Assembly (NCBI GenBank): GCA_024682255.1
Contig: GCA_024682255.1_4716.1
Length of the DNA stretch: 64,000 bases
Strand: one strand, 5' to 3'
From: a phage
The translations under genes were made by a program, and so were the position numbers. Below are positions 1-64,000 of the stretch, piece after piece (within the stretch, counting starts at the first letter, position 1; every line of letters begins with the position of its first letter). The notes beneath the pieces were generated by a model. That model was not told the origin of the DNA, searched no databases, and worked only from the letters and a program-made list of their open reading frames with translations.

Positions 1-340
1 CACCGGATTCCCGTTAATTGCTGGAACCCCCTAAAGCCTTTCGACCACAGCGGATTCTGAAAAGAAAAACGCGATGGTTAGAAAACAGAAAGGATGTTCG
101 TAAGGAAGCGATAAATGGGCAATCAGCAGCGAAGCTTCTAAGGGCGTGCGTTAGCAATAAGACCTAAGAAGAACGTTCAACGACTATCCGGTCGCGCGGA
201 GTAAGGGACAAGCGTCCCCAAACACGGGAGGGGTGCGAAAGCATTCCATGATATAGTCTGCTCCTAAGTGAAAGCTTAGGCGGGTGGCACACACCGGCAT
301 AAGAGTTGCGTCTTATGTGGACAATGGCTTGACATCTCCT
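1..340 (+). ncRNA. Group I self-splicing intron, catalytic core (5' end and upstream exon outside window; 3' boundary approximate)
   Basis: Conserved group I elements in canonical order: P AATTGCTGG 16-24, Q AATCAGCAGC 121-130, R GTTCAACGACTAT 174-186, S GATATAGTC 250-258; hairpins 205-218 and 263-280; no long ORF. Confidence 0.6.
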
Positions 341-366
341 CGTCCTACCCGAATGGGCAGATCCTG

Positions 367-582
367 TTGAATCTATCCAGAGCATGTGTTTTTCGTGAGC
401 TCTCACGCATTGAGGGCGTCTCTGACTATCAATTCAGGAAGTTAGGTATCAACTTTATTACCGGAGGTAAAACGAACGCTGTAGACTTCTGTAGAATCGT
501 TTATAAAGCACCGTCGATGTTTGAACTTTTAGAACATTTCGATGCGACGCGTCCAAAAGAGGAAGCACGGACCATCGAATGA
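367..582 (+). CDS. Possible 3' exon or C-terminal coding segment downstream of the intron (frame open from 280; splice junction unknown)
   Basis: Only + strand ORF here, followed by hairpin 631-662; TTG start in ORF track, so more likely continuation of an interrupted gene. Confidence 0.3.
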   Translation: MNLSRACVFRELSRIEGVSDYQFRKLGINFITGGKTNAVDFCRIVYKAPSMFELLEHFDATRPKEEARTIE

Positions 583-630
583 ATCAAGTATGTTGATCCT
601 CGTTTAACAAAAAAGAAAACGCATGCGAAG

Positions 631-662
631 CCCCTCCCCCTGGCGGAAGCCGGAGGGAGGGG
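631..662. terminator. GC-rich hairpin with GNRA tetraloop between convergent genes (bidirectional terminator candidate)
   Basis: CCCCTCCCCCTGGC-GGAA-GCCGGAGGGAGGGG perfect extended stem. Confidence 0.5.
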
Positions 663-668
663 TGGGGT

Positions 669-1154
669 TTATGTGTGTTCGTTGCCAACTTTCACTTTGT
701 AATCAGCATCGGTTAAGAAAATAGACAGGAATCCATGTTCTTTGCAAATCTGACTAAGGATGTCAGCAATGATTTCGTTGATCATCGGTTTGTTTGCAAG
801 GGCATAGATGTACCCGGGTGTAAAAGAAAGTGCATGATTGATCATAGGCTCATGAGAAGCCAAGATAAGGATCACGTGATGCTTCCCATCGTCGGTAACG
901 ACCGCTTGCGTAGACACGAAGAAATCAGTGAAGCAGCAGCGATCACAGGCTTTAGGTATATACAAATCACCCAGAGCTTCGTCACGTGCTTTTACGTGTG
1001 TTTCAGGGGTAATGCTGCTAAGTTGATCTTCAGCGAGATCCAAGACATCCTCAATCGTTTTAAGAATAGCGTTGCGGAAATCCTCGCGGTAGAATGGGAT
1101 GATATCACGATCGTTCATGTAATCGCCGGATTCGATAGTAAAGTTGATGTTCAT
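669..1154 (-). CDS. Hypothetical protein (161 aa), small-gene island member
   Basis: ORF with AGGAG RBS upstream of ATG; hairpin downstream. Confidence 0.6.
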   Translation of the reverse strand: MNINFTIESGDYMNDRDIIPFYREDFRNAILKTIEDVLDLAEDQLSSITPETHVKARDEALGDLYIPKACDRCCFTDFFVSTQAVVTDDGKHHVILILASHEPMINHALSFTPGYIYALANKPMINEIIADILSQICKEHGFLSIFLTDADYKVKVGNEHT

Positions 1155-1224
1155 TGAATGCTCCTAGTGGTTATGTCGATTGATTGATGTATTGATTTAT
1201 GTTTGAAGGTGTTGTTCACCTTCG

Positions 1225-1665
1225 TTAGATATCATCATCCGTGGTGCCGTAGGACATATGCTGAATTAATTTTCTCGGCTCGATGAAAATACGACATGTG
1301 ATAAACACATCGGGATCGTATTGCTCCACGCAACGTCCGAAGGCTTGTTTTGCGGCTTGACGCACCGATGTTATTTCCTGATCGTTCATCGCATTATCGA
1401 ATTCGATGTTGATCGTGATTTTATCGGGAAATAAATAGATAAAGTAATCGCCACTGATACCACCATCATCAAAGTGACGTTCATTGTAACACTGGACGAG
1501 CTTACCTTCACGTTCTTTCTGATACCATCCAAGGATACTATTAAGACCTCTGTCCACGCATTCGAATGCTTGAGTAATAACATCCTCAACGACGGAGGCT
1601 GCCGTGGGACCATTGAATAGACGATCTAAGCGCTTTTTCATCGATTTGTCGGTTTTCATGTTCAT
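1225..1665 (-). CDS. Hypothetical protein (about 146 aa), small-gene island member
   Basis: ORF 1225-1692; likely start at internal ATG 1665 preceded by AGGAAAAG RBS; shares an I.I.F.N.MND.(D/E)I motif with the 669-1154 product. Confidence 0.6.
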   Translation of the reverse strand: MNMKTDKSMKKRLDRLFNGPTAASVVEDVITQAFECVDRGLNSILGWYQKEREGKLVQCYNERHFDDGGISGDYFIYLFPDKITINIEFDNAMNDQEITSVRQAAKQAFGRCVEQYDPDVFITCRIFIEPRKLIQHMSYGTTDDDI

Positions 1666-1742
1666 TGTTTCTTTTCCTGTTATAGTCAACATATAGCCCT
1701 TCCCCGGCCTTGACGGCTAGGGAAGGGTATGTTTACGTATAT

Positions 1743-2138
1743 TTACTCTTTGACGTCAGTTGTCGTTTCGACATGCTTCTCACTACTGACGTACCAGAGC
1801 AGGTACGCTGGGAAAAGATTGACCTCTAAGCTAAATGGGATATTGTATTTCTCTTCCATTTTACAGAGATGTTCTTTAAGTAAATTTCTCGCGTCTCTGT
1901 CACCACGAACAGAGTGCCAGTCTAGTTCTTTGTTCTCCTTTACCAGGACCTCTACGATGATACGTTGCTCGTGAACCTCGGTTTTCACAGTGAAAAGTAA
2001 ATCGCTGCTATCAAAACGGGTAAAACGAATGTATGAACCTGGTGTTTTTTCTTGTTTAATAATATCGATCATGGTAGAAATGCGCGGATGATCGATGTTG
2101 TCGTTAACAGCTTTAACGATGGATTCTACAATGCTCAT
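1743..2138 (-). CDS. Hypothetical protein (131 aa)
   Basis: ORF with AAGGA RBS before ATG; hairpin 1696-1728 downstream. Confidence 0.6.
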   Translation of the reverse strand: MSIVESIVKAVNDNIDHPRISTMIDIIKQEKTPGSYIRFTRFDSSDLLFTVKTEVHEQRIIVEVLVKENKELDWHSVRGDRDARNLLKEHLCKMEEKYNIPFSLEVNLFPAYLLWYVSSEKHVETTTDVKE

Positions 2139-2295
2139 TTTTTATCCTTAATGTTATCGATTTAGAAATATTACTTAATTACTGTTTTATTTATCGATGG
2201 TTGTTACCCATGATGGGAAAGCCGGATGGAAACAGAGCGTGAACGTAACCTTCGTATCGTATTTAATCGCTGAACTTTATCTTTGATAGACATGA

Positions 2296-2754
2296 TTACC
2301 CCTTAGCTCCTTCTTCGTCTGGAGAGTATTCCATCGTGTAGAATTCATAACCATCGGAAAACTTGAGTGTTAATGTAATAGGGAAATCGCACGGCATAGC
2401 TGATTTCGTAAATGCGTTATTAGCAACATCAGCCAACCGACGTATAGCATCGGTCCCGCTGACGCTGAACGGTAGTTGTATGTTGATAAGGATACGACGC
2501 TTGTAAACATAGAAAACAACGGTACTGTCGAGATAAACGCTATGGAACGGTATTGTTGGGATGCGTTCCACAATGGTAAAATACGTCCCGTCATTATCGC
2601 TATGCCCCATCGACCAAATATCGGATTTGCGTAGATTTTGTTTGAGGGATTCGATACTTCGAGTGACGGTCTCAGCAACAGGCGTGACGTAAGTGTCTCT
2701 ATGCGAGTCGAAAAGTTCGTTGACGTTAGATTCGAATGAATACATTGTTGCCAT
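2296..2754 (-). CDS. Hypothetical protein (152 aa), acidic C-terminus
   Basis: ORF in minus-strand array; hairpin 2783-2807 upstream. Confidence 0.55.
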   Translation of the reverse strand: MATMYSFESNVNELFDSHRDTYVTPVAETVTRSIESLKQNLRKSDIWSMGHSDNDGTYFTIVERIPTIPFHSVYLDSTVVFYVYKRRILINIQLPFSVSGTDAIRRLADVANNAFTKSAMPCDFPITLTLKFSDGYEFYTMEYSPDEEGAKG

Positions 2755-2820
2755 TTTCTACCTCAATAGTTTAACCGGCACGTGTCCCCACCTAACAAGG
2801 GACACGATATCATCGATTAA

Positions 2821-3321
2821 TTACTCTTCTGTGTTTTCATTGTCAGGATCGTAGTGGAATTCGAACAGCCCTGAACCGTCGTGCCCGTTGATTGTTAGTA
2901 TAACGGGCATATCGAATCCTCGGACGCGCGAATGAAAACACTGTGCTAATTTGAGTTTGGCGTATGCCACTATTTCATTGACGGCAATGCACGACTCACC
3001 TGTTATACTCAGTATAACGTCGATACTAACAATGTTGTCGTGCAACGCAAAACGCCAGCGATCGATACGATTATTATCTTTAGCAGGTGTCTCGTTTACG
3101 AGATAGACTTTATCGTCAACCGACAAAGCGGGACTCCAGCAACGTTCGTTTATTAAATTCGCCTGGAGTTTTAGTATCGTCTGATCAATAATATCCCAAC
3201 ACGCAACCAGCGTGGCGTCAGACACTGAATTGAGAAGGGTGAGTACTTTATCCTTTATTTTAAGTGCTTCCGCAGGACGCCCGCAAATACCATGCATTTC
3301 AACTTTCTTATTCATATTCAC
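2821..3321 (-). CDS. Hypothetical protein (166 aa), acidic C-terminus
   Basis: ORF in minus-strand array. Confidence 0.55.
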   Translation of the reverse strand: MNMNKKVEMHGICGRPAEALKIKDKVLTLLNSVSDATLVACWDIIDQTILKLQANLINERCWSPALSVDDKVYLVNETPAKDNNRIDRWRFALHDNIVSIDVILSITGESCIAVNEIVAYAKLKLAQCFHSRVRGFDMPVILTINGHDGSGLFEFHYDPDNENTEE

Positions 3322-3360
3322 TTCTTTCTTAATCTAAATGTTAGTTGGGGGATGGGATGC

Positions 3361-3993
3361 TTACATGCTTTCTAGCATATTGACGATCATGGAACCCATA
3401 CCGAAACTCGGTCTCTCACCGATATACTCAGCAAGTTGACGGTGTACGTCTTTTGGATTTCCTTCTTCACCGTCAGCATCGATGTAGACCGAAAAAGAAA
3501 CCGAATCGGAATCCACGCTGATAACCAGACGACGTTCATTGCGTTCCTTGAGCGTGTCGACGATAGATGCTTTCAGTACCGGGATCGCATTCATCGCGTG
3601 CAAGATATCTCCATCAGGTCTCGCCAGATCGATCTTTTCTTTCAGGTCGATATTGATGTTGGTTACAATTGGGTTGAGGTCGACCTTGACATAATCGTTG
3701 GGATACATGCGAATAATCGCACGATCGATATCTGAACCGTAAAAGTCAACACGTGGCTTTAACACCTCTTTGTTTGGATCCATGTTTTCATCCATACCCG
3801 CCTGCAAGAAACGTTCTACGTTATCCAGTTCACGATAAACTGACGCTTCGATTTCTTTCAGATAGTTGGCTGCGGTTTCATGTTCTTTACGTAGCTCGTC
3901 TTTAAGGAGCTGTACGGTGGTTTCACTGGAACGAATGCTGTTCGCGAATTGGGTAATTGACATATCGAATTCCTTAAATTCTCTTGAGTTCAA
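3361..3993 (-). CDS. Hypothetical protein (210 aa)
   Basis: ORF in minus-strand array; strong terminator 4028-4045 upstream. Confidence 0.6.
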   Translation of the reverse strand: MNSREFKEFDMSITQFANSIRSSETTVQLLKDELRKEHETAANYLKEIEASVYRELDNVERFLQAGMDENMDPNKEVLKPRVDFYGSDIDRAIIRMYPNDYVKVDLNPIVTNINIDLKEKIDLARPDGDILHAMNAIPVLKASIVDTLKERNERRLVISVDSDSVSFSVYIDADGEEGNPKDVHRQLAEYIGERPSFGMGSMIVNMLESM

Positions 3994-4027
3994 TTGATGA
4001 TGAAAAGCTGTAAAAAAGGTGGGGCGA

Positions 4028-4045
4028 ACCCCACCAAAACGTCAG
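4028..4045 (-). terminator. Rho-independent terminator (minus strand) after gene 4061-4486
   Basis: GGTGGGG-CGAA-CCCCACC stem-loop followed on minus strand by T6. Confidence 0.7.
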
Positions 4046-4060
4046 ACACACGCAGGAAAA

Positions 4061-4486
4061 TTAATTCAGTGACGCATATAAGGCATAACGACTGTAGATT
4101 TCAACCGCCGGTCCGTTATGCGTTAACAGACCATCCCGGTTGTAATACTGGAAAAATGAATAACGTTTGTCGAAGTGATAAACAAAAGCAATGTCTTTGC
4201 CGTCAAAACCTGTGATGCGTGGTCTGTTTTTATCTAGCAATGCTTTAACTTTTAACAGTGTTGCCGCACGTGCTTTAACGTTAGGGATCAAGCCATCACA
4301 ATCGATATAAACAGTGTAACCTGTTTCAGATGTTGCGACGGTCGTATTGCGATTGACGCGGAAGATTTTTGTTTCGTATGTACTATCTTCAAGAATTGGG
4401 TTTTGTTTTTCGTATTTTCGTTTACGCAGAAATTCTACAACGGTGATATAGTTAGCGGTAATATGCCCGGTTATAGCTTGTAACAT
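4061..4486 (-). CDS. Hypothetical protein (141 aa)
   Basis: ORF with conserved leader ATCCAATATAAAAGGATGTCGAG before ATG. Confidence 0.6.
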   Translation of the reverse strand: MLQAITGHITANYITVVEFLRKRKYEKQNPILEDSTYETKIFRVNRNTTVATSETGYTVYIDCDGLIPNVKARAATLLKVKALLDKNRPRITGFDGKDIAFVYHFDKRYSFFQYYNRDGLLTHNGPAVEIYSRYALYASLN

Positions 4487-4658
4487 CTCGACATCCTTTT
4501 ATATTGGATTGATTGCAATTGTCTTAAATAGATGATAAGATATTTTGCTCTTATCACTAAGGTAACGCTTACGCGTCGCGTTCATGATGCATGGCATCAT
4601 GAAGGTAATGTAGTCGTGAAATAAACTGCGTTAACACGAAATAAAAAACAGCATAGAA

Positions 4659-4690
4659 CCCTCTCCCAACCCGTAAGGGAAGGGAGAGGG
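4659..4690 (-). terminator. Conserved 32-nt hairpin element, copy 1
   Basis: CCCTCTCCC-AACCCGTAAGGGAA-GGGAGAGGG; identical copy at 11827-11858, variant at 51905-51936. Confidence 0.6.
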
Positions 4691-4703
4691 AATATTAAAA
4701 TTG

Positions 4704-5159
4704 TCACTTTATATTGAACGCTTTTCGCAACGCATTAAGAACTAAATTAATTTCTTGCGCTTGTAACTTTAATCCCTGTGCTGAGCCATCAAACCCAAGC
4801 CAACGCCATACAAGGCATTTTACAGGTTTGTTGCTATCGTCGATACTATATGTGATCTCCAGTGTACTTTGATACGCGTAGTCACCATGTGTTTTCAGTG
4901 ACTGATTGAAATAAATATCAAATGCTTCTTCTATAGCCTGTTTACCGCGATCGTTACAAACAAACGCGATGTATCCGTCGGAATATCCAACTTCCTCTGG
5001 ATGTCCTTGGCAGGAGAAAATACTGATGGCGTCTTGCTGAGCAAGATTGAACACCGTGAAGAAATCACCAAATAAAGGATCGAGATTTAATGCGTTGTTA
5101 TCGATAAGGTTCCTTACCGCTTTACGGTATTCTCCCAGACTATTGTTCGCTGTAAACAT
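4704..5159 (-). CDS. Hypothetical protein (151 aa)
   Basis: ORF in minus-strand array followed by conserved hairpin. Confidence 0.6.
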   Translation of the reverse strand: MFTANNSLGEYRKAVRNLIDNNALNLDPLFGDFFTVFNLAQQDAISIFSCQGHPEEVGYSDGYIAFVCNDRGKQAIEEAFDIYFNQSLKTHGDYAYQSTLEITYSIDDSNKPVKCLVWRWLGFDGSAQGLKLQAQEINLVLNALRKAFNIK

Positions 5160-5169
5160 TCTTTTACCT

Positions 5170-5571
5170 TTAAATATCGTGGATAGCGGTGCCGTTTAGC
5201 CAACAATACAACTTAATGCGACACGGATAGCGATTCGTAGCCAAGAGCAGTTCATCGCGTAAACGCTGGTAGATTTCATCCTGGTGTTCGCGATCAATGG
5301 GGTAATCGGCCCAACATTCGATCATGACGTCACCATTCGTCAGAATCGTCGTACGCATCCTGTCCTGGATACGGCGGTCTTTCCCGGCATTAGGGAAATA
5401 CATTCCTTCGGTACGAATAAGGTCGCCGCAGGGCATGACTAACCATTCGTTCGTTTTGCCGGTATTCTTATAATCCATTACAGCTTGCATTGCGGTGTCA
5501 ACGCTAAAAGAAACATAATTCCAAACGGATGTCCAACGATAGATTGCGGGTTGTTCGAGTGTTTCGTTCAT
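5170..5571 (-). CDS. Hypothetical protein (133 aa)
   Basis: ORF in minus-strand array. Confidence 0.55.
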   Translation of the reverse strand: MNETLEQPAIYRWTSVWNYVSFSVDTAMQAVMDYKNTGKTNEWLVMPCGDLIRTEGMYFPNAGKDRRIQDRMRTTILTNGDVMIECWADYPIDREHQDEIYQRLRDELLLATNRYPCRIKLYCWLNGTAIHDI

Positions 5572-5785
5572 GGAGTGCTTGTCCTATTTTTATTTTCTGC
5601 ACAGGATAAATTCAACGGCATAAAGCCCTTCCCTGCCCTTATATGGGGCGGGAAGAGTTTATGACCGCAATGAGAATCTCTCACGACAAGCTCACGACGA
5701 TTATCGCATCACCCCGCGAGTGAGGGAGATCAGGATCACCTCCTACGTCGTAACGACAGTAATCCCGTTAACGCCACCTTAGGCA

Positions 5786-6412
5786 TTATGCAAAGCGACG
5801 CATGTAACCTGCCAGATAGTTACGCGTATCGAAGTAAGCAATTTCAGGAATTGCGATGTTAAGGTCGATAGCGCGGATTTCAACTTGGCGACGGCTTTCA
5901 TCATAGATCGCATCCATCAGACGCAGTACTGTCAGGAAAGCCATGCGGGTATGGTAGTCCAGCGGCATGTTGTCGATACCGCGATACAGATAACGGTTTG
6001 CGTTAAATGCCCCTTCGCTGTTATCTTTCCAGATCTTCAGAATATCAGCAAAGGCGGTGCGGAAAACCTCAGGATTATCCACATCCAGTAACGCACGGAA
6101 GGCAGACATTAAAGACCGCTGATGGCGGATCAACGACTGCGGCGTTTGCGGCATGGTTGGACCCATTTCTTCCGCATATTTCTGGAACGGGGCAACCAGG
6201 GTTGCGGCACGAGAAGCCACGATAGAAACAGCAGGCGATTCTTTCACCGCTGGTTTCGCAGGCTTTTCTTCAACAACGGTTTCCTTCTTCTCAACAGCGA
6301 CCGTTTCCGGCTGTGCTACAACATCACTAACCGGAGCATCTGCAACGGTGGTTTCTACCGCAGTAATCTCCTCGTCCATTTTTGCAGAACGTTGGTCTTT
6401 ATTCTTGCTCAT
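5786..6412 (-). CDS. Hypothetical protein (208 aa) with low-complexity acidic/Pro/Val-rich N-terminal half
   Basis: ORF; hairpin 5625-5656 about 130 nt downstream. Confidence 0.6.
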   Translation of the reverse strand: MSKNKDQRSAKMDEEITAVETTVADAPVSDVVAQPETVAVEKKETVVEEKPAKPAVKESPAVSIVASRAATLVAPFQKYAEEMGPTMPQTPQSLIRHQRSLMSAFRALLDVDNPEVFRTAFADILKIWKDNSEGAFNANRYLYRGIDNMPLDYHTRMAFLTVLRLMDAIYDESRRQVEIRAIDLNIAIPEIAYFDTRNYLAGYMRRFA

Positions 6413-6437
6413 GTTTATTTCCTTTTGTTTAACAAGG

Positions 6438-7739
6438 TTAACTAATATAAAGTTCAGGATCGTAAGGCGCTAACGATACACTGGCGTTATGCATTGCTTT
6501 CATCATAGTGTTCATGAAAACGTTGTTTACACCGGTGATCTCTGCCCCGATCGCATCTGGGGTTGGAGCCATCGCGTTACCGCAACAGGTAGCACAGTAT
6601 TCCAATGGGCCTGCTTTACAACGTTGAGGATCACGTAACTTGATGGTCTGTCCTTCCAAGGAAGCGAGTAATTCAGCATCAATAAGTTTAAGCGCCGCGC
6701 CGTCGATCATGTAACGGCCGACAAGCAGCTTATCTTTGATGTGGTCGCGGTTTACCGTGAACAGAATATGTTCGTGGGTACCACAGTCGTCCATCGTGAT
6801 TTTAAGGTTCTGTGTCGCACGTTGCGATTCTTTCGCCGTCTGTCCAGCTAAAGCGGTCAACGCACCACGTGAGAACGAACCAGCACGTGCGCTGTTGTTG
6901 TACTCCGCCCAATGGTCGACACGCATCCCTTCAGCCAGGCTGTGTGTGATAACGTTACGTTTACCGGGGTCAACGAAGTCGGCTTCAACCCCCATCATGA
7001 TGTGCGTTTTCTTTCGAGTATTACCGAAACTCTTGCCTGGGTTAATATAGAACCCTTCCGATTCATCGCCCTTAAAGGATTCCTTATCCATTTTGGTTAG
7101 CGTGGCTTCGAGTTTGATCAGTTCTTCAGGCGTGAACTTACCTTCCTCTTGTAAGCGTGCTAACTCTTTATCGCGATAGGCAATAATATCATCATCGACC
7201 GTTAACGCTTTATCGCTCATCGATGGGACAATTAAACGGTTGATAGCGGTTAACGCACTGATATTGTTGGTGAATTTCTTCACTTCGCTTGCGTACAGCG
7301 GGCCAATAGGACGTTCGTTAGGATCGGGTATTCCCTCTTCGGGATCGTCAGCTACGCGTGGCGCAATCAGTGACTCCAGTGTGCCGCTGGTCAACCGTCC
7401 TGCCTGGTATTCAATCTGAATACCGAAAGCATCATAAAGGACGTACATATTGAACAGAGCTTCGCCGAAGGTTGTGGTGGTTGTGTTCTTAACCGACGGT
7501 AGATCGCCAGGTGCGAGCTCCAATGGCTCCCAGAAACTCAACAAGGGTTTTGTTGGCTCGGTTTCCCATTGGTGTTCTTCACCGTCGATGGTAACCGTAA
7601 CGACGTTACCTTGACGACGTAATTTAGGCTGATACTTCTCAGCGCCGCCTTCCGTAAAAGCAAATGCGTCGTTAATCCATTCAAGATAACGGTAGTGCCC
7701 TTCACGCATCGCGTAAAGGAAATATTCACGAGGTGTCAT
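6438..7739 (-). CDS. Hypothetical protein (433 aa)
   Basis: Long ORF; Cys cluster CATCCGNAM near C-terminus; no recognised catalytic motif. Confidence 0.7.
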   Translation of the reverse strand: MTPREYFLYAMREGHYRYLEWINDAFAFTEGGAEKYQPKLRRQGNVVTVTIDGEEHQWETEPTKPLLSFWEPLELAPGDLPSVKNTTTTTFGEALFNMYVLYDAFGIQIEYQAGRLTSGTLESLIAPRVADDPEEGIPDPNERPIGPLYASEVKKFTNNISALTAINRLIVPSMSDKALTVDDDIIAYRDKELARLQEEGKFTPEELIKLEATLTKMDKESFKGDESEGFYINPGKSFGNTRKKTHIMMGVEADFVDPGKRNVITHSLAEGMRVDHWAEYNNSARAGSFSRGALTALAGQTAKESQRATQNLKITMDDCGTHEHILFTVNRDHIKDKLLVGRYMIDGAALKLIDAELLASLEGQTIKLRDPQRCKAGPLEYCATCCGNAMAPTPDAIGAEITGVNNVFMNTMMKAMHNASVSLAPYDPELYIS

Positions 7740-7752
7740 GTAACAACTCCTT

Positions 7753-8631
7753 TTAAACCCGGGTCAGGTCACCGTGACGTGAAACGAACTCTGATAACGC
7801 TCGGGTTGCTTCTTTGGATTCTTCAGCCATCGGGAAGTTTGCGGTAATAAGTTCTCGTAAGACAGGGACGAGTTCGTTATCTTCGAGATCAGAAGCTAAA
7901 GCGAATGCAATCAGTTCTTGGGTGTATGCATACGGTTGCTGACGTAATGCAGTAAGCTGATCCCGACACTGCGACATTAGCAGGTCCAGTGGAACCGCTA
8001 TCGTACCCCCTTCATCAATATACTGGCTGAACACCGGTGGGAACGCATCGCTGATGACACGAATACGTCGACGAATATGATCCGGAATCTGGACGTTTTC
8101 TTCGTCGACGACGTTTTCGCTATCTTTCTCCAGCTTCTTGGTCAGTACCTGTTGAATGCGTGGGAGTAAGCTTGAATGTACGAAACCGATTAATGGGGTT
8201 ACATTCGCAGCATCGACGCCGTAAATGTGACGCGTACATTCTGCTAACGCTTCAGCTGCGGTGTAGTCTTCATCTTCAACGATAGCAAGTAGAAAAGCGG
8301 TATCGTCGTGTGTTTCCAGGTCTAATAACGTAGACGCTAGCGCATGAAGATATTTCAGGCTATCCAGCGATAGCTGTCCTTCGTTAATTCGGATCCCGAA
8401 GGCAAGCAATTGTTGTTTATAAAGTTCGATACATCCGTTTGTTAAAATGATGTCTAATTCGTTTAAATCGTATTGTTCCCCAGCACCTGACAACATCGTA
8501 CTGCAGAACGTTTCCAGTTGTTCACATTTAAAATCTTGGTATAAACGATGCGTGCAGTGCTGTAACAGCGTACGCCTTGTTTCAGGGATCTTACCTTCTA
8601 ACAAAGCCAAGACGGAATCAATCATATCCAC
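7753..8631 (-). CDS. Hypothetical acidic protein (292 aa)
   Basis: Long ORF with GGAGTGG RBS; first gene of minus operon diverging from + cluster. Confidence 0.7.
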   Translation of the reverse strand: MDMIDSVLALLEGKIPETRRTLLQHCTHRLYQDFKCEQLETFCSTMLSGAGEQYDLNELDIILTNGCIELYKQQLLAFGIRINEGQLSLDSLKYLHALASTLLDLETHDDTAFLLAIVEDEDYTAAEALAECTRHIYGVDAANVTPLIGFVHSSLLPRIQQVLTKKLEKDSENVVDEENVQIPDHIRRRIRVISDAFPPVFSQYIDEGGTIAVPLDLLMSQCRDQLTALRQQPYAYTQELIAFALASDLEDNELVPVLRELITANFPMAEESKEATRALSEFVSRHGDLTRV

Positions 8632-8721
8632 TCCGATGCGGTAAATGTCTACTAGCTCTCATAATCTATTGAAGAAACTACCAGCTTACGCCAACTTAGA
8701 TTAATCAGGAGTAACCATCCC

Positions 8722-9195
8722 ATGCCAGTTTCATCCAAACCAAGAAAAAAATCCGTAGGAAACCCTAAAGCTCAGGAAACAACAGCAATTCGTTGGGACG
8801 AGTTACGTGAACCTATCGAAAACTGCGAATTGTTATTAGGTACCCTGGGTGCGGCTATTTACCAAGCGACGCAGCCCTGTCGTTTACGATTAACCCAAAA
8901 CAAACGTGATGAGTTCGTTGCGTTATCAACAAGCACGAATAAAGATCTGACCGAACTTCAAACCGAATTGACGACGATCAAGAACTCCATTACGCCGATG
9001 TACGGTAAAGAAGTTGATGAACAAAGTATTCTGTTACAGTACAACTACGGGATGTCGTTAATGAACATCCTGGAACGCGCATCCGATATTCTGCGTCCTG
9101 ACGTTGCACGCCTGAGCCAACTGCGTGTTGAAGGGATGGAGAACCAGATCCGATTCGCTAACAGCGTTAAATCTCAAGGAGCCACCGAAGCATGA
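8722..9195 (+). CDS. Hypothetical protein (157 aa)
   Basis: ORF with AGGAG RBS; stop overlaps next start (ATGA). Confidence 0.65.
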   Translation: MPVSSKPRKKSVGNPKAQETTAIRWDELREPIENCELLLGTLGAAIYQATQPCRLRLTQNKRDEFVALSTSTNKDLTELQTELTTIKNSITPMYGKEVDEQSILLQYNYGMSLMNILERASDILRPDVARLSQLRVEGMENQIRFANSVKSQGATEA

Positions 9196-10877
9196 GCGAA
9201 CAAGAAAAAGAAGTCGTGACGAATCAGGAAGCCGTTGAGCGTTCAGAGTCGTCTGTTGAAACAACGATTCCGGCAAGTTCCGAGCCTGTTGGTTCCGTAC
9301 AGCAGGAAAGTAAAGACGAAGTCAACACTACTAAAGAAGATGTAGTGGCTCCAGAAGCAACCCGTGAAGAAGAACCGTCACATCCACCGCTAATCGATTT
9401 CTCGAAGGCGACGATACGTTTCCAATGCGAAGACATTCGTCCTAAGAGTCCGAAGAAAACAAAACGTCAGCCGTTGGTGTTACCGTTATATTCTCCGCGT
9501 GTGCAGACAACGTATTACCGGGAATACATCAACGAAGCAATGGATACCGTGCAAGCCATTGTCGCTCAACGCGGTAAACCGACAGACGAACAGTTTGATA
9601 AATTCAGTAAAGCGGTGGTGCAATCGGTTGCTGATGGACAATATCATCCGCGTGGTCCAGCTCACGATCGCGCGTTGGAACGTAAAGGCAGTCAGTGGAC
9701 TAACGTACCCGTAGACTCATCGGGTGTTGGTCGCGTTATTCCTGGCATTCCGCAACCGAACCATATTCCTGATGATGTCGAAGCGCCGCTGACAGGAACC
9801 GATGCGATCTATTTTGCTATCCGTAATACGAAATCAGGCGCACCTGCGGTAATGCCGTTATGGCATAGCGGTATTAAGCTGCAGTTCAATCCGCCGTCAA
9901 ATGAACGTGTTGCAATTATGCACGAACGTATTGCACGCGATAAAATCCTGGGTGGTCGTGATAGCACCGGTTTCCTGTTTTCGGCAACCTCGATTATCAC
10001 CATGAAGCACGCAATCGAATTAGCGTTAGAATGCTGTTACATGGCCAACGTACCGAACCTGGATATCCAGCGTTTGAAAGACATTATTCCGGTTACCGAT
10101 GTTCCGGCGTTGTTGTTGAACGTGCTGGTAACCATGTATCCGTACGGGTATCCTTACGTACAGACCTGCTATCAGAATCCAGAAACCTGCGACTATCGTG
10201 TCGAAGATACCGTAAGCTTTGCGAAGCTCTATCAAGTTGACAACAGCGCAATTACCAAACGTATGCGACAGATCATGACCGAAGGTCCGGTCATGACAGA
10301 TGAACTTTTGCGTGAGTATGCGAACGAGCTGGGTGAAACGAACTCCCGTACGCTGGATCTGTCCGACAACGGTTCTGTTATCATTGAACTCGAAGTACCG
10401 AAGATCTCACGACAAATCGCCATGGGTGAACGTTGGTTAAGCGATACGCTGGAAGATCTGCGTGATATTCTATCGCGTCCGTCGATGACCGAAGAAGAGC
10501 GTGATCGTGTTATTCGTGAACGTCAGTTCTATAGCTGGATGCGTCAGTATGATGCGTGGATCAAATCGATGCATGTGTCGGTAAACGGTACCATGCGTCG
10601 TGTAAGCGATGCAGATACGGCAACGGTATTAGCACAGCTGTCTCGTGACAGCGACCTTCGTGAACGCTATATCGATGGGCTGATGCAATTCATCGGTGAT
10701 TCGACGATTGCGCTCGCAGCGATGCCTGCCTGGAAATGTCCGAAATGTAATGCCGATATTGCTGACAATCTGCGTGACCAGAAATACTACGATCTGATTG
10801 CTTTGGATGTACCCCAGCTTTTTTTTACCCTAAACTCCGTCCAATCTCTTCAGGAGGGGATGGACGCGGTATTCTAA
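9192..10877 (+). CDS. Hypothetical protein (561 aa); zero-frame product of a candidate frameshift gene
   Basis: Long ORF translationally coupled to upstream gene; U7 slippery run 10820-10826 near 3' end. Confidence 0.75.
   Translation: MSEQEKEVVTNQEAVERSESSVETTIPASSEPVGSVQQESKDEVNTTKEDVVAPEATREEEPSHPPLIDFSKATIRFQCEDIRPKSPKKTKRQPLVLPLYSPRVQTTYYREYINEAMDTVQAIVAQRGKPTDEQFDKFSKAVVQSVADGQYHPRGPAHDRALERKGSQWTNVPVDSSGVGRVIPGIPQPNHIPDDVEAPLTGTDAIYFAIRNTKSGAPAVMPLWHSGIKLQFNPPSNERVAIMHERIARDKILGGRDSTGFLFSATSIITMKHAIELALECCYMANVPNLDIQRLKDIIPVTDVPALLLNVLVTMYPYGYPYVQTCYQNPETCDYRVEDTVSFAKLYQVDNSAITKRMRQIMTEGPVMTDELLREYANELGETNSRTLDLSDNGSVIIELEVPKISRQIAMGERWLSDTLEDLRDILSRPSMTEEERDRVIRERQFYSWMRQYDAWIKSMHVSVNGTMRRVSDADTATVLAQLSRDSDLRERYIDGLMQFIGDSTIALAAMPAWKCPKCNADIADNLRDQKYYDLIALDVPQLFFTLNSVQSLQEGMDAVF
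10820..10826 (+). other. Candidate -1 programmed ribosomal frameshift site (T TTT TTT)
   Basis: Heptamer in X_XXY_YYZ register of the 561-aa frame; -1 frame open 10778-11299. Confidence 0.35.
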
Positions 10878-10939
10878 TCGATCCGCGATACGGGTTACAT
10901 GACGGACAACTTGTTCGTAATGATGAAAAAATCTGGGAA

Positions 10940-11299
10940 TTGCTGTTAGCGCGTAAAGGCGATGGTGGCATGAAACTGAACATCGAAATGGGTATAGCGT
11001 ACGATACCATGTTTGGTTTGTACGACCGCGTTAACGAATGGACACCGTTGAAATGGGTGGCTCAGCATCCCGCTGAAGATCCCTGGGACAGATTAGGGAT
11101 TAAACCCTTAATCGAGGATTATGTTCGATTCGGTATTAAAGAGTTCATGACGCTGGATGCGTTTTTAAAAGCACCGTATCCTTACGCGCAAACGGTACTC
11201 AAAATCGCACAAGACGAACTGCGGAAACGTAGTGCGGTACTGGACGACGATGAGGACAAGTTACGACGAGAAGAAGAACGTTTACGAAACGGAAAATAA
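10940..11299 (+). CDS. Hypothetical protein (119 aa) or -1 frame extension of the 561-aa protein
   Basis: ORF track uses TTG start; frame is open upstream back to 10778 overlapping the 561-aa ORF end; internal ATG at 10968. Confidence 0.5.
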   Translation: MLLARKGDGGMKLNIEMGIAYDTMFGLYDRVNEWTPLKWVAQHPAEDPWDRLGIKPLIEDYVRFGIKEFMTLDAFLKAPYPYAQTVLKIAQDELRKRSAVLDDDEDKLRREEERLRNGK

Positions 11300-11300
11300 A

Positions 11301-11810
11301 ATGGCGAGATTTACCAGTTTGATTGGGTTGGATATTTGGGAAACACCGGCTGACGTTCGGGTTATTCCTGTTAACACCGTCGGTGTGATGGGACGTGGTC
11401 TTGCTAAGCAGGCAGCCGATCGTGTGCCCGGTCTTCTTGAAGCGTACCGTAAGCAATGTCAAGATGGGTTTAAGGTGGGAGAAGTCGTGTCATATCAACA
11501 CGGTGATAACGATCAACTCACTTACGTGCTGTTTCCATCAAAATCGGATTGGCGTGAAAGAACACGACGCGAGTATATCGTTAACGGTTTACTGGCGTTA
11601 AAAGCGTGGTTATTGGAGCTTCAGTTCGAAAGAGACGGCTTCTCATATCGGCGTCCGGCTGAACCGCTGATCGTTGCAATTCCTCCGGTTGGTTCTGGCT
11701 GCGGTAATATCGGCTACGGACAATCCGAAACAATCCAGCCTCAATGGGTACGCGCACAAATCAAACAGTATCTTGCCACCGTGCCAAACGTTCATTTCTA
11801 CTTGTTCTAA
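11301..11810 (+). CDS. Macro domain protein, TARG1/OARD1-like (putative ADP-ribose processing enzyme)
   Basis: Motifs VNTVGVMGRGLA and IPPVGSGCGNIGYG match macrodomain ADP-ribose binding loops; ATG at 11301 one nt after upstream stop. Confidence 0.55.
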   Translation: MARFTSLIGLDIWETPADVRVIPVNTVGVMGRGLAKQAADRVPGLLEAYRKQCQDGFKVGEVVSYQHGDNDQLTYVLFPSKSDWRERTRREYIVNGLLALKAWLLELQFERDGFSYRRPAEPLIVAIPPVGSGCGNIGYGQSETIQPQWVRAQIKQYLATVPNVHFYLF

Positions 11811-11826
11811 TGTAAAGGTAACATAA

Positions 11827-11858
11827 CCCTCTCCCAACCCGTAAGGGAAGGGAGAGGG
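11827..11858. terminator. Conserved 32-nt hairpin element, copy 2, between convergent genes
   Basis: Identical to 4659-4690; flanked by CATAA and CTTATGCTGTTATGCTGTT. Confidence 0.65.
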
Positions 11859-11875
11859 CTTATGCTGTTATGCTG

Positions 11876-12250
11876 TTAATCTTCGTTCCAGATGGCATCT
11901 TCCGGTGGAACAATAGGATCTTTCTTCGGCATTGATGGCACTTCATGACGATGCTTACGGAACTGCCTATCAATAACCTCACGAAGCCGGTACGCATCAA
12001 CCCATGTTGATTTATTGAACAGCTCCAACGTCACAGTTAGCCGTGTTCTCGACATTGAATAGCTTTTCTTTGCAATCAAATTGGGATAATTCAGTTGAGC
12101 GAACCACGCACGTATTTGTGCTTCGGTAAAAGCGATGCTGTAATAACTAAGTTTACCGTCATTAAAATCGTGCGCGTGGGTGTAGCGTCCAGCGTAACGC
12201 CAGACAAGATGCACATTCAGATCGATCCATGGTGGGGTGGTATCAGCCAT
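11876..12250 (-). CDS. Hypothetical protein (124 aa)
   Basis: ORF at end of minus operon, followed by bidirectional hairpin. Confidence 0.55.
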   Translation of the reverse strand: MADTTPPWIDLNVHLVWRYAGRYTHAHDFNDGKLSYYSIAFTEAQIRAWFAQLNYPNLIAKKSYSMSRTRLTVTLELFNKSTWVDAYRLREVIDRQFRKHRHEVPSMPKKDPIVPPEDAIWNED

Positions 12251-12259
12251 GTGTTACCC

Positions 12260-12829
12260 TCAACGATTCTTCATCACTTTACCTAGGCTTTCGATATTAT
12301 CCCAAAAGCGATTTTTACTTGGCGCATCACCGACGATAACCGACATCAAATCACGACGTTCACGACTGATGATGCCTTGTGATTTCCAGATCACCATCGT
12401 CCAGCAAGCTGCCAGAACGAACAGATGGTTAATGCTTGGTTTGGTTTGCGCAATGAACGCAAGCCATGCCCAGATACCGGTGTATACTATCGTCACTAAA
12501 AAGAGCGAGATTGTTGCAACGACAACAACGAAGTTTTGGACAGCGGGTTGATTCGCGTTATCATGAATAGCGGTAAGATCAGGAAGGTTACCTTCAACTG
12601 AACTCGTTTCATCGATTTCCAATTCTTCGATTTCTTTTCGTGTGTCAGGAGCTAATCCAGCATCATCGAGATGCTTTTTTAACCGCTGTATGCTTAATCG
12701 TTGACCGACAGGAATGTTGATGTTGTCGTAACTATTAAGCGCATCGACCAGGGAGCGTCCGTCAACGAGAACCAAGCTCGCGGTACCCATCGTTTGCGGT
12801 TTTATTTTGTAAAGGTCTTTTACTTTCAT
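12260..12829 (-). CDS. Membrane protein (189 aa), two predicted transmembrane helices
   Basis: Hydrophobic segments FVVVVATISLFLVTIVYTGIWAWLAFI and LFVLAACWTMVIW. Confidence 0.6.
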   Translation of the reverse strand: MKVKDLYKIKPQTMGTASLVLVDGRSLVDALNSYDNINIPVGQRLSIQRLKKHLDDAGLAPDTRKEIEELEIDETSSVEGNLPDLTAIHDNANQPAVQNFVVVVATISLFLVTIVYTGIWAWLAFIAQTKPSINHLFVLAACWTMVIWKSQGIISRERRDLMSVIVGDAPSKNRFWDNIESLGKVMKNR

Positions 12830-12850
12830 GTAGACACCACCTCCAACGTG

Positions 12851-15463
12851 TTAAGCGTCCGGCGTAAAATCAAAAGGAATGTCCGTACGAATGATATCAT
12901 AACGTTTTCCGAGGAAATAGAACTCTTCGGGAACCTGGCCTGGAATGATGCTATCACCGATGAACTGCGGATACGCCCAGATGTACTGGGTGAGTCCTTC
13001 GAACATATCCAGGTTATTTGCGTGGTTGCCCATGATACGTTTCCAGAGTTCGCGTTTATACGGCGTTTTAACATCGAACCCATAAAGCGGTGCGAGGTCT
13101 TCACCAGGAACAAATCCCAGGTAATAGTGGATCTGACTAACTGGGAAACCAAGGGTATCTCGCGGAATGGTGATCGCTTGCTCAGCCTTGGTGACATGCG
13201 TCTCAATAATCCAGTCATAGCACTCTGAATAGAACCGATCGAATTTCTCTGGATTATACCACGCTTTGGGAAGATTGAGTTTCTCCGTGAACGCGTTCGA
13301 CATGATCGTCGGCAAGAACGGAAGAACGCCGGTTTTGATCTGCGTGTATTTCGATTTTACCCGGTTAACGAGATTCCAGCAACTGTATCCTAACTGTTCG
13401 TTACAAAACTCAACATAGAGATCGTAGTCACCACCGGATAACGGGTTGTTAATATCACCGATGTCTGCGGCGTATTTGTTGGGATATCGGTTATTGAAAG
13501 CCAGTTTGGTTTGGTAGTCGTAGATACACGGTTTGTTGTTCGCTGTATTGATCCACCACCAGGGTTCACCTACTTGTACACAAATGTCCTGGACATGAGG
13601 GTAAATGATATCAGCAAACGCGGTTAACACATCCCCTAACCACGTCATCGCCTGTTGGTTACATGGAGACAACAACCAAGACGGTGGCGTATATCCGGTT
13701 GCTGCGATGTTTCCTTCCCAATCCTGCTGCGCCCACTCGAACGGGCATGCGGTACTCATCAATTCGTAACTTAAACTGATGGTGACGGAGAAATGGTGTT
13801 TTGCAGCATATGCGGCGAAAGCTTCATGCCACGCGATACAGGCCGGATTTAATACATCCGTGGTGTTCACCAGTAACTTACCCGCACTTGGCGTCCAGAC
13901 AGTATCGTAGAAATGCGACATCCCAACATAATGCACTAATTCATCTTGATACCCCGCATAAACCAGGTTCTCAAATACGCGCTCCGGCGTGATGTTGTAA
14001 TGGTCATCATAAGCGGTTATCGCACGAAGTTCGTGTGGCGTACAGTGGTGGCGACTAACCGTCATTTCCTGATACACCCCATCGATAGGAAGAATCTCGA
14101 TGGTTAAACCGAGGTCGATTGGCGTTTCCAGATAGGTCGTTTCAGTCGCATCTTCCTTATAATGTCGAGAACTCATGCTGAACATCAACGACGTTACCGA
14201 TTCGAGTTCGATGGGTTCGTCAGCATAGAACCCCGCCATTGCGTCATTGAAATCGATCGTCACGATTGCGCTTCTACCGTCTTCAGAGACATCGGTCGCA
14301 TATCGGGTTAATGAGATATACTGACGGCTATCGTCTTTGTGTACGACGGTTAAAACCGGCGGGTGTTCGGTATCTGCAAAGTTACGCTGATCGCCAGTAA
14401 ACGTGACCTTCGCTTTAAAGATCAAACCGAGTAACGATGTCATGGGATCATACGCAATACATCCGTGATCCAGCGTATCCGTTGTCCGCCATTCTATCCC
14501 GACCAACCCGTTAGCGGTATGACATCGCATATACGCATTAAGTGTCATGTCCTCACTGACAACCGCGAAGTTCTCTGTTGACTGACCGTTGATAATCCAA
14601 TACATCGGTTGCCAGAGGTTACGCGTACCTTTTGCGTAGCGGTAGGTTGGTGCGCCTTTGGGGTTGCCATTATTAAGATGGAATACGGCAGTACCTTGAT
14701 AATGGTCGTTCGTATTAATCGGAACACTGTAAGCATCGCCGAGGTCCGTACGTTCCACCTTCGTGACTGTCGCGTTTTCAAATAACCCACGTAGCGCGGG
14801 TAAACCGATATCTTCCGGCGCGTTTTCTCGACGAATCGCATCCGCGATGCGGTGGGCTAAGGCGGGGTAAATGACCTCACCCTGTTGTAGGTTTGCAAGA
14901 CCTACAAAGCGATCGGGAGCGATACCAGCAATCAATAACTCGACATCACCCTTCGTTCTATCGTCGTTAAGATATTTCAGTCCGGTAAGGTCAAGATGCT
15001 GAATAAGCGACAACAGGTTGTATTTACGGTTTTCAACAGTTAGTACAAGATCGCCCGCCCAAACCAAACTTCCCTCATCCGCTGTTACTTTAACGGATTG
15101 TCGGCCCGTGGTAGACGTTGTTGTCGTTTTATTTAATTGTCCTTGTAGGAAGTCGGTTGCGAGGTCAAAGGCGATACCGTAACGGTCAGCGACCGCTTGC
15201 ATGATTTCACGTAACTGGGTATCTTCTTCAATGATAATCTTGACAGGTATTCCCAAGAACGCTTTAGCGAGGTCTCGTTTAACCAACGAGACGAATACGG
15301 ATTTGTAGTATCGGCTTCCATCTTTCCCTTTAAAAAGAATGGAGGTTGTTTCGGGTGCCGATAGAACACGTGCAAATACAACATCGTCGGAAGTAAGAGA
15401 AAGTCCGTTTTTCTCGTTGACCAATCTTAGTATTTCATTTTGCGCGGTTTCATGTAACTTCAT
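12851..15463 (-). CDS. Large receptor-binding or tailspike-like structural protein (870 aa) with shared N-terminal anchor module
   Basis: N-terminus shares RD(I/L)AKAFLGIPVKI and DRYG(I/F)(A/V)FD motifs with 21250-21777 and 62527-end products; position in tail fibre cluster. Confidence 0.6.
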   Translation of the reverse strand: MKLHETAQNEILRLVNEKNGLSLTSDDVVFARVLSAPETTSILFKGKDGSRYYKSVFVSLVKRDLAKAFLGIPVKIIIEEDTQLREIMQAVADRYGIAFDLATDFLQGQLNKTTTTSTTGRQSVKVTADEGSLVWAGDLVLTVENRKYNLLSLIQHLDLTGLKYLNDDRTKGDVELLIAGIAPDRFVGLANLQQGEVIYPALAHRIADAIRRENAPEDIGLPALRGLFENATVTKVERTDLGDAYSVPINTNDHYQGTAVFHLNNGNPKGAPTYRYAKGTRNLWQPMYWIINGQSTENFAVVSEDMTLNAYMRCHTANGLVGIEWRTTDTLDHGCIAYDPMTSLLGLIFKAKVTFTGDQRNFADTEHPPVLTVVHKDDSRQYISLTRYATDVSEDGRSAIVTIDFNDAMAGFYADEPIELESVTSLMFSMSSRHYKEDATETTYLETPIDLGLTIEILPIDGVYQEMTVSRHHCTPHELRAITAYDDHYNITPERVFENLVYAGYQDELVHYVGMSHFYDTVWTPSAGKLLVNTTDVLNPACIAWHEAFAAYAAKHHFSVTISLSYELMSTACPFEWAQQDWEGNIAATGYTPPSWLLSPCNQQAMTWLGDVLTAFADIIYPHVQDICVQVGEPWWWINTANNKPCIYDYQTKLAFNNRYPNKYAADIGDINNPLSGGDYDLYVEFCNEQLGYSCWNLVNRVKSKYTQIKTGVLPFLPTIMSNAFTEKLNLPKAWYNPEKFDRFYSECYDWIIETHVTKAEQAITIPRDTLGFPVSQIHYYLGFVPGEDLAPLYGFDVKTPYKRELWKRIMGNHANNLDMFEGLTQYIWAYPQFIGDSIIPGQVPEEFYFLGKRYDIIRTDIPFDFTPDA

Positions 15464-15485
15464 TAAAAACCTCAGCCCTTTAGAA

Positions 15486-16127
15486 TTAGATGTACTGCTT
15501 ACCGCCCACGAAGGAAGTTAACCAGTTCCCGCTGACGAGTTGTGATACCCAGCCTGGAACGGCTCTACCATTCTGGCTCATGATGTTACCACACCAACCA
15601 GGGAATCCGGGACGGATGTAATAGAAAGTTAAATTGTAGAGATGACAGTTCCATACCGCAACGTTATGTTTACCAGAAACCGCTTTAAAGACAAACGCGA
15701 CAGGTAACGGAGACGATAACAATTCGGTCACAGGGACAGCTGACCAGTTCGCATTCGCGTTCCATGGTTGCCAGGTATGACTACGCGAGTCGCAATATAC
15801 GTTACCGTTGCTACCGCGTCCGCCCGCGTTCCACCATAGCGACGGACTCATGTTTTTAAGTGAGGTAAATTGCTGTGGTGGTATATTCGGAATGATAACA
15901 GGGTTGGTACCTTGTCCGTGTTTCTTTTCTTTTGTGTTCACATAGCCGTTTATCGATTCGAGGTATTTCGTACCAGGATAATTGTTCTGGACTTGTGTCG
16001 CAATATCACGAACGTCGAACGTCCAGCAGATCATGGTGTTATAGTAAGCGTCGGTGTTATCGTGCCATGAGTTACCATCTTGTAAACGTGCGCCGCTATT
16101 CGGTGTTTTATCTGTACTTATAGCCAT
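15486..16127 (-). CDS. Hypothetical Trp-rich protein (213 aa) in tail fibre cluster
   Basis: ORF immediately upstream of 870-aa gene. Confidence 0.55.
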   Translation of the reverse strand: MAISTDKTPNSGARLQDGNSWHDNTDAYYNTMICWTFDVRDIATQVQNNYPGTKYLESINGYVNTKEKKHGQGTNPVIIPNIPPQQFTSLKNMSPSLWWNAGGRGSNGNVYCDSRSHTWQPWNANANWSAVPVTELLSSPLPVAFVFKAVSGKHNVAVWNCHLYNLTFYYIRPGFPGWCGNIMSQNGRAVPGWVSQLVSGNWLTSFVGGKQYI

Positions 16128-16304
16128 GGTCTTGTCCTATACGTTGGTGGTTGAAGTGGCGGATATCGGATGCATGCTGGACGTGAACCCTATAGTTCGC
16201 GCTATCGCCATTTTCTACCTCGTTTCTATTCTCAAAAAGGAAATTTCATACGATGACGCCATAGCAGCTCCTCCTTCCCTGACGGGTTGGAGGAGCATAC
16301 TTAA

Positions 16305-16811
16305 TTACTTACTGATAACCTCAACGGAGTTGGGATCAGCGATCAATGCACGGTCGGTAGAACAATTGAAGAAGACCATCCCAACACCATCGCCGTTCGA
16401 GTTCAGGGTCGAACTTGCGTAAGACAATGTTGGTTTGTTCATGCGGTAGAAGCGTTCGCTGGTTGCGGTATTGAACCCCAGGTCAACGTAGTCTTTCACC
16501 GTGGTATACAACTGGGTGGACTCGAAAACGGTTACCGGAGAGTCAACGGTAAACTGACTGCCTTCATCCACAACCAGAACTTTATCGTTCCAGATTTCAG
16601 TGGTTGAGAACTTCGGTTTCCAATGTTCGAATTCCTGGGTTGCACCCCAGCAAGAATACACAGCGAGATTGCTGTTCTTCTCAACAGGTTTTAACCCCAC
16701 CAGTTGCGTCAGGTCTTTATCCAGGTTCGGTAAACCTTCCAGCGTAGCACACCCACCCAGAGAAAGCACCATCAACATACCAAGAACGATCGCGCAAAGT
16801 TTCTTTGTCAT
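16305..16811 (-). CDS. Lipoprotein (168 aa); candidate superinfection-exclusion or receptor-masking factor
   Basis: Signal peptide plus lipobox MLMVLSLGGC; located between Tfa and receptor-binding protein genes. Confidence 0.6.
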   Translation of the reverse strand: MTKKLCAIVLGMLMVLSLGGCATLEGLPNLDKDLTQLVGLKPVEKNSNLAVYSCWGATQEFEHWKPKFSTTEIWNDKVLVVDEGSQFTVDSPVTVFESTQLYTTVKDYVDLGFNTATSERFYRMNKPTLSYASSTLNSNGDGVGMVFFNCSTDRALIADPNSVEVISK

Positions 16812-16852
16812 CGGATTTCCTCATGTGTTAACGGGAGTGATTTCCATAGTAA

Positions 16853-17269
16853 TTACACAGTTGTAGGAAATTCCGGCCAATCGATATTTGGTGCAGCATC
16901 GGTATCGACAGCAGTCACCGCATCAGTGTAATCCAAAACAGCATTAAGTCGGGTCGTTTCTTCCGGAGTCAGTTTTCGCCCAGCCCGTAATTTTAACTGA
17001 ATAAGATCGATGGAAGCCAGCGCAGAATCAATCAAAGATTGTTTTATCTGTTCTGCTTCGGCGACGAGATCTTCGTGTTGCCGCTCGGGTTCCGGAGGTG
17101 CGGTAAACTCACCATTTGAGTATGACCAACCTATTCCAGGTGACACAGCCTCCTTATCGTCGATATGAACCAACTGCTGATTGTCGAATATATCGAGCTC
17201 TGCTTCACCATCGTAAACAATCGTGTTTACTACCACTCCATTTTCAATAACAGCGTATAATGTACTCAT
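16853..17269 (-). CDS. tfa: Tail fibre assembly chaperone (Tfa; lambda Tfa / P2 gpG family)
   Basis: C-terminal motif TPEETTRLNAVLDYTDAVTAVDTDAAPNIDWPEFP typical of Tfa; ATG overlaps fibre stop (TAATG). Confidence 0.8.
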   Translation of the reverse strand: MSTLYAVIENGVVVNTIVYDGEAELDIFDNQQLVHIDDKEAVSPGIGWSYSNGEFTAPPEPERQHEDLVAEAEQIKQSLIDSALASIDLIQLKLRAGRKLTPEETTRLNAVLDYTDAVTAVDTDAAPNIDWPEFPTTV

Positions 17270-20200
17270 TACATAAACTCCTCGATGATGCAAATCCCAT
17301 TAGCACCGCGCCCACCAGGCTTAGCGGTTCCTGAGTAAGAGTTATCGTAAGCAGCACCACCACCCGAACCAGGCGCGAGGCCGTTATGGGCGGTGCCGAC
17401 ACCAGCACGGCCGCCACCGCCCCAATATGACGCACCCCCACATCCACCGGCGGCAAGAGTACCGGCTTGTCCATCGCTACCGTCTCCGCCCGGAATGCGT
17501 ATATCCCCGGTAGTAGGTACGCCCCCATAGCCACCGCCAGTGTTTGTGACAGTTGTTTTTCCTGCGCCTTGCCCGCCGGGAGCAGTTAGCAGGGATGCAA
17601 ATTTACTATCTCCACCCCCGTTCCCATTCGTCGCCCCAGAGCCACCGGAACCACCAGAACCAATTATAACAGAATAACTAGCAGCTGCTACCGTTATAAC
17701 CGAAATTACTGTTCCGCCAGCTCCTCCTCCAGCGCCAAAAAACGTTTCGCTGTTGGAATAAGCCTGACAACCGCCACCGCCACCGCCACCACCGGTTATC
17801 GTTACTCTAATCCGTTTTGTTCCTTGTGTTGGGGTGTACGTCCCTGACGATGTGAAAACACGCATATTCAGTAAACGCCCGACATATCCACTAGAATCGG
17901 CTAAACCAAGATCTTTAGCTGCTAACGTGATATTAGCCGTACCGTCGAAAGGTTTACCGTTAATCGTGCGCGCAGTTTGCAGCTTCGTCGCCGTTGCTGC
18001 GTTCCCTGATGTATTCTGGTTCCCCGCGGCGTTAACACCTGGTAGATTGATGTTCGCACTACCGTCGAACGCGACACCACCGATCGTCCTTGCTGTTTGC
18101 AGTTTTGTCGCCGTGGCGGCATTACCGGTCGTGTCTTGGTTACCGGTGGTGTTTACCCCAGGCAGGTTGATATTTGCCGTTCCGTTAAATGAGACACCAC
18201 CAATCGTCCTTGCCGTTTGCAACCTCGTTGCGGATGCCGCATTCCCCGTGGTGTTTTGGTTACCTGTTGCATTCACACCTGGGATACTATCCTTAGATGT
18301 GTAGATCTGTGCCCATTCCGACCAGTTCGCATCGGTTGAATCACGACGTGAACGTAAATAAGCTGGAGCGTGTGCACCTGAGGTACCTGACCACCCAATG
18401 AGGATTTCGCCTTCGCCGACCGATGAAGCACCTTTAAGATGAACAATGTTGCCGTAGGCTGTAGGGTATCCGTTATTGTACGCTTCATACATCTGGATAC
18501 CCGTGTTGCTGCCCTGGGTCGCATTAGCTAAAGCGGTGACCCGTCCTTTGGAAGCGAGCACGTTAATGCTAAAGCTAATATCGGTTGTACCGTCAAAGGC
18601 GACCCCGTTAATCTTCCGTGCTGTTTGGAGTTTCGTGGCAGTAGCCGCATTACCAGAGGTACTCTGATTACCTGCTTTGTTCACACCCGGTAAATCAATG
18701 TTGGCTGTTCCATCAAAGGACACGCCCCCTATGGTTCTCGCTGTCTGGAGTTTTGTTGCTGAACCAGCGTTTCCGGAAGTGCTTTGATTACCTGCCGCGT
18801 TGACACCTGGTAGGTTAATGCTAGCAGAGCCATCAAAAGAAACTCCGCCGATCGTGATCGGTGTTTTCAATTTCGTGGCTGTCGCGGCGTTACCCGTCGT
18901 ATTCTGATTGCCAGCCGCATTAACGCCTGGTAATGCGATATCGGTCGTACCATCGAACGCAACACCACCGATTTTACGGGCGGTCTGTAGCTTGGTCGCT
19001 GTAGCCGCGTTGCCGCTGGTATTTTGCGTGCCCGCTTCATTTACGCCTGGTAAATCAATGTTCGCAGTACCATCAAAAGAAACACCCCCGATGGTTCTCG
19101 CGGTCTGCAACTTCGTTGCACTTCCTGCGTTTCCGCTGGTGCTTTGATTTCCCGCTGCATTAACACCTGGTAGACTGATGCTGGCTGAACCATCGAAACT
19201 CACACCACCGATCGTAACAGCGGTTTTCAATTTCGTGGCGGTTGCTGCGTTACCGGTTGTATTTTGGTTGCCTGTCGCATTCACGCCAGGTAATGCAATA
19301 TCCGCTGTTCCGTCAAAGGCAACGCCACCGATTTTACGTGCAGTTTGTAGCTTGGTTGCACTAGCAGCGTTACCGCTGGTATTCTGGGTGCCTGCTTTGT
19401 TAACACCGGGGAGATCGATGTTAGCAGAACCATCGAAGCTGACGCCACCTATCGTTCTTGCGGTAGCGAGTTTAGCTGCTGTGGCTGCATTATTACCCAC
19501 TTTCAGCCAATCATCCCATGGACCATCCTGGCCGTTCCATGATGCCGTTAAACTACGTACGTAAATATTGCCGGTACGTACAGTGTAACGTTGCGTTCCA
19601 CCGAATTGCCCGGTTGGGAGCACTTCAATGTAACCTGCGGCGTTTGCTTCAGGGAAATTGTGGGCGATGTCCGCGTTCGTTGTTACTGGTTTAGACCAAA
19701 TACCAACAGACGCTTCGACTGGGCCGAAGGTATTCAGATTTGCGTCTATCGCCATAGCGCCATTAAATTTCAGGTATGTCTCTGGCGATAATCCGATCGT
19801 TTTAGCAAACGCAGCTTTATCTACGATATCACTACCGTTATTCCCTGCTTGCAACGCCGTCTTAGCTGCCTTTATGGTTTCGGTCAATCCAAGATATTGT
19901 AAGATCGCATCAACGCTTCCTTTGTTTAGCAGATTCAGACCTGTTGACGTTACGTTAGTTAGTCCGATTTGGTTCCGTCCAGTAAAATAAGGGAGTTTAT
20001 TCGCTTCTGTTGTTAGGTTAGACCACGCAGTCAACAACGCGTTCAAAGGCTGTTTACCCGCCAACGCATTGGTTACTGTCGTTGCGAAATTAGGATCGTT
20101 CCCTAAAGCTTGAGCCAGCTCATTAAGCGTATTTAGCGCTTCTGGAGACGAGTCGATCAGCGATGCGATAGCGCGCATCACAAATTCCGTGTTGGCAATC

Positions 20201-21243
20201 TGTCGACTGCTATCGTTCTCTGCAGCCGTAGGCGCTGCCGGGATACCGGTGAACACGGGGCTATTAAGATCTGCCTTGAGCGCGATGAGACGTTTAAGTG
20301 CGTCGACATCGACTTTCAGGTTTTCCCACCCGATGAGAGAACCACCACTGCTGGCATGATAACGGTTATACCAGAAGTCACCGTTAATGCCTAAAAAGAA
20401 TATTCCCTTCTCTTCGTTTTGTGGGCCAGAACTGTTCCGTGACGAGCTGATGTAATTGATTTCAATAAGACCGGTAAACGTCACTCCTGGAATTATTTTA
20501 TTGTCTCCAGCTGACTGTGATACCTGGTAAATCCCCGGGGTTGCGGCTTTAACCCATGTTAAGAATTCTGTTACTCCAGCGGTGCCGCTAAAATTCTTAA
20601 CGTCGGTAAGTATTGCCCCATAACCGAACATACCGGGTAGAGCCACTCGTCCGCTGGTACGGTCACGAATATCTGTTACAACAACGGGCAATTGTTTACG
20701 AACGGCATTAACCGCTTTAGGCGTGGCCGATTTTGTCTCGTCGTCGCTATCGGTTGCATTACTTAGAATAGTTAAACCGCGTGTAGCAGTAGTTGCATCA
20801 GGAAGAAATGCGTTATCCAACACCTTAAGCTGTACTGCACTCGTATTACTAACAACGACATGCACTTGACAGTTAAGAACGCTGGTTGCGCCTTCGGCAG
20901 GCGTAGGCTTATATCTTTCTGGTGCACTGCAGACGGCAATCAGAACACCTTGATCATCATACAGACCGATCTCACGTACCCAGAACCCACCTTGACCAGC
21001 AGGAATAATACCCTCAACGATAATCCTGGTTGTGCTATCACCATCCGCATGGATATTAGAAACTTCCCCACGATAAACTTCGTGGACAAGCGCTGTTTGG
21101 CTGGCGGACGGGGTTGGGATCGAGCCGTTACCATCACCAACGGCAAAGTGTGTGATTTTTAGTTTCTCACCGTCGGGAAGTAACGCAGCGGTGATACGTT
21201 CTGCTCCTTTATCGGTAACTACCGTTATATATGCTGTACTCAT
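17269..21243 (-). CDS. Long tail fibre protein (1324 aa), P2 gpH / lambda Stf-like N-terminal domain, 40-aa tandem repeats, Gly-rich C-terminal domain
   Basis: N-terminal motifs AVGDGNG, GGFWVREIGLYDD, ETKSATPKAV, ALNTLNELAQALGNDPNFATT as in P2 gpH; about 11 repeats of ATKLQTARTIGGVSFDG..LPGVN.GNQNTSGNA; poly-Gly run at residues 1151-1158. Confidence 0.85.
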   Translation of the reverse strand: MSTAYITVVTDKGAERITAALLPDGEKLKITHFAVGDGNGSIPTPSASQTALVHEVYRGEVSNIHADGDSTTRIIVEGIIPAGQGGFWVREIGLYDDQGVLIAVCSAPERYKPTPAEGATSVLNCQVHVVVSNTSAVQLKVLDNAFLPDATTATRGLTILSNATDSDDETKSATPKAVNAVRKQLPVVVTDIRDRTSGRVALPGMFGYGAILTDVKNFSGTAGVTEFLTWVKAATPGIYQVSQSAGDNKIIPGVTFTGLIEINYISSSRNSSGPQNEEKGIFFLGINGDFWYNRYHASSGGSLIGWENLKVDVDALKRLIALKADLNSPVFTGIPAAPTAAENDSSRQIANTEFVMRAIASLIDSSPEALNTLNELAQALGNDPNFATTVTNALAGKQPLNALLTAWSNLTTEANKLPYFTGRNQIGLTNVTSTGLNLLNKGSVDAILQYLGLTETIKAAKTALQAGNNGSDIVDKAAFAKTIGLSPETYLKFNGAMAIDANLNTFGPVEASVGIWSKPVTTNADIAHNFPEANAAGYIEVLPTGQFGGTQRYTVRTGNIYVRSLTASWNGQDGPWDDWLKVGNNAATAAKLATARTIGGVSFDGSANIDLPGVNKAGTQNTSGNAASATKLQTARKIGGVAFDGTADIALPGVNATGNQNTTGNAATATKLKTAVTIGGVSFDGSASISLPGVNAAGNQSTSGNAGSATKLQTARTIGGVSFDGTANIDLPGVNEAGTQNTSGNAATATKLQTARKIGGVAFDGTTDIALPGVNAAGNQNTTGNAATATKLKTPITIGGVSFDGSASINLPGVNAAGNQSTSGNAGSATKLQTARTIGGVSFDGTANIDLPGVNKAGNQSTSGNAATATKLQTARKINGVAFDGTTDISFSINVLASKGRVTALANATQGSNTGIQMYEAYNNGYPTAYGNIVHLKGASSVGEGEILIGWSGTSGAHAPAYLRSRRDSTDANWSEWAQIYTSKDSIPGVNATGNQNTTGNAASATRLQTARTIGGVSFNGTANINLPGVNTTGNQDTTGNAATATKLQTARTIGGVAFDGSANINLPGVNAAGNQNTSGNAATATKLQTARTINGKPFDGTANITLAAKDLGLADSSGYVGRLLNMRVFTSSGTYTPTQGTKRIRVTITGGGGGGGGCQAYSNSETFFGAGGGAGGTVISVITVAAASYSVIIGSGGSGGSGATNGNGGGDSKFASLLTAPGGQGAGKTTVTNTGGGYGGVPTTGDIRIPGGDGSDGQAGTLAAGGCGGASYWGGGGRAGVGTAHNGLAPGSGGGAAYDNSYSGTAKPGGRGANGICIIEEFM
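17929..18291 (-). repeat. Coding tandem repeat block 2 (three 120-bp units) within tail fibre gene
   Basis: Three 40-aa repeat units at protein residues about 985-1105. Confidence 0.75.
18574..19491 (-). repeat. Coding tandem repeat block 1 (about 7.5 units of 120 bp, in 360-bp higher-order units) within tail fibre gene
   Basis: Residues about 585-890; units recur with period 40 aa and superperiod 120 aa. Confidence 0.8.
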
Positions 21244-21249
21244 GGTGTT

Positions 21250-21777
21250 TTATCCTGGATAAATAGTGATGATATCACCAATGACGGTTGTGGCACCGGC
21301 GTAAAGATGAGCCGGAGATACATCGTGTTGGTTTGTCACAGTAAGATCCAATCGACCACGCCAAACCATGGAGGTATTCGCGATGGGGATAGAAATCTTT
21401 TTGGATATATCGTCACGAAAATCAATAACAGTGGCAAGGGTAACCGCATCAAAATCAACGTCGGGGTCAAAGACGAACCCGTATCGATCTGAAATAGCTC
21501 GAATAATCGCATGTATAGTTGTTGTCTCAACAGACTCTAAAACGATTTTTACCGGTATGCCTAAAAATGCCTTCGCGATATCGCGTCGGGCGTAAACGAT
21601 AAAGCATTCACCGCACCACTTTGTTCCTTCATTTGCTGTGACGATCACTTTTGCCCTGTTAGCACCAGAACTCCCATCCAAGGTTAATGTAAGATCGGAG
21701 CTGCTGAACACGCTACCGTTACGTTGGTTTATCAACGTAATCAGTTCGTCTTTCCATGGCGGGTAAAGTGAACGCAT
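21250..21777 (-). CDS. Small protein (about 176 aa) consisting of the shared N-terminal anchor module only
   Basis: Start at ATG 21777 with GGAGGAGG RBS; motifs WKDELITLINQRNG, RRDIAKAFLGIPVKI, SDRYGFVFD shared with 870-aa and 62527-end proteins. Confidence 0.65.
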   Translation of the reverse strand: MRSLYPPWKDELITLINQRNGSVFSSSDLTLTLDGSSGANRAKVIVTANEGTKWCGECFIVYARRDIAKAFLGIPVKIVLESVETTTIHAIIRAISDRYGFVFDPDVDFDAVTLATVIDFRDDISKKISIPIANTSMVWRGRLDLTVTNQHDVSPAHLYAGATTVIGDIITIYPG

Positions 21778-21890
21778 AAGCGCACCCTCCTCCAACAATC
21801 AAATTAAAATATATAACTCCTCGAAACCAGAGTGCGATTCGAGGTAAGCGTAAACAGTCCAGACGACCGCATAAAATTCCGCGCATATTG

Positions 21891-21922
21891 CCCCTCTATC
21901 TCGACAAAGCGAGATAGAGGGG
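21891..21922 (-). terminator. Long hairpin (13-bp stem) downstream of the 1198-aa gene
   Basis: CCCCTCTATCTCG-ACAAAG-CGAGATAGAGGGG; two further hairpins at 21816-21842 and 21960-21977. Confidence 0.5.
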
Positions 21923-21982
21923 AGGATAATACGATTATGCTGCCGCACTCCAAAGTTCATGGGGCGGTAACCGCCCCATCGG

Positions 21983-24900
21983 TTAAATGGTTGGTTTTAC
22001 ATCACGTAATAAGGCAATATAATAGCCTAATCCTCGGAGGATCTCCCCACTCCAGAAACCAAAATACATTCCGTCTCTGCCGAGATTAGCGCTATCTGGT
22101 GCAGGACTCCACCCACCATTCATTACGTCGTCAACAGTGTAATGGTTGATGTAGTTCTCAACGATTTCGTTATAAGCATTAACCGCAACAGAATAGCCTT
22201 TATCGTTGGGATGTCCGTACAACATTGCTAACGACGCACCCGCCAACCATAATCCCGCCATGTGACCAGTAAAGTCATTAGGGATAAAAGCAGGGGGTTT
22301 ATCCATCGGAAAATCCGTAGGGGATTGATAAGCGTTTTCCTGTTGATACGTAAACAAGAAATCGATCCAATGACTGATGTAAGTGGTTAATTTCTCAGGG
22401 ACAGCCAAACCATGATCAAGCAGCCCAGCATAAAGCCTCACCGCTGAGAAGAAAGCCCTCGGCTGATAACCGGACCATGCCGTCTGATCGCCGAAGTGGT
22501 ACATCGTAAAATCGTTAACTTTTGATCCGCTTGGCGCATCCCAACGATCCCACACGTACGCACTTGCCCCTGGCCCTAAAACCCCGAATTTCTGATAATA
22601 CCACTGTTGTGAGTCATACCAGAAATTCACAACGTTCTGAATCATGAGGTCACGTCGTTCAGTCGGTACTTCCATATCCAGGAAGACCCATGGATGTTGG
22701 TAGCCGGGATAAGGCTGACCACGCCAACTGTCGAACGTCGGTGCGTTAGGGATATAGTTGTTCGAGAACGGAATAATACCCGGAGTATAAGGCAACGGAT
22801 CGAGACGTTGGTTAACGATCGTGCAATCACCAACACGTAATGTTCCCTCTGCCTCAAAGGTTGCTTTTAACGTAAACAACATGGTATATCCGTCATCCGT
22901 GGTGTATGTTGACGGTGGATTGTTGATGGCGTAAAGCTTAAATACCCCTTCAGCGATATCGCTGTCGTCAGGCAAGAACAGAATTTCAGTTGAGCCATCG
23001 CCCCACACAGGTGCAGAAGGTCTAGGGTCAGTATCAGTGTGGTTCGGTTGATACCCTGAGAGCGTCCATCCGTTCGTCGAAAGCGTCAGCGTATTTCTTG
23101 CTGTGGTAGCCGGTAGCATCTGCCACCATCGCCAACCATTTGCATCTTCTACACGAACGTTGTAGTCAATCGACGCGAAATAACTGACCTGCCTTACGAT
23201 CTGTTTTGCGGTTGGATTGAATTCAAATTGCCCGCCTGCTGCAGTAAGCTGTGCTTTTAGGAACAACCCATCCCAGGAATCTTCCACTGCTTCGCTGAAT
23301 TCTGTTGTGATGGCGACATCATCTTTCCAGCCGACTTTATCAGCCGATACCAACACAGAACCTGTAACAGCATCACCGGTTGGTGTTGATGCTTCATCAA
23401 CCGCATCAGCAGGAATCAACGAGCCTATTTTGAAATCCCATCCTTTCGGTTCAGCGCTGGAAGGTAATACCAGTTTGTACGTTTTGGCGTTCGCTTCGGT
23501 TTTGTCCAAAGAAAGCGATAATGAGATCTCAACCGGAATTGCGACACCGGCTGTATCTTTACCTCCGCAGGTTACACGAAGAATTGAATCCCGATTTACG
23601 CGGAACGGAATGGCCTGCTGCTCAAGGTAAATTTGTGCTGAAGATGCTTGAATCACGATCCAGCCATCGGTATCACGCGTGATTGTAAATGGTGCTTTCG
23701 ATGGGTATGTATACGTGTAAGCGATACCGTCGGTGTCGTAACGATCGGTTCCTTTTACCTGACGGAAGAACTTATCGTTGGCGTCGATACGGGTATATTC
23801 TTCAATCGTAAACAACGATGCCTTGTACGCTTTCTGATAGCGCTCCTGCTGCGTTAAACGATATAAGGTGTAGGCTGCTTCACAAAACCACTGTTCGGCG
23901 TCTGATGCGTTTCCCATGTAGTCTCTGGTGACCGGCACCTGGATCGGTCGGTTATGCTGACATTCGTTTGTTTTGATGAGGTATCCACCATATTCAACAG
24001 GAACGCGGGGTGCCCATGCAACCAAGTAAGAACCGCTGACGGATTTATCTTTGAGTACGATGGTACCTACTTCATCGTCGGTACACGCTTCAAGATCGTC
24101 TCCGTCAGCACTTACGTAACGTTTTGTGCGTAACGCAACTTTCTCGATAGGGAACACCGTACCCTTTGTATCCCAGTCAATTGTCCCATCATCATTGGTT
24201 TTGAACACATCCGCGTTCAAATTCTGCCAGCCGAGTTTACCCTCATAGACCTGAACAACAAGATCCATGTATTCCCCGAACGTGGGCGCGCCATGTGTTA
24301 TTTTTCCGATACCGTTGGTGAATGTAACCGCTGTGTCATGGAAACCGCCATGTGTTGGGTAATCGTCTTTTGCAAGAGGATAATGGGCCAACACAGGTTG
24401 TTTACCATTAACAATCCAGTTAGCGATCCAGCGTGCTGGTGTATCCGGTGGTTCAAGGCCTGCATAGAACGCATTTATATACGCATCGAACGATGCCTCC
24501 GCTAATGTGAGATAATGCGCTTTAAGCTTGGTATCATCCGTTGTATGACTGAATATACCCGCACCCAGAATTAACAACGACTGTCCTTCTGTTGTTGCGT
24601 CACCGTCCGGTTGTGCTTCTTGTCGTGTTGCTGCAATGAAATGACGGTTGTTTACCATGACTCCGCTTTCATTTAACACGTAATGATCGGTTTCTGGATC
24701 GGTAAACGTTCCTGTGTTTCGGGTTAAGAATCTTGCATGACCATAACCAACGAAATTAACCGGCGACGCCGTAAGCACCCATTTACCGATAAGTTGAGCG
24801 ACGTCATTATAACGCTCCGATGCGGTGATTTGTTTCACGTACCAATCTTTACGGTTAAATGTCCAGAGCAAGAAGTAATAGGTCGTATTGATTTCCATTA

Positions 24901-25579
24901 CCGGAAACGTTGGTGTTAACGGCTCCAGCGTTAAGTAGTTGCTCCAATCAATCTGTCCACCAACAACCGATGAGGTAATCTCTAATAACTGACACCATTC
25001 ATAACGGTTCGGTACACTACTGGACGTTGTTGGTAAAGGTAACTTGTATACGCCAGTACGATTCAGATCGAACGCTTTTCTAGCCGATCCTAAATCAACA
25101 TAAATACTCGATGATGCGCTTGCATCAGATGCCTCCAAAGCACCTAGCGTTGACCGATACATTGAGATGAACAACGTATCTTTCCAGTAAGGGTTATCCT
25201 CGGTTGGTTCTAAAGCGATTTGTGCGGAGATGCTGTTCCATGTCCCTAACTGGTATGCTGCATTTAAAGATTCTTCCGTGAAATAACTTTCCGCAATCGC
25301 CAGATGGAACTGTTCATTCAATAACGCGAGTGCACTGCGACCGGTAACATCCTCATTACCGGTTTCTTTTTTCATGATCGCGCCGAACGGAAACAGTGTC
25401 GCGAATGACCGTTTTGGTTTATTAACCGTAATCGTCCCCGTGTAGTTTCCAACACCGTCAAGTTTTTGACTATCGCCAACAGCAGTGACTGCGATACCAT
25501 CAGCCGGGATATCTGTTTTATTTAGTACATTGAGTTGGTCAACCAGATCCTGCTTATCGTCGGGTAAGAATGTCGCCAT
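21983..25579 (-). CDS. Large structural protein (1198 aa), putative tailspike or fibre with Trp-rich C-terminal domain
   Basis: Longest ORF in tail fibre cluster; C-terminal 330 aa rich in W/Y/G; enzymatic assignment unverified. Confidence 0.65.
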   Translation of the reverse strand: MATFLPDDKQDLVDQLNVLNKTDIPADGIAVTAVGDSQKLDGVGNYTGTITVNKPKRSFATLFPFGAIMKKETGNEDVTGRSALALLNEQFHLAIAESYFTEESLNAAYQLGTWNSISAQIALEPTEDNPYWKDTLFISMYRSTLGALEASDASASSSIYVDLGSARKAFDLNRTGVYKLPLPTTSSSVPNRYEWCQLLEITSSVVGGQIDWSNYLTLEPLTPTFPVMEINTTYYFLLWTFNRKDWYVKQITASERYNDVAQLIGKWVLTASPVNFVGYGHARFLTRNTGTFTDPETDHYVLNESGVMVNNRHFIAATRQEAQPDGDATTEGQSLLILGAGIFSHTTDDTKLKAHYLTLAEASFDAYINAFYAGLEPPDTPARWIANWIVNGKQPVLAHYPLAKDDYPTHGGFHDTAVTFTNGIGKITHGAPTFGEYMDLVVQVYEGKLGWQNLNADVFKTNDDGTIDWDTKGTVFPIEKVALRTKRYVSADGDDLEACTDDEVGTIVLKDKSVSGSYLVAWAPRVPVEYGGYLIKTNECQHNRPIQVPVTRDYMGNASDAEQWFCEAAYTLYRLTQQERYQKAYKASLFTIEEYTRIDANDKFFRQVKGTDRYDTDGIAYTYTYPSKAPFTITRDTDGWIVIQASSAQIYLEQQAIPFRVNRDSILRVTCGGKDTAGVAIPVEISLSLSLDKTEANAKTYKLVLPSSAEPKGWDFKIGSLIPADAVDEASTPTGDAVTGSVLVSADKVGWKDDVAITTEFSEAVEDSWDGLFLKAQLTAAGGQFEFNPTAKQIVRQVSYFASIDYNVRVEDANGWRWWQMLPATTARNTLTLSTNGWTLSGYQPNHTDTDPRPSAPVWGDGSTEILFLPDDSDIAEGVFKLYAINNPPSTYTTDDGYTMLFTLKATFEAEGTLRVGDCTIVNQRLDPLPYTPGIIPFSNNYIPNAPTFDSWRGQPYPGYQHPWVFLDMEVPTERRDLMIQNVVNFWYDSQQWYYQKFGVLGPGASAYVWDRWDAPSGSKVNDFTMYHFGDQTAWSGYQPRAFFSAVRLYAGLLDHGLAVPEKLTTYISHWIDFLFTYQQENAYQSPTDFPMDKPPAFIPNDFTGHMAGLWLAGASLAMLYGHPNDKGYSVAVNAYNEIVENYINHYTVDDVMNGGWSPAPDSANLGRDGMYFGFWSGEILRGLGYYIALLRDVKPTI

Positions 25580-25592
25580 TATTTACTCCACC

Positions 25593-26423
25593 TTAATCGT
25601 AACTAAAATAAAGTTTGCTGCTGACGCCGCTATCGGAATGAGGTTTTAATACCAGAACAGAACTTCCGAACGACGGAAGTATTGGAACATTTAAATCGTT
25701 TGCGTCGGCAACTTTTCCATTATAAACGACACTGGCTGTTGTGATGAGTTCCCAAGCCGAGGCATAACTCATTGAAATCAGCGATGAGGCTAAACGGAAT
25801 GCGTTGTATCCTTCTGGAGTATCTCCAACTGACATCGAACGTATCGCATCTTGCGGCGGTAAATTTAGCTTGATGCCGTAGGTACTGAATGTGTGGAAAT
25901 CCCCTTGTTTACTATCTTCTGGATAGTACGAGGTTAGTGGTTCTCGCACCGTAAACAGTTCGCTAATATCGGTACTTACCGCTTTTCGTGCGAGGAATTG
26001 AAACGTACCGTACCACGATGCTGATGCATCAGAACGAACGGGAACAGATATGGTTTTCTCGCCGCTTTCAAATTTAACCTGTGATGCTAACGCTGAAGAA
26101 TCAAAGATCGTTAAATCGATCTTCAGCCCATACTTCTTAAACAGCTGCGTTAAGCAATCTGCTATCGTCGTCTTATCAGCAACGACAATAAAAGGTTGGT
26201 GTTTGATAAAGAGCTTATTAATGTCACGACGTTGAAGATAAACCTGTACGGGGTCTTCGATATAGTAAGTCGATTGTGGTGTGGGGACTATAGAAAGGCG
26301 TAACCGACCTGATGCACCATACCAGGCTGGCGTTAACGTAATGTCTGACAGGGATAACGGATGCTGGAGATAGGTGTTTATTTTAGATAACACTTCCTCC
26401 TGCCATGATGCTTCAGGATACAT
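25593..26423 (-). CDS. Hypothetical structural protein (276 aa), weakly related to the shared N-terminal module
   Basis: Contains RRDINKLF and FKKYGLKID resembling RRDIAK / DRYGxxFD motifs. Confidence 0.55.
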   Translation of the reverse strand: MYPEASWQEEVLSKINTYLQHPLSLSDITLTPAWYGASGRLRLSIVPTPQSTYYIEDPVQVYLQRRDINKLFIKHQPFIVVADKTTIADCLTQLFKKYGLKIDLTIFDSSALASQVKFESGEKTISVPVRSDASASWYGTFQFLARKAVSTDISELFTVREPLTSYYPEDSKQGDFHTFSTYGIKLNLPPQDAIRSMSVGDTPEGYNAFRLASSLISMSYASAWELITTASVVYNGKVADANDLNVPILPSFGSSVLVLKPHSDSGVSSKLYFSYD

Positions 26424-26507
26424 GCTGACCTCATAGATGATCGTTGATAGGAAAGAGACCTAATTCATACCATGGGAACCTTAAAAAAAAAAAGAAAAAT
26501 AGGAAAA

Positions 26508-26537
26508 CGGTGTTCATCCCTAAAAGGATGAACACCG
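26508..26537 (-). terminator. Strong rho-independent terminator (minus strand)
   Basis: 12-bp stem CGGTGTTCATCC/GGATGAACACCG followed on minus strand by long T-tract (A-rich 26483-26507 on + strand). Confidence 0.8.
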
Positions 26538-26557
26538 CGTACCGTTATATCGAACGA

Positions 26558-27133
26558 TTAGTAAGGAATCAGATCGTTAAGCTTTTCTTCTTCAATGACA
26601 AAGAAGTTGTTCTGGTCGTCTAAATCTGTTAACAGGACTTGCCCAACAGTAAAGCAAGTGCCGCCTTTCTTAGGCACCCATACAGGCTCGTTCGTTACCT
26701 TATCGGGATACCATTTGAAACGATTGGTATCTAAGAAGAACGCTGCTTTGTTCGCTTTATCAGTTGAACGATAGCTAACTAGCGCAGGCCACTCAATCCA
26801 GGTGTTTGTGCACGGCACATGTAAAGGATACCATGCGCGCCAGCGTTTGCCTGGCCTGTTAGGATCAACCCAATACTCGGCAGTCAATACAGCATCTTTA
26901 TAATGTTTCTGCATTAACATTTCGAGCACAAGCTCATTGCCTTTTGATGCGTCTAACGTCACTTCCGTCATATAAAGCGATTTAGGTAATTCAGACTGTT
27001 TTGCGGGTGTTACAACACCGGTAACCAACGGTCTGCTCGGTTTACGTTTCTGTTCTTTCCGACGTGTGTAAAAGAATAGTCCGACAGATACGGCAACAAG
27101 TATAATAAACAACACTACCTTAATCCAATTCAT
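26558..27133 (-). CDS. Membrane-anchored protein (191 aa), N-terminal TM then Trp-rich domain
   Basis: N-terminus MNWIKVVLFIILVAVSVGLFFY followed by basic stretch. Confidence 0.6.
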   Translation of the reverse strand: MNWIKVVLFIILVAVSVGLFFYTRRKEQKRKPSRPLVTGVVTPAKQSELPKSLYMTEVTLDASKGNELVLEMLMQKHYKDAVLTAEYWVDPNRPGKRWRAWYPLHVPCTNTWIEWPALVSYRSTDKANKAAFFLDTNRFKWYPDKVTNEPVWVPKKGGTCFTVGQVLLTDLDDQNNFFVIEEEKLNDLIPY

Positions 27134-27918
27134 TCGTCAATATCTCCTTCTACAAACAGAGTCAATTTGATTTCAGGGTCATAGAACATAGTAATCACAT
27201 CATCCTGCTCTACTGAACGCTGTGCTGTCCATATTAACTGTTCATCCCGAATATCAAATTTATGTCGTTCGTCACTCACCACAGCTTCCGCATCAACGTA
27301 ATGGTAAACCTCACCGAGAGGATTCTCAATCCAACCGCGTACCATCAAACGTTCTTTTTGTTTACGTGTAAAGAAGCGATAAGGATCTTCGCACGTGCGC
27401 CACACGTCCCCGTTCTCGTTAACCAGCTCATCATAAACTTTAGAGAGTTCGTCAGGTACCGGAATCAAAATGTTATCTTGATAGTTAGACCAGAAACGAC
27501 GTACGTCTTGGATCAACTCATCGTCTGGGAGTTTAGTCGCTATGTTACTATAATCGATTTCAACAGTATCGATATCAGGACGGGTAAACGGAAGAGCGTC
27601 TAGATTTCCCACCATGACCTCGATACTATCATGATGAACACGAATCCATCCATCGAACCATCTATACCCATCAGCTTGATATAACGTTGTATGATAAGTG
27701 ACGACGTTAATGTCTTCGAACGATTCTAATAAGGCTTTAGCGGCTAAAAGCGGCGAAAAGTTCTTTGATTGTCCTGGTTTACGTATTTCTTCTTTGATGA
27801 ACAATTTACCAAGCGCCGGGTGTTCGATAACAAAACCACAGGAGAGCATGATGCTTCCTTGATAACGTGCTTCTTGCATTTTCCATTCCTTAAACAAAGT
27901 GTGTCTTTTACGCGACAT
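27130..27918 (-). CDS. Hypothetical protein (262 aa)
   Basis: ORF with 4-nt overlap to downstream gene. Confidence 0.6.
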   Translation of the reverse strand: MSRKRHTLFKEWKMQEARYQGSIMLSCGFVIEHPALGKLFIKEEIRKPGQSKNFSPLLAAKALLESFEDINVVTYHTTLYQADGYRWFDGWIRVHHDSIEVMVGNLDALPFTRPDIDTVEIDYSNIATKLPDDELIQDVRRFWSNYQDNILIPVPDELSKVYDELVNENGDVWRTCEDPYRFFTRKQKERLMVRGWIENPLGEVYHYVDAEAVVSDERHKFDIRDEQLIWTAQRSVEQDDVITMFYDPEIKLTLFVEGDIDE

Positions 27919-27955
27919 GATTACAAGTACACAGGTTACTGAATTTCTGTAAAAG

Positions 27956-28486
27956 TTAATGTTTGTTCTTTACGAACTCTATCGCCTCCAGAATACCAGC
28001 GTTTAATCGTTGACCGCGTTCCTCCATTGTCCCACCATCGCGATGTTTGAAATTAACCGAGTGGATATCCCAAGCCCAGTAATGTGTCTCCGGCGTGTCG
28101 TCTTCTTTGGTGGGATCGCTCAATCTGTTAACCCCAATTCGCCAAATATAATCAGCGGGTTGTCGTCGTAAGCATTCACCTATAGCGTCTATATAAGACA
28201 ACCCTTCGGTCGTCACAGCGACGACAACGTGTGGGTGTTTTTTGACTTCTTTGGTTGTTTGTTTGCCGTCCAATGTCACGCTGATCTTTTGAATTTCGTG
28301 TCCTTCGCACGACCATATCGGTGCAATACCTGGCGCATCTAACAACGCCTGGCATGCGGGTAATATACCAGGTTCAATGACTCCTTCCTTGATAGCCATC
28401 CATGCACGTTCTTTGAATTTCGCTAATTGTTCTTCGGTGACAACAAAAGAAAACATGATTACTCCTTTCTGGTTCTTCCCCTCCAC
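27956..28486 (-). CDS. Hypothetical protein (176 aa)
   Basis: ORF in minus operon. Confidence 0.55.
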   Translation of the reverse strand: MEGKNQKGVIMFSFVVTEEQLAKFKERAWMAIKEGVIEPGILPACQALLDAPGIAPIWSCEGHEIQKISVTLDGKQTTKEVKKHPHVVVAVTTEGLSYIDAIGECLRRQPADYIWRIGVNRLSDPTKEDDTPETHYWAWDIHSVNFKHRDGGTMEERGQRLNAGILEAIEFVKNKH

Positions 28487-28528
28487 AGCCTCAGGAAGAG
28501 AAGAACCGTTTGCTAAGTTGCTAAGTAA

Positions 28529-28786
28529 TTAAAATGCGTTGATTGGGTTGTTCAGCGCTTTATCGCGGATTTGAATCGCCGCCAGCATTGCTTTCTGGTA
28601 CGAATCGTAAGCATCAACAGAAACCGTCATATCAACCAATTTCTCTAATACGGATTCAGCCGCTTTTACGCGGATGCGGAACTTGGTGATGGCGTTATCT
28701 TTGTTACGATAAACCGTGATGTGGTGCAACGGTTGAACGTTAGTTTTATTCGTTTTAACGGATTTAGTTGCTTTGATCGTTTTCAT
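28529..28786 (-). CDS. Small basic protein (85 aa), possible DNA-binding
   Basis: ORF; Lys/Arg-rich N-terminus. Confidence 0.45.
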   Translation of the reverse strand: MKTIKATKSVKTNKTNVQPLHHITVYRNKDNAITKFRIRVKAAESVLEKLVDMTVSVDAYDSYQKAMLAAIQIRDKALNNPINAF

Positions 28787-28840
28787 GGTGATTTCCTTCT
28801 TTATTAGGATGATTACATTTAGTCAGTTTAACAGCATAAA

Positions 28841-28865
28841 CCCTTCCTGCCTTACGCAGGAAGGG
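28841..28865 (-). terminator. Terminator hairpin downstream of endolysin gene
   Basis: CCCTTCCTGC-CTTAC-GCAGGAAGGG preceded by CATAAA. Confidence 0.6.
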
Positions 28866-28879
28866 CATACGGATTTGTT

Positions 28880-29377
28880 TTACGTGTGTCGTCGTTTACC
28901 AAAGAAAATGTGACTGTCTACCACGGTGATATTGGTAGCATGTTTTCTGAAATGTTTAGGGCGAAGATGTTTCGCGTTAAAGAATACGGCTCCTCGTGTT
29001 GGGTCGGCTTTATGGTAAGCCGCAATGTCAATATAACGTAATGTTGCGACCTCTCGCGCTATTGCTCTTGCTCGCTCAAAAGCAGCATGATCGCGTATGA
29101 CAATACGCCTTTGTTTTGTCCAGGGGAATTGACCTCTTTGCAGTACGACGTCTTTGACGTTCGTAGGGAATCGGTAGTCCATAGATCGATTATGTATTAA
29201 AAACGCCACGGAGTATTGCCCTTTTACAGATTCGCCTCTGGCTTCCATATACACAGCACATGCGACGATCTCTTTCCGGCAATCGATTCTAGGTCCTGCG
29301 TTCACTGATGCTTGACTGAACGGTGTGATAAGCAACATAACAAGCCCTAAAATCAACGTGTGTAAAATACCTTGCAT
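28880..29377 (-). CDS. Secreted endolysin, SleB/CwlJ-like cell wall hydrolase (Hydrolase_2 family) with N-terminal signal peptide
   Basis: Signal peptide ending SQA-SV; motifs YMEARGES, VAFLIHNR, FPTNVKDVVLQRGQF, GAVFFNAKH matching SleB-type hydrolases; GAGGT RBS. Confidence 0.75.
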   Translation of the reverse strand: MQGILHTLILGLVMLLITPFSQASVNAGPRIDCRKEIVACAVYMEARGESVKGQYSVAFLIHNRSMDYRFPTNVKDVVLQRGQFPWTKQRRIVIRDHAAFERARAIAREVATLRYIDIAAYHKADPTRGAVFFNAKHLRPKHFRKHATNITVVDSHIFFGKRRHT

Positions 29378-29629
29378 CTTAATAACCTCACGATAAGGTG
29401 CTGTCCACTGGCGTCTTGATAACGCATCCCATCATCGGGTTGTTCTATTCAGCGGGCAGCAGGTTAGCGTCAGATGTTTGCCCGACATCCACGACAGAAA
29501 TAAGCGGTACTGAAATTACGGTCTCCTCTGGTTTGGCAATAAACATAACGTTGGATAACAGAACCCATTTCCCGCATCCAACGCGGTAAAGGTGTACATC
29601 GTTTGAATTCATATAGTTTCTCAAAGATG

Positions 29630-29950
29630 TTAACCTCTACCGTCAAGCCATAGGTTGTATTTATCCCGAACATACGGATCGCGATAAATACGTCGATAGA
29701 CTTGATGTGGTATAAACTTGCAATGTACGAGTTCATCGCTTAATTTATGCCGTCGTTCCACACCGTTGTGAATACGACGTATCTCCCGGATATTAAAGGT
29801 TGTTTTATTCAAGAGAATAGACATAATGGCGGATCGATGATCCAGATTAAAGATCGCCATCACGCTTCGTATCTCACGTAAAACAACTTCTCTATCGACA
29901 AGGATGCGATTAGTTAACTTAAGATTCTCCGTGATACCCATAACCTTCAT
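29630..29950 (-). CDS. Hypothetical protein (start uncertain) in lysis region
   Basis: ORF 29630-29998 overlaps upstream membrane-protein gene; internal start assumed. Confidence 0.3.
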   Translation of the reverse strand: MKVMGITENLKLTNRILVDREVVLREIRSVMAIFNLDHRSAIMSILLNKTTFNIREIRRIHNGVERRHKLSDELVHCKFIPHQVYRRIYRDPYVRDKYNLWLDGRG

Positions 29951-30290
29951 CCTCGACACGTCGACACATCGGTAAAAATAAACACCAGCTTGTTGCACTG
30001 AGGATCGCCGTTGCGATGATATTTGCGATATCGCTCAGTCGGGCATCGACCTGCCACATAACAAGCATAAAAAGAACGTATGCGAACCCATACACGACAA
30101 ACCGTCTGATGTTACGCGTCGACCACGTACAAATATACAAAAGGGGAAGCTGCCCTATAACACAAACGATGGTTCGGATAACGTAATAAACGCGTTCCGT
30201 CGTTGTTTCAAAATCGATATTCGTTGCAGAAATCCCGATCATTATAAAAGTGAAAATGAAATAGATTTTTGCGTATGTCTTTAAACTCAT
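29919..30290 (-). CDS. Multi-pass membrane protein (123 aa), holin or antiholin candidate
   Basis: Three to four hydrophobic helices; adjacent to holin-like gene and upstream of endolysin. Confidence 0.5.
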   Translation of the reverse strand: MSLKTYAKIYFIFTFIMIGISATNIDFETTTERVYYVIRTIVCVIGQLPLLYICTWSTRNIRRFVVYGFAYVLFMLVMWQVDARLSDIANIIATAILSATSWCLFLPMCRRVEDEGYGYHGES

Positions 30291-30306
30291 GGCTTTTCCC
30301 GATCGT

Positions 30307-30540
30307 TTATTTGTGTTTTCCTACATTCCTCAACAAGGTAACGATAACGAATACCGCTATCATCAAGAAGACGAACCATAACCCTACGTTAATTCGGGCG
30401 GCTGGTACATCCACCATGAAGAACATCGTCCCACAAAACCCAATGACTATCCATGCTAGAACCATCCCTGTTAATCCCCGCAGCAACTTAAGCCAGATCA
30501 TAAACTTCTCCTTACTTTTTCTGATAAAGCGATGATTCAA
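30307..30540 (-). CDS. Small membrane protein with two TM helices (holin-like)
   Basis: Hydrophobic segments LTGMVLAWIVIGFCGTMFFMV and VGLWFVFLMIAVFVIVTLL, basic C-terminus. Confidence 0.5.
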   Translation of the reverse strand: MNHRFIRKSKEKFMIWLKLLRGLTGMVLAWIVIGFCGTMFFMVDVPAARINVGLWFVFLMIAVFVIVTLLRNVGKHK

Positions 30541-30674
30541 ATTTTAGAAACATCCCTAATGCGAATGCGAGTAATAACGCACGTATCCACATACCTCCTT
30601 GACAACTGTTGTACAACATAAAGACCAGAGCGATGCCGCCCATATGCAGGCGGCACTTATCGAACAGTGTTGGT

Positions 30675-30902
30675 TTATACATAAGAGATCAATCGTTGAA
30701 TGATTTTTACTTTGCCTTTACCTGGGCCTTTCTTGCGGCGATTCAACAGACGGATACTGTTTCCAGTTACGGTGTCGCCATCATAATCAGCCCGGAACTG
30801 TGATAAAAAAGCAGGTTGTATCTGATCGACACCAGGATTGCTGTAGAAAGGATTGAGACTTAAAAGAGGGTTAGCTGGAATCATCGTATCGTCCTTACTC
30901 AA
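30675..30902 (-). CDS. Hypothetical small protein (75 aa)
   Basis: ORF immediately downstream of 30903-31253. Confidence 0.35.
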   Translation of the reverse strand: MSKDDTMIPANPLLSLNPFYSNPGVDQIQPAFLSQFRADYDGDTVTGNSIRLLNRRKKGPGKGKVKIIQRLISYV

Positions 30903-31253
30903 TTATTTACCCAGATAGAGGTATTCACCACCCTGAACAACACCGGTTGCTGGATCAACAAGTATACGAACCCGCGCGTAGGTCTTGAAAGAGGGGTTGA
31001 AGACTTCGAAGTCTGCCACTTTCAATTTCACGCTGGGGTTGGTAGGGTTCTTAACTCCGGGAAGTTCTTTCGGGGTACCGAAATCAACACCACATTCTTC
31101 AAGGTCTGCTGGCGTCATGCTCTCCATGGCCATGTAGATTGCTTTTGCTTTATCGTAAACTTCCGGGCTATCCAGCAACCCAGCCTGTGCTGAACCGACA
31201 ACACTACCGAACAGAATAGCAACAGCAACAAACAATTTAGTTAACGTTTTCAT
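30903..31253 (-). CDS. Secreted periplasmic protein (116 aa)
   Basis: Signal peptide MKTLTKLFVAVAILFGSVVGSAQA. Confidence 0.6.
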   Translation of the reverse strand: MKTLTKLFVAVAILFGSVVGSAQAGLLDSPEVYDKAKAIYMAMESMTPADLEECGVDFGTPKELPGVKNPTNPSVKLKVADFEVFNPSFKTYARVRILVDPATGVVQGGEYLYLGK

Positions 31254-31289
31254 GATATTTTCCTCGAAAGTAAAATGTTACAATACCTA

Positions 31290-31712
31290 TTAACGTACGG
31301 CCGCTACGCTGTTAGCGCATGCCTGAATATCATCGGTATTTACGATGATGGTTTCGTTAAACGCACGAATACGCGCACGACGTGCTTCTTTAAGGCTGGC
31401 GATTGCGCTAGCAGCTTGATCTGTATTCGCAAGGCTAATAACCGGGATCAAACGCATATCGGGACTGCAGATATTCAATGCTTGGTATACACGTCCATTG
31501 ATTCCTACGGTATCAGACATCGGATAGTGCGCACGGCATTGAAATTGACCCATGACAACAAGCGAACGATCGGAGATACCAATCTGATAACGACCGTCTT
31601 CGCTGTAGGCGTAACAGTTATTCCCACGAGCCATCCAGTTAGCCTGTGCTTGCGTGCTAACAAAAGCCAGAGTGGTGACGATAGCGAATGCGATATTTTT
31701 GAACAGTTTCAT
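31290..31712 (-). CDS. Secreted periplasmic protein (140 aa)
   Basis: Signal peptide MKLFKNIAFAIVTTLAFVSTQAQA. Confidence 0.6.
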   Translation of the reverse strand: MKLFKNIAFAIVTTLAFVSTQAQANWMARGNNCYAYSEDGRYQIGISDRSLVVMGQFQCRAHYPMSDTVGINGRVYQALNICSPDMRLIPVISLANTDQAASAIASLKEARRARIRAFNETIIVNTDDIQACANSVAAVR

Positions 31713-31772
31713 GATAAAGATCCTCGTTGAAATAAAATCGGTATAAAGGCCCCCCCATTTAGGGGGACCTGA

Positions 31773-32090
31773 TTAGTTTGCACGTAAGAAATGACCCAGA
31801 ACCGTTACGATTGGAAACAGCCCTGTAACAGTATCATCGCCCGAAAACATCATCATTGTTCCGTTAACGGTGATGAAACGGATGTCGGTTGCGGACCCAT
31901 CGATAGCGACAAAACGCATCGAGTTCGGTGGAAGGTCCTCAACAACTTCCACGAGATACTCGCGATTATCAAAGGCTTCTTTAACACGACGCATGAAACG
32001 AATCAATGTTCCTTCCGCGTCGGCTTCCAAATGACCTAAGATATCGCGATTATTACGAATAGCGAATACAGCCATTTTAAACATACTCAT
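31773..32090 (-). CDS. Hypothetical protein (105 aa)
   Basis: ORF with conserved leader ATCCAATATAAAAGGATGTCAAG before ATG; terminator 31748-31769 downstream. Confidence 0.55.
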   Translation of the reverse strand: MSMFKMAVFAIRNNRDILGHLEADAEGTLIRFMRRVKEAFDNREYLVEVVEDLPPNSMRFVAIDGSATDIRFITVNGTMMMFSGDDTVTGLFPIVTVLGHFLRAN

Positions 32091-32156
32091 CTTGACATCC
32101 TTTTATATTGGATTGGTTGCTAATAATTCAAGGTGAAGCTGATTACTGCATTGCTT

Positions 32157-32180
32157 CACCTAAGTAATATAGCCGTGAAA
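32157..32180. promoter_or_regulatory. Conserved 24-nt intergenic motif CACCTAAGTAATATAGCCGTGAAA (copy 1)
   Basis: Near-identical copy at 60177-60200; both upstream of minus-strand gene starts. Confidence 0.4.
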
Positions 32181-32198
32181 ATTAATGTATTAACCTAT

Positions 32199-33155
32199 TC
32201 ACGCTTTTGCTAAGTAGGGTTGGATCTCATTAATCCGTTTAACCACAACCTCAGGGAAAAGTTTGAGTATTTTATCAGGTGGTATTGAACCTTCCGTCCA
32301 ACGATAGCGTTCAACCATCTCAATGCGTGGACTCCCTCCGACGTCAGCGATACGAAAGATACAGGCGATGCCTAAATCGAAGCATACGCTGTAAATATCT
32401 TCCGTACCTCCTTTATCAGCAAGTATTTTCGCAAAATGCTCGTTATCGGGAAGAATGGCTAAATTACGGATACACCAAACATTATTCCCCATTTCTTCAA
32501 GTTTTGGGTAGGTTAAAGTGTGCCCGTATTGCGTTAACCATCGATGATTTTCGAGGTAGAAGTCCTTATCCCCTGGCCGATAACCCAGTATCACTCCCGT
32601 GTAGAAGAGATTGGGCATATCAAGCAGTTCTTGCACTGTCGGGCCGGTATGCTCCCAAAGACAGATTTGTTTACGGTCTATATCGTAATCTGTGACGTTA
32701 CTCACCTCCCAACTTATCGTAAGTTCATCGGCAACGTGCCAACCTAAAGCGTGTTCGCCGCCAAGCAGATTAACAATGGTTGACACTTCATACTTGTCAA
32801 ATACGCCTAAATTACGCGGTGGTTGCATCGTACGTAATGGCTCCCACAGCACACTGTAATCATAGAGCAAATGGCGACATAAACTTTTTGTTAGGGGCGT
32901 CTGTTCAGTGAACAGGGGAAGAATCACCGTATCCAATAACGGGCGTAACGGATGACCATCCGCTGGTAACGGGGCAGCCAGCCGACCTCCTTCTTTGGGG
33001 TAATCGAGACCAAACCCGTAACGCTCCGAAATGAGCGCAATCAACACTTTTGCTACGCGGTTACGTAGCATGCGATGGATATCATCACTGTAACTGAATT
33101 TCGGTTTATTACCGCAAACGAAGGTGAAGTATCTGGGCGTTAGCACAGCCATCAT
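32199..33155 (-). CDS. Hypothetical protein (318 aa)
   Basis: Long ORF. Confidence 0.65.
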   Translation of the reverse strand: MMAVLTPRYFTFVCGNKPKFSYSDDIHRMLRNRVAKVLIALISERYGFGLDYPKEGGRLAAPLPADGHPLRPLLDTVILPLFTEQTPLTKSLCRHLLYDYSVLWEPLRTMQPPRNLGVFDKYEVSTIVNLLGGEHALGWHVADELTISWEVSNVTDYDIDRKQICLWEHTGPTVQELLDMPNLFYTGVILGYRPGDKDFYLENHRWLTQYGHTLTYPKLEEMGNNVWCIRNLAILPDNEHFAKILADKGGTEDIYSVCFDLGIACIFRIADVGGSPRIEMVERYRWTEGSIPPDKILKLFPEVVVKRINEIQPYLAKA

Positions 33156-33162
33156 CTTTCCC

Positions 33163-33609
33163 TCAATCTAAATAGTACGTGATGGATAGGTCTTTTCCAT
33201 CGAATACAATATCCGTGCAGTCGTGAATGGTCGGTAATACCATTTTTGCTGCTATTGGGACGTATGCCTGCAGTTCCATGTAGTTATTCATACGGAACGC
33301 ACGACGCACCATCAACGGCGTTAATGTAAACGTTACGCTGACGTTACCGCTTGGGAGTAGGTGCATTATCGCATGCCCGTGATCACACCAGCAATGGTTT
33401 TCGATCCATCCGGTGTAAATCAGAATGTCTTTATTCTCGTCGTAATAAGCAATGCCTGACTGCTTTAAGTGGCTGGTAAACCGAGAGGCTTGCTCGTAGC
33501 CTGCGCGCAACATTCGAGCAACCAGTCGAGTATTGTTAGCGATTCGATTCTGTTCGTTGGTTTTTGTGGTTTTGAAAATTTCGATACGTTCTGCTTTTGT
33601 AATTTGCAT
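33163..33609 (-). CDS. Hypothetical protein (148 aa)
   Basis: ORF in minus operon. Confidence 0.6.
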   Translation of the reverse strand: MQITKAERIEIFKTTKTNEQNRIANNTRLVARMLRAGYEQASRFTSHLKQSGIAYYDENKDILIYTGWIENHCWCDHGHAIMHLLPSGNVSVTFTLTPLMVRRAFRMNNYMELQAYVPIAAKMVLPTIHDCTDIVFDGKDLSITYYLD

Positions 33610-33686
33610 GGTTACTGTCCTATTGCATTGTGTTTAGATAAGGAGGATTTACCCGGTATTAAAAAGTTATTTGGTGTGTAATGTTT

Positions 33687-34286
33687 TTACTTAGGTTCCA
33701 GTATTGGTCCGAACAACCAGAATGTCAGGCGCTGGTAAACCTGTTCGATGACTGCGGCTTCTGTTTGTTCTTCTAGTGCTTTCCCTTTCTTATGTTGTAT
33801 TTCTGGCGGGATGTCGCCGTTGTAAACATACCCTGTTGAGAAGTCCCACGCCAACCGTTTACCGAAAGTGGGTAAGAACACCTCTTCGAATCGGAACGCT
33901 TTCGAATTCCAATGAAGCAGCTGATCGGATTCAACATGTAAAGCTTTATTACGTTTGCTTGGCATGTTTCCGAAGTACTGAACGATAGCTGATTTCATAA
34001 CCTGATCTGCGAAGTCTTTAGCTTCGGCCTCATCGAGGGGAGGCAGACGATGTGATAGATTCAGCTTGCGTTGTTCAACATCAATCTTACGCATCGCTTT
34101 AATCAAATCACCAGGAACGATTTTACCCTTATGGCCTTCCTGTCGGTGTACGAAACACCCCTGGAATAACACGCAAAGTTCTTGAGGCGCGCTGCTTTCC
34201 ATTCGTCCGTAAGCAACGATCACCGATCGACGACGATCGATAACTTCGCGGATAAACCGCGGCTCAGTAATACTCACCACTGTCAT
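33687..34286 (-). CDS. Hypothetical protein (199 aa)
   Basis: ORF in minus operon. Confidence 0.6.
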   Translation of the reverse strand: MTVVSITEPRFIREVIDRRRSVIVAYGRMESSAPQELCVLFQGCFVHRQEGHKGKIVPGDLIKAMRKIDVEQRKLNLSHRLPPLDEAEAKDFADQVMKSAIVQYFGNMPSKRNKALHVESDQLLHWNSKAFRFEEVFLPTFGKRLAWDFSTGYVYNGDIPPEIQHKKGKALEEQTEAAVIEQVYQRLTFWLFGPILEPK

Positions 34287-34330
34287 TTAAAGCCCTCTTT
34301 ATCTTTTTCCATTTCTCTTTACATAACCAC

Positions 34331-35017
34331 TTAAGACGTTGCCATCTTATCTTCCAGAGACTTCTTCGGTAAACCATGGATAACTCCTTCCGGGGTTAAG
34401 AACACACAGTCTGGATTCTGCGTTCGTGAACGGTCGTCTGGACTGTTCAACGAAAACAGCAATGCAGAAATACCTTTTGTCCGATTTAACGTTGCGACGA
34501 TCACGTCAAGCTGCCGTAGCGCATCCGATACGGTTCGATGAGGAACGATTCGTGACTGTTTGAAGCTGGCTAACCGCCAAGTCTCGAACAAACAACGCAG
34601 TTTAAACACGTCGGACGGAATAGCTGTAGATCCCTGTTCAATAACCTCAACCCGATCCGCTTCAGGATAACCTACAGCAACCGCACTAAAGTGTCTTACC
34701 CCATTATGAAAATCATCGATAGACGCTTCAGCGTATTTACATACCGTGCCAGAAACGACCATCACTTTTGCTAAACCGCGATAATTGATCGTTAACGGAA
34801 TACGAAATACGCGTAAAGCATGTTCCGGATTTAATGAGACGTCATTCACTTTCGCAGATACCAACGCACCTCGTTCATATCGAGCTTTGAACGGCAGCCC
34901 ATTATAAACAGGATTGATCACAACGCCCCCTGGGGAGGCGTTAGCGTTAAGATGAATGTTAAGCCAATCGGATACTTCCTGTCTGCTGGTTACGATTAAC
35001 ATAAAACGGTCCTCCAT
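34331..35017 (-). CDS. Hypothetical protein (about 228 aa)
   Basis: ORF 34331-35056; start placed at ATG 35017 with GAAGGAAAAG RBS to avoid overlap. Confidence 0.55.
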   Translation of the reverse strand: MEDRFMLIVTSRQEVSDWLNIHLNANASPGGVVINPVYNGLPFKARYERGALVSAKVNDVSLNPEHALRVFRIPLTINYRGLAKVMVVSGTVCKYAEASIDDFHNGVRHFSAVAVGYPEADRVEVIEQGSTAIPSDVFKLRCLFETWRLASFKQSRIVPHRTVSDALRQLDVIVATLNRTKGISALLFSLNSPDDRSRTQNPDCVFLTPEGVIHGLPKKSLEDKMATS

Positions 35018-35027
35018 TTCTTTTCCT

Positions 35028-35678
35028 TCATTCATGGCGCATATCTTCCAAATCATCCTTTTGTTTTGTAAATTCTGATTGCTTGCGATAAACCTCCCAT
35101 GAGTCGTATATACCGTAAAAGTTCAAATGGCGTGCATTTAAGTTCACAGTAAATTCTTCCACAGAGGCAAAATCCGAACGAAGCATCGAATGGAAGGTGT
35201 CATCTCCAGTGCAGCCTCCGTATCCTTCACCCTGATAGACCAAAAGCTGGTGAGGTTGGATACGTGCGGCAACCAATGCGGCTTGTGGTTCGTCGTAAGG
35301 TGGCCATGACAGTAGAATAACGTCGTACTGTGAAAGATCGATGTTTGTGTAGTCGGCTTGCTGAATGTCCTCGATAAACGGGTGGGGATGTAATTCCGTA
35401 TCGTAAGCGGCAATGTCCTCAACACCAAGTTTACGCAACACATAGGTCAGGTAACCTGTCCCACAACCCAGGTCAGCAACACGTCGCCCGTAACAGATGT
35501 TCGCTAACTGGAGCGCGGTATCCATGGTTAACAACGACCATCCGACGTGTTGGGTATATTCTTCACGCACAATCCATTGTTGATGGTGCGTCATCGGTTC
35601 TAAGATAGCAGCAAGCTGCTGGTACGCCAACGGCATTTTGGTTTCGCCTTGCGTGAGTAATGCAATAACATCGTTCAT
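35028..35678 (-). CDS. Class I SAM-dependent methyltransferase (about 216 aa)
   Basis: Motif I VADLGCGTGYLT; downstream LLSWPPYDEP resembling an xPPY catalytic motif; start at ATG 35678 after hairpin. Confidence 0.6.
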   Translation of the reverse strand: MNDVIALLTQGETKMPLAYQQLAAILEPMTHHQQWIVREEYTQHVGWSLLTMDTALQLANICYGRRVADLGCGTGYLTYVLRKLGVEDIAAYDTELHPHPFIEDIQQADYTNIDLSQYDVILLSWPPYDEPQAALVAARIQPHQLLVYQGEGYGGCTGDDTFHSMLRSDFASVEEFTVNLNARHLNFYGIYDSWEVYRKQSEFTKQKDDLEDMRHE

Positions 35679-35701
35679 TTTGTTTCCTTTTATCGGCATA
35701 A

Positions 35702-35722
35702 GCCCTCCCATGCCGGGAGGGT
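35702..35722 (-). terminator. Terminator-like hairpin
   Basis: GCCCTCCC-ATGCC-GGGAGGGT preceded by CATAA. Confidence 0.55.
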
Positions 35723-35726
35723 ACAA

Positions 35727-36155
35727 TTATTCATTTTCAATAACTTTAAGATTCGGTGTACCGAGCGTTTTCTTCACCAACGCCTCGGCAACACGTTTCT
35801 CGATGAAATCGGTCGCATTGCTTCCGTCTATCGTGCGCATGTCACCACGGAAGTTATTGAAGACCATAAACAAGTCACAACCGTCGATAGGTATCGCAAG
35901 ATCATAACTGACTTGTGATGCTGTGAAATGGACACCCACGACAACGGCGGGAACGAATTTAACCGCTGTGTTATCTCCTTCTTCTCCGGTTCCGAACGGA
36001 AGCTCAACACGATCACCGATAGAGAACTGTGAGACATCATTAATCGCGTGAGTTAGTGCGATTCGTTGCATGTCGGCGATCTTTTCCTTATTCGCGTCGC
36101 AAGGTAGGTTCAAGACTTCTTCCAACGTGAAGAATTTACGATCGAACCAGCTCAT
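35727..36155 (-). CDS. Hypothetical protein (142 aa)
   Basis: ORF immediately downstream of GNAT gene. Confidence 0.6.
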   Translation of the reverse strand: MSWFDRKFFTLEEVLNLPCDANKEKIADMQRIALTHAINDVSQFSIGDRVELPFGTGEEGDNTAVKFVPAVVVGVHFTASQVSYDLAIPIDGCDLFMVFNNFRGDMRTIDGSNATDFIEKRVAEALVKKTLGTPNLKVIENE

Positions 36156-36156
36156 G

Positions 36157-36690
36157 TTAAGCTCCTTTCTGTTTTACGGACGATGTTAACCAGGACGATC
36201 TTACCGTGAAACCCTCAGACTCATAGAACGCCTGGGCTTCAGCGTTATCGGCACGAACATCCAGGCCAATAGAATGCCCACCGCACTGGTAAGCGATGTT
36301 ACGTGCTTCGTTCATCAAGGCGTGGCCGATACCACGTCCGCGATATTCGGGTTTTACAACAATCGATGTAACGTCATGAATGCCCATATGGCTCTCTATA
36401 TTCACTTCCAAGAGGCCTACCGGCATCGAAGCGATGGCGTCGATCATAACGACCAACTTTGCAGTGTCCGGTAAACGCTTTTCTAATTCTAAGGCATCGT
36501 ACTCGCGTTTTAAATCGGGGATATTCTCAAACATAAACGTGGTAGCCCAAGCCTCTGATTCTACGTCGTCGAGAATACGGTACAGCTCACGAATCTGTCG
36601 TTTATGTGGGTAAAGGTGTGGATCGGCGGCCGTTGAGGCGATAACGCAATAGAACGGCCGTTCATTAATAACTACTGTTTTGATGCTCAT
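36157..36690 (-). CDS. GNAT family N-acetyltransferase
   Basis: Acetyl-CoA binding motif VKPEYRGRGIGHALMNEA and C-terminal AFYESEGF; 4-nt overlap with upstream gene. Confidence 0.8.
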   Translation of the reverse strand: MSIKTVVINERPFYCVIASTAADPHLYPHKRQIRELYRILDDVESEAWATTFMFENIPDLKREYDALELEKRLPDTAKLVVMIDAIASMPVGLLEVNIESHMGIHDVTSIVVKPEYRGRGIGHALMNEARNIAYQCGGHSIGLDVRADNAEAQAFYESEGFTVRSSWLTSSVKQKGA

Positions 36691-37193
36691 GCTAAAATTC
36701 CCTCATTACCTAACAGTCGATTACGATGACGTCGGTACATTTGACAAAGTGTTGTGATTTGATAATGTTTGTTGTAACGCACCTCGATACGTTTTTGCAC
36801 CTCTTTCCATGGAAGTTTATCGTATTGCCGATAACGATGGATTTCATTTAACATACGAAGACGAGTAGGATCGGTGTTCTTTATCGTCGTGAGCTTCACG
36901 CGTTGGTATCCGCGCTGTAGTCCCGATTCGGAATACGTGACATCAAACTCATCCTGAATGATGGTAATGATCTCCCGCCACCGACGGTTCTCGCCATCAC
37001 GTAAATGGACAACCCGCGATAAGATATCGTTCCGATTACGATGACTCAGTTTGATGTTAAGCATTGAAGCAATCGCGCTAATGGCTCTCTGACTCCGTCC
37101 TAACGCTTCACCTATTTCTTTCGATGTCATGACGCCCGCGTTTCGGCGTATGAATGCGATTTCGGTTGTTGTGTATTCTTTACCTGCTGCCAT
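36687..37193 (-). CDS. Myb/SANT-like HTH protein, paralog 6 of tandem array
   Basis: HTH repeat TSKEIGEALGRSQRAISAI plus two W..I...I..EF repeats. Confidence 0.65.
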   Translation of the reverse strand: MAAGKEYTTTEIAFIRRNAGVMTSKEIGEALGRSQRAISAIASMLNIKLSHRNRNDILSRVVHLRDGENRRWREIITIIQDEFDVTYSESGLQRGYQRVKLTTIKNTDPTRLRMLNEIHRYRQYDKLPWKEVQKRIEVRYNKHYQITTLCQMYRRHRNRLLGNEGILA

Positions 37194-37657
37194 TTCTTAC
37201 CACGTGTGTTATAATAGTAACGCTGACAAAGATGTGTGTGACGATACTCCCGTTTGAACTCGACGCTAATGATGCGAGCAACTTCTCTCCAGTTAACCCC
37301 TTCACGTCGAAGTGCTGTAATACGGTCTGAAATTTTGCACCATTCATCTGGGTCGTATCGACGTAGCTTAAGTCGTCGTATTACGGAGGCGACGCTCGCT
37401 CTCGATCGGCCAAGATGATTTGACAGCTGTTTAACCGAGTATCTGTGGATATTGTCACGAATATAGGAAATCTCGTTGTTCGTATATGCCTCATTGGTTC
37501 TCGACGAAGGGAACAGCATATACAACTTATTCTTAATCGCGCTTTCTGTGCGTTGAAATACAGCAGCCAGCTCACTAACCGGTGGTCTGGGTATCTGGTC
37601 CGCGTAATTCTCGAGGCGTGAGAGTTCCTCATCTGTCCAGCGACGGTATTTGCGCAT
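37127..37657 (-). CDS. Myb/SANT-like HTH protein, paralog 5
   Basis: Start at ATG 37657 with GGAG RBS; repeats RWTDEELSRL...VSELAAVFQRTESAIKNKL and YSVKQLSNHLGRSRASV. Confidence 0.65.
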   Translation of the reverse strand: MRKYRRWTDEELSRLENYADQIPRPPVSELAAVFQRTESAIKNKLYMLFPSSRTNEAYTNNEISYIRDNIHRYSVKQLSNHLGRSRASVASVIRRLKLRRYDPDEWCKISDRITALRREGVNWREVARIISVEFKREYRHTHLCQRYYYNTRGKKWQQVKNTQQPKSHSYAETRAS

Positions 37658-38132
37658 AGGCAGCTCCTTTGTTTTTCGTGTAGTAACACCAACGTTGATA
37701 CAACGCATGTTTATTCGTTGTAATCCCAAATTTAACAACAACGTCGTAGGTAATAACATCCCAATTTTGGGTGACGTTAAGTCGTTCCGCGATAAACGCG
37801 ATAATCGCTTCCCGTTCTTGCTTGGTGAGCGCACGACGAATTCCGTTAAGCCGTATAAACTGACGAACCGAGTCATACGAACGGTTTAAATCGTACGCAA
37901 TCTCCCGCAGCGATTTTTGTCTGATTACCGACTTGATGTATGCGCGTTCTTCTTCCGTGTACGGCCGATGCTTTTGACGTTGACGTATTCCCAAACGCCC
38001 CAGACGCGCGTCGACGCTGGCGCGTGTTCGTCCTGTCCGTTGCGCAATTTCATCAATCGTCATCGACGTGTTCAAATACAGATGCGTAACATCTTTCAGC
38101 TCGTCGTCACGCCACGGTTGAGATCGTCCCAT
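37629..38132 (-). CDS. Myb/SANT-like HTH protein, paralog 4
   Basis: Repeats WRDDELKDV...IDEIAQRTGRTRASVDARL and YTEEERAYI...LREIAYDLNRSYDSV. Confidence 0.7.
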   Translation of the reverse strand: MGRSQPWRDDELKDVTHLYLNTSMTIDEIAQRTGRTRASVDARLGRLGIRQRQKHRPYTEEERAYIKSVIRQKSLREIAYDLNRSYDSVRQFIRLNGIRRALTKQEREAIIAFIAERLNVTQNWDVITYDVVVKFGITTNKHALYQRWCYYTKNKGAAYAQIPSLDR

Positions 38133-38610
38133 CTTGTATCCCTCTTTTCTTTCTATGATGCCACCAACGCTGATAGACAGCTTGCTTCGTACGTGTTATA
38201 CCGAAATGCTCATTAACCCGTTCAGCAATGTAGTACCAATCCTGTGTTTCTTCCAACAATCTATCAACGAAGGCTATGAAGATCTTAGTATCAGCCTCGC
38301 TTAACCGCTTAAAACCATGACGGTGTGCAATCGTTCTAATACTGTTTGGATCCCTGTTTAAATCGCGTGCGAGTTGTTTGTAACTTTTGTGTTTGCAGTG
38401 CACTCTGATATATTCCAGCTCACCGACGCTGAAACGTTTATGGGGTTTACGACGTTCAACATTTAAGTATACCAACCTCGATTTAATTGCACCGTACGTT
38501 GTTTCCATGATTTCTGCGATTTCACGGATTTTTAATTTCGGGTGACGATAGTACAATTCCAGCAACTGTTCATCATCCTTACGATTCCATCGTCGTACTG
38601 GAGGTTTCAC
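38107..38610 (-). CDS. Myb/SANT-like HTH protein, paralog 3
   Basis: Repeats RWNRKDDEQLLELY...IREIAEIMETTYGAIKSRL and SYKQLARDLNRDPNSI. Confidence 0.7.
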   Translation of the reverse strand: MKPPVRRWNRKDDEQLLELYYRHPKLKIREIAEIMETTYGAIKSRLVYLNVERRKPHKRFSVGELEYIRVHCKHKSYKQLARDLNRDPNSIRTIAHRHGFKRLSEADTKIFIAFVDRLLEETQDWYYIAERVNEHFGITRTKQAVYQRWWHHRKKRGIQDGTISTVA

Positions 38611-38623
38611 AACGAGATTTCTC

Positions 38624-39091
38624 CTATTCTACGCGTTTTAATGCTTGAGTGTAGTAGAGGCTATGAACACCGCTTAACGTGTAATGGGTGTTAAATTCAT
38701 TATTGATGATGTTCCGTATTCTCTCCCAGGTGTTATTCTCTTTTCTAAGGGCGTGTATTCGATAATAAATCATCTCTCGACGTTGCGCTTTGCATGCAAC
38801 AATACCGTAACGGTAGCAGAGTTTAGCGATTGCGTCCACGCTACGATTGAACATCGCTGCAGCTTCTTTTACGCTATGCGTCTTAAGATAATCAGCTAAC
38901 ATCACACGTTCTTCGAAACAACAATAGCGGTGACGCGACATGAGTTTCCAGCGCTTGCGATTGCGGTTAATTCGACCTTGAACAGAGCCTTCTGTTCGGT
39001 CAAGCCGTGCCGCAATCTCTTGCATCGGGATACCGTTTCGGTACAGGGTAATCAATATCGCGTCTTCTTCGGGTGTCCAGTCCTTGACCAT
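38624..39091 (-). CDS. Myb/SANT-like HTH protein, paralog 2
   Basis: Repeats WTPEEDAILITLY...MQEIAARLDRTEGSVQGRI and SVKEAAAMFNRSVDAI. Confidence 0.7.
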   Translation of the reverse strand: MVKDWTPEEDAILITLYRNGIPMQEIAARLDRTEGSVQGRINRNRKRWKLMSRHRYCCFEERVMLADYLKTHSVKEAAAMFNRSVDAIAKLCYRYGIVACKAQRREMIYYRIHALRKENNTWERIRNIINNEFNTHYTLSGVHSLYYTQALKRVE

Positions 39092-39103
39092 AGCGCCACC
39101 CCA

Positions 39104-41839
<2,736 letters not shown>

Positions 41840-41874
41840 GATGGGAGGGACACAGGCAATACGCTTTTATTTCG

Positions 41875-42507
41875 TCAAGACTTCACGACGCATTCGACTT
41901 CGTCGTTCATATAAGCTTCGTATAACGACAGCACTTCCTTCATTTTAATTTCAGGTAACGCGACGGAACGAATCGCTTTCAGGATATTCCGTGTTTGATG
42001 GTGTTTAACCTTCGCTTCACGTAGTTTACAGAATTGACGGATACAGGTATTAACCTTACCCCCTTCAGCACGTTCGAGGGCGACATGCAGTTTCAGGTCA
42101 AGTAATACTTCCGTGAGTTCCTGGGTGGCAGGATCGTTACGAATAAGTCGCACTGTACGCTCATCTGGATTCAGCATCTCGAGATACTGAAGCTTGATAT
42201 GTTCAGGTACGGGTTTCGTGTTCATCATGATGGCATCAAGCTGTTCCTTAACACCCGGCTCATTAAACACGTAACGTTCGATGCTTACGACGTGTGCTTT
42301 TCCTGACTCACCATAAACCGCCATCGCGCGATAGTCATCAAACAACACAGCATACAACAAATCCTGTTCTGGTCCGATGGTACCGTCGATGAGATTCGGC
42401 GCATGCTTCTTCAGGAAGCCGTAGCGAACAGCTTCATCAGGCATGAGTGCCCACGCATTAACGGGTTGCTTTACGAGTTCCATGTAACACCTCATCAAGA
42501 TTATCAC
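41875..42507 (-). CDS. Hypothetical protein (up to 210 aa; likely start ATG 42483)
   Basis: ORF; GAGGTG RBS before ATG 42483. Confidence 0.6.
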   Translation of the reverse strand: MIILMRCYMELVKQPVNAWALMPDEAVRYGFLKKHAPNLIDGTIGPEQDLLYAVLFDDYRAMAVYGESGKAHVVSIERYVFNEPGVKEQLDAIMMNTKPVPEHIKLQYLEMLNPDERTVRLIRNDPATQELTEVLLDLKLHVALERAEGGKVNTCIRQFCKLREAKVKHHQTRNILKAIRSVALPEIKMKEVLSLYEAYMNDEVECVVKS

Positions 42508-42751
42508 TTACACCTGGCGGTACCACGATACCGGTACGAATCACGGCAGCAACTTCCTGCATGCCTTTACCCTTCAACGCATAGGTTTCATGTACCGTAT
42601 TACGTCGCGTCGTTAACCCAACAAATTTACATACAACCATGTTGTTTTCTGAAAGGTAAGCGGTGTCGAGTTCACCGTGCAACAATTCTTTCTCTTTGGT
42701 ATCAATACCCAATAACGCAATTTGATAAGCTGAAAGTTTCCAATAGCGCAT
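42458..42751 (-). CDS. Hypothetical protein (about 97 aa)
   Basis: ORF 42458-42778; internal ATG 42751 with RBS. Confidence 0.5.
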   Translation of the reverse strand: MRYWKLSAYQIALLGIDTKEKELLHGELDTAYLSENNMVVCKFVGLTTRRNTVHETYALKGKGMQEVAAVIRTGIVVPPGVSDNLDEVLHGTRKATR

Positions 42752-42767
42752 GTTATCACCCAAACTG

Positions 42768-43184
42768 TTAAGAAGCATCCTGTTTAATGTCGATGAGTAT
42801 TTCCGTTCGAACCGGATTAGTCAGCACAGCACGCATGCGTTCAAGCATCATCGGGTTATCCGTAACCACCACATCGGCGTAACACAACGGATGGCTTTCG
42901 AATACTTCGGTGTCACTTACTAACAGAACGCCCATCACATTTACGTATTGCGGTATGCGTCCACGGATGCGTTGCCACATGTCTTGAGTAATGTCTTCGT
43001 TTTCTAATGCAACCACGACAACAGGACTGATATTTACCGGGAAACGTGGATGCACCGTGCGGCGAAAGGTTACCCAGCTTTCGACGTGGGTTAATGCAAG
43101 TTCGAGAGAACAGCACTTTGGAGAGATCTGTATGTTTATTTGCTGAATCAATGAAAGGGGGTTTTGTACAGTCGCTTCAGCCAT
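42768..43184 (-). CDS. Hypothetical protein (138 aa)
   Basis: ORF abutting upstream gene. Confidence 0.6.
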   Translation of the reverse strand: MAEATVQNPLSLIQQINIQISPKCCSLELALTHVESWVTFRRTVHPRFPVNISPVVVVALENEDITQDMWQRIRGRIPQYVNVMGVLLVSDTEVFESHPLCYADVVVTDNPMMLERMRAVLTNPVRTEILIDIKQDAS

Positions 43185-44162
43185 TTACTTTTTCCTGAAA
43201 ATTAATGTCGGTAAGCCGTTTCTTACAGCATAATACAACACTAAGAGGTTAATCTTGCCAGCGGATACAGTAAGCATTTTACGACGACGTGGTAAACCAA
43301 CCGGTACGGTAGATGCCATCGTTGCGCTGTTCTTGAACGTTTGGGAATAACGTCGCAGCGACGCTTCACCTAACAATGGAAGGAACAGATCCTCGGTAAG
43401 AATATCATCGCAGATATACGTAATCGCAAGTAACGGCGGATTCCACTCGTTCAGGAACTCGAAAATCTCGTTTGCGATACCCAGCGCGTTATTGGGAAGC
43501 GGAACCTCACGAACGTATTTCTGATTGCCTTTATCCAGCAGGATTCTTGACATACAGTAATCGTGGATTATACCCGAAATATCATCCGCTGTTTCTGCGC
43601 TCTGCATCAACGCCTGTGCTTCTTCCCAGGTCAGTTGACGTTTTGTTTCGTAGTAGGTTGGTTTCAAAACCGCGTAGAAATCATGGATTAAACGACCAAC
43701 GTCGCCACGGGTTTTCTCTGCCAACGCGATCGCGTACGCTTTCTTCTCCGCATCCGTTAAGATCTGATTACGCCACAGTTCGTATTCGTCTAACAGCTCG
43801 GTGTATTTGGCTGTCCATTCAGAGGAAAGATAATAACCAATACTATCAATCAGAGCATGTGTTAAAACACCCAGACGCTCGCGTCTTGGATCGACCGACG
43901 GCTCATAGACAAAAGGTAGCTTCGGTTTTTCAAAGCCGCTGGCTACGACGGTATCTGAAAAAGCGTTAGCGAAAACACCCATCGGTTTCCACGACGTAAG
44001 GAGATCCTGATACAGCATTGGATGAACGTTATTAATCGCTGTGAGTTTATCATCGAAAAGACTCACGCTTGGATGTTCGGCATTCGCAAGCTCAAAATAA
44101 ATTCTTTCGAGCAACGCCTTTACCGCATCGCGTGTCTTATCGATTGGGCCAACAGAAGCCAT
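43185..44162 (-). CDS. Hypothetical protein (325 aa)
   Basis: Long ORF. Confidence 0.65.
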   Translation of the reverse strand: MASVGPIDKTRDAVKALLERIYFELANAEHPSVSLFDDKLTAINNVHPMLYQDLLTSWKPMGVFANAFSDTVVASGFEKPKLPFVYEPSVDPRRERLGVLTHALIDSIGYYLSSEWTAKYTELLDEYELWRNQILTDAEKKAYAIALAEKTRGDVGRLIHDFYAVLKPTYYETKRQLTWEEAQALMQSAETADDISGIIHDYCMSRILLDKGNQKYVREVPLPNNALGIANEIFEFLNEWNPPLLAITYICDDILTEDLFLPLLGEASLRRYSQTFKNSATMASTVPVGLPRRRKMLTVSAGKINLLVLYYAVRNGLPTLIFRKK

Positions 44163-44176
44163 GTAAATTATCCTCG

Positions 44177-44443
44177 TTAAAAAGTACCCATGATCGATAG
44201 GGCAATATGGTCTTTGTTCGCACGCGCTTGTAACGACATATCAAGACCGCTTTTCTTAATATGCCAACGTGCCACCAGTTCCGGTTGGTCAACGGAATAC
44301 AACCCTTCTCGATGTTGATTCAACCATTTAGCAATTGGATGCAATTTATCAGGATCGACCACACCCAATTCCAACCCACCGGGTGTTAATGGTTTAGAAT
44401 AAAAGTCAAGTGCGTTCCGTAAAAAGTCATCCTCGATGCTCAT
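44177..44443 (-). CDS. Hypothetical protein (88 aa)
   Basis: ORF; ATG overlaps stop of upstream small peptide (ATGA). Confidence 0.5.
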   Translation of the reverse strand: MSIEDDFLRNALDFYSKPLTPGGLELGVVDPDKLHPIAKWLNQHREGLYSVDQPELVARWHIKKSGLDMSLQARANKDHIALSIMGTF

Positions 44444-44556
44444 CGTAGCATACCTACCATGCCAATTACGGCAAACAGTACGCCGACGGCGCTATACGCA
44501 AGCAGCGCTTTAGCAACCCAAGATTTTATTTCCGTAAGCTCGTCATTATTCACCAT
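44443..44556 (-). CDS. Small hydrophobic peptide (about 38 aa), not in ORF track
   Basis: ATG 44556 preceded by GAGGTG RBS; sequence MVNNDELTEIKSWVAKALLAYSAVGVLFAVIGMVGMLR. Confidence 0.3.
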
Positions 44557-44633
44557 GTTTCACCTCGTTCGGTTGTTGTCTGATCTCATACCTTTACTTA
44601 AGCGTATCCCCCGTCATTAAGACGGGGTGCTTA

Positions 44634-45008
44634 TCACCAGAGACGATTACCTTCCTCGTCCCACCAAGCAATCGCTCGTGTCGACTCGAATGCGTTAGGG
44701 CGTAATGTCATACCCTTGCGGTCAACGATTAACCGCAACTCAGTACCGAACCATTCAATCGAGATAAACAAACCCTTCCGAATGACTGCTTGATAACCTG
44801 ATAGCCGCTCAAAGAGTCGTTGAAAGATCTCATCGTGCCCACACGACACTAATGCTTCTGAATAGCGTCGCATCGATATTGCATCGCTAGGTAAGCGTGT
44901 TTTACAGTCCCACCATAACACAGCGTACATCAATGCGGCATTACGCAATCGTAAAGATTGAACTGGCGTTAGTTGTCGTCCTTCAACATCATCGATAATA
45001 ACGTACAT
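44634..45008 (-). CDS. Hypothetical protein (124 aa)
   Basis: ORF with hairpin 44604-44628 after stop. Confidence 0.55.
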   Translation of the reverse strand: MYVIIDDVEGRQLTPVQSLRLRNAALMYAVLWWDCKTRLPSDAISMRRYSEALVSCGHDEIFQRLFERLSGYQAVIRKGLFISIEWFGTELRLIVDRKGMTLRPNAFESTRAIAWWDEEGNRLW

Positions 45009-45014
45009 TGCGTC

Positions 45015-45221
45015 TTATTCCGCGCTTGTTTCCTTAACATGGACACATTCCGCATCGATAATCACACCGGTAGAACGACTGGTCTCGTGGGTAGAATCAA
45101 ATCCGCTGTTGAACAACATGGCGAACGTGTTATTATCCATACGAGCAAAGGTCTCCGCAATACGATCGGGATGAAAATCGGTGCGGTTGATGGTCGATTT
45201 CACAAAAACTCCTATAAACAA
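45015..45221 (-). CDS. Hypothetical small protein (68 aa)
   Basis: ORF filling gap between flanking genes. Confidence 0.4.
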   Translation of the reverse strand: MFIGVFVKSTINRTDFHPDRIAETFARMDNNTFAMLFNSGFDSTHETSRSTGVIIDAECVHVKETSAE

Positions 45222-45242
45222 TTTAATTATTGGTATTAAAGA

Positions 45243-45728
45243 TTAAAGCAGGATCTGCGGACAGCAGCATGATTCGTAACCACCTTCATGTGGTAACGTA
45301 TTGCTGGTGTCAGGCCAAACGAGCTGAATACCTGCAACTTTTTTACCATATCGAGCGAAAGCCGCTATCGCATACACTTCGTTGAAGGATTCAATATCCT
45401 CGATTTCGCGTACGTCAAGACGCAAGGTTTCACCCGTACCTTTCAAAGTCAGATTACCATCGAACGCGCCTAACGGGATGGTCTTTGCCTTCACCATGAA
45501 GTTACCCAGTTTGTTGATTGCTGAACCGAGCGCCGGACAGTAACCGGATACGAAGATTTCCGGCATTCCGTGTTCGGTTAGACCAACAGTATACATAAAG
45601 CCAGGCTCGTCGCTTCCCTCATCAGGAGCGACACTGATAATAGCCCATTGCTTTTTCTCGATATATTCTTCGATAAAATCGTCCATTTTTGAAAAATTGT
45701 TTTCATTAAGTTTAACTGTGTTACTCAT
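45243..45728 (-). CDS. DUF4262-like protein (161 aa)
   Basis: Motifs FMYTVGLTEHGMPEIFVSG and QLVWPD recalled as characteristic of DUF4262; unverified. Confidence 0.5.
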   Translation of the reverse strand: MSNTVKLNENNFSKMDDFIEEYIEKKQWAIISVAPDEGSDEPGFMYTVGLTEHGMPEIFVSGYCPALGSAINKLGNFMVKAKTIPLGAFDGNLTLKGTGETLRLDVREIEDIESFNEVYAIAAFARYGKKVAGIQLVWPDTSNTLPHEGGYESCCCPQILL

Positions 45729-46014
45729 GTTCTTTATCCTTTAAAGCGTTTTCTAACCAGCGGACATAACTTTCACGATAAAGGTGAATATGTCTTTTAC
45801 CGTCGCGAAAGTTAGGGTCAATAAGATGAATCGCAGCATGGGTTGAAGTCATCGCATGCTGTAAATGTTTTCGTGTTAATCGCCCAAGTTTTACCCAGCG
45901 TTGAATATACCGCGCGTCTGCCGCTAAACAGGTACGTTCGTCGATGAAAGGTACCAATACCTGAACGATACTACCGTAATACACCATCGAACTGTTGAAC
46001 ATCTGCGTCTCCAT
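45721..46014 (-). CDS. Hypothetical protein (97 aa)
   Basis: ORF with 8-nt overlap to downstream gene. Confidence 0.5.
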   Translation of the reverse strand: METQMFNSSMVYYGSIVQVLVPFIDERTCLAADARYIQRWVKLGRLTRKHLQHAMTSTHAAIHLIDPNFRDGKRHIHLYRESYVRWLENALKDKEHE

Positions 46015-46032
46015 GCAAATGAATGGGGTGGA

Positions 46033-46341
46033 TTAGTGAAGAATTACTGTTTGCGACCCTTTCTCGTATTCGGTAAGTAACTCGTCGTACCGACGATCGA
46101 CCGCCTTGATCGCATTATCGATCTCTGTCGTGTCTGATACAACAGATCGTTTCGCTTCCAGTCGATATACTAACGCATCACGCATACCCTCGGCTGCAGC
46201 GAGTTCGCAAGTTGCTTGATGTTTATTATCCGAAAAGACGAAGAATGGTTTGTTCTCTTCATCAGCCAGGAAGTAGTCACGAATCGCAACCAACCTTTCT
46301 TCTGGAACCAGTTCACAATTGTTTTCGTTCATTTTCATCAT
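46033..46341 (-). CDS. Hypothetical protein (102 aa)
   Basis: ORF in minus operon. Confidence 0.5.
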   Translation of the reverse strand: MMKMNENNCELVPEERLVAIRDYFLADEENKPFFVFSDNKHQATCELAAAEGMRDALVYRLEAKRSVVSDTTEIDNAIKAVDRRYDELLTEYEKGSQTVILH

Positions 46342-46346
46342 CTCTC

Positions 46347-46673
46347 TTAAAGTTTTAACGTATTGACGCCGCTTATAAAGGCGTTGATTTCATTGTCGAT
46401 GTCGCCAGTTTGCTCGATAATCTTCTCCACCATCAATCTTGGTTTGTTATAAGCAATGCTTACAGCATCGGGACCATTTCCATACATGCTCGCGACGTAA
46501 ATTCGAAGTTCTTTTAAACGATCGAGCAACAACTGCGCGATTTCCAGAACTTCTTCTGTGGCGGTCTGTGTGTTGCATTCGCGTAACTTGTGCTCTAACA
46601 GCGAAGTCGCAGCATCGAGCATGGATGTGTATTTACGATAGTTATAAATATCAATTATAGCTGTCTGATTCAT
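46347..46673 (-). CDS. Hypothetical protein (108 aa)
   Basis: ORF in minus operon. Confidence 0.5.
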   Translation of the reverse strand: MNQTAIIDIYNYRKYTSMLDAATSLLEHKLRECNTQTATEEVLEIAQLLLDRLKELRIYVASMYGNGPDAVSIAYNKPRLMVEKIIEQTGDIDNEINAFISGVNTLKL

Positions 46674-46684
46674 ACATACGCTAC

Positions 46685-47053
46685 TTATTTGTTAGGGTCT
46701 ATTAGCGTCAGATACAACGTATACAGATCGGTAATCCCTTTTCTAATATACCGTGCTTGAAGACGTCTCATATCCCGGGTTTTATAAGGGAAATCAGGAT
46801 CCATATACAAACGATAATTCGCTTTCATTAAAACCAACACATCCTCTATAAACCGAAGATATTGCTTGATAGCTGGATCTGTATCATACGCGTAATGGCG
46901 CGCCCCACCGAATCCCAATTCCCTGTTCAGCTCTCTTAGTCGTATCGATACTAATCCGAAATCAACAAGCTCGACGAGCTGACGTAAATTACGATTAAAC
47001 CAATATCGATACCAAAATGACTGTATACCCCAACCAGTTCTATTTAACTTCAT
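46685..47053 (-). CDS. Hypothetical protein (122 aa)
   Basis: ORF in minus operon. Confidence 0.5.
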   Translation of the reverse strand: MKLNRTGWGIQSFWYRYWFNRNLRQLVELVDFGLVSIRLRELNRELGFGGARHYAYDTDPAIKQYLRFIEDVLVLMKANYRLYMDPDFPYKTRDMRRLQARYIRKGITDLYTLYLTLIDPNK

Positions 47054-47684
47054 TGATACCTTCTATTAGTTGTACAGCAACTTCTTTTTCGGTGCTATAA
47101 AAGAACTTGCGGTGGAACTGAACAAGAAGCTTTTCGAATTTACATTGAACGATCTTTTTGCGTTCGATGTGACCCAGGGAGAGCAAAGCACCCATGCAAC
47201 GTACTGCTTGTTCGAGAACCTGTTTCGCGGTATCGTGATCGTCCGGTAACGGTAAATCTTCCTCGTCATCTTTAGCGATAAGACGTCTAATGATGTTATC
47301 GATACGTATCTCATCACCGTTAATAAAAGCCCCCTTCTCCCACTCATCAAATCGTTGATGGATTCGACGTTGTAAGTTGGCCCTGTCTTCCATTAACTCT
47401 TTCAACTGTTTTTCTAGGTGGGATACGGTACGGCGGTCGGTATCAGTGAAGTTTTCCGATTCTTTGTACCACCAATCATTACGCGCTTGTAAGTCATTGA
47501 TGCGAGATATTATCCGACGACACTCGTTAACAAACGCATCACCGTTCGATAGCTCCGTACCGAAATAGCATTTGTATTTATAACGCATAACACGGATTAA
47601 ACGTTTCGCTAGAAAACCTTGTTTCTCCAGTTTCTTTTTCAGTTGGGTGTATTTCTCTTCTTTTGTTTCCGCGATATCTTTCAT
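47040..47684 (-). CDS. Hypothetical protein (214 aa), charged helical
   Basis: ORF; 4-nt overlap with upstream gene. Confidence 0.6.
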   Translation of the reverse strand: MKDIAETKEEKYTQLKKKLEKQGFLAKRLIRVMRYKYKCYFGTELSNGDAFVNECRRIISRINDLQARNDWWYKESENFTDTDRRTVSHLEKQLKELMEDRANLQRRIHQRFDEWEKGAFINGDEIRIDNIIRRLIAKDDEEDLPLPDDHDTAKQVLEQAVRCMGALLSLGHIERKKIVQCKFEKLLVQFHRKFFYSTEKEVAVQLIEGINEVK

Positions 47685-48031
47685 GCCATATTCTCCGTTA
47701 TATGCTTTAAACTGTTACGTATACTTTTCAATCGGTGGTTAAATCCGGAACGATAACATTTCCGTACAACCCTTGGCGCTCGCGCTTTATTCGCCTGATG
47801 AAGCTGTTCATTCACCTGCGACGCTATACGTAAACGCTCTAATAAAGACCTCAACCGAACGACAACCAACGGCTGTTCTTTCACCTTCTCTAGTTTGAGT
47901 AAAGAGTCAATATGAAACTTTATATCGATAATCTGATTCCTGTTTTTGCGGTACTGATGAATATACCAACATCGACGAAAATAGGCGATGTTAAGCATAG
48001 GGTAGATCCTCTTCAACGCTATCTCCAACAA
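47681..48031 (-). CDS. Hypothetical basic protein (116 aa)
   Basis: ORF in minus operon. Confidence 0.5.
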   Translation of the reverse strand: MLEIALKRIYPMLNIAYFRRCWYIHQYRKNRNQIIDIKFHIDSLLKLEKVKEQPLVVVRLRSLLERLRIASQVNEQLHQANKARAPRVVRKCYRSGFNHRLKSIRNSLKHITENMA

Positions 48032-48216
48032 TACATCGGATTAGGTGCTTTATGGCATTTATAAATACTTACTTTCTTCTGTCTGCCTTTACCCGGGCCT
48101 CGTTTAATACGTTTGTTATAAACACGATCCAAATATCGATCAACGATAAATCTAGATAAATACACCGGATCGATATATTCTAGTGTACCTGCTTCTGTCA
48201 CTTCGAGGCATTGCAT
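48019..48216 (-). CDS. Hypothetical small basic protein (65 aa)
   Basis: ORF in minus operon. Confidence 0.4.
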   Translation of the reverse strand: MQCLEVTEAGTLEYIDPVYLSRFIVDRYLDRVYNKRIKRGPGKGRQKKVSIYKCHKAPNPMYCWR

Positions 48217-48241
48217 GCGTAACCTCTCTTTCCTCTAAAAG

Positions 48242-48445
48242 TCAGTCCAACATAAGCCACGGCATCGCTTTCGCGATAGAATCCACCGCAGCATTTGCGA
48301 TCCTCCGTTCAGTCGTTGGTACCACATGCGCAACGAACCGTTTCCCTTTATTGCAACCTTTCTTGTGTTTCCCTTTGACTAAACGAACACCAATCATGTC
48401 ATTGATAACATGATTTAGTATGTGGCGCTGTAGAGAATTAATCAT
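48242..48445 (-). CDS. Hypothetical small basic protein (about 67 aa)
   Basis: ORF; ATG 48445. Confidence 0.4.
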   Translation of the reverse strand: MINSLQRHILNHVINDMIGVRLVKGKHKKGCNKGKRFVAHVVPTTERRIANAAVDSIAKAMPWLMLD

Positions 48446-48614
48446 CACTTTTACTCCAGGTAGAGAAGATCCTCGGTTTTAGTTCTATCTGTCCGCATAT
48501 CCAGGTGTATCTCCATTTACCTTTACGAGGACCTTTCTTATTTTTAACACCTATCAGAATACGATAGGGATATGACCAAGCCATTCTAACCTCCTAAAAT
48601 AAATCTCGATATTC

Positions 48615-48941
48615 TTAATGCAGTTGCTTCTTAAAACCTAATTTAAGAAGCGTCATTCTCTTGTCGATGGTATCTAATGCTTCCAGCAAGGATTCACGCT
48701 GTTCTTTCGTAAGCATATCGACGCGGAGACGTTCGTTAATTTCCGCTTTAAGCTGTATAGGAAGAGTTTGTGTAAGTATGCTATCAGCCTCCATCTCGTA
48801 ACTATTTTTCGGTATGGGTAATGCTTCAGTAACACCAGTGAGATAAAAACCGATAGTGGTTACTCGTTCATCCATTGCTTCTAGCAGTTCAGAACTTACT
48901 TCATCCACGATAGTCCTCCGTATTAGGGTGGGCGTACCCAC
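48615..48941 (-). CDS. Hypothetical protein (108 aa)
   Basis: ORF downstream of thymidylate synthase gene; hairpin 48925-48945. Confidence 0.5.
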   Translation of the reverse strand: MGTPTLIRRTIVDEVSSELLEAMDERVTTIGFYLTGVTEALPIPKNSYEMEADSILTQTLPIQLKAEINERLRVDMLTKEQRESLLEALDTIDKRMTLLKLGFKKQLH

Positions 48942-48955
48942 CCCCAGTTGTTAAT

Positions 48956-49975
48956 TTACACCGCCACCTTAGCCTTGATAGCCGGATGTGATTGATATCC
49001 GACGAACACGAAGTCTTCGTAACGGTAATCCGTAATACTTTCCGGTTTACGTACGATCGTTAGCTTCGGTAACGGATACGGTTCACGGCTGAGCTGCTCT
49101 TTAACCTGTTCGAAGTGGTTGTGATAGATGTGGCAGTCTCCACCCGTCCACACGAACTCGCCAACATCCATATTCAGCTGTTGGGCAAGCATGTGCGTTA
49201 GCAACGAATATGATGCGATGTTGAACGGTGTTCCGAGTAGCACGTCCTGTGATCTCGCGGTCAACATACACGACAAGGCACGCGTCGGTACGTTATGTGC
49301 ATTCAACCAAAGTTCCGTTTCACTATGTCGTACATCATCCGTAACCCACTGAGTTCTTAGTACGTCGTTACGTTGGACATAATCAACGCGTTCATCGATC
49401 GTGAGTTTGTGGGTATAGAACTGATAGAAACTGTGGCATGCGGGAAGCGCCATATCGTCTAAATCACCTACGTTCCACGCGCTAACGATGATCCGTCGAG
49501 AATCAGGATCTTCTTTAAGCTGGCGCATCACGTTTGCAATCTGATCGTGAGGTTTAACATACAAGAGATGTTTGACCATACCGGCGTCAACAACACCGCA
49601 ATACTCATAGCCGCGTTGCATCAACTCACGAGTACGTTCTGTATCGTGCGGAACAACCACTTTGTAGTCGATCCATTCCCGCCATTGTTTGCCGTAAATT
49701 GGTCCTAGATTCCCTTCTTCGTCAGCCCATTCATTCCAAATACGAACACCGTTATCTTGAAGATAAGCAACGTTTGTGTCACCGTTAAGAAACCAGAGCA
49801 GTTCGTGGATAACGCTCTTAAGGTGAATCTTCTTGGTGGTTACCAGCGGGAATCCTTTCTTCAAGTCAAAACGCATCTGACGTCCGAATACGGAACGGGT
49901 CCCGGTGCCTGTACGATCAGCTTTATCGCGACCGTTATCCATGATGTCTTGCAAAAGGTCCAAATACTGTTTCAT
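48956..49975 (-). CDS. thyA: Thymidylate synthase (ThyA family) with two insertions
   Basis: Motifs [41 protein letters not shown], catalytic Cys in [23 protein letters not shown]; 339 aa versus 264 in E. coli. Confidence 0.9.
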
Positions 49976-50175
49976 TTTAATCCTCTAAGTGTTTCAAGTA
50001 GTTCCTGAAATTTATAACGATATTTAGAATCACGTAACGTGTAACAGCAACCAAGTAACACGTTATACGCGTAATCAACTTGTAAACCACGAACCTTCGG
50101 ATCTGACGAAAGATTCAATTGTACATCATCAAAAATCCACGCTTCAACGTTCCTCTTGTGTTCCTTCGTTAACAT
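49972..50175 (-). CDS. Hypothetical small protein (about 67 aa)
   Basis: ORF 49972-50184; ATG 50175 with GAGGTG RBS; overlaps thyA start by 4 nt. Confidence 0.5.
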
Positions 50176-50306
50176 CGTTTTCACCTCGTCGTAAAAGTAA
50201 ATAGAGTTTTGTCGAGACGCCCTAATTACTTACAACGTCGGTTCCCCCGGCTTCAGAGAATTCTCAAAATCCGTTAGTTTTGATAGACAGGGTAAGACGG
50301 CATAAA

Positions 50307-50327
50307 AGCCTCCCGTAACGGGAGGCT
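50307..50327 (-). terminator. Terminator-like hairpin
   Basis: AGCCTCCCG-TAA-CGGGAGGCT preceded by CATAAA. Confidence 0.55.
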
Positions 50328-50339
50328 CCATTAATCAGT

Positions 50340-50888
50340 TTATTTCACAAGAACAGCGAATTCGAGAACGTAAATATTCTCGTCATCCATCGGATTTGTC
50401 GTGGTATAACCAACGAAACAATAACCCATATCCACGATAAATTCATTAAGTTTATCGATGGCCGATGCCTGGATGCGATCGTCAACAGACAAACAGCATT
50501 TACGGGTTATGTTCCGCCCACGAGGAACGCCAGCTAACACGCACAGGAAATGCACAATCCGGTTATTGGTTGCGAACTGCGCGTAATCATTGTAGCGTTT
50601 AAGGTCTTTCATCGTAGACTCTACCGTCATACGGCGACCGGGCGACACGTACTCAGAATAAGAATAAGCTGTGATTGTACGACGGTCTTCAGTTAAGTAA
50701 GTGTTCCCTTCGGGGTAGTAGTCTACGCCATCGCCATCAGCATCCACCACGGTTACAACAGGTGCACCGTACTCGTTACGATCAAAGTAAACTTTGCTCT
50801 TTTCCGAAATAGGAACGATAGTGCAAGGTTTTGCGTTGTTCTCATCTGGAAGATCGTAACCGCTCATCATTTTCAAAAACATAGACAT
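50340..50888 (-). CDS. Paralog family protein A (182 aa)
   Basis: Homologous along its length to 50975-51508 (shared NNAKP, TITAYSYS, conserved C-terminal half). Confidence 0.65.
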   Translation of the reverse strand: MSMFLKMMSGYDLPDENNAKPCTIVPISEKSKVYFDRNEYGAPVVTVVDADGDGVDYYPEGNTYLTEDRRTITAYSYSEYVSPGRRMTVESTMKDLKRYNDYAQFATNNRIVHFLCVLAGVPRGRNITRKCCLSVDDRIQASAIDKLNEFIVDMGYCFVGYTTTNPMDDENIYVLEFAVLVK

Positions 50889-50974
50889 AATAGAACCTCA
50901 TGATAATAGATAATAGAAATGATAGATAGTACAACAAATTGAGGGGGTATTATCCCACCCCCTCGTAGGGATTA

Positions 50975-51508
50975 CTACTTAACGATCGCGATGATTTTAC
51001 CGGCCGCACCGGCGTAATATGCCGTTAATTCACCAGTAAACAACTCTTGTAAAAGACGATTTACGTGACTAACAAAGTTAGGATTGTCTGATTTTACAAA
51101 CTCGATATTGCGCGTTTGTTTTATATCACGATCGATTAAACGGATTTCTAACAACGCACAAATAAGGCGATCGTCGAGTTTACCACTCGTATCCAACACT
51201 TCCCCATACGTCGTAGCACGGACGTCCGCATACATACGGTCAACATCATCCTTCCCAAAACCACAGGAATAGGCGTACGTTGCGATGGTATTACCGTTGT
51301 CCATCACGTAAACGTTACCGCCCGGGTAATCGATAAATCGTTGATCCTTATCGCCATGAGCGACGAACTCCAGTGTCGGTCTACCCATCGAATCACGGTT
51401 GAATTCAATTGTGGTCAAGCGATCTGGTACCACATGCAACGTAAACGGTTTTGCATTGTTACGATCGCTAGTATCACAGTTAGCCATTACTTTTACAATA
51501 ACACTCAT
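50975..51508 (-). CDS. Paralog family protein B (177 aa)
   Basis: Homologous to 50340-50888. Confidence 0.65.
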   Translation of the reverse strand: MSVIVKVMANCDTSDRNNAKPFTLHVVPDRLTTIEFNRDSMGRPTLEFVAHGDKDQRFIDYPGGNVYVMDNGNTIATYAYSCGFGKDDVDRMYADVRATTYGEVLDTSGKLDDRLICALLEIRLIDRDIKQTRNIEFVKSDNPNFVSHVNRLLQELFTGELTAYYAGAAGKIIAIVK

Positions 51509-51582
51509 GTTTTATTCCTTAGTAGTCCTAGTAGTAGTATTGAGGAATTTCACCTCATTAGATAGTCTAATTTAGTAATGTT

Positions 51583-51915
51583 TTACTGAAACAAGACATT
51601 AAATTCGACGAGATACCCATCGGATCTATCGCCGCGATATCTGTTGCAGAAAACACCGAATTTCATCAAGAACTCGCATAACTCTTCGGCTTTGTATAAC
51701 GGAATACGATTTTCGTCGAGCAGAGGACACTTATGGCTAACCCGCTCCGACGAATCAACGCAACACAAATAAAGAAGGAATCGAACAATAGCTCGGTTCT
51801 TAGTGAAGCTCTCGAATTCACCCGCGGTTCTGAACTCATCGAGGAGCTTTGTCGTTTTCTTCAATCGTTCACGATCAAGCATGTTAACCTCAATACGAAC
51901 ATAACCCTCCTCCAA
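51583..51915 (-). CDS. Paralog family protein C (110 aa; C-terminal domain only)
   Basis: Aligns with C-terminal halves of paralogs A and B (NR.IV.FL..L, C.L.D..RI, Y..EF.VL). Confidence 0.6.
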   Translation of the reverse strand: MEEGYVRIEVNMLDRERLKKTTKLLDEFRTAGEFESFTKNRAIVRFLLYLCCVDSSERVSHKCPLLDENRIPLYKAEELCEFLMKFGVFCNRYRGDRSDGYLVEFNVLFQ

Positions 51916-51936
51916 CCCATCAGGGAAGGAGGAGGG
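51905..51936 (-). terminator. Conserved 32-nt hairpin element, copy 3 (variant)
   Basis: CCCTCCTCC-AACCCATCAGGGAA-GGAGGAGGG with the same CATAA and ATATGCTGTTATTCTGTT flanks as copies 1-2. Confidence 0.6.
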
Positions 51937-51945
51937 AATATGCTG

Positions 51946-52260
51946 TTATTCTGTTTTCGGTGTCGAACCGTTCTTCTTGAAGTCGGATTCGTATTTCACG
52001 TTAGAATCGAGAACCTCACGAACGGTTTTATCTGTACAACCACGGGCGATGTATGCATTAAGATCGTCGCGTAATTTACGCATCGTTGTTTTATCCGCAT
52101 CAGAAATATCTGACTTGGTAAGACGGAATGCAATTGCATCACGAACTTTATTCAGCGTTGCTGGATTATTACGCTGTTCTGCAAATACCGCTTTGATGAA
52201 TGTACCGCTATCTTTCGAAGCGATGGCGGCATCAAGAATTTCAATATGCTTTTCAGACAT
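51946..52260 (-). CDS. Hypothetical protein (104 aa)
   Basis: ORF in minus operon. Confidence 0.55.
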   Translation of the reverse strand: MSEKHIEILDAAIASKDSGTFIKAVFAEQRNNPATLNKVRDAIAFRLTKSDISDADKTTMRKLRDDLNAYIARGCTDKTVREVLDSNVKYESDFKKNGSTPKTE

Positions 52261-52311
52261 CTTCTTTCCTTTAATAAACGATCATCGTCATATTCATTGC
52301 GCAGGGTGCTA

Positions 52312-53637
52312 TCACTTCAGTAGCTTAGACGTCGCCATGCTTCGCGCTAACGCAACGTCATACGCATCCATGATCGCGTCACCGATAGCGGTATGACGGA
52401 TCAACGGAATACCCATGTCTGGATACTCTTTGGTGCCTAAGATGGATACCGGTTTGTCTTGATACGCAGCAATCATCGAACGGATATCCTGAACCTGGTT
52501 ATAACGACAAACTGGCTTAAAGCCCGCTTTACGGAACCAATGCTCTAATTGAGGCCAATCTGTTTCACCGCGAGCAAGATAATAGAAGGTATCTTTACCG
52601 TAGTATTCAGTCATTTTGTCACGAATACTGTTGACGAACGCATTTACTTCGGCGATGGCTTCTTTATAACCCATTGCCTTACAATGTTGAAAACAATAGT
52701 CGCGCGCTTCCTTTGGTGCTTTGGTTTGCCACCATTCTACTGTTGATTCACTGATACGACCGCCGTCAGCGATTTGACCATGAACGTCAGGGAAGATATC
52801 TATACGCGGACCGTTAACAATGGATTCTGGATTAGCCAGATCGAAGAACACGATACCGATTTCCAGCAATACTCCATTCTTTTCCAGACTAAGGTTTTCA
52901 ACATCTAAACAAAATGCAGGCTTCTCTACCGCTAACGGCTCGAACGAATGGTTGCTGGTATCCGATTCGGTTTTAAGTTCGACGACAACCGGATCGGTAT
53001 CCGTAGGTTTCAGTTCTACTACAGCATCATCGAGTCCCGATAACGAAAAATAGTCTTCGAAGAAATCGGGTATCGTCATACCATGCAAATTGATATCGCA
53101 ATCTTCCAACCATTGCTTCAACTGGTGCTCACCGGCATGAATCGCTAAACGACATGGTCCGGAACGATCATCTAGCGCTGCATCGATCCAGAAGAAAGCA
53201 CGTATAAGTAAGTAAGGATTATACTCCGCGATGATTTCTTGGCTAGCCGAGAAATCGTACACCATTAGTTGTATTATTCCCTTACGTGTGTTATACGGAT
53301 CAACTTTCAATCGACGCACTATTTCTTCTACGAATTCCAGCGCACGCGTGTACGATGTGGACCCACCTTGTTCATACGAACATATACCCGTCAAAAGTTC
53401 CTTATAGGACGCATATGGAACCATAGGCGATAATTTGTACGACAGTTCAGTATTGTAATTATCGCATAATTTCTTCGGGGCGATAGCATCCTGTATCGCT
53501 GTAATAAACGCCGGTCCATCAATATCAAACAACCATCCTTGACGCCGGTATGCAGTGTATCGTAATAACGCACCGATAACTGCCTGGGGCGGTGTATATT
53601 CTTTCCCGTTAATTTCAAACAGTAGTTTGCTCATCAT
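52312..53637 (-). CDS. Two-domain protein (441 aa): unknown N-terminal domain fused to DEDDh-type 3'-5' exonuclease domain
   Basis: C-terminal half carries Exo I-like LDVENLSLE and Exo III-like HTAIGDAIMDAYDVA (H.A..DA) motifs. Confidence 0.6.
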   Translation of the reverse strand: MMSKLLFEINGKEYTPPQAVIGALLRYTAYRRQGWLFDIDGPAFITAIQDAIAPKKLCDNYNTELSYKLSPMVPYASYKELLTGICSYEQGGSTSYTRALEFVEEIVRRLKVDPYNTRKGIIQLMVYDFSASQEIIAEYNPYLLIRAFFWIDAALDDRSGPCRLAIHAGEHQLKQWLEDCDINLHGMTIPDFFEDYFSLSGLDDAVVELKPTDTDPVVVELKTESDTSNHSFEPLAVEKPAFCLDVENLSLEKNGVLLEIGIVFFDLANPESIVNGPRIDIFPDVHGQIADGGRISESTVEWWQTKAPKEARDYCFQHCKAMGYKEAIAEVNAFVNSIRDKMTEYYGKDTFYYLARGETDWPQLEHWFRKAGFKPVCRYNQVQDIRSMIAAYQDKPVSILGTKEYPDMGIPLIRHTAIGDAIMDAYDVALARSMATSKLLK

Positions 53638-53649
53638 AACACCTTTTCA

Positions 53650-53985
53650 TTATTCTGGTTTATCTGTTGTCAGGCCGAGTCCAGTCAATATCGCGTAGTC
53701 GTACCAAGCTTTTACTTTTGCTTTCGCTTCATCTAAACTATCGGCGTTGATGTGTGGAAACTCATCGTTGACTGGGAAAGGTAAATCGCAGTCGTAGCTG
53801 GTATAATCCTTCCAACCTTTCCACTCGATAGTTAAAGAACCAAAAACGGTCTCAGCGACAACATGGTTATAGCGGCATTCTTCACATGGCGTACGCTCTT
53901 CCGACCAAACAAGCTCGTGTTGCGCTAAAAGTTGTTGTACGACCGATAATGGCTGCTCTTCATTAAGTTCGATGCTGTCTATCAT
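53650..53985 (-). CDS. Hypothetical protein (111 aa)
   Basis: ORF; 4-nt overlap with upstream gene. Confidence 0.5.
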   Translation of the reverse strand: MIDSIELNEEQPLSVVQQLLAQHELVWSEERTPCEECRYNHVVAETVFGSLTIEWKGWKDYTSYDCDLPFPVNDEFPHINADSLDEAKAKVKAWYDYAILTGLGLTTDKPE

Positions 53986-54578
53986 CGCATACCCTCCTTT
54001 TCCTTATCGTAATCGCTGCAAATATTGACAAACGCCGTATTATCAGACAGCGTGCTGACCATCTGACGGATTGCGTCCAACGGTTCAAGTTTAGGATTGA
54101 TTGATTCACCGGTCAACGCGCTTATTGCTCGTGTGATCTCAACCAAATCAACGTTCGGGTCTTTGTCATCAATAATGAGCAGATTCTTCGCCGGTTTCTG
54201 ACGACGTTTGATGATCAACAAATACGTGATGAGGTTCTCACGCCAAGCGTCAGAATCCAGATTGCGTATCAGGGTTAACGCACGACGTTCTTCCGCCCAT
54301 GATGGTTTCTCGCGGATAACAGGCATGTAAGATAATTGCTCAGCAAGCCCTTTCAAACTGACGCGGTTTGTACCACCGGGGTGCTCACTAATCCGCAACA
54401 TCTCGGCTAACAGACGGACATAGGCGGTTGTTGTCGAAACACCCCGCAACGGCAGGAACACATTATGTCCTGGAACCCCATCATGACTCAGCGGTGCGAT
54501 ATATGCCATGAATCGCCGAATGTCATCGTCGGTCTGTTCTCCAGCAACGAACTTAAACGCTTCACGTAAAACGCTCAC
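53982..54578 (-). CDS. Hypothetical protein (198 aa)
   Basis: ORF in coupled operon. Confidence 0.6.
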   Translation of the reverse strand: MSVLREAFKFVAGEQTDDDIRRFMAYIAPLSHDGVPGHNVFLPLRGVSTTTAYVRLLAEMLRISEHPGGTNRVSLKGLAEQLSYMPVIREKPSWAEERRALTLIRNLDSDAWRENLITYLLIIKRRQKPAKNLLIIDDKDPNVDLVEITRAISALTGESINPKLEPLDAIRQMVSTLSDNTAFVNICSDYDKEKEGMR

Positions 54579-54864
54579 TATGAAGTCTCCTTAATGTTTC
54601 TTGTATACGCAGTCTCTCCGGCAGGTACAGACGTTTGTATAGATCAACTAACAGATAACGCATAACGGAAGCAACCACCAGGTATTCACCTTCAGCTTCC
54701 GAATAACGTATCATGTTAATTGGGTAATTCAAATAAGAATAAGAAAAGAGATCATCGTTGGTGAGGCGATGATCTTCAAGATACTGACGAAACAATTTTG
54801 CTAAGGCATCGTACTCCATTCCGTAGTAACACAACGACACCTGTCTTGCAGATAGTCGTTTCAT
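54562..54864 (-). CDS. Hypothetical protein (100 aa)
   Basis: ORF in coupled operon. Confidence 0.5.
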   Translation of the reverse strand: MKRLSARQVSLCYYGMEYDALAKLFRQYLEDHRLTNDDLFSYSYLNYPINMIRYSEAEGEYLVVASVMRYLLVDLYKRLYLPERLRIQETLRRLHSERFT

Positions 54865-55703
54865 GCTGGGTTACCTTTTAGTTTTCCACGTACCATGTCG
54901 ACAACGCGTGAGGGATCAGAAATAACAGTGGCGATAAGATGATCGATAGGTAAGTCGAGAATGATATTCTTCAGCTGGAAAGCCGTATCTTTACGACGCA
55001 CGCCGTAGAACACACCATCTTTAAACACAACCTCGTACGAAATGGGGAGCTGGCTAATAACCGTGTTAGCGTAATCACCCAACCACATCGACCCCGCCAT
55101 CAGATGCGCACAAACCGCATGACTAATACGCACATCTTTGTTCTTCCGGCTAACGTCTTTGGTTTTCGACATGGTAACCAGAAGCTCACCGATCTTACTC
55201 AGCATATCGTCGTATACCCCAAAGAACTTAATCAGTTGTCGGGCACCTAACGATATATATGTTTCTCGCGGTAAGACACAACACACCTGCGGTAACGTTC
55301 CAACCCCATAGACACAACTGTGTGGTGATAATGGGAGCAAATCAGCAACCGCGTTCTTGATGTTGTTATACTCAACGATATCGTTGAACGGTGAAAGACC
55401 TTTCGTAATCGGTTTATCGATCGCCACATCGAACTCCGCGAACGTCCATGCTGCTTTACGGGGTTCCCCTGTCAGGTACGGTGGAGCCAGTACCGCAACA
55501 ACACGAAGTCGATGTTCATGGGTATCACGTAGCTTAAGTTGGATACTCCCATCGTCACCCTCACGCACAAGTGAGTAGCGGCTTGCGCAGTCATCACATA
55601 CCACCGTTGGTTCGTGTTGACCGTATGCTGCAAGCATCGGTTTACTAAGATCTTTATCACAGTGTTTACAGCGATGATCCTGTTCCTGATAACTGATTTT
55701 CAC
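54861..55703 (-). CDS. Zinc-ribbon protein (280 aa)
   Basis: N-terminal CKHC...CDDC four-Cys motif. Confidence 0.6.
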   Translation of the reverse strand: MKISYQEQDHRCKHCDKDLSKPMLAAYGQHEPTVVCDDCASRYSLVREGDDGSIQLKLRDTHEHRLRVVAVLAPPYLTGEPRKAAWTFAEFDVAIDKPITKGLSPFNDIVEYNNIKNAVADLLPLSPHSCVYGVGTLPQVCCVLPRETYISLGARQLIKFFGVYDDMLSKIGELLVTMSKTKDVSRKNKDVRISHAVCAHLMAGSMWLGDYANTVISQLPISYEVVFKDGVFYGVRRKDTAFQLKNIILDLPIDHLIATVISDPSRVVDMVRGKLKGNPA

Positions 55704-55718
55704 ACCGAGACTCCTTTG

Positions 55719-56675
55719 TTAATGCAAGACACGATCTGCCGGAATTATCGAGGCATTGCTGTCGGACAGATTCGTCGCTTTACGATCAGGACTGAATCGA
55801 CGAGCGTTCTCTTCATGGTGGTTGACAGGATTATCCTGTTTTAACAGTTCCATTGCCTCATCAAACGTTAGTTCCCGAAATCCTCGTGGATAGAGGAACA
55901 GGGGTTCATCAACATCCAGCCCTTTAACAAACCCGTGCGACAACCAGACGCTACCATCAGCACTGTAAAGAACCGGCTCAACGTCATAATCCAAGACGTA
56001 TTGATACCAATAATTAAACAGTTGAGCAATCCACCGATTACGTAATAAGTAATCGATCACAACCGCACTACGCACGCTGTGGCACCAGCCGATCTTACCA
56101 TCAACTTTCTGCAACAACGTACCCTCATTTGCTTGATGAATAACCGCATTAAATAACCACGCAAGATCGGTTGCGAAAAGTGCGGCTTCTTGAATATCGC
56201 TGATGTAACGCATGGGTATCGTCAGATGTGTGCGGTAATGCGACATCGCCTCTTCGTAGTTGTCTCCTTCGATACAGAGAGTCCCGTTTGGTGACAGATG
56301 CCCTTGATTCAACGACTGACCAATATAAAGATCAGCGATCGCGTTAATATGTTCTACGGTGCCCAAGGTTAACTCAGACATAAAACAATCGACATCAACA
56401 GCCATCGATGTACTGGAAACAAACGGATTGGTTGGGCGAGTTGTATTAGAGAAAATAATCGACCAAATCGCTTCGTGTTTTTCATCCGATGGTAAAAACG
56501 AAATATGGCGTTCTGCGCTATTATCGACAACAAATACCTTTACGGTTTTCAAACAGCTAGTACAAACGTAACATGTGTTCGGCAACGGCATATCCGAAAA
56601 CATATCGTAACGAATCGATGCCAACGAAATATCATATCCGCAATGAGGGCATGTCGTATCAATAAGCGTTTTCAT
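55719..56675 (-). CDS. Zinc-ribbon protein (318 aa)
   Basis: N-terminal CPHC...CYVCTSC Cys cluster. Confidence 0.6.
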   Translation of the reverse strand: MKTLIDTTCPHCGYDISLASIRYDMFSDMPLPNTCYVCTSCLKTVKVFVVDNSAERHISFLPSDEKHEAIWSIIFSNTTRPTNPFVSSTSMAVDVDCFMSELTLGTVEHINAIADLYIGQSLNQGHLSPNGTLCIEGDNYEEAMSHYRTHLTIPMRYISDIQEAALFATDLAWLFNAVIHQANEGTLLQKVDGKIGWCHSVRSAVVIDYLLRNRWIAQLFNYWYQYVLDYDVEPVLYSADGSVWLSHGFVKGLDVDEPLFLYPRGFRELTFDEAMELLKQDNPVNHHEENARRFSPDRKATNLSDSNASIIPADRVLH

Positions 56676-56938
56676 TATTGAATTCCTTTTGATAAGAATA
56701 ACTGAATATCGGTAAACTGTTCTTCAGGAACATCGTCAGCGGCCGTTAGAACCTTAGGGCCGTGTTCATTGAGGTAAGCTTCCCGTTGACAACGATGACG
56801 TCGATTGGCTTCCTGGAACTCAGTGTCCGTCATGTAAACCAGCGTAAACTTCGAACGTTTATTCGGATTGTATCTCTTATTACGTTTCTTTGGTTTCTTC
56901 GCCATAATAGCCTCGTGAAGGTGGATGGATACACCCAT
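56675..56938 (-). CDS. Small basic protein (87 aa)
   Basis: ORF; Lys/Arg-rich N-terminus KKPKKRNKRYNPNKRSK; 1-nt overlap with downstream gene. Confidence 0.5.
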   Translation of the reverse strand: MGVSIHLHEAIMAKKPKKRNKRYNPNKRSKFTLVYMTDTEFQEANRRHRCQREAYLNEHGPKVLTAADDVPEEQFTDIQLFLSKGIQ

Positions 56939-56953
56939 CCACCTCCCTCCATG

Positions 56954-57475
56954 TTAAAGTGCGTTCAATTCTTCAGGTGTACGTACAGTACGCGTGTTGG
57001 GGTCAACCATTGCTGGCACGCCCGCTGGACATTTACGGACATCGATTCGCATCTCCGGCTCGATCGGACGAACGCGATACGTTTTGCCATCATCGGTTAA
57101 CACCGAAATGGTCAACGCCTGATTCAATTCACTAACGAAGTTCACCAAACGTTGTTGTCCGCCCTTCGACCAGAAGTTAAGATCGGTTTCTCCATTGAAA
57201 TAACTGATTCCATCAGCGGTTCCAATCGTGATTTTAACGATACCTGGATAGTCACGAAGAAGAGGTGCCTGATAACCTTCATCTTCCGTATCCAGTTTTA
57301 CCCACGCGCCTCCCGTAGACAAGCAGTTAACTTCCAAGGCGGTTGGTGCGCTGACTTCCGCCGATGACCAGGTATACATCGTGCCTAGTTTAGCGTGTCC
57401 GGTTTCCAGTTCGCTATAATCCCAAGCATGTGCTGAAGCCGTAATAAATAAAGCCGCAAGAAACAACTTTTTCAT
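56954..57475 (-). CDS. Secreted periplasmic protein (173 aa)
   Basis: Signal peptide MKKLFLAALFITASAHA. Confidence 0.6.
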   Translation of the reverse strand: MKKLFLAALFITASAHAWDYSELETGHAKLGTMYTWSSAEVSAPTALEVNCLSTGGAWVKLDTEDEGYQAPLLRDYPGIVKITIGTADGISYFNGETDLNFWSKGGQQRLVNFVSELNQALTISVLTDDGKTYRVRPIEPEMRIDVRKCPAGVPAMVDPNTRTVRTPEELNAL

Positions 57476-57529
57476 TCTTTCGATTCCTATTAAAAGTGAC
57501 CGATTTCTGTGGTCGAGATTGCTAATAAA

Positions 57530-57991
57530 TTAATTCCGGTTTTGTTTCCGTATTGCACGGTTACGTTTACGTTCTTGGTCTTTGACCGCACCAAGAAACT
57601 TCTTTAATTCTGACGGTTCGAGTGTACCCTCCCGTACCGCACCGTTTTGTTCGATATGGTACGACCAGTAACCAACTTCAGCCGTTAAGGATAACGTTGT
57701 CGGTTGCTCATCGGGTAACGATCGGGGTGAAAAAATAAAGAGTAATTCAAAAGGCGTTTCTCGGCTGATGGTAGGACGGATACTCACGTCAAGCCCCTCC
57801 CATCGCTGAGGTTTAAATATTCCTCCGGCGGCGATGATTGTCTCCGAGCGCTGGTCTACAAGCTCAGCTAATTCACGATCATCATTGAAATAAATATCGT
57901 GAAGGATATCCGTATCGATAAAAAACCCGCGATCCGAATCGTGACGAACAATGGAATTCTTCATTCTAACGCCTTTATTGTTTGTTTTCAT
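57530..57991 (-). CDS. Hypothetical protein (153 aa)
   Basis: ORF in minus operon. Confidence 0.55.
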   Translation of the reverse strand: MKTNNKGVRMKNSIVRHDSDRGFFIDTDILHDIYFNDDRELAELVDQRSETIIAAGGIFKPQRWEGLDVSIRPTISRETPFELLFIFSPRSLPDEQPTTLSLTAEVGYWSYHIEQNGAVREGTLEPSELKKFLGAVKDQERKRNRAIRKQNRN

Positions 57992-58038
57992 GTCCTATAC
58001 GAACATGAAAAACCGTTAATTTTTACCGTAGTCGTGTG

Positions 58039-58314
58039 TTAAAAATCCACACCGCGACCCATCATCGACGAAGGAACCGCGCGATAATAGAAGTAGATGT
58101 AATGGTCACGATGGCTAAAATAGTTTTTGCAAGCATAGAACTCTCCAGATCCAATGAATGATTTAATACGTGTAACTTGAGGGTGTCGTGTGAGTAACGC
58201 CTGTAGAACGATTTCCATTTGGTGTGCGCTCAAACCCGGTCGAGCTGCAACATGATAATGAAGCTCCTTAAGAAATCGCTTCCAGGGATCGGGTTGTGTC
58301 AATGATCGAGGCAT
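58039..58314 (-). CDS. Hypothetical protein (91 aa)
   Basis: ORF; terminator hairpin 58352-58371 upstream. Confidence 0.5.
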   Translation of the reverse strand: MPRSLTQPDPWKRFLKELHYHVAARPGLSAHQMEIVLQALLTRHPQVTRIKSFIGSGEFYACKNYFSHRDHYIYFYYRAVPSSMMGRGVDF

Positions 58315-58351
58315 CTTTATCTCCTTAACAGGTGCTGGTAACGCAGCATAA

Positions 58352-58371
58352 GCCCTCCCCGAAGGGAGGGC
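58352..58371 (-). terminator. Terminator-like hairpin with GNRA loop
   Basis: GCCCTCCC-CGAA-GGGAGGGC preceded by CATAA. Confidence 0.6.
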
Positions 58372-58380
58372 GGTTAACGA

Positions 58381-58938
58381 TCACTCCATCCATACTTCTT
58401 CGTCGTAATGATTCTCTATCGCATTACGCCAAAAACGCACGGTGTCCAAACTAATCGGTGCGTAAAAGTGTTGGTCAACGCCTACGTTAAGTCCGTTGGC
58501 CTTCGCTAACATACAGCGATGAATATGCCCGAATAGATTAAAGTAGCCTGGATTTCTTTCGCTGGGCTTATGACAGAGCCAGTAGGATTCGTCATTGCTA
58601 ATCGGCAATACCAACGGATGTTCATAAACCGCAGCAAACCCCATACCGAGCAATTTATCACGCCACGCTTCAAAGCTTAATCCTGTCGCTTTGTATGCGT
58701 CTTCGTCCCAATTCCCCAATACCAATTGAACCTGGATATCAGAACGAATGGCTTCCACGAACTCGAACTTACCCCAATCACCTAAATGCCACAACACGCT
58801 GTTCTTTGGAAGGGTGTTGATGGCTTTCAGCATATGCTGATTCATATCGGCGACGCTTGCGAACGGACGGCGTGAATACGTCCATGTACGCTCGCTATCA
58901 AAATGGGTATCCGATATAAAGAAGATGGGTGGGGTCAT
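58381..58938 (-). CDS. Calcineurin-like metallophosphoesterase (Ser/Thr phosphatase-like)
   Basis: Motifs ISDTHFD, HLGDWG, GNWDED, GHIH consistent with PPP-family metal-binding signature. Confidence 0.7.
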   Translation of the reverse strand: MTPPIFFISDTHFDSERTWTYSRRPFASVADMNQHMLKAINTLPKNSVLWHLGDWGKFEFVEAIRSDIQVQLVLGNWDEDAYKATGLSFEAWRDKLLGMGFAAVYEHPLVLPISNDESYWLCHKPSERNPGYFNLFGHIHRCMLAKANGLNVGVDQHFYAPISLDTVRFWRNAIENHYDEEVWME

Positions 58939-59417
58939 TGATTTAATTGCTCCAGAAATGCACGACCCGATTTACTTGCTTTTAAATGCTGTTCTGCGGA
59001 AGTAAGCAGAAGATCGGTTGGCGTGTATGCAGCGCTACCTTTCCACGCTGTTTTCAGTTTACCCTTTTCGATACTGAACTGAATCAGTTGTTGGGTACCG
59101 AAGTTAAGCGTGTTCGTCGCAGCGCTAAATACACCACCCATCATGCTGTAACCAAAGACTTTCACATTTTCCGTGTAGAAGTCGTTATCGATCAATTTGT
59201 TCTGGAGCTCTAGTTGGTCGGACGGCAGCAATCCCCCATCAAAGATGCTTAAAATACCAGCCAGGCGATACATACTTACCTTTCCTGAAACACCCACCAC
59301 GTAATTGCCGTACAGGGTTTCTTCCAGTTTAGCAACAACGGTGCGATCGTCGGAGGTTTTCATCGAAACCTCAATACCATCACCAACTTCTGTTAACGTT
59401 AAATCAACGATACTCAT
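58935..59417 (-). CDS. Hypothetical protein (160 aa)
   Basis: ORF; 4-nt overlap with phosphatase gene. Confidence 0.6.
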   Translation of the reverse strand: MSIVDLTLTEVGDGIEVSMKTSDDRTVVAKLEETLYGNYVVGVSGKVSMYRLAGILSIFDGGLLPSDQLELQNKLIDNDFYTENVKVFGYSMMGGVFSAATNTLNFGTQQLIQFSIEKGKLKTAWKGSAAYTPTDLLLTSAEQHLKASKSGRAFLEQLNQ

Positions 59418-59440
59418 TTATTATTCTCCTCATTCATGTT

Positions 59441-60127
59441 TCAACACATGATTTCACCATGTTTCTTTTCAACATACGTATAAACATCATCCAAATAAGC
59501 AATGAGTTTATCACGATCCACACAGAGCGATTTAATCACCGCAATCTCTTTCATATAAAGCTGCTGACCTAACGCCGGATAGGTAATCCAAGCGTAGCCG
59601 TCAGGCGCAAATTTAGAGATAAGATAATCGGCGGTTTCCTGTAATGCGAACTCTTTGCTCATCTGGCCGTAACGGTGTTCGATTGCACGGATACCAAAAC
59701 GTTCGCTATCGAGACGACCCATATCCGCCAGACGAAGCACCTGAGAAGCAACAGAACTACGTGGACCAGAGTACGAGGCACGATGTTCAGCAATAAGTAC
59801 GTGTATCTCCTCGATGTCTTCCGGTGTGAAAATATGCTGCTCGTTACGAAGCAGAATAACCGATGCACGAATACCCCCGATAAGGTGGTGGTATGTTCTG
59901 TTTTCGTGGCAAGCGATATCATGCATAAAAGCAGCGGTTAATAAACGACGACGTTCCGTGGGTCTGATGATGCCAACCACATCGGCCAGTTCATTTGCCA
60001 GTTCAACAACGGCAAGCACATGTTCTTCTTGATGTGCAAGATCGTTCTTCCGAATATTTTCAATTACTTCAGCGCGAGTTTCCTGAGATAAGAAATTTAA
60101 ACAATCCAACGAATATAAAGATTTCAT
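59441..60127 (-). CDS. HD-domain phosphohydrolase (possible 5'-deoxynucleotidase)
   Basis: His...HD...D signature: EEHVLAV and AAFMHDIAC. Confidence 0.7.
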   Translation of the reverse strand: MKSLYSLDCLNFLSQETRAEVIENIRKNDLAHQEEHVLAVVELANELADVVGIIRPTERRRLLTAAFMHDIACHENRTYHHLIGGIRASVILLRNEQHIFTPEDIEEIHVLIAEHRASYSGPRSSVASQVLRLADMGRLDSERFGIRAIEHRYGQMSKEFALQETADYLISKFAPDGYAWITYPALGQQLYMKEIAVIKSLCVDRDKLIAYLDDVYTYVEKKHGEIMC

Positions 60128-60176
60128 CGCACGTACCTCTTTGAATCGGTAGATAGATTAATAGATATTGATTACT

Positions 60177-60200
60177 CACGTAAGTAATATAGCCGTGAAA
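60177..60200. promoter_or_regulatory. Conserved 24-nt intergenic motif CACGTAAGTAATATAGCCGTGAAA (copy 2)
   Basis: 23/24 identity with 32157-32180; in divergent intergenic region. Confidence 0.4.
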
Positions 60201-60279
60201 GGATTTGTGTTGGTCCGCCTCGATGCCCATCGTATTTTATGGATTGTCGAATGACGTCATTTTAAGGGACATCCCCGGC

Positions 60280-60315
60280 CTCCTCCCCAGGAAAGGTGTG
60301 GGGAGGAGTTTTTAT
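60280..60315 (+). terminator. Strong plus-strand rho-independent terminator-like hairpin immediately upstream of helicase start
   Basis: CTCCTCCCCA-GGAAAGGTG-TGGGGAGGAG followed by TTTTTAT. Confidence 0.6.
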
Positions 60316-60343
60316 CATACATTCTATTAAATCGAGCGCGATT

Positions 60344-62425
60344 ATGTTGGATAGAATCAATCGTTTAATGAACCGAATAACGGTTAAAAATCAGAGTAAC
60401 AATACCGTGCATATCGGGGGTATCGATGCCTGGCGTCTTTCAGATGACATTCAGCGAATATGGGGTACCTCCCGATTTATGAAACATATGTTTCGTAATT
60501 TCTCTTCTAGTGGACTCAGTCTCCACAACTTTTACCTTCCCGATTTCGTTTATATTCTCGAAACGATCATCGAGGCAAAGAATACTCGCAGTAATAAACG
60601 CATGCTGAAACACCTTATTGAGGTACTGCTGCAGGAAACCTGGTTGCAAAATACCACAATCGAGCAACCTGCAATCCTCGATAAAGCACGCATGAACAAA
60701 ATGCTAACGCTCTCCCTGTTCGATTATCAAGATGAGTTTATCGACATCTATAACCGTAACGTACCTAAATATCGACTGAAAGGATACGTGTGCGCGATGG
60801 GTGCGGGTGCGGGTAAAACAATCACCGCATTGGCTTTAAGCGCCGCAATGAACGTCGACGTATTTGTGGTCTGCTGTCCTAAGAACACCATGCGTTCAGC
60901 ATGGCAATCCGATGTAAACAAAGCCATCGTTGACCCCGCAACAGAAACCGCGTTCTGGTCAGATACAATGCCCCCATCACAGCTGCAGAAAAGCGATAAG
61001 TATTATTTTCTGCATTACGAGTCGATGGGTTTATTAAACGAAGTAATGATCAAGCATAAACGCACAGCGAAGCGCGTGTTGATCGTGGTTGATGAAAGCC
61101 ATAACTTCAACGACAAGAACAGCCAACGTTCCCAACGGCTGGTCGATCTCGTACAGACGATGCGTCAGACCATGAATGCGGATGTGCATGTCTTGTTTAT
61201 GTCGGGTACACCTGTTAAACAAATGGGTTCTGAGATGATCCCCTGTTTAGGTTGTATCGACCCGATGTTCCAAGGACAAGTGGTCGATAGCTTCAAAGCA
61301 ATTTACGGTTTAACCAGCAGTCGTGCTAACGATATCCTCAGACATCGTCTTGGGTTCATGATGCATGTCGTACCTAAAGAGGCTTACCGTAAAACCCGGC
61401 CGGAAGTTCAGGATGTTTACGTGAAGCTCCCTAACGGTAGCGATTATACCATCTCAAGTATCCGCGACGACATGGCGATATTTGTACGCGATCGGGCGAA
61501 GTATTACAAGGATAACTGGGGGCATTACCGAAAGATTTTTGATGATGCCTTGGACTACTATCGTAAGACTATTCGTACCGATGGTGAACGTAAAGAGCTA
61601 TCTCGATACGAATCGATTGTTGCTCGTTTCCAGAAAGGTTACGATCCCGTCAGAGACAAAGAAGATGCGATGTTCTGCAACACGTTTGAAAAACGAGCGA
61701 TCATGCCGGTTCTTCCTTCTGATTTAAGGATTGCTTTCAAAGACGCCAAGAGCGTCATCAAGTACGTTGGGTTGAAAATTCAGGGTGAAGCGTTGGCACG
61801 TGTTCTAGGTGCAGCCCGCATTCGGTGTCATGTCGACATGGTGGAGTACATCGACTTCGAAGGGTACATCAACAACGCTGAAGCCAAGGTGTTGATCTTC
61901 ACGTCGTATGTTCAGGTGGTTGAGCGCGTCGACAACCTGCTTCGTGATGCGGGTTTCTTACCGGAACCCATTTACGGGAAGACCAACAAGAACATCAACC
62001 AGATACTCGCTCGTCTACGGGACGATCCTGACAGCGGTCCCGCTATTGCAACATTTGATAGCTTAGCTGAAGGGGTTCCGATGCTGATGTGTAATGTGGG
62101 TCTTTTCCTGAACAATCCATGGCGTTCATCCGATGAAATCCAAGCCATCAGCCGTCTCGATCGTGTAGGACAAACGCAGCCTGTTCGGATTTATCGTTTC
62201 ATGTTAGATACGGGAAGCGAGGGTAACGTTTCTACACGTAGCCACGAAATCATGGAGTTAAGTCGACAGCTTGTTGAAGAGATCACGGGTGTCAAATATG
62301 TAGTGAACAAGCAAGACGATGTTAACTTGCAAGAAACGTTGGCGATGGAAGGATACGATCAATACGTTACCGTAAACACCACGGAATACGATATTAAACC
62401 GCGACCTGCGTTCTTGGAATGGTGA
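60344..62425 (+). CDS. SNF2-like superfamily 2 helicase/ATPase
   Basis: Walker A GAGAGKT, DExH box VVDESHN, motif III SGTP, motif VI QAISRLDRVGQ; start taken at ATG 60344 (ORF track start lies inside the hairpin). Confidence 0.8.
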   Translation: MLDRINRLMNRITVKNQSNNTVHIGGIDAWRLSDDIQRIWGTSRFMKHMFRNFSSSGLSLHNFYLPDFVYILETIIEAKNTRSNKRMLKHLIEVLLQETWLQNTTIEQPAILDKARMNKMLTLSLFDYQDEFIDIYNRNVPKYRLKGYVCAMGAGAGKTITALALSAAMNVDVFVVCCPKNTMRSAWQSDVNKAIVDPATETAFWSDTMPPSQLQKSDKYYFLHYESMGLLNEVMIKHKRTAKRVLIVVDESHNFNDKNSQRSQRLVDLVQTMRQTMNADVHVLFMSGTPVKQMGSEMIPCLGCIDPMFQGQVVDSFKAIYGLTSSRANDILRHRLGFMMHVVPKEAYRKTRPEVQDVYVKLPNGSDYTISSIRDDMAIFVRDRAKYYKDNWGHYRKIFDDALDYYRKTIRTDGERKELSRYESIVARFQKGYDPVRDKEDAMFCNTFEKRAIMPVLPSDLRIAFKDAKSVIKYVGLKIQGEALARVLGAARIRCHVDMVEYIDFEGYINNAEAKVLIFTSYVQVVERVDNLLRDAGFLPEPIYGKTNKNINQILARLRDDPDSGPAIATFDSLAEGVPMLMCNVGLFLNNPWRSSDEIQAISRLDRVGQTQPVRIYRFMLDTGSEGNVSTRSHEIMELSRQLVEEITGVKYVVNKQDDVNLQETLAMEGYDQYVTVNTTEYDIKPRPAFLEW

Positions 62426-62430
62426 TTAAG

Positions 62431-62458
62431 AAGCTCTGCCTGACATCATGCAGAGCTT
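62431..62458 (+). terminator. Terminator-like hairpin after helicase gene
   Basis: AAGCTCTGC-CTGACATCAT-GCAGAGCTT followed by TAT. Confidence 0.5.
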
Positions 62459-62526
62459 TATACTTGCATTTGTTACAACAATCGTATGACGTATATGCGT
62501 TGTACTTATTTAATAGGACAGAATAA

Positions 62527-64000
62527 ATGAAACTCAAACAAAGCTGGAAAGACGAACTTCTCGCGTTAGTAAATAGAAAAAACGGTTTACAGCTGACACT
62601 AGACGACGTAAAATTTGAGTTAACTGAACCGGTAAGCGAAGTGCCCGGAACGGTTGTTGTTACGATCAAACCGAACGATAATAGCCGTTACTTTCATGAG
62701 CAGTCTCTGACCTACATCCGTCGAGACATCGCTAAAAACTTCACCGGGATCCCGTTACGGGTTATCGTTAAAAATGATACCGCCGTAAGGGATATCATCA
62801 ACACGATCGCTGAACGTTACGGATTGGTATTTGACACAACCGTCGACTTCCTCGAATCCGAACTGAATAAACAAATTACGTTCGAAGACACCGGTATTAA
62901 AGACATTACGGTTCCGGTTGCAAACACGTCCTATGTTTGGGCTGGTAATCTTCAGTTCAATATCGCTAACGATACGTTGAGCTTGATTACAATCATCAAG
63001 CAAACCAATCTTACGAATCTGGTTTATCTGGATGGTGTTGAAGCTGACACATCGGGTTCGTTACTATTAGCGACGACCTCGATTATTGACGAAAACGGAC
63101 ATACCGTAGCGCCTGAAGGTGTTATACCCGTCGAGTACTTCCTGAATATCCTGAACGTCATGGTTCGTTATGGTGATATTACCAGCGAACAAATGCGACA
63201 AGCATTACAGACAATTGAGCAAAGCGAAGTTGTTGATGGCTCATACGACGCATGTAGAGTAGTGACGAGGTCATACGGTGACGTCGAATTACTGGTAACC
63301 GCCAAGGAAGATTGGGTTATCGGTAACCTTAAGGGTGTTATGGCTGTTGCTCGCGTTCCACCTAAACCAATCCAATACATTTTTAAAACAAAAGGCGGCA
63401 GCGTTACAATGATGTTAGCAGCTTGGAGAAATGTTTCCATCGATTGGGGTGATGGGACTAAGACGACGGAGGACGCCAGCGATTATCAATATAAGCACGA
63501 TTATGCGGACGGTGACACTACAGAACGTACGATCGTCGCTACGGGTACTCCCTTCTATGACGACCCTGCATACGCACTATCAGCCATCATGGGTAGGAAC
63601 ATCACTGAAATCGTTGACTGGAACAACGGAACACCTATGGCCCCATCATTCTATGGGGCGAACAGTTTAATTAAGGTTCCCGATTATATCCCGTCATATT
63701 GGACATCGTTAAATGCTTTGTTTGCGCAATGCGACCATATTAACGACGTGAACATCACCAAATGGAACACCAGCAACATTACTGAAATGTATAACCTCTT
63801 CTTAGATTGCGCTGCGTTCAATCAGCCGATCGGTTCGTGGGATGTTTCGTCCGTTAAGGATGTAGGCAACATGTTTTCTGGGTGCGTGTCGTTCAATCAG
63901 GATCTGAGTGGTTGGACATTCCCGTCAGGCATTCCACACACCGACTACGACGCCAACACCCCCGCATGGCAGTCTGATTACAAACCACACTTCACCGAGT
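62527..64000 (+). CDS. Receptor-binding-like protein (partial, 3' end beyond window) with shared N-terminal anchor module and DUF285/BspA-type repeats
   Basis: ATG 62527, open to window end (not in ORF track); N-terminus WKDELLALVNRKNG, RRDIAKNFTGIPLRVI, AERYGLVFD; C-terminal repeats NITKWNTSNITEMYNLF..CAAFNQPIGSWDVSSVKDVGNMFSGCVSFNQDLSGW. Confidence 0.7.
   Translation, partial: MKLKQSWKDELLALVNRKNGLQLTLDDVKFELTEPVSEVPGTVVVTIKPNDNSRYFHEQSLTYIRRDIAKNFTGIPLRVIVKNDTAVRDIINTIAERYGLVFDTTVDFLESELNKQITFEDTGIKDITVPVANTSYVWAGNLQFNIANDTLSLITIIKQTNLTNLVYLDGVEADTSGSLLLATTSIIDENGHTVAPEGVIPVEYFLNILNVMVRYGDITSEQMRQALQTIEQSEVVDGSYDACRVVTRSYGDVELLVTAKEDWVIGNLKGVMAVARVPPKPIQYIFKTKGGSVTMMLAAWRNVSIDWGDGTKTTEDASDYQYKHDYADGDTTERTIVATGTPFYDDPAYALSAIMGRNITEIVDWNNGTPMAPSFYGANSLIKVPDYIPSYWTSLNALFAQCDHINDVNITKWNTSNITEMYNLFLDCAAFNQPIGSWDVSSVKDVGNMFSGCVSFNQDLSGWTFPSGIPHTDYDANTPAWQSDYKPHFTE

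What the first reader, a model, noticed from the sequence alone, without database searches (positions are those of the whole stretch)
28880..30540. Lysis cassette with a signal-peptide SleB-like endolysin and two holin-like membrane proteins
The endolysin belongs to the SleB/CwlJ hydrolase family, unusual among Gram-negative phage lysins, and carries a cleavable-looking N-terminal signal sequence, implying Sec-dependent export. Two membrane proteins lie upstream (2 TM and 3-4 TM). No clear spanin pair was recognised nearby, though two secreted proteins lie just upstream.
Basis: partly seen in the sequence, partly recalled or inferred. Interest (0 to 1): 0.4.

Follow-up and report, generated by a model that had tools for sequence, protein, structure and literature searches.

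The report
Exported SleB-type lysin operon, Goslar-like phage
A Goslar-like jumbo phage of E. coli has an operon that ends in a secreted cell-wall-cutting enzyme beside small membrane proteins; the enzyme is already annotated in Goslar and common in other phages, but its role in bursting the cell is untested and an unusually conserved RNA leader in front of it is new.

Summary
ORF 28880-29377 (-) encodes a 165-aa Hydrolase_2 (SleB/CwlJ) enzyme with an N-terminal signal-peptide-like segment. A 4-TMD ORF and a 2-TMD ORF lie upstream.

The window is about 95% identical to nucleus-forming phage Goslar. This gene is Goslar gp098, already annotated "endolysin".

- **"Unusual in Gram-negative phages" is wrong.** Homologues occur in more than 1000 phage records, and the three inspected have signal-peptide-like N-termini.
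- **The 4-TMD gene is dispensable.** It is missing from three related genomes.
- **An unannotated 56-aa hydrophobic ORF and the 2-TMD protein are always present.**
- **No spanins, and no homologues of the phiKZ lysis cassette, were found.**
- **Goslar has a second endolysin.** It is a soluble GH108 type, lies outside the window, and is conserved in related jumbo phages.
- **The operon may be early.** It starts at a motif shared with the early gene chmA and ends at a strong hairpin.

New here: the roughly 270 nt before the lysin gene are the most conserved stretch in 12.5 kb across seven aligned genomes (thirteen over the leader itself). They fold stably (z = -4.4) and pair with the lysin's ribosome-binding site.

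Verdict: a plausible secretory-endolysin module. Whether it is the main lysis system is unproven.

The parts
32150..32195 (-). Promoter-like motif TTTCACGGCTATATTACTTAGGTGA (TATATTAC at 32164-32171), 81 nt upstream of the gp105-like start codon. Proposed operon start, possibly early-type.
   Evidence: TATATTAC is the most enriched 8-mer in oriented upstream gaps of Goslar: 6 gaps against 0.34 expected. Seven of the 10 Goslar copies share the flanks, and one of these lies 80 nt upstream of chmA. Within the window alone the bare 8-mer is not enriched.
31773..32090 (-). gp105-like ORF, 105 aa, soluble, function unknown. First gene of the proposed unit.
   Evidence: Against Goslar it has 7 synonymous and 1 nonsynonymous difference.
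31290..31712 (-). gp104-like protein, 140 aa, with a signal-peptide-like N-terminus (…TQAQA|NW) and four Cys residues.
   Evidence: In P0009 a gp104-like N-terminal half (similarity judged by eye, not computed) is fused to a gp103-like domain that matched in the search.
30903..31253 (-). gp103-like protein, 116 aa, with a signal-peptide-like N-terminus (…GSAQA|G). The model shows a cystatin/PepSY-like alpha+beta fold.
30675..30902 (-). gp102-like ORF, 69-75 aa, with a strongly cationic C-terminal tail (+8 over 18 residues).
30512..30682 (-). orf56: a 56-aa hydrophobic ORF that is not annotated in Goslar. Candidate small membrane protein (holin or antiholin partner).
   Evidence: Intact wherever the region is covered in the fetched relatives, at 80-95% identity.
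30307..30501 (-). gp101-like protein, 64 aa, two TMDs, basic N- and C-termini (N-in/C-in). It has class II holin or pinholin-like topology and is the best holin candidate.
   Evidence: Hydropathy. The start is inferred from Goslar and L012. Present in all relatives where the region is covered. No holin-family HMM hit.
29919..30290 (-). gp100-like protein, 123 aa, four hydrophobic segments. A variable accessory membrane protein.
   Evidence: Absent from L012, L014 and L025, and 46-47% identical in L024 and L026. No homologue outside Goslar among phage records.
29630..29941 (-). gp099-like soluble ORF, 103 aa, function unknown. It diverges fast (58-95% identity among relatives).
29378..29646 (-). 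Ultra-conserved structured leader upstream of the hydrolase gene. It contains a small ORF (TTG at 29624, or ATG at 29612, to the stop at 29445).
   Evidence: Only 3-7% variable sites per 30-nt bin, against 13-50% in the hydrolase CDS. It is the least variable stretch among 1059 sliding 180-nt windows over 12.5 kb (0.056 against a median of 0.372). L015 differs at 5 of 201 leader sites but at 78 of 495 CDS sites, p = 1e-7. MFE -89.9 kcal/mol, z = -4.38. One compensatory pair. No Rfam match.
29468..29475 (-). Predicted anti-Shine-Dalgarno segment (within ACAUCUGACG). It pairs with the hydrolase SD GAGG at 29386-29389.
   Evidence: The three 3' SD bases (AGG) have unpaired probability 0.00-0.09 in four different folding windows (the first G is mostly unpaired), always with the same partners. 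All of these columns are invariant, so covariation cannot be tested.
28880..29377 (-). SleB/CwlJ-family (Hydrolase_2) peptidoglycan hydrolase, 165 aa, equivalent to Goslar gp098. Predicted signal peptide is residues 1-23 (29309-29377), cleaved after SQA. The motif glutamate E45 (aligned with SleB's YGESRGE) lies in YMEARGE.
28832..28865 (-). GC-rich 10-bp hairpin followed by TTTATGCTG. Terminator-type element that closes the unit.
   Evidence: Fold energy -25.8 kcal/mol, z = -6.0. Base changes in L012, L014 and L015 that appear to preserve the stem (by eye in the alignment). The same hairpin + TTTATGCYG element recurs 13 or more times in Goslar.

Best explanation
The flagged interval is the 3' half of a roughly 3.3-kb minus-strand operon (about 32171 to 28832) in a close relative of the nucleus-forming E. 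coli jumbo phage Goslar.

**Layout**
- The operon starts at a promoter-like motif that Goslar also carries in front of its early gene chmA.
- It encodes a run of envelope-targeted small proteins: two with signal-peptide-like N-termini, one with a cationic tail, one 56-aa hydrophobic ORF, one 2-TMD protein with class II holin topology, and one variable 4-TMD protein.
- It ends with a SleB/CwlJ-family muramidase that carries a Sec-type cleavable signal peptide, followed by a strong hairpin.

**Proposed mechanism (inferred; only the sequence features are shown)**
1. The hydrolase is exported by Sec and cleaved after SQA23. It therefore reaches the cell wall without needing a holin hole.
2. Its synthesis is limited or delayed by the conserved structured leader, which base-pairs the Shine-Dalgarno sequence. 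Ribosomes translating the small leader ORF could open that helix (translational coupling).
3. In the periplasm the enzyme stays harmless until the small membrane proteins depolarise the inner membrane. The candidates are the 2-TMD gp101-like protein, possibly together with orf56. This is how the signal-peptide endolysins Lys44 of phage fOg44 and Lys of Campylobacter phage F352 behave.

On this reading it is a secretory-endolysin lysis module. It probably works alongside the soluble GH108 endolysin that Goslar encodes elsewhere, rather than replacing it.
For: **Identity:** 94.9% nucleotide identity and collinearity with Goslar.

**Enzyme**
- Hydrolase_2 match well above the curated cut-off.
- The motif glutamate (aligned with the first Glu of SleB's YGESRGE) and the family invariants are kept.

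**Export signal**
- The hydrophobic core is 15 residues and Leu/Ile-rich, with Pro at -5 and S-Q-A at -3 to -1. It is invariant or conservatively substituted in all relatives.
- Homologues in phages Arash, DevonBitter (T5-like) and UPEC06 (Vequintavirinae) all have signal-peptide-like N-termini, each with a Lys at position 2.

**Membrane partners**
- The gp101-like protein has two TMDs with basic termini.
- It is present, together with orf56, in every fetched relative where the region is covered.
- An independent lineage pairs a signal-peptide SleB-like gene with an overlapping 2-TMD ORF (PMC7344957).

**Single transcription unit**
- Promoter-like motif at 32171 and hairpin element at 28865-28832.
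- No other copy of either element lies between them on that strand.

**Leader:**

**Precedent:** signal-peptide endolysins that a holin activates through PMF collapse (PMC6116005, PMC7692668).

**No competing cassette found**
- No holin-like cluster lies next to Goslar gp024.
- No homologues of phiKZ gp141-144.
Against: - Goslar has a soluble GH108 + PG_binding_3 endolysin that is 43-53% identical in SPN3US, phiEaH2, PaBG and other jumbo phages. The SleB-like gene has no close homologue outside the Goslar lineage; the best is 45% in a non-jumbo phage. It therefore looks accessory.
- The operon's promoter-like motif is the one found before the early gene chmA. A lysis enzyme would be expected late.
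- In T5-like phages the homologue lies in the early region, far from the holin (PMC3326045; PMC11180984).
- No spanin or lipobox ORF is nearby.
- No holin-family HMM hit for any of the membrane ORFs.
- The signal peptide has no Lys or Arg in its n-region.
- The membrane ORFs evolve quickly, with nonsynonymous roughly equal to synonymous differences.
- The RBS-sequestering helix is invariant, so it has no covariation support.
- Nothing here was tested experimentally.
Confidence: 0.45

Rival explanations
1. This is an accessory early periplasmic module, not the lysis system. The exported SleB-like enzyme and the secreted and membrane proteins are made early. They remodel or loosen the sacculus, for example to let the cell swell around the phage nucleus, or they act in superinfection exclusion or envelope conditioning. 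Lysis itself would be carried out by the GH108 endolysin and by holin and spanin genes not yet recognised.
For: - The promoter-like motif is shared with the early gene chmA.
- The cluster sits at the end of a long array of small accessory genes.
- The GH108 endolysin is conserved in relatives, whereas this cluster is specific to the Goslar lineage.
- Homologues in T5-like and Vequintavirinae phages lie among early replication genes and coexist with another endolysin (PMC3326045; PMC7344957; PMC11180984).
- Bacterial homologues of gp103 and gp104 sit in CP4-57-like islands with no lysin nearby.
Against: - An active muramidase exported early would be dangerous unless restrained.
- A conserved 2-TMD holin-like partner is present here, and again in Vequintavirinae.
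- No holin candidates were found next to gp024.
- The early timing is inferred from a motif, not measured.
Confidence: 0.35
2. This is a SAR endolysin with a pinholin. On this reading the N-terminal segment is not cleaved. [quoted passage not shown]
For: - An N-terminal hydrophobic segment next to the catalytic domain.
- No basic n-region.
- Two Cys residues (C33, C40) just before the motif glutamate E45.
- A small 2-TMD partner.
Against: - The hydrophobic core is Leu/Ile/Val/Met/Phe-rich (12 of 18 residues) and has only 4 of 18 Gly/Ala/Ser/Thr. SAR domains are weakly hydrophobic (criteria in PMC7692668).
- A canonical c-region (P-x-S-Q-A|S) is present and invariant.
- The three inspected homologues have signal-peptide-like N-termini with a Lys at position 2.
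Confidence: 0.08
3. On the leader only: its conservation might reflect a real 55-59-aa protein gene, or a recently exchanged recombination block, rather than a regulatory RNA.
For: - An ORF (29445-29624) is open in all 13 sequences, and a gene caller called it in L014.
- A second reading frame is also open.
- Conservation drops sharply at gene borders, as expected at mosaic junctions.
Against: - Substitutions in the ORF frame are 8 nonsynonymous to 3 synonymous (read from A4). That is close to neutral, not protein-constrained.
- Third-position divergence in the adjacent CDS is 34% in L015, against 2.5% across the block.
- The block folds far better than shuffled sequence.
- One double substitution keeps a base pair, and five single changes keep wobble pairing.
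Confidence: 0.25

Closest known systems
Escherichia phage vB_EcoM_Goslar gp098 (YP_009820783.1, annotated 'endolysin') and its neighbours gp099-gp105
   Same: The protein is 98.8% identical (2 substitutions). Gene order is the same, and so are the leader and the terminator hairpin.
   Different: This is a different isolate or contig, about 95% identical at the nucleotide level. orf56 and the leader are not annotated in Goslar. No function has been tested in Goslar either; no Goslar lysis study turned up, and the review read in full does not mention lysis genes.
Signal-peptide SleB-like hydrolases of Vequintavirinae/Certrevirus (Pectobacterium phage CB7_83 with the 2-TMD CB7_82; Cronobacter CR3_087) and of T5-like phages
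   Same: A Hydrolase_2 domain behind a cleavable signal peptide, with a small 2-TMD N-in/C-in ORF beside it (PMC7344957).
   Different: Only 30-36% identity. In those phages the 2-TMD ORF lies downstream and overlaps the hydrolase gene; here it lies upstream and is separated by two genes and a leader. T5-like phages show no adjacent membrane ORF, and their holin is elsewhere (PMC3326045).
Signal-peptide (secretory) endolysins: Lys44 of Oenococcus phage fOg44 and Lys of Campylobacter Fletchervirus F352
   Same: A tripartite N-terminal signal, Sec export, and activation expected from holin-driven loss of membrane potential (PMC6116005, PMC7692668).
   Different: The catalytic domains differ (F352 has SLT, PF01464). 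Those systems were tested experimentally; this one was not. The n-region here has no basic residue.
SAR endolysin / pinholin systems (P1 Lyz, phage 21 R21 with S21-68)
   Same: A holin-independent, Sec-dependent route to the periplasm, and a small 2-TMD membrane partner.
   Different: The N-terminal segment here is strongly hydrophobic and carries a signal-peptidase site (criteria in PMC7692668).
phiKZ lysis cassette gp141 / 141.1 / 142 / 143 / 144 (PMC12894885)
   Same: Both phages are nucleus-forming jumbo phages, and in both the lysin is clustered with membrane proteins.
   Different: tblastn finds no sequence homologue of any of the five proteins in Goslar or in the window (all E above 0.05). 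The phiKZ endolysin is soluble. Its holin has one TMD with a large cytoplasmic domain, and spanins are present.
Bacillus spore cortex-lytic enzyme SleB with its partner YpeB
   Same: The catalytic domain family and the ExRGE motif are shared. A secreted protein in the operon (gp103-like) has a cystatin/PepSY-like fold that also resembles YpeB and YpmB domains.

Membership tests
Hydrolase_2 / SleB-CwlJ catalytic domain (PF07486) | Profile match above the curated gathering score | tested here: met
   59.8 bits against a cut-off of 27, E = 4.3e-16, covering the whole profile (1-100).
Hydrolase_2 / SleB-CwlJ catalytic domain (PF07486) | Conserved glutamate in the Y-x-E-x-R-G-E motif, taken to be catalytic from my own knowledge of SleB | tested here: met
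   YMEARGE aligns with YGESRGE of SleB structures 4F55 and 4FET. E45, R47, G48 and E49 are invariant in 7 phage homologues.
Hydrolase_2 / SleB-CwlJ catalytic domain (PF07486) | Muralytic (lytic transglycosylase) activity | not testable with these tools
   Needs a zymogram or muropeptide analysis. The AF2 model was too poor to use (pLDDT 45.8).
Spore cortex-lytic enzyme SleB (orthologue, TIGR02869) | Equivalog-level match, including the N-terminal PG-binding domain | tested here: not met
   41.4 bits against a cut-off of 236.5. Only the C-terminal catalytic part aligns.
Signal-peptide (secretory) endolysin | Tripartite N-terminal signal: strongly hydrophobic h-region, and a c-region with small residues at -3 and -1 | tested here: met
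   The h-region is ILHTLILGLVMLLIT and the c-region is PFSQA|S. It is conserved in relatives, and the three homologues inspected also have signal-peptide-like N-termini. Caveats: the n-region has no Lys or Arg, and the judgement is rule-based with no SignalP run.
Signal-peptide (secretory) endolysin | Sec-dependent export with cleavage, and activation by holin-mediated depolarisation | not testable with these tools
   Needs fusion, azide and uncoupler experiments.
Signal-peptide (secretory) endolysin | It is the enzyme the phage uses for lysis | tested here: inconclusive
   A second endolysin (GH108) is conserved in relatives. The operon has an early-type promoter motif. On the other side, this is the only hydrolase clustered with holin-like ORFs.
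SAR endolysin | Weakly hydrophobic, Gly/Ala/Ser-rich N-terminal TMD with no signal-peptidase site | tested here: not met
   Only 4 of 18 core residues are Gly/Ala/Ser/Thr, and 12 of 18 are Leu/Ile/Val/Met/Phe. An SQA|S site is present.
Class II holin / pinholin (gp101-like) | Small protein with two TMDs, N-in/C-in topology and a charged C-terminus, encoded near the endolysin | tested here: met
   64 aa, TMDs at about residues 10-30 and 41-57, with K5/R8 at the N-terminus and RNVGKHK at the C-terminus. It lies about 930 nt upstream of the hydrolase gene in the same unit.
Class II holin / pinholin (gp101-like) | Homology to a described holin family | tested here: not met
   No significant Pfam, PHROG or NCBIfam hit. 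Holins are very diverse, so this is weak negative evidence.
Class II holin / pinholin (gp101-like) | Timed lethality and premature triggering by energy poisons | not testable with these tools
   Needs expression or complementation, for example in a lambda Sam lysogen.
Spanins (two-component or unimolecular) | An outer-membrane lipoprotein with a lipobox, adjacent to or embedded in an N-terminal-TMD coiled-coil protein; or a lipoprotein with a C-terminal TMD | tested here: not met
   Lipobox scans of the window and of the whole Goslar genome find only the gp088-like lipoprotein (16305-16811). It lies 12 kb away and has no C-terminal TMD. gp103 and gp104 have AQA|G and AQA|N sites with no Cys.
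phiKZ-type lysis cassette | Homologues of gp141, gp141.1, gp142, gp143 and gp144 | tested here: not met
   tblastn of all five proteins against Goslar and the window gives a best E of 0.06.

The most novel reading that the evidence does not exclude
The roughly 270-nt ultra-conserved leader could be a cis-regulatory RNA that sets the lysis clock at the level of translation. On this reading the operon is transcribed early from a chmA-type promoter. The exported SleB-like lysin is made only when the RBS-sequestering helix is opened, either by translation of the leader ORF or by a phage factor.

The secreted cystatin/PepSY-like gp103 protein might then hold the enzyme inactive in the periplasm, much as YpeB partners SleB in spores.

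That would be a lysis control scheme not described for any jumbo or nucleus-forming phage.
Probability: 0.2. Interest if true: 0.65.

Novelty: new member of a known kind. Interest (0 to 1): 0.4.

Why it matters
How nucleus-forming jumbo phages of enterobacteria lyse their hosts is unknown. The phiKZ cassette was only defined in 2026 (PMC12894885), and none of its five proteins has a detectable homologue in Goslar.

This operon is the only place in the Goslar-type genome where a cell-wall hydrolase sits with holin-like membrane proteins. That gives a concrete, testable candidate, together with a competing one (the GH108 endolysin).

Signal-peptide SleB-like hydrolases occur in more than a thousand enterobacterial phage genomes, and I found no experimental study of their function. 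Settling the role of one would help to annotate the rest.

The leader would matter separately if it is real. It would be a conserved structured RNA controlling an exported lysin, in a phage family where mRNA must leave a nucleus-like compartment before it is translated.

Tried and rejected
- **AF2 model of the hydrolase.** Only four near-identical sequences were allowed in the alignment, and the model was unusable (pLDDT 45.8). No fold search was run on it.
- **Rfam.** Scanning 26000-33000 at E up to 1 found nothing.
- **Small ORFs in the leader.** Both orf59 and the overlapping second frame were tested for coding signal. The first comparison showed only nonsynonymous changes. With 13 sequences the counts were 8 nonsynonymous to 3 synonymous in one frame and about 7 to 3 in the other (from A4). 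Ordinary protein coding was rejected as the cause of the conservation.
- **Leader repeats.** The leader is unique in both the window and Goslar.
- **Sigma-70 promoter and generic terminator scans.** These gave no more hits than shuffled sequence, and they missed the hairpin after the hydrolase.
- **Goslar expression timing.** The RNA-seq paper exists (bioRxiv 10.1101/2023.09.20.558163), but its per-gene table is not held.
- **Literature search for TATATTAC.** Nothing useful came back. My recollection that phiKZ early promoters have a similar motif, and late ones TATG, remains unverified.
- **gp100 as holin.** Downgraded after it was found missing from relatives.
- **gp103 and gp104 as spanins.** Rejected: no lipobox, and homologues lie in bacterial CP4-like islands.
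- **gp102 as a disruptin-like peptide.** It has a cationic tail, but the hydrophobic moment is only moderate (0.4-0.46). Left as speculation.
- **gp094-like protein (N-terminal TMD) as holin or i-spanin.** The basic stretch after the TMD argues for a cytoplasmic C-terminal domain. There are no homologues outside Goslar, and it lies beyond the terminator element.
Full report
**What the window is.** Positions 28000-32000 are 94.9% identical to Escherichia phage vB_EcoM_Goslar, a 237-kb nucleus-forming chimallivirus. The whole window is collinear with Goslar 83-146.6 kb. Every gene in the flagged region is on the minus strand. The flagged genes correspond to Goslar gp098-gp101, and gp098 is already annotated "endolysin / putative cell wall hydrolase, Hydrolase_2".

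**Check of the observation.**
- ORF 28880-29377 (-) encodes 165 aa. It matches Pfam Hydrolase_2 at 59.8 bits against a cut-off of 27 (E = 4.3e-16), PHROG 938 "endolysin", and the catalytic domains of Bacillus SleB, 4F55 and 4FET.
- The motif YMEARGE aligns with SleB's YGESRGE. E45, R47, G48 and E49 are invariant in seven phage homologues.
- It is not a SleB orthologue. The SleB equivalog model scores 41 bits against a cut-off of 236.
- The N-terminus is MQG-ILHTLILGLVMLLIT-PFSQA|SVNAG. It has a 15-residue Leu/Ile-rich core, Pro at -5, and Ser and Ala at -3 and -1.
- ORF 29919-30290 has four hydrophobic segments. ORF 30307-30540 has two, and its likely true start is M14 at 30501.
- Two proteins with AQA-type signal peptides lie upstream (30903-31253 and 31290-31712).

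The description is therefore correct. It omits a soluble ORF (29630-29941), a 252-nt gap before the hydrolase gene, and a 56-aa hydrophobic ORF (30512-30682) that Goslar's record does not annotate.

**How unusual the enzyme is.** It is not unusual.
- tblastn finds homologues in 1039 phage records, including 380 from Escherichia, 285 from Salmonella and 122 from Klebsiella. They include Vequintavirinae and T5-like Klebsiella phages.
- I translated three of them (Arash, DevonBitter, UPEC06). Each has a signal-peptide-like N-terminus with a Lys at position 2, and UPEC06 has an overlapping 70-aa 2-TMD ORF directly downstream.
- The Certrevirus literature already describes this pairing: CB7_83 is SleB-like with a signal peptide and CB7_82 is a class II holin candidate (PMC7344957).
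- Papers on T5-like phages place the SleB-like gene in the early region, far from the holin and the M15 endolysin (PMC3326045, PMC11180984; context).

**Signal peptide or SAR domain.** The core has 12 of 18 strongly hydrophobic residues and only 4 of 18 Gly/Ala/Ser/Thr. A c-region is present. By the criteria summarised in PMC7692668, these are signal-peptide features, not SAR features. The segment is invariant or conservatively substituted in all relatives. The one oddity is the absence of Lys or Arg in the n-region. No dedicated predictor could be run.

**Conservation of the cluster.** Eleven further Goslar-like loci were fetched, with hydrolase identity between 87% and 99%. Several are near-duplicates, so they represent roughly six distinct lineages.
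- The gene order is kept wherever the contig covers it: gp105, gp104, gp103, gp102, orf56, gp101, (gp100), gp099, leader, hydrolase, gp097, (gp096), gp095, gp094.
- The 4-TMD gp100 is cleanly absent from L012, L014 and L025 and is only 46-47% identical in L024 and L026. It has no homologue outside Goslar among phage records.
- The 2-TMD gp101 and orf56 are always present.
- gp101 has basic N- and C-termini and a neutral loop, which gives N-in/C-in class II holin topology.
- None of the membrane ORFs matches a holin family. They evolve with roughly equal nonsynonymous and synonymous differences.

**Transcription unit.**
- A 10-bp GC-rich hairpin followed by TTTATGCTG sits directly after the hydrolase stop codon (28865-28832). 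It folds at -25.8 kcal/mol with z = -6.0, and base changes in relatives appear to preserve the stem (by eye in the alignment).
- The same composite element, a hairpin plus TTTATGCYG, recurs 13 or more times in Goslar intergenic regions. Several copies are annotated there as terminators.
- Upstream of gp105 lies TTTCACGGCTATATTACTTAGGTGA. TATATTAC is the most enriched 8-mer in oriented upstream gaps of Goslar, found in 6 gaps against 0.34 expected.
- Seven of the ten genomic copies share the extended flanks. One lies 80 nt upstream of the chmA start codon, and the window copy lies 81 nt upstream of gp105.
- chmA is expressed from the start of Goslar infection (bioRxiv 10.1101/2023.09.20.558163).
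- Neither element occurs between 32164 and 28840 on the minus strand.

I infer one operon from gp105 to the hydrolase, possibly early. This rests on motifs only.

**The leader.** The stretch from the last 15 nt of gp099 to the hydrolase start (29646-29378) is extraordinarily conserved.
- In 13 sequences it has 3-7% variable sites per 30-nt bin, against 13-50% in the hydrolase CDS and 40-47% in the end of gp099.
- In L015 the block differs at 5 of 201 sites. The hydrolase CDS differs at 78 of 495 sites, and at 56 of 165 third positions (p = 1e-7 and 6e-17).
- In a 12.5-kb alignment of seven genomes, all 15 least-variable 180-nt windows out of 1059 fall at 29647-29318. The variable-site fraction there is 0.056 against a median of 0.372.
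- An ORF (29445-29624) is open in all sequences, but its substitutions are 8 nonsynonymous to 3 synonymous. A second open frame does no better (read from A4).
- The RNA folds at -89.9 kcal/mol against -70.0 for shuffled sequence (z = -4.38).
- RNAalifold predicts 87 pairs. One pair changes on both sides and stays paired (C-G to U-A in L027 and L028), five single changes keep wobble pairing, and three changes break pairs.
- In four different folding windows the AGG of the hydrolase Shine-Dalgarno GAGG (29389-29386) is paired with 29468-29475, with unpaired probability 0.00-0.09. The leader ORF's AUG sits in a loop.
- The apical part between the two pairing segments is the only variable patch, and it is replaced in L015.
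- There is no Rfam match and no repeat elsewhere in the genome.

I read this as a structured leader that sequesters the ribosome-binding site, possibly opened by translation of the leader ORF. That is an inference. The key helix is invariant, so it cannot be tested by covariation.

**Is it the lysis cassette?**

*Evidence for:*
- It is the only hydrolase in the Goslar genome that is clustered with holin-like ORFs.
- The same pairing recurs in an unrelated phage lineage (PMC7344957).
- Signal-peptide endolysins activated by holin-driven depolarisation are established, for Lys44 and for the Gram-negative phage F352 (PMC6116005, PMC7692668).

*Evidence against:*
- Goslar also encodes gp024, a GH108 + PG_binding_3 protein. 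It is 43-53% identical in SPN3US, phiEaH2, PaBG, Eowyn and other jumbo phages. It is therefore the family-typical soluble endolysin, and it lies outside this window. Goslar also has a tail lysozyme-domain protein, gp204.
- The SleB-like gene's nearest relative outside the Goslar lineage is 45% identical and comes from a non-jumbo phage.
- The promoter motif suggests early transcription.
- No spanin is nearby. In the whole Goslar genome only one convincing lipoprotein was found, gp088, which corresponds to window 16305-16811 next to the tail-fibre assembly gene.
- None of phiKZ gp141, 141.1, 142, 143 or 144 has a homologue. Goslar-type lysis is therefore not of the phiKZ type at the sequence level (PMC12894885).

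**The secreted proteins.**
- gp103 differs from its Goslar counterpart at 12 synonymous and 0 nonsynonymous sites.
- It belongs to a family of ~110-aa proteins with signal-peptide-like N-termini. In one member (P0009) a gp104-like N-terminal half (similarity judged by eye) is fused to a gp103-like domain, which would link the two functionally.
- Bacterial members lie in CP4-57-like islands alongside WYL, DUF932, antirestriction, RadC and CbtA/CbeA genes.
- These are not spanins. A role as a periplasmic inhibitor or chaperone of the hydrolase is only a possibility.

**Verdict.** The novelty claim is wrong, and the "lysis cassette" reading is plausible but unproven. A real competitor is that this is an accessory, possibly early, periplasmic module working beside a GH108 endolysin. 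The element itself is a new member of a known and already annotated kind.

Noticed in passing
window 29378-29646 (-): An ultra-conserved, stably folding leader lies upstream of the hydrolase gene. It is the least variable stretch in a 12.5-kb alignment of seven genomes and is predicted to pair with the Shine-Dalgarno sequence. It contains a small ORF with no protein-type constraint. It is not annotated in Goslar.
   Followed up: yes
window 28832-28865, 5616-5650, 22426-22460, 50298-50332 (-); Goslar L003-L007, many sites: A composite element recurs 13 or more times in Goslar intergenic regions: a GC-rich hairpin followed immediately by TTTATGC(C/T)G. The tail is too conserved to be a plain T-tract. 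It may be a terminator for the phage RNA polymerase, a terminator joined to a TATG-type promoter, or both.
   Followed up: partly
window 32150-32195 and 60170-60215 (-); Goslar 172971-172978 upstream of chmA: The extended motif TTTCACGG(C/T)TATATTAC(C/T)TA.GTGA is found before chmA and several other Goslar operons, about 80 nt upstream of the start codon. It is a candidate early (virion RNA polymerase) promoter. The third window copy (28360-28367) lies inside a gene and lacks the flanks.
   Followed up: partly
window 29919-30290 (-); L012, L014, L025: The 4-TMD gp100-like gene is a presence/absence polymorphism among Goslar-like phages. Where it is present in L024 and L026 it is only 46-47% identical. 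The gp096-like gene (27956-28486) is similarly absent from L012, L014, L025 and L027.
   Followed up: yes
window 30512-30682 (-): A 56-aa hydrophobic ORF overlaps the end of gp102 by 8 nt. It is intact in all relatives but is not annotated in either Goslar record.
   Followed up: partly
window 30903-31253 and 31290-31712 (-); L017, L020: gp103 and gp104 belong to a family of secreted proteins that also occurs, sometimes fused, in enterobacterial CP4-57-like genomic islands. Neighbouring genes there include WYL, DUF932, antirestriction, RadC and CbtA/CbeA. gp103 models as a cystatin/PepSY-like fold.
   Followed up: partly
window 30675-30902 (-): The gp102-like protein has a C-terminal tail, RLLNRRKKGPGKGKVKIIQRLISYV, with +8 charge over 18 residues. 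The tail is identical in the one divergent relative read (L012), while the N-terminal half varies. It might be a membrane-active or nucleic-acid-binding tail. A disruptin-like role is pure speculation.
   Followed up: partly
window 16305-16811 (-): This is the only convincing lipoprotein in the window and in the Goslar genome (MTKKLCAIVLGMLMVLSLGG|C, 168 aa). It lies directly downstream of the tail-fibre assembly gene and has no C-terminal TMD. It could be a receptor-masking or superinfection-exclusion lipoprotein, or an orphan o-spanin.
   Followed up: partly
window 12260-12829 (-), next to 12851-15463 (-): The gp085-like protein has a ~93-aa soluble N-terminal part followed by two or three hydrophobic segments. 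It lies directly downstream of gp086, a DUF7941 protein according to bioRxiv 10.64898/2026.04.21.720040. In phiKZ the holin gp142 sits next to the DUF7941 protein gp143, so this pair may deserve a look as an alternative holin locus.
   Followed up: no
Goslar L007 34664-35215 (-), outside the window: Goslar gp189 has i-spanin-like architecture: a basic N-terminus, one TMD, then a long heptad-rich periplasmic region with two Cys residues. No embedded or adjacent lipoprotein ORF was found.
   Followed up: partly
window 26507-26538 (-): A strong 14-bp hairpin terminator follows the gp094-like gene. This makes gp097 to gp094 a separate short unit downstream of the hydrolase operon. The gp094-like protein has an N-terminal TMD followed by RRKEQKRK.
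   Followed up: no

What the first reader, a model, noticed from the sequence alone, without database searches (positions are those of the whole stretch)
32088..32180. Conserved intergenic motifs: a 24-nt box and a conserved gene leader, each present twice
CAC(C/G)TAAGTAATATAGCCGTGAAA occurs at 32157-32180 and 60177-60200, both about 55-75 nt upstream of minus-strand starts. A separate leader (minus-strand sense AATCCAATATAAAAGGATGTC(A/G)AGATG) precedes genes 4061-4486 and 31773-32090 (plus-strand 4484-4520 and 32088-32124). Neither fits a clean sigma70 -35/-10 pair, so they may be phage-specific promoters or regulator binding sites, possibly for the Myb-like proteins.
Basis: seen in the sequence. 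Interest (0 to 1): 0.45.

Follow-up and report, generated by a model that had tools for sequence, protein, structure and literature searches.

The report
Early promoters of a Goslar-like jumbo phage
The 24-nt box is most likely the start signal that a giant E. coli phage's own injected RNA polymerase uses to switch on its first genes. This signal type is already known from phage phiKZ, and the second "leader" motif is a ribosome-binding stretch shared by two of those early genes.

Summary
Both repeats are real and non-random. The window is about 95% identical to Escherichia phage Goslar, a 237-kb nucleus-forming chimallivirus that encodes its own multisubunit RNA polymerases.

The box, read on the minus strand, is TTTCACGnC-TAyATTACyT-nnn-TGA. 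It occurs three times in the window, not two, with cores at 4603-4612, 32162-32171 and 60182-60191. The complete Goslar genome has 13 copies. All are on the coding strand upstream of genes, including the nuclear-shell gene chimallin, which is followed by an RNAP subunit gene.

The box is nearly the same as the phiKZ early-promoter sequence. Upstream of the phiKZ chimallin gene the sequence is AAAAAAATTTGAGATTTATATTACTAAATTGA. The geometry also matches AR9 (TATATTAT-6N-G+1). I therefore read it as the virion-RNAP early promoter, with starts predicted near 32157, 60177 and 4598.

The leader is not a promoter. It is the last 28 nt of the 5' UTR, containing AAGGA, 7 nt and then ATG. Exactly two unrelated single-gene early units share it, at the same distance from the predicted start.

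No link to Myb/HTH proteins was found. This is a new member of a known kind. No transcript data exist for this phage.

The parts
32155..32193 (-). Early promoter upstream of gene 31773-32090. The core TATATTACTT is at 32162-32171, TTTCACG at 32174-32180 and TGA at 32156-32158. The predicted start is the G at 32157.
   Evidence: Scores 46.1 bits with the PWM built from the Goslar sites; the shuffle maximum is 13. The site is conserved in Goslar and in UViG_3300011560 while the flanking sequence varies.
32131..32161 (-). Inverted repeat AGGTGAAGC-13 nt-GCTTCACCT at the predicted 5' end of the transcript. The repeat begins 4 nt upstream of the predicted +1 G.
   Evidence: The 40-nt fold gives -12.8 kcal/mol. 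In UViG_3300011560 both arms are identical but 5 of the 13 loop bases differ.
32088..32124 (-). Shared leader, which is the translation initiation region: CAATCCAATATAAAAGGATGTCAAG followed by ATG at 32088-32090. AAGGA lies 7 nt before the ATG.
   Evidence: Exact 22-nt repeat, with 27 of 28 bases identical to the copy at 4484-4511. Only two copies per genome. In Goslar it starts at +42/+44 from the predicted start.
31773..32090 (-). Single-gene early ORF of 105 aa (homologue of Goslar gp105). Function unknown.
   Evidence: ORF list. No Pfam or PHROG match. 99% identical to the Goslar protein.
31730..31769 (-). Terminator-like hairpin GGTCCCCC-TAAAT-GGGGGGGCC followed by TTTATACCGATTTTATTT. It closes the single-gene unit.
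   Evidence: Read directly from the sequence. The simple terminator scan did not flag it.
60175..60213 (-). Early promoter upstream of the HD-domain gene 59441-60127. The core is at 60182-60191 and the predicted start is the G at 60177. The 5' UTR is 50 nt with no strong hairpin.
   Evidence: Scores 42.1 bits. Coordinates. HD domain E=2.6e-07. Fold z-score +1.5. The next strong minus-strand terminator-like hairpin is at 50964-50941.
4596..4634 (-). The core TACATTACCT is at 4603-4612 and the predicted start is the G at 4598.
   Evidence: Scores 46.8 bits. Three mismatches to the box. It sits directly after the terminator at 4643-4691.
4560..4602 (-). A 43-bp insertion between the promoter core and the ancestral start region. 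It carries an 8-9 bp hairpin and ends in a repeat of TTACCT.
   Evidence: Absent at this locus in Goslar and in UViG_3300045988. An identical copy lies at a non-orthologous early promoter in UViG_3300011560 (L014).
4529..4559 (-). Inverted repeat (TA)GTGATAAGA-8 nt-TCTTATCA(TCTA). In Goslar this is the transcript's 5' hairpin.
   Evidence: In UViG_3300045988 the stem is kept but the loop changes from GCAAAATA to CATCGGGT.
4484..4520 (-). Second copy of the shared leader, CAATCCAATATAAAAGGATGTCGAG followed by ATG, in front of gene 4061-4486 (141 aa, homologue of Goslar gp75).
   Evidence: The two downstream proteins are unrelated.
4643..4691 (-). Intrinsic terminator of the upstream unit: a GC-rich stem-loop followed by GTTCTATGCTGTTTTTT. 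This is the phiKZ-type stem-loop plus TTAT/TATG signature.
   Evidence: The phiKZ terminator motif is quoted in PMC10914365.

Best explanation
The window comes from a Goslar-like nucleus-forming jumbo phage (Chimalliviridae).

The box is the early promoter of this phage group. It spans about 25-39 bp and reads, on the coding (minus) strand, (TAAT..CA)-TTTCACGnC-TAyATTACyT-nnn-TGA. By analogy with phiKZ and AR9, the virion-packaged multisubunit RNA polymerase that is injected with the DNA recognises it. Initiation should occur about 7 nt after TAyATTAC, at the conserved G. That places the predicted starts at 32157, 60177 and 4598 on the minus strand.

In the window, the three copies drive two short single-gene early units (4061-4486 and 31773-32090) and a longer unit that begins with an HD-domain gene (59441-60127).

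The leader is the last ~28 nt of the 5' UTR of the two single-gene units. It consists of an A/U-rich stretch, the Shine-Dalgarno AAGGA, 7 nt, and AUG. It acts as a shared translation-initiation cassette. Common descent plus gene conversion or selection keeps the two copies identical.

What is shown: the sequence family, its strand and position bias, its conservation, and its similarity to the phiKZ and AR9 early promoters. What is inferred: which polymerase uses it, the exact start site, early timing in this phage, and the reason the leader stays identical.
For: Identity of the phage:
- The window is 95.2% identical to Goslar.
- It encodes an RNAP beta-like subunit at 6438-7739 (phrog_2962, E=6e-106).
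- Goslar carries several annotated beta/beta' genes.

The motif family:
- TAYATTACYTNNNTG occurs 3 times in the window and 13 times in Goslar, always on the minus strand.
- PWM scores are 29-50 bits against a shuffle maximum of 13, and the score distribution is bimodal.
- All sites lie upstream of minus-strand genes (annotation).
- One site precedes Goslar gp189, which RefSeq annotates as the nuclear shell protein. The next gene is the RNAP beta' homologue gp188.

Cross-phage match:
- phiKZ gp054 (chimallin) is preceded by GAAAAAAATTTGAGATTTATATTACTAAATTGA. Goslar gp189 is preceded by TTGAAAAAAATTTCAGGGTTATATTACCTAGGTGA.
- The Goslar PWM ranks this phiKZ site first in 41 kb of phiKZ (22.9 bits; shuffle maximum 15.4).

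Literature:
- PHIKZ054 has the early-promoter motif at its primary start site. That motif is an extended -10 box plus a T-rich tract upstream of -19 (PMC8244752).
- Every RNAP-encoding jumbo phage has a ~10-nt AT-rich motif centred near -10 upstream of early operons. Wherever tested, this motif proved to be the early promoter (PMC7598289).
- The AR9 early consensus is AAATATATATTAT-(6N)-G+1. phiKZ and phiR1-37 start 6 nt after their consensus elements (PMC5312081).

Conservation:
- The exact TTTCACGTCTATATTACTTGGGTGA is kept in 214-228 kb IMG/VR phages. One of these (L011) shows 22-47% protein-level identity to Goslar structural genes.

Leader:
- There are two copies per genome, at +42/+44 from the predicted start.
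- The downstream proteins are unrelated.
- In UViG_3300011560 both copies carry the same AAAAGG-to-AAGAGG change.
Against: - No 5'-end or time-course data exist for this phage or for Goslar. I found no paper describing Goslar early promoters.
[quoted passage not shown] Even in the model phages, the link between this polymerase and the motif is inferential.
- Goslar has only 13-15 sites, against 28-32 early promoters reported for phiKZ.
- One window site also resembles a weak sigma70 promoter (9/12).
- Inverted repeats at many sites begin 1-4 nt upstream of the predicted +1 G. The start may therefore be misplaced by a few nucleotides.
- With only two copies, the leader could simply be a recent gene-conversion tract with no special function.
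Confidence: 0.78

Rival explanations
1. The box is a host sigma70 promoter, used by E. coli RNA polymerase for the phage's early genes.
For: TATATT and TACATT resemble a -10 hexamer. The scan found TTAATA-16-TATATT (9/12) at 32193..32166.
Against: - The invariant positions (TTTCACG in the 'spacer', ACYT after the hexamer, TGA at the start) are not sigma70 features.
- The -35-like TTAATA is TCAACG in UViG_3300011560, while the rest of the site is unchanged.
- Sigma70-like sites are depleted in 48-60.4 kb (10 found, 25 expected).
- The homologous phiKZ motif works independently of host RNAP (PMC5312081 and PMC7598289).
Confidence: 0.06
2. The box is an operator for a phage DNA-binding regulator, such as the reader's 'Myb-like'/HTH proteins, rather than a promoter.
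For: The window encodes an HTH-type protein at 37629-38132 (Sigma70_r4_2 E=4e-06; PHROG 'transcriptional regulator'). Inverted repeats lie next to many sites.
Against: - The box itself is asymmetric and strictly strand-oriented (13 of 13).
- It sits at a fixed distance upstream of genes and matches experimentally supported early promoters of phiKZ and AR9.
- The adjacent palindromes differ in sequence between sites.
Confidence: 0.04
3. The box is a promoter, but for the non-virion RNAP (middle or late class) rather than the virion RNAP.
For: No timing data exist for this phage. In phiKZ, chimallin also has a secondary middle-class start (PMC8244752).
Against: - Middle and late promoters of phiKZ are weak or very short: TACT near -22, or TATG at +1. 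They cannot be found bioinformatically (PMC7598289; PMC8244752).
- This motif is long and strongly conserved, and it aligns with the phiKZ early motif.
Confidence: 0.08
4. The shared leader, possibly together with the 5' inverted repeat, is a dedicated post-transcriptional control site. It could be bound by a phage RNA-binding protein or translational repressor that co-regulates the two single-gene early units. On this view it is more than a ribosome-binding site.
For: - Within a genome, 27 of 28 bases are identical, while the rest of the two UTRs share only about half their bases.
- The same A-to-G change appears in both copies in UViG_3300011560.
- The leader sits at the same distance from the predicted start in both units.
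- ChmC of PhiPA3 crosslinks to phage mRNAs mainly near start codons (bioRxiv 10.1101/2023.09.22.559000).
Against: - There are only two copies, and the leader was not found outside the close Goslar clade. The one other IMG/VR hit is a chance match inside coding sequence.
- The leader has no significant structure of its own (z = -0.9).
- Gene conversion alone explains the concerted change.
Confidence: 0.15

Closest known systems
phiKZ early (virion-RNAP) promoters: 28-32 sites with an AT-rich extended -10 element
   Same: - The core TATATTAC is the same, with a T-rich tract upstream and a conserved TG 5 nt after the core.
- Both occur in multiple co-oriented copies upstream of early operons.
- Both sit in front of chimallin followed by an RNAP subunit gene.
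- Both phages encode two multisubunit RNAPs.
   Different: - The Goslar type has a G/C-containing block TTTCACGnC where phiKZ has TTTGAGATy.
- It tolerates TACATTAC and has an invariant ACyT...TGA.
- Only 13-15 copies were found.
- No start sites have been mapped for Goslar-like phages.
AR9 early promoters: AAATATATATTAT-(6N)-G+1
   Same: The core is TATATTA(T/C), followed by six bases and a conserved G. In AR9 that G is the mapped start site (PMC5312081).
   Different: AR9 has uracil-containing DNA and forms no nucleus. Its upstream part is purely A/T, and the phages are very distant.
Promoters of single-subunit phage RNAPs (T7/SP6 23-nt promoters; phiKMV-like 20-nt motif)
   Same: These too are long, nearly invariant phage-specific motifs repeated through the genome and ending at the start site (for example the LUZ19 motif in PMC10914365).
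   Different: A different polymerase class reads them, and there is no sequence similarity. This phage encodes split beta/beta' subunits (annotation).
N4 virion-RNAP hairpin promoters
   Same: An injected virion polymerase transcribes the early genes, and inverted repeats are associated with the promoter.
   Different: - N4 uses a single-subunit polymerase.
- From my own knowledge of N4, its hairpin lies upstream of +1 and is itself the recognition element.
- Here the repeats lie at or after the start, differ in sequence between sites, and are missing at about half the sites.
E. coli sigma70 promoters
   Same: There is a -10-like TAyATT and, at some sites, a weak -35-like TTAAT(A/C) at 16-17 bp.
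   Different: Conservation peaks outside the sigma70 hexamers. The -35-like part is not conserved in a relative.

Membership tests
Early (virion-RNAP) promoters of phiKZ-related / Chimalliviridae jumbo phages | The genome encodes its own multisubunit RNAPs (virion and non-virion sets). | tested here: met
   Window 6438-7739 matches the PHROG for RNAP beta subunit (E=6e-106). The 95%-identical Goslar genome carries several annotated beta/beta' homologues. I did not test which set is packaged in the virion.
Early (virion-RNAP) promoters of phiKZ-related / Chimalliviridae jumbo phages | A ~10-nt AT-rich, highly conserved element centred near -10, with a T-rich tract upstream (PMC7598289; PMC8244752). 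| tested here: met
   TAyATTACyT is invariant in 13 of 13 Goslar sites and 3 of 3 window sites, with TTT at -23..-21. It has the same core as the phiKZ sites.
Early (virion-RNAP) promoters of phiKZ-related / Chimalliviridae jumbo phages | Many copies per genome, co-oriented with and upstream of presumed early operons. | tested here: met
   All 13 Goslar sites are on the coding strand. Twelve are intergenic and one lies inside a doubtful 62-aa ORF. The window has 3 sites, all upstream of minus-strand genes.
Early (virion-RNAP) promoters of phiKZ-related / Chimalliviridae jumbo phages | Precedes genes known to be early in model phages (chimallin, non-virion RNAP subunits). | tested here: met
   The Goslar site at 172978 precedes gp189, the nuclear shell protein, followed by gp188, the RNAP beta' homologue. 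This locus lies outside the window.
Early (virion-RNAP) promoters of phiKZ-related / Chimalliviridae jumbo phages | A primary transcript 5' end about 6-7 nt after the element, present early, independent of host RNAP and of new protein synthesis. | not testable with these tools
   No transcriptome data for Goslar-like phages were found. The start at the G of TGA is inferred from AR9 and phiKZ geometry.
sigma70-dependent host promoters | -35 TTGACA and -10 TATAAT hexamers 16-18 bp apart, with conservation concentrated in the hexamers. | tested here: not met
   The best match is 9/12, at one site only. Information content peaks at TTTCACG, ATTACyT and TGA. The -35-like hexamer is not conserved in UViG_3300011560.
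Known cis-regulatory RNA families (Rfam) | A match to a curated covariance model in the 5' UTRs. | tested here: not met
   The only gathering-level hit in the window is a group I intron at 1-280. I did not run the more permissive E-value search.
Shine-Dalgarno translation initiation region (for the leader) | A purine-rich anti-SD complement 5-10 nt upstream of the start codon, lying inside the transcribed 5' UTR. | tested here: met
   AAGGA lies 7 nt before the ATG in both copies. The leader is 42-44 nt downstream of the predicted start in Goslar. Translation itself was not tested.

The most novel reading that the evidence does not exclude
About half of the early promoters in Goslar-like phages carry an inverted repeat that straddles the predicted start site. 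These repeats, together with the shared leader at two units, may be a functional layer of early-gene control specific to injected-polymerase transcription. One possibility is a 5'-terminal stem-loop that stabilises or marks mRNAs made before the phage nucleus exists. Another is a DNA hairpin that helps the virion RNAP open or escape the promoter.

Supporting observations:
- The stems are enriched: 6 of 13 sites have a stem of at least 7 bp, against 10% of control positions (p about 9e-4).
- Stems are kept while loops are replaced in relatives.
- One A-T to G-C double change occurs at position -2.
- The repeats start 1-4 nt upstream of the predicted +1.
Probability: 0.2. Interest if true: 0.55.

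Novelty: new member of a known kind. Interest (0 to 1): 0.3.

Why it matters
This gives the Goslar clade a usable early-promoter consensus and three predicted early transcription units in the window. Goslar is the E. coli model for nucleus-forming phages.

The consensus marks which ORFs of unknown function are likely to be made first, when the phage takes over the host and counters its defences. It also provides a compact early-expression cassette (promoter, 5' stem, leader) for engineering these phages, in the way the phiKZ consensus early promoter is already used (PMC12676376).

The motif persists across phages whose proteins have diverged to about 25-45% identity. That shows how tightly the motif is tied to the virion polymerase, whose promoter-recognition mechanism is still unknown.

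None of this overturns current understanding.

Tried and rejected
- **Core alone:** GTAATATA by itself is not enriched in the window (3 found, 2.6 expected). Only the extended motif carries signal.
- **Paralogy as the reason for the shared leader:** rejected. BLASTP finds no alignment between the two downstream proteins, and neither has a Pfam or PHROG family.
- **Leader as a promoter for the second polymerase:** by inspection it has neither the phiKZ middle (TACT) nor late (TATG) signature. With two copies per genome it does not look like a promoter class.
- **Leader in other phages:** an IMG/VR scan found it only in the Goslar clade, plus one chance match inside coding sequence.
- **Antisense partner for the leader:** none found on either strand at up to 8 mismatches.
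- **Palindrome AATGACGTCATT at 60250-60261:** not significant (28 of 100 shuffles).
- **Rfam:** nothing in the UTRs.
- **Literature access:** Ceyssens et al. 2014 could not be read, and supplementary start-site tables for phiKZ are not held. The exact phiKZ +1 position therefore comes from secondary statements.
- **Tool hiccup:** the first two Python calls failed because the loci are stored together in one file.

Full report
**Observation**

CACCTAAGTAATATAGCCGTGAAA is at 32157-32180 and CACGTAAGTAATATAGCCGTGAAA is at 60177-60200. A 19-nt core is exact at both places.

Chance expects 0.01 matches, and no shuffle reached 3.

The leader GACATCCTTTTATATTGGATTG is exact at 4490-4511 and 32094-32115, with a chance expectation of 0.00. 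It runs up to the ATG codons of the minus-strand ORFs 4061-4486 and 31773-32090.

The third box copy lies upstream of the first leader. The two motifs are therefore parts of the same transcription units, and 32088-32180 is one complete promoter plus 5' UTR.

**Source of the window**

Window 30000-34000 is 95.2% identical to Escherichia phage vB_EcoM_Goslar over 99% of its length. Goslar is a 237-kb member of the nucleus-forming jumbo phages (Chimalliviridae).

The window encodes an RNA polymerase beta-like subunit at 6438-7739 (phrog_2962, E=6e-106). Goslar carries several annotated beta/beta' homologues.

Phages of this group carry two multisubunit RNA polymerases. One is packaged in the virion and transcribes the early genes. 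The other is made after infection (PMC7598289; PMC13282480).

**The box is one member of a genome-wide family**

Read on the minus (coding) strand, the box is TTTCACGGCTATATTACTTAGGTG.

I fetched the whole Goslar genome. The pattern TAYATTACYTNNNTG occurs 13 times there and 3 times in the window, always on the minus strand.

A PWM built from the 13 Goslar sites gives the 39-nt consensus nTAAtnCAnnnnnTTTCACGnCTAyATTACyTnnnTGAn. The 13 sites score 29-50 bits. Two weaker candidates score 18-21 bits, and shuffled genomes reach at most 13 bits. The window has exactly three sites, scoring 42-47 bits.

Every Goslar site lies upstream of a minus-strand gene (annotation). Several follow directly after a terminator hairpin.

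One site (Goslar 172978) precedes gp189, which RefSeq annotates as the nuclear shell protein, chimallin. The next gene downstream is the RNAP beta' homologue gp188.

**Match to known early promoters**

In phiKZ, the chimallin gene gp054 is likewise followed by an RNAP subunit gene, gp055. It is preceded by GAAAAAAATTTGAGATTTATATTACTAAATTGA. Goslar gp189 is preceded by TTGAAAAAAATTTCAGGGTTATATTACCTAGGTGA.

In a 41-kb piece of phiKZ, TATATTAC occurs 7 times on the coding strand and never on the other strand. Five of these sit in front of genes with the extended context TTTnAGATyTATATTAC-5N-TG.

Scanned over this piece, the Goslar PWM ranks these phiKZ sites on top. The gp054 site is best at 22.9 bits, against a shuffle maximum of 15.4.

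The literature supplies the functional link:
- PHIKZ054 has the early-promoter motif at its primary start site. That motif is described as an extended -10 box plus a T-rich tract upstream of -19, found at 32 start sites (PMC8244752).
- Every RNAP-encoding jumbo phage has a ~10-nt AT-rich conserved motif centred near -10 upstream of early operons. Wherever transcripts were profiled, it proved to be the early promoter (PMC7598289).
- AR9 early promoters read AAATATATATTAT-(6N)-G+1. phiKZ and phiR1-37 start 6 nt after their consensus elements (PMC5312081).

The element here has the same geometry: TAyATTAC, six bases, then an invariant G. By this analogy I predict starts at the G of TGA: 32157, 60177 and 4598 on the minus strand. 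The resulting 5' UTRs are 67, 50 and 112 nt.

**Conservation**

An IMG/VR scan for TTTCACGNCTAYATTACYT found the motif in Goslar itself, in two close relatives, and in several 214-228 kb contigs.

The contigs carry TTTCACGTCTATATTACTTGGGTGA in front of unrelated small genes. One of them (L011) shares only 22-47% protein-level identity with Goslar structural genes, in the same gene order. The motif is therefore retained over a distance at which proteins have diverged strongly.

At the 32171 locus, the relative UViG_3300011560 keeps CATTAATTTTCACGGCTATATTAC-TAGGTGA. The sequence just upstream, including the sigma70-like TTAATA, is changed to TCAACG.

**The leader**

The 28-mer CAATCCAATATAAAAGGATGTC(A/G)AGATG has two copies in the window and two in Goslar, and nothing else within 8 mismatches on either strand.

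It contains AAGGA 7 nt before the ATG. In Goslar it begins at +42 and +44 from the predicted starts.

The two downstream proteins are unrelated and match no family. Both genes are single-gene units bracketed by a promoter and a terminator-like hairpin.

The rest of the two UTRs is only loosely similar, so the identity is concentrated in the ribosome-binding part. In UViG_3300011560 both copies read AAGAGG instead of AAAAGG. This is a concerted change that points to gene conversion or joint selection.

The leader has no significant structure of its own (z = -0.9), and the window's UTRs have no Rfam match. An IMG/VR scan found it only in the Goslar clade.

I therefore read the leader as a shared translation-initiation cassette, not as a promoter or operator. 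A special regulatory role remains possible but is untested.

**Mechanism**

On injection, the virion RNA polymerase recognises the ~25-39 bp element and starts at or near the conserved G.

In the window this yields two short single-gene early transcripts (genes 4061-4486 and 31773-32090). It also yields a longer unit that starts with the HD-domain gene 59441-60127 (HD, E=2.6e-07). That unit may run to the terminator-like hairpin at 50964-50941.

The sequence family, its orientation, its conservation and its similarity to experimentally supported promoters are shown. The identity of the polymerase, the exact +1 and the early timing are inferred.

**Rivals**

- A sigma70 promoter is unlikely. 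Conservation peaks outside the hexamers, the -35-like part is not conserved, and sigma70-like sites are depleted locally.
- An operator for an HTH/'Myb-like' protein has no support. The motif is asymmetric and strictly oriented, and the neighbouring palindromes differ from site to site.
- Use by the non-virion polymerase cannot be excluded without timing data. However, the middle and late promoters of phiKZ are weak or minimal and look nothing like this.

**Unexplained feature**

Many sites carry an inverted repeat right at the predicted start. With the 5' arm allowed to begin between -4 and +2, 6 of the 13 Goslar sites have a stem of at least 7 bp. Only 10% of all NNNTGA positions in the genome do (binomial p = 9e-4). 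A 40-nt folding-energy test gives p = 0.016.

At 32131-32161, the stem AGGTGAAGC/GCTTCACCT is identical in UViG_3300011560 while 5 of the 13 loop bases differ. At 4529-4559, the stem is kept in UViG_3300045988 while the loop is replaced. Between Goslar 49732 and L020 there is an A-T to G-C double change at position -2.

The repeats begin 1-4 nt upstream of the predicted +1. Either the true start lies slightly upstream of the G, or the repeats act on DNA. The third window site (60191) has no such stem.

**Verdict**

The 'phage-specific promoter' idea is right for the box, wrong for the leader, and the Myb link is unsupported.

This is a new member of a known kind: early promoters of phiKZ-related phages. 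I found no published description for Goslar-like phages in the searchable library. Interest is modest.

Noticed in passing
window 4560-4602 (minus strand): A 43-bp insertion (TCATGATGCCATGCATCATGAACGCGACGCGTAAGCGTTACCT) sits between the promoter core and the ancestral start region and repeats the last 6 bp of the core (TTACCT). Goslar and UViG_3300045988 lack it at this locus. An identical copy sits at a different, non-orthologous early promoter in UViG_3300011560 (L014), and a diverged version lies at Goslar 226695. This suggests recombination between promoters or a small mobile insert.
   Followed up: partly
window 32131-32161 and 4529-4559; Goslar sites 2567, 49732, 86705, 113797, 160791, 226695: Inverted repeats straddle the predicted transcription start, beginning at -4..-1. 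They are enriched over control positions (6 of 13 versus 10%). Relatives keep the stems while the loops change, and there is one A-T to G-C double change. Their role is unknown, and they may mean the start lies a few nt upstream of the conserved G.
   Followed up: partly
window minus strand ~4643-4691, ~5614-5665, ~28830-28880, ~50296-50345; plus strand ~11815-11868: GC-rich stem-loops are followed by (T)TTATGCYGT. This is the same signature as the conserved intrinsic terminator motif reported for phiKZ (stem-loop plus TTAT..GT; PMC10914365). Terminator signals, like early promoters, appear to be shared across chimalliviruses.
   Followed up: partly
window 1-280 (plus strand): Rfam group I intron match (59.8 bits, E=1e-12), cut off by the start of the window. 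By coordinate mapping, the corresponding Goslar region holds a NUMOD1/HNH endonuclease ORF next to a DNA polymerase exonuclease-domain gene. The Goslar record annotates no intron there.
   Followed up: no
window 48000-60400: Sigma70-like promoter matches are fewer than expected (10 found; 25 ± 5 in shuffles). This would fit a phage that does not rely on the host polymerase.
   Followed up: no
window 60262-60310 (plus strand): A strong hairpin followed by TTTTTAT (CCTCCTCCCCA-GGAAAGGT-GTGGGGAGGAG) lies between the divergent HD-hydrolase gene and the helicase gene. Goslar annotates the equivalent as a plus-strand terminator, although no plus-strand gene lies upstream of it. Its role is unclear.
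   Followed up: no
Goslar 49584-49772 (L002), outside the window: The annotated 62-aa ORF Goslar_00047 contains a full early promoter (core at 49732) and its 5' hairpin. The ORF call is therefore probably spurious.
   Followed up: no
Goslar 151634 (L005), outside the window: A weaker promoter-like site (21 bits, CCTACATAACCTAAGGGAA) lies about 100 nt upstream of the RNAP beta-like gene gp165. It resembles the variant site at 187639 and may be a degenerate early promoter.
   Followed up: no

What the first reader, a model, noticed from the sequence alone, without database searches (positions are those of the whole stretch)
35028..36690. SAM-methyltransferase with non-canonical WPPY motif next to a GNAT acetyltransferase
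The methyltransferase has a classic motif I (DLGCGTG) and a downstream LLSWPPYD resembling the (D/N/S)PPY catalytic motif of amino-group methyltransferases, but with Trp in the first position. Together with the adjacent GNAT and the Myb-like array this may be a modification module (DNA, RNA or protein target unknown).
Basis: partly seen in the sequence, partly recalled or inferred. Interest (0 to 1): 0.4.

Follow-up and report, generated by a model that had tools for sequence, protein, structure and literature searches.

The report
Orphan viral methyltransferase with Trp-Pro-x-Tyr motif
This Goslar-like jumbo-phage gene encodes a probably active SAM-dependent methyltransferase from a large, uncharacterised, mostly viral family in which a tryptophan replaces the usual catalytic Asp/Asn/Ser, and it is not functionally tied to the acetyltransferase gene nearby.

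Summary
DLGCGTG lies at 35454-35474 and LLSWPPYD at 35292-35315 on the minus strand. The window is 95.8% identical to E. coli jumbo phage Goslar, and the ORF is the orthologue of gp111, which RefSeq calls a 'class I SAM-dependent methyltransferase'.

The AlphaFold model (pLDDT 86.7) is a Rossmann methyltransferase fold, and WPPY sits directly after strand β4. hhalign places it in register with NPPY of E. coli PrmC (probability 92.9%) and with DPPF of RsmD.

Across 149 diverged relatives, W and the first P are invariant but the second P is not (34% P). The family motif is therefore W-P-x-Y, so it fails the defining feature of (D/N/S)PPY amino-methyltransferases. A second signature, G-E-x-x-G-G-C-T-G-D after β5, is equally conserved.

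The family is large: 1014 clusters at E ≤ 1e-30. It has no Pfam model and matches PHROG 19090, 'unknown function'. It occurs in jumbo phages and haloarchaeal viruses, with more distant relatives in giant viruses.

Fold searches are flat and do not identify a substrate. The GNAT is two genes away, not adjacent, and the linkage is not conserved: other phages with both genes keep them about 195 kb apart. The 'module' reading is therefore not supported, and the substrate remains unknown.

The parts
35028..35699 (-). Methyltransferase CDS, 223 aa (orthologue of Goslar gp111). Alternative starts are TTG 35726 and ATG 35678.
   Evidence: ORF list. 92.7% aa identity to Goslar gp111, annotated as a class I SAM-dependent methyltransferase. 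PHROG 19090 at 3.1e-18. AF2 Rossmann fold, pLDDT 86.7. dN/dS 0.16.
35454..35474 (-). Motif I, DLGCGTG (residues 76-82), the SAM-binding glycine loop
   Evidence: Translation. G80 in 147/149 and G82 in 145/149 members. Aligned with LGTGTG of PrmC.
35400..35402 (-). D100, the acidic residue at the end of β2 (motif II, SAM ribose ligand)
   Evidence: Translation. Present in 139/149 members. Aligned with the AVD aspartate of PrmC.
35292..35315 (-). Motif IV region, LLSWPPYD (residues 129-136). The family consensus is W-P-x-Y.
   Evidence: Translation. It follows β4 (127-131) in the model. W132 in 149/149, P133 in 148/149, position 134 variable, Y135 in 127/149. In register with SNPPYID of PrmC and DPPF of RsmD.
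35199..35231 (-). Loop after β5, GEGYGGCTGDD (residues 157-167), the second family signature
   Evidence: Translation. G157 in 149/149, E158 in 147, G162 in 147, C163 in 145, T164 in 133 of 149. It follows β5 (152-157) in the model.
35097..35114 (-). GIYDSW (residues 196-201), just before β7. It contains the invariant D199.
   Evidence: Translation. D199 in 148/149 and W201 in 120/149. Position 198 is H in 114/149 members but Y here.
35703..35721 (-). Hairpin CCCTCCC-GGCAT-GGGAGGG between the gp112 stop codon and the methyltransferase start. Its 3' arm is the Shine-Dalgarno sequence.
   Evidence: Sequence read directly.
35727..36155 (-). Intervening 142-aa ORF of unknown function (= Goslar gp112)
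   Evidence: ORF list. No hit in Pfam, PHROGs, NCBIfam or PADLOC. Found only in Goslar, plus a weak match in Erwinia phage Bue1.
36157..36690 (-). GNAT N-acetyltransferase, 177 aa (= Goslar gp113). It lies in the same gene string but is not a conserved partner of the methyltransferase.
   Evidence: PF00583 at 5.5e-15, above cutoff. RGRGIG at 36325-36342. The nearest solved relatives are uncharacterised GNATs and the spermidine/diamine acetyltransferases SpeG, PaiA and RimI, E 2e-7 to 3e-5. dN/dS 0.05.

Best explanation
The ORF encodes a stand-alone, probably active class I (Rossmann-fold) SAM-dependent methyltransferase. It is the orthologue of Goslar gp111. It belongs to a large, uncharacterised family carried mainly by viruses.

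Shown:
- SAM-binding motifs I-III are intact (G80, G82, D100, D116).
- An invariant W-P-x-Y sits exactly where HemK/PrmC-type enzymes have NPPY.
- A glycine-rich acidic loop, G-E-x-x-G-G-C-T-G-D, follows β5, and an invariant Asp precedes β7.
- There is no target-recognition domain. The conserved core is about 165 residues.
- There is no conserved gene partner.

Inferred:
- SAM binds as in other class I enzymes.
- The acceptor atom is held in a pocket lined by aromatic residues (W132, Y135, F169) and acidic residues (E158, D166/167, D199).
- The methyl group is transferred directly by an SN2 reaction.

Trp cannot accept a hydrogen bond from an exocyclic amino group. The enzyme is therefore not a canonical N6-adenine, N4-cytosine or glutamine-N5 methyltransferase.

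My best guess is that the acceptor is a nitrogen on a cationic or aromatic group of a widely conserved host component. A basic protein is somewhat more likely than an RNA base or a small amine or nucleotide. Phage DNA is the least likely target.

The neighbouring GNAT is an independent accessory gene.
For: Identity and annotation.

Family size: 8161 representatives at E ≤ 1e-3 and 1014 at E ≤ 1e-30. PHROG 19090 at 3e-18.

No dedicated Pfam model: only sub-threshold generic methyltransferase hits that cover motifs I-III.

Invariant residues.

Profile comparisons:
- hhalign to PrmC gives 92.9%, with motif I, D100, D116 and WPPY/NPPY all in register.
- RsmD also aligns in register, at 14.8%.
- TrmA (6%) and TrmB (1.6%) are much weaker.

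Purifying selection.

Charge: the protein is acidic (pI 4.8; core has K+R 10 against D+E 23). The family median pI is 5.3. PrmC has pI 4.84, whereas E. coli RNA methyltransferases fall at 5.7-6.4.

Independence from the GNAT.

Viral bias:
- The strict-motif scan returned 46 viral loci but only 9 hits in 185,579 species genomes, all of them metagenome-assembled genomes.
- Members occur in haloviruses PhiCh1, phiH and HGTV-1.
- Structure-level relatives occur in giant viruses of the Klosneuvirinae.
- One giant-virus metagenome contig carries a WPPY ORF followed by the GGCTGD stretch in another frame.

Cellular fusion: in Obscuribacterales the domain is fused to TPR repeats, which are protein-interaction modules.
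Against: - No substrate was identified by any method.
- Fold searches are flat. Foldseek against PDB ranks small-molecule O- and N-methyltransferases first, which argues against a protein target.
- The pI argument is weak, because E. coli RNA methyltransferases are also mildly acidic.
- The active-site description rests on strand and loop topology. I could not inspect the model coordinates.
- In PhiCh1 and phiH the homologue sits immediately downstream of two DNA methyltransferases. That is a hint towards DNA.
- C163 is as conserved as the other invariant residues, and this model does not explain its role.
- Position 198 is His in 77% of members but Tyr in this phage.
Confidence: 0.55

Rival explanations
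1. It is an RNA base methyltransferase acting on rRNA or tRNA. It would work like the minimal single-domain amino-methyltransferases RsmD and METTL5, which recognise a folded ribonucleoprotein rather than a sequence.
For: - The size and single-domain architecture match RsmD (198 aa) and METTL5.
- phmmer's best PDB hit is METTL5, E 0.002.
- Motif IV is in register with DPPF of RsmD.
- rRNA and tRNA are universal targets, which would fit a family found in viruses of bacteria and archaea, with distant relatives in eukaryotic giant viruses.
- One deposited record annotates a homologue as a 'tRNA methyltransferase'.
Against: - The hydrogen-bonding D/N residue that defines these enzymes is replaced by an invariant Trp.
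- The METTL5 phmmer alignment covers only motifs I-III and stops before motif IV.
- The hhalign probability to RsmD is low, 14.8%.
- The core is strongly acidic, with K+R 10 against D+E 23.
- No RNA-binding extension is present.
Confidence: 0.2
2. It is a small-molecule methyltransferase acting on a polyamine, a nucleotide, an immune-signalling nucleotide or another metabolite. The glycine-rich loop and invariant R45 would bind a phosphate or carboxylate, and W132/Y135 would stack on a ring.
For: - Foldseek against PDB is headed by small-molecule enzymes: Plu4895, CcbJ, MtNAS, ToxA, halide methyltransferase, PmtA, NodS and COMT.
- There is no target-recognition domain, and the surface is acidic.
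- It is a lone accessory gene among small ORFans, as many anti-defence genes are.
- Nucleotide-metabolism genes lie beside it in two loci.
Against: - The Foldseek matches are weak (E about 1e-6, TM 0.3-0.48) and the list is flat.
- No biosynthetic cluster or conserved partner exists.
- The best profile match is a protein methyltransferase, PrmC.
- The TPR fusion in Obscuribacterales points to protein binding.
Confidence: 0.2
3. It is a DNA N6-adenine or N4-cytosine methyltransferase that protects phage DNA from restriction. This is the reading closest to the first reader's.
For: - Motif IV occupies the (D/N/S)PPY position.
- There are weak PADLOC hits to a Type II methyltransferase model (E 1.7e-5, alignment ending at Y135) and to Mad2.
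- In PhiCh1 and phiH the homologue directly follows two DNA methyltransferase genes, overlapping the stop of the upstream one.
Against: - The defining D/N/S residue is an invariant Trp and the second Pro is variable.
- The core is only about 165 residues and has no target-recognition domain.
- The protein is very acidic.
- No DNA methyltransferase, restriction or defence genes are enriched among 143 neighbours.
- Goslar builds a phage nucleus that excludes cytoplasmic proteins (PMC11895373; that this removes the need for anti-restriction methylation is my inference).
- Goslar DNA was digestible with several restriction enzymes (PMC6563267).
Confidence: 0.07
4. It is a C5-pyrimidine methyltransferase of the m5U/m5C type. 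The invariant Cys163 in the loop after β5 would be the covalent nucleophile and E158 or D199 the general base.
For: - C163 is present in 145/149 members. It lies in the loop after β5, where RNA m5C and m5U enzymes carry their catalytic Cys (the placement in known enzymes is from my own knowledge).
- The profile search against PDB aligns a P. horikoshii m5U methyltransferase (8z62) from motif I to β5, with WPxY opposite DPPR.
Against: - hhalign to E. coli TrmA aligns only motif I, at probability 6%.
- The Cys lies 8 residues after the β5 Tyr, whereas m5U enzymes have it about 3 residues after.
- Two family members have Tyr at this position.
- There is no RNA- or DNA-binding domain.
Confidence: 0.05
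5. The methyltransferase, gp112, the GNAT and the upstream Myb-like genes form one modification module acting on a common target.
For: - All lie on the same strand with short gaps, and no sigma-70 promoter or terminator signal exceeds shuffled expectation.
- The arrangement is conserved between this phage and Goslar.
- The GNAT's nearest characterised relatives acetylate polyamines or protein N-termini.
Against: - The linkage exists only in Goslar-like phages.
- Aeromonas pAEv1810, Klebsiella Miami and PhiCh1 have no GNAT nearby.
- KpLz_1_41, KpYy_2_45, LPKP23 and MJ359 carry both genes about 195 kb apart.
- No Pfam family recurs among 143 flanking ORFs.
- gp112 has almost no homologues.
Confidence: 0.04

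Closest known systems
HemK/PrmC-type and 'MTS' small-domain amino-methyltransferases (PF05175: PrmC, RsmC, RsmD; relatives METTL5 and Mtq2)
   Same: - Class I Rossmann fold.
- Motif I, the β2 Asp, the motif III Asp and motif IV all align in register with E. coli PrmC, at hhalign probability 92.9%.
- Motif IV also aligns in register with DPPF of RsmD.
- The proteins are small and single-domain.
- PF05175 is the precomputed Pfam hit for two close homologues and is hit by 14 of 44 members.
- The pI is similar to that of PrmC.
   Different: - The first residue of motif IV is an invariant Trp instead of Asn or Asp, and the second Pro is not conserved.
- The alignment to PrmC stops at motif IV.
- The G-E-x-x-G-G-C-T-G-D loop was not aligned to any of the four E. 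coli enzymes compared.
- There is no N-terminal substrate-recognition domain like the one in PrmC.
- All Pfam scores are below the gathering thresholds.
PHROG 19090 (phage protein family, function unknown)
   Same: The match is direct, at E 3.1e-18 over residues 53-214 of the 232-aa ORF. Members include Goslar gp111 and homologues in Aeromonas, Klebsiella, Salmonella and Xanthomonas jumbo phages and in haloviruses PhiCh1, phiH and HGTV-1.
   Different: Nothing differs. This is the family the protein belongs to, and it carries no functional annotation.
Small-molecule class I methyltransferases (Plu4895 O-MT, CcbJ, ToxA, halide/thiol MTs, COMT)
   Different: TM-scores are only 0.3-0.48 and sequence identity is 12-18%. 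None of their catalytic motifs was matched. There is no biosynthetic gene context.
GNAT N-acetyltransferases (PF00583; RimI, SpeG, PaiA-like), for the neighbouring gene
   Same: The Pfam hit is above threshold and the acetyl-CoA motif RGRGIG is present. Solved relatives include spermidine/diamine acetyltransferases and RimI.
   Different: It falls below the cutoff of every NCBIfam equivalog model, for example rimI at 56 bits against 86.4. Its substrate is therefore unknown. It is not linked to the methyltransferase in other phages.

Membership tests
Class I (Rossmann-fold) SAM-dependent methyltransferases | A seven-stranded α/β fold with the β-strand order typical of the class | tested here: met
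Class I (Rossmann-fold) SAM-dependent methyltransferases | Motif I glycine loop (GxGxG) plus an acidic residue at the end of β2 and an Asp/Asn after β3 for SAM binding | tested here: met
   DLGCGTG is present. G80 is in 147/149 members, G82 in 145/149, D100 in 139/149 and D116 as D or N in 120/149. All are aligned with the PrmC equivalents.
Class I (Rossmann-fold) SAM-dependent methyltransferases | Demonstrated SAM binding and methyl transfer | not testable with these tools
   This needs biochemistry.
(D/N/S)-P-P-(Y/F/W) amino-group methyltransferases (N6-A and N4-C DNA MTases, HemK/PrmC, RsmC/RsmD, METTL5) | The motif is located in the loop directly after β4 | tested here: met
   β4 spans 127-131 and WPPY spans 132-135. 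It is in register with NPPY of PrmC and DPPF of RsmD.
(D/N/S)-P-P-(Y/F/W) amino-group methyltransferases (N6-A and N4-C DNA MTases, HemK/PrmC, RsmC/RsmD, METTL5) | The first residue is Asp, Asn or Ser, whose side chain hydrogen-bonds the target amino group | tested here: not met
   Trp is present in 149 of 149 diverged members.
(D/N/S)-P-P-(Y/F/W) amino-group methyltransferases (N6-A and N4-C DNA MTases, HemK/PrmC, RsmC/RsmD, METTL5) | A conserved Pro-Pro pair followed by an aromatic residue | tested here: not met
   The first Pro is in 148/149 members. The second position is P 50, D 37, C 17, N 16 of 149. Tyr is in 127/149. The family motif is therefore W-P-x-Y.
DNA methyltransferases (any class) | A target-recognition domain or a specificity subunit | tested here: not met
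   The conserved core runs from R45 to about K206, the N-terminus is variable and no extra domain is present. No specificity, restriction or defence gene is enriched among the neighbours.
m5U / m5C RNA methyltransferases (TrmA/RlmD, RsmB type) | A catalytic Cys in motif VI that can be aligned with the family's nucleophile | tested here: inconclusive
   C163 lies in the loop after β5. However, hhalign to TrmA aligns only motif I, at probability 6%. The hmmsearch alignment to 8z62 ends at β5, before the Cys.
PHROG 19090 | A significant match to the family profile over most of its length | tested here: met
   E 3.1e-18, 67 bits, profile positions 34-190 of 191.
GNAT acetyltransferases (neighbouring gene) | A Pfam PF00583 match above the gathering score, and the acetyl-CoA motif (R/Q)xxGxG/A | tested here: met
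   56.1 bits against a cutoff of 20.7. RGRGIG lies at 36325-36342.
Methyltransferase-GNAT 'modification module' | Conserved co-localisation of the two genes across lineages | tested here: not met
   The pairing is found only in Goslar-like phages. Four other jumbo phages have both genes about 195 kb apart. There is no GNAT enrichment among 143 flanking ORFs from 35 loci.

The most novel reading that the evidence does not exclude
The W-P-x-Y / G-E-x-x-G-G-C-T-G-D proteins form a distinct catalytic class of virus-borne effector methyltransferases. Trp replaces the hydrogen-bonding D/N/S residue. The class would modify a universally conserved host component that is not DNA, for example a basic translation or nucleoid protein, a polyamine, or a signalling nucleotide. 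It would be used by jumbo phages, archaeal viruses and possibly giant viruses. In Obscuribacterales it may have been recruited as the C-terminal enzymatic module of large TPR proteins.
Probability: 0.2. Interest if true: 0.6.

Novelty: new variant of a known kind. Interest (0 to 1): 0.3.

Why it matters
The family is large: more than 1000 clusters at 50% identity with E ≤ 1e-30. It has no Pfam model and no characterised member. It recurs as an accessory gene in jumbo phages and haloarchaeal viruses, with structure-level relatives in giant viruses.

Its invariant Trp sits at the position that normally defines amino-group methyltransferases, which suggests a different acceptor chemistry. Identifying the substrate would give a function to thousands of 'hypothetical' or generic 'methyltransferase' annotations. 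It might also reveal a host-manipulation or anti-defence activity.

For this window specifically the result is sobering. The gene is already annotated in Goslar, the proposed methyltransferase-GNAT module does not hold, and DNA modification is unlikely.

Tried and rejected
1. Cys163 as an m5U/m5C-type nucleophile. hhalign to TrmA aligned only motif I, so I kept this as a low-probability rival.

2. TrmB-like FPDPW motif. I recalled this from memory and tested it with hhalign. The probability was 1.6%, so I rejected it.

3. Conserved neighbours. All-vs-all blastp of 975 ORFs from 50 loci found nothing shared across lineages. A Pfam scan of 143 flanking ORFs also found nothing.

4. Domain fusions. 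The long members P0149, P0164, P0072, P0086, P0060 and P0063 have no annotated extra domain. P0060 and P0063 are tandem duplications of the domain. P0149 has only a sub-threshold Transglut_core3 hit.

5. Sequence searches of solved structures, with the single sequence and with a profile. They matched only generic similarity over motifs I-III, extending to β5 in a few cases.

6. NCBIfam and PADLOC returned only sub-threshold or weak hits.

7. Literature searches on Goslar, gp111, Chimalliviridae methyltransferases, PhiCh1 ORF83 and phage-encoded methyltransferases. No paper treats this family.

8. The AFDB50 fold search could not be run because the library was not installed.

9. The search for related loci with the diverse alignment A2 failed for lack of a conserved stretch. 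The closer alignment A1 worked.

10. pI as a substrate discriminator. Controls showed it is only weakly informative.
Full report
**What the window is.** The region 34300-37200 is 95.8% identical at the nucleotide level to Escherichia phage vB_EcoM_Goslar, a 237-kb phage. Goslar is described as a nucleus-forming jumbo phage in PMC11895373. The reported interval 35028-36690 spans three minus-strand genes, not two:
- the methyltransferase (Goslar gp111, annotated in RefSeq as 'class I SAM-dependent methyltransferase')
- a 142-aa ORF with no detectable family (gp112)
- the GNAT acetyltransferase (gp113)

**Checking the observation.**
- Translating the exact coordinates gives DLGCGTG at 35454-35474 and LLSWPPYD at 35292-35315.
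- The most plausible start is ATG 35699, giving 223 aa as annotated in Goslar. GGGAGGG lies three bases upstream and forms the 3' arm of a perfect hairpin, CCCTCCC-GGCAT-GGGAGGG, at 35703-35721. ATG 35678 is an alternative start that some gene callers use (216-aa homologues).
- Against Goslar the gene has dS 0.24 and dN 0.038, so dN/dS is 0.16. All 16 amino-acid differences fall outside the conserved positions. It is a real gene under purifying selection.
- The GNAT is also real. It matches PF00583 at 56 bits against a cutoff of 20.7 and has RGRGIG at 36325-36342.
- The GNAT is separated from the methyltransferase by gp112, so 'adjacent' is only loosely true.

**The family.**
- Pfam, NCBIfam and PADLOC give only sub-threshold or weak generic methyltransferase hits. 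These cover the motif I-III region.
- PHROGs gives a clear match to phrog_19090, 'unknown function', at E 3e-18.
- An exhaustive profile search of 1.84 billion representatives finds 8161 proteins at E ≤ 1e-3, 4889 at E ≤ 1e-10 and 1014 at E ≤ 1e-30. Nearly all are about 190-260 aa.
- None of the 66 word-index hits carries an informative name.
- Among cultured phages, the gene occurs sporadically in jumbo phages of Aeromonas, Salmonella, Xanthomonas, Klebsiella/Serratia, Pseudomonas, Stenotrophomonas and Raoultella. It also occurs in haloarchaeal viruses PhiCh1, phiH and HGTV-1.
- Foldseek against BFVD adds multiple proteins of Klosneuvirinae giant viruses at E 1e-12 to 1e-7. A giant-virus metagenome contig carries an ORF with WPPY, with the GGCTGD stretch matched downstream in another frame.
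- A strict-motif scan of 185,579 species genomes found only nine loci, all in metagenome-assembled genomes.

**Conserved positions.** I aligned 149 diverged members. Counts out of 149:

| Residue | Count |
|---|---|
| R45 | 141 |
| G80 | 147 |
| G82 | 145 |
| D100 | 139 |
| W132 | 149 |
| P133 | 148 |
| Y135 | 127 |
| G157 | 149 |
| E158 | 147 |
| G162 | 147 |
| C163 | 145 |
| T164 | 133 |
| D199 | 148 |

Position 134, the second Pro of 'WPPY', is P 50, D 37, C 17 and N 16. The true family signatures are therefore W-P-x-Y and G-E-x-x-G-G-C-T-G-D, plus an (H)-D-x-W element before the last strand. In this phage position 198 is Tyr rather than the usual His.

**Structure and relationship to known enzymes.**
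- The AlphaFold2 model has pLDDT 86.7 and pTM 0.85 and is a class I Rossmann methyltransferase. β4 spans 127-131 and is followed at once by W132-Y135. β5 spans 152-157 and is followed by the Gly-rich loop.
- Foldseek against PDB is weak (E about 1e-6, TM ≤ 0.48) and is headed by small-molecule enzymes.
- Profile comparison to E. coli proteins is more discriminating:

| E. coli enzyme | hhalign probability | What aligns |
|---|---|---|
| PrmC (HemK) | 92.9% | Motif I, the β2 Asp, the motif III Asp, and SWPPYDE opposite SNPPYID, all in register |
| RsmD | 14.8% | Motif IV opposite DPPF, in register |
| TrmA | 6% | Motif I only |
| TrmB | 1.6% | No credible alignment |

The defining chemistry is absent, however. 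There is no hydrogen-bond-accepting first residue and no conserved Pro-Pro pair. I therefore do not file the protein as a member of that class.

**Context.**
- I found no conserved partner. All-vs-all comparison of 975 ORFs from 50 loci found no neighbour shared between lineages.
- A Pfam scan of 143 ORFs flanking the gene in 35 loci found no family in more than two of them. No GNAT or DNA methyltransferase was enriched.
- Called-gene contexts from metagenomes show strings of small unannotated ORFs.
- GNAT homologues exist in other jumbo phages. Where the same genome also has the methyltransferase (KpLz_1_41, KpYy_2_45, LPKP23, MJ359), the two genes are about 195 kb apart.
- gp112 is found essentially only in Goslar.
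- The only suggestive contexts are these:
  - In PhiCh1 and phiH the gene follows two DNA methyltransferase genes.
  - In two Candidatus Obscuribacterales metagenome-assembled genomes the domain is the C-terminal module of 847-872-aa proteins. These have central TPR repeats and an unannotated N-terminal region.

**Mechanism.**

Shown:
- an intact SAM-binding site
- a strongly conserved set of residues in the loops after β4 and β5 and before β7, which form the catalytic pocket in this fold
- no target-recognition domain
- an acidic protein, with pI 4.8 and a core of K+R 10 against D+E 23
- an acidic family, with median pI 5.3

Inferred: direct SN2 methyl transfer from SAM to an acceptor held between W132/Y135 and the acidic Gly-rich loop.

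A pocket rich in aromatic and acidic residues, on an acidic protein whose best profile match is PrmC, suggests a cationic or aromatic nitrogen acceptor on a protein. I rank that somewhat above an RNA base or a small molecule such as a polyamine or nucleotide. Phage DNA is the least likely target.

The evidence does not settle the substrate. The pI control shows that this argument is weak, since E. coli RNA methyltransferases have pI 5.7-6.4. The Foldseek ranking favours small-molecule enzymes. The role of the near-invariant Cys163 is unexplained.

**Novelty and verdict.**
- The gene itself is already annotated in Goslar, and the fold is ordinary.
- What is not described, as far as the searched literature shows, is the family-level signature: an invariant Trp at the motif IV position, plus GE..GGCTGD. 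The same holds for the family's breadth across bacterial and archaeal viruses, with distant giant-virus relatives.
- I rate it as a new variant of a known kind, of modest interest (0.3).
- The proposed methyltransferase-GNAT-Myb 'modification module' is not supported.

Noticed in passing
window 36687-39424 (-): A tandem array of paralogous small helix-turn-helix / SANT-Myb-like genes (= Goslar gp114-gp119). They match PHROG 323 'transcriptional regulator, D5-like' and Sigma70_r4_2/HTH Pfam models. blastp grouped four paralogues per Goslar-like genome.
   Followed up: partly
window 35703-35721 (-): A perfect 7-bp hairpin, CCCTCCC-GGCAT-GGGAGGG, lies between the gp112 stop codon and the methyltransferase start. 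Its 3' arm is the Shine-Dalgarno sequence, so folding could gate translation. It is not followed by a T-run.
   Followed up: no
L053 3964-6507 and L055 3913-6531 (Ca. Obscuribacterales MAGs): The WPxY/GGCTGD domain forms the C-terminus of 847-872-aa proteins. These have central TPR_12 repeats and an Ala/Gly/Ser-rich N-terminal region of about 300 aa that matches no Pfam model. The neighbours are cellular genes: a Ser/Thr kinase-LRR protein, a solute-binding protein and a PMT_2 glycosyltransferase.
   Followed up: partly
L004 1289-4474 (Natrialba phage PhiCh1) and phiH: The family member (ORF83 / PhiH1_425) overlaps the stop of a putative N4-cytosine DNA methyltransferase gene, two small ORFs downstream of a C5-cytosine one. 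This is the only context that hints at a DNA-related role.
   Followed up: partly
P0060 (610 aa), P0063 (576 aa); locus L068: Two proteins contain two tandem copies of the family domain in one polypeptide, with low-complexity linkers. Their origin is unknown because the contigs are short.
   Followed up: partly
P0149 (373 aa): A family member with a C-terminal extension that gives only a sub-threshold Transglut_core3 hit (E 0.077). It has a Cys/His/Asp pattern reminiscent of transglutaminase-like peptidases.
   Followed up: no
L061 6334-7554; L063 4011-6556: In single metagenomic phage contigs the family gene lies close to nucleotide-metabolism genes. In L061 it is one gene away from an adenylosuccinate-synthetase-like gene (possibly PurZ-like). 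In L063 it sits between an RNA ligase gene and an IMPDH/GMP-reductase-like gene.
   Followed up: no
window 39417-41486 (-): A 689-aa NAD-dependent DNA ligase (= Goslar gp121) lies immediately upstream of the HTH gene array.
   Followed up: no
window 34331-35056 (-): The ORF downstream of the methyltransferase (= Goslar gp110) has no family hit in Pfam, PHROGs, NCBIfam or PADLOC. As listed, its longest form would overlap the methyltransferase stop by 29 nt. Goslar annotates a later start.
   Followed up: no
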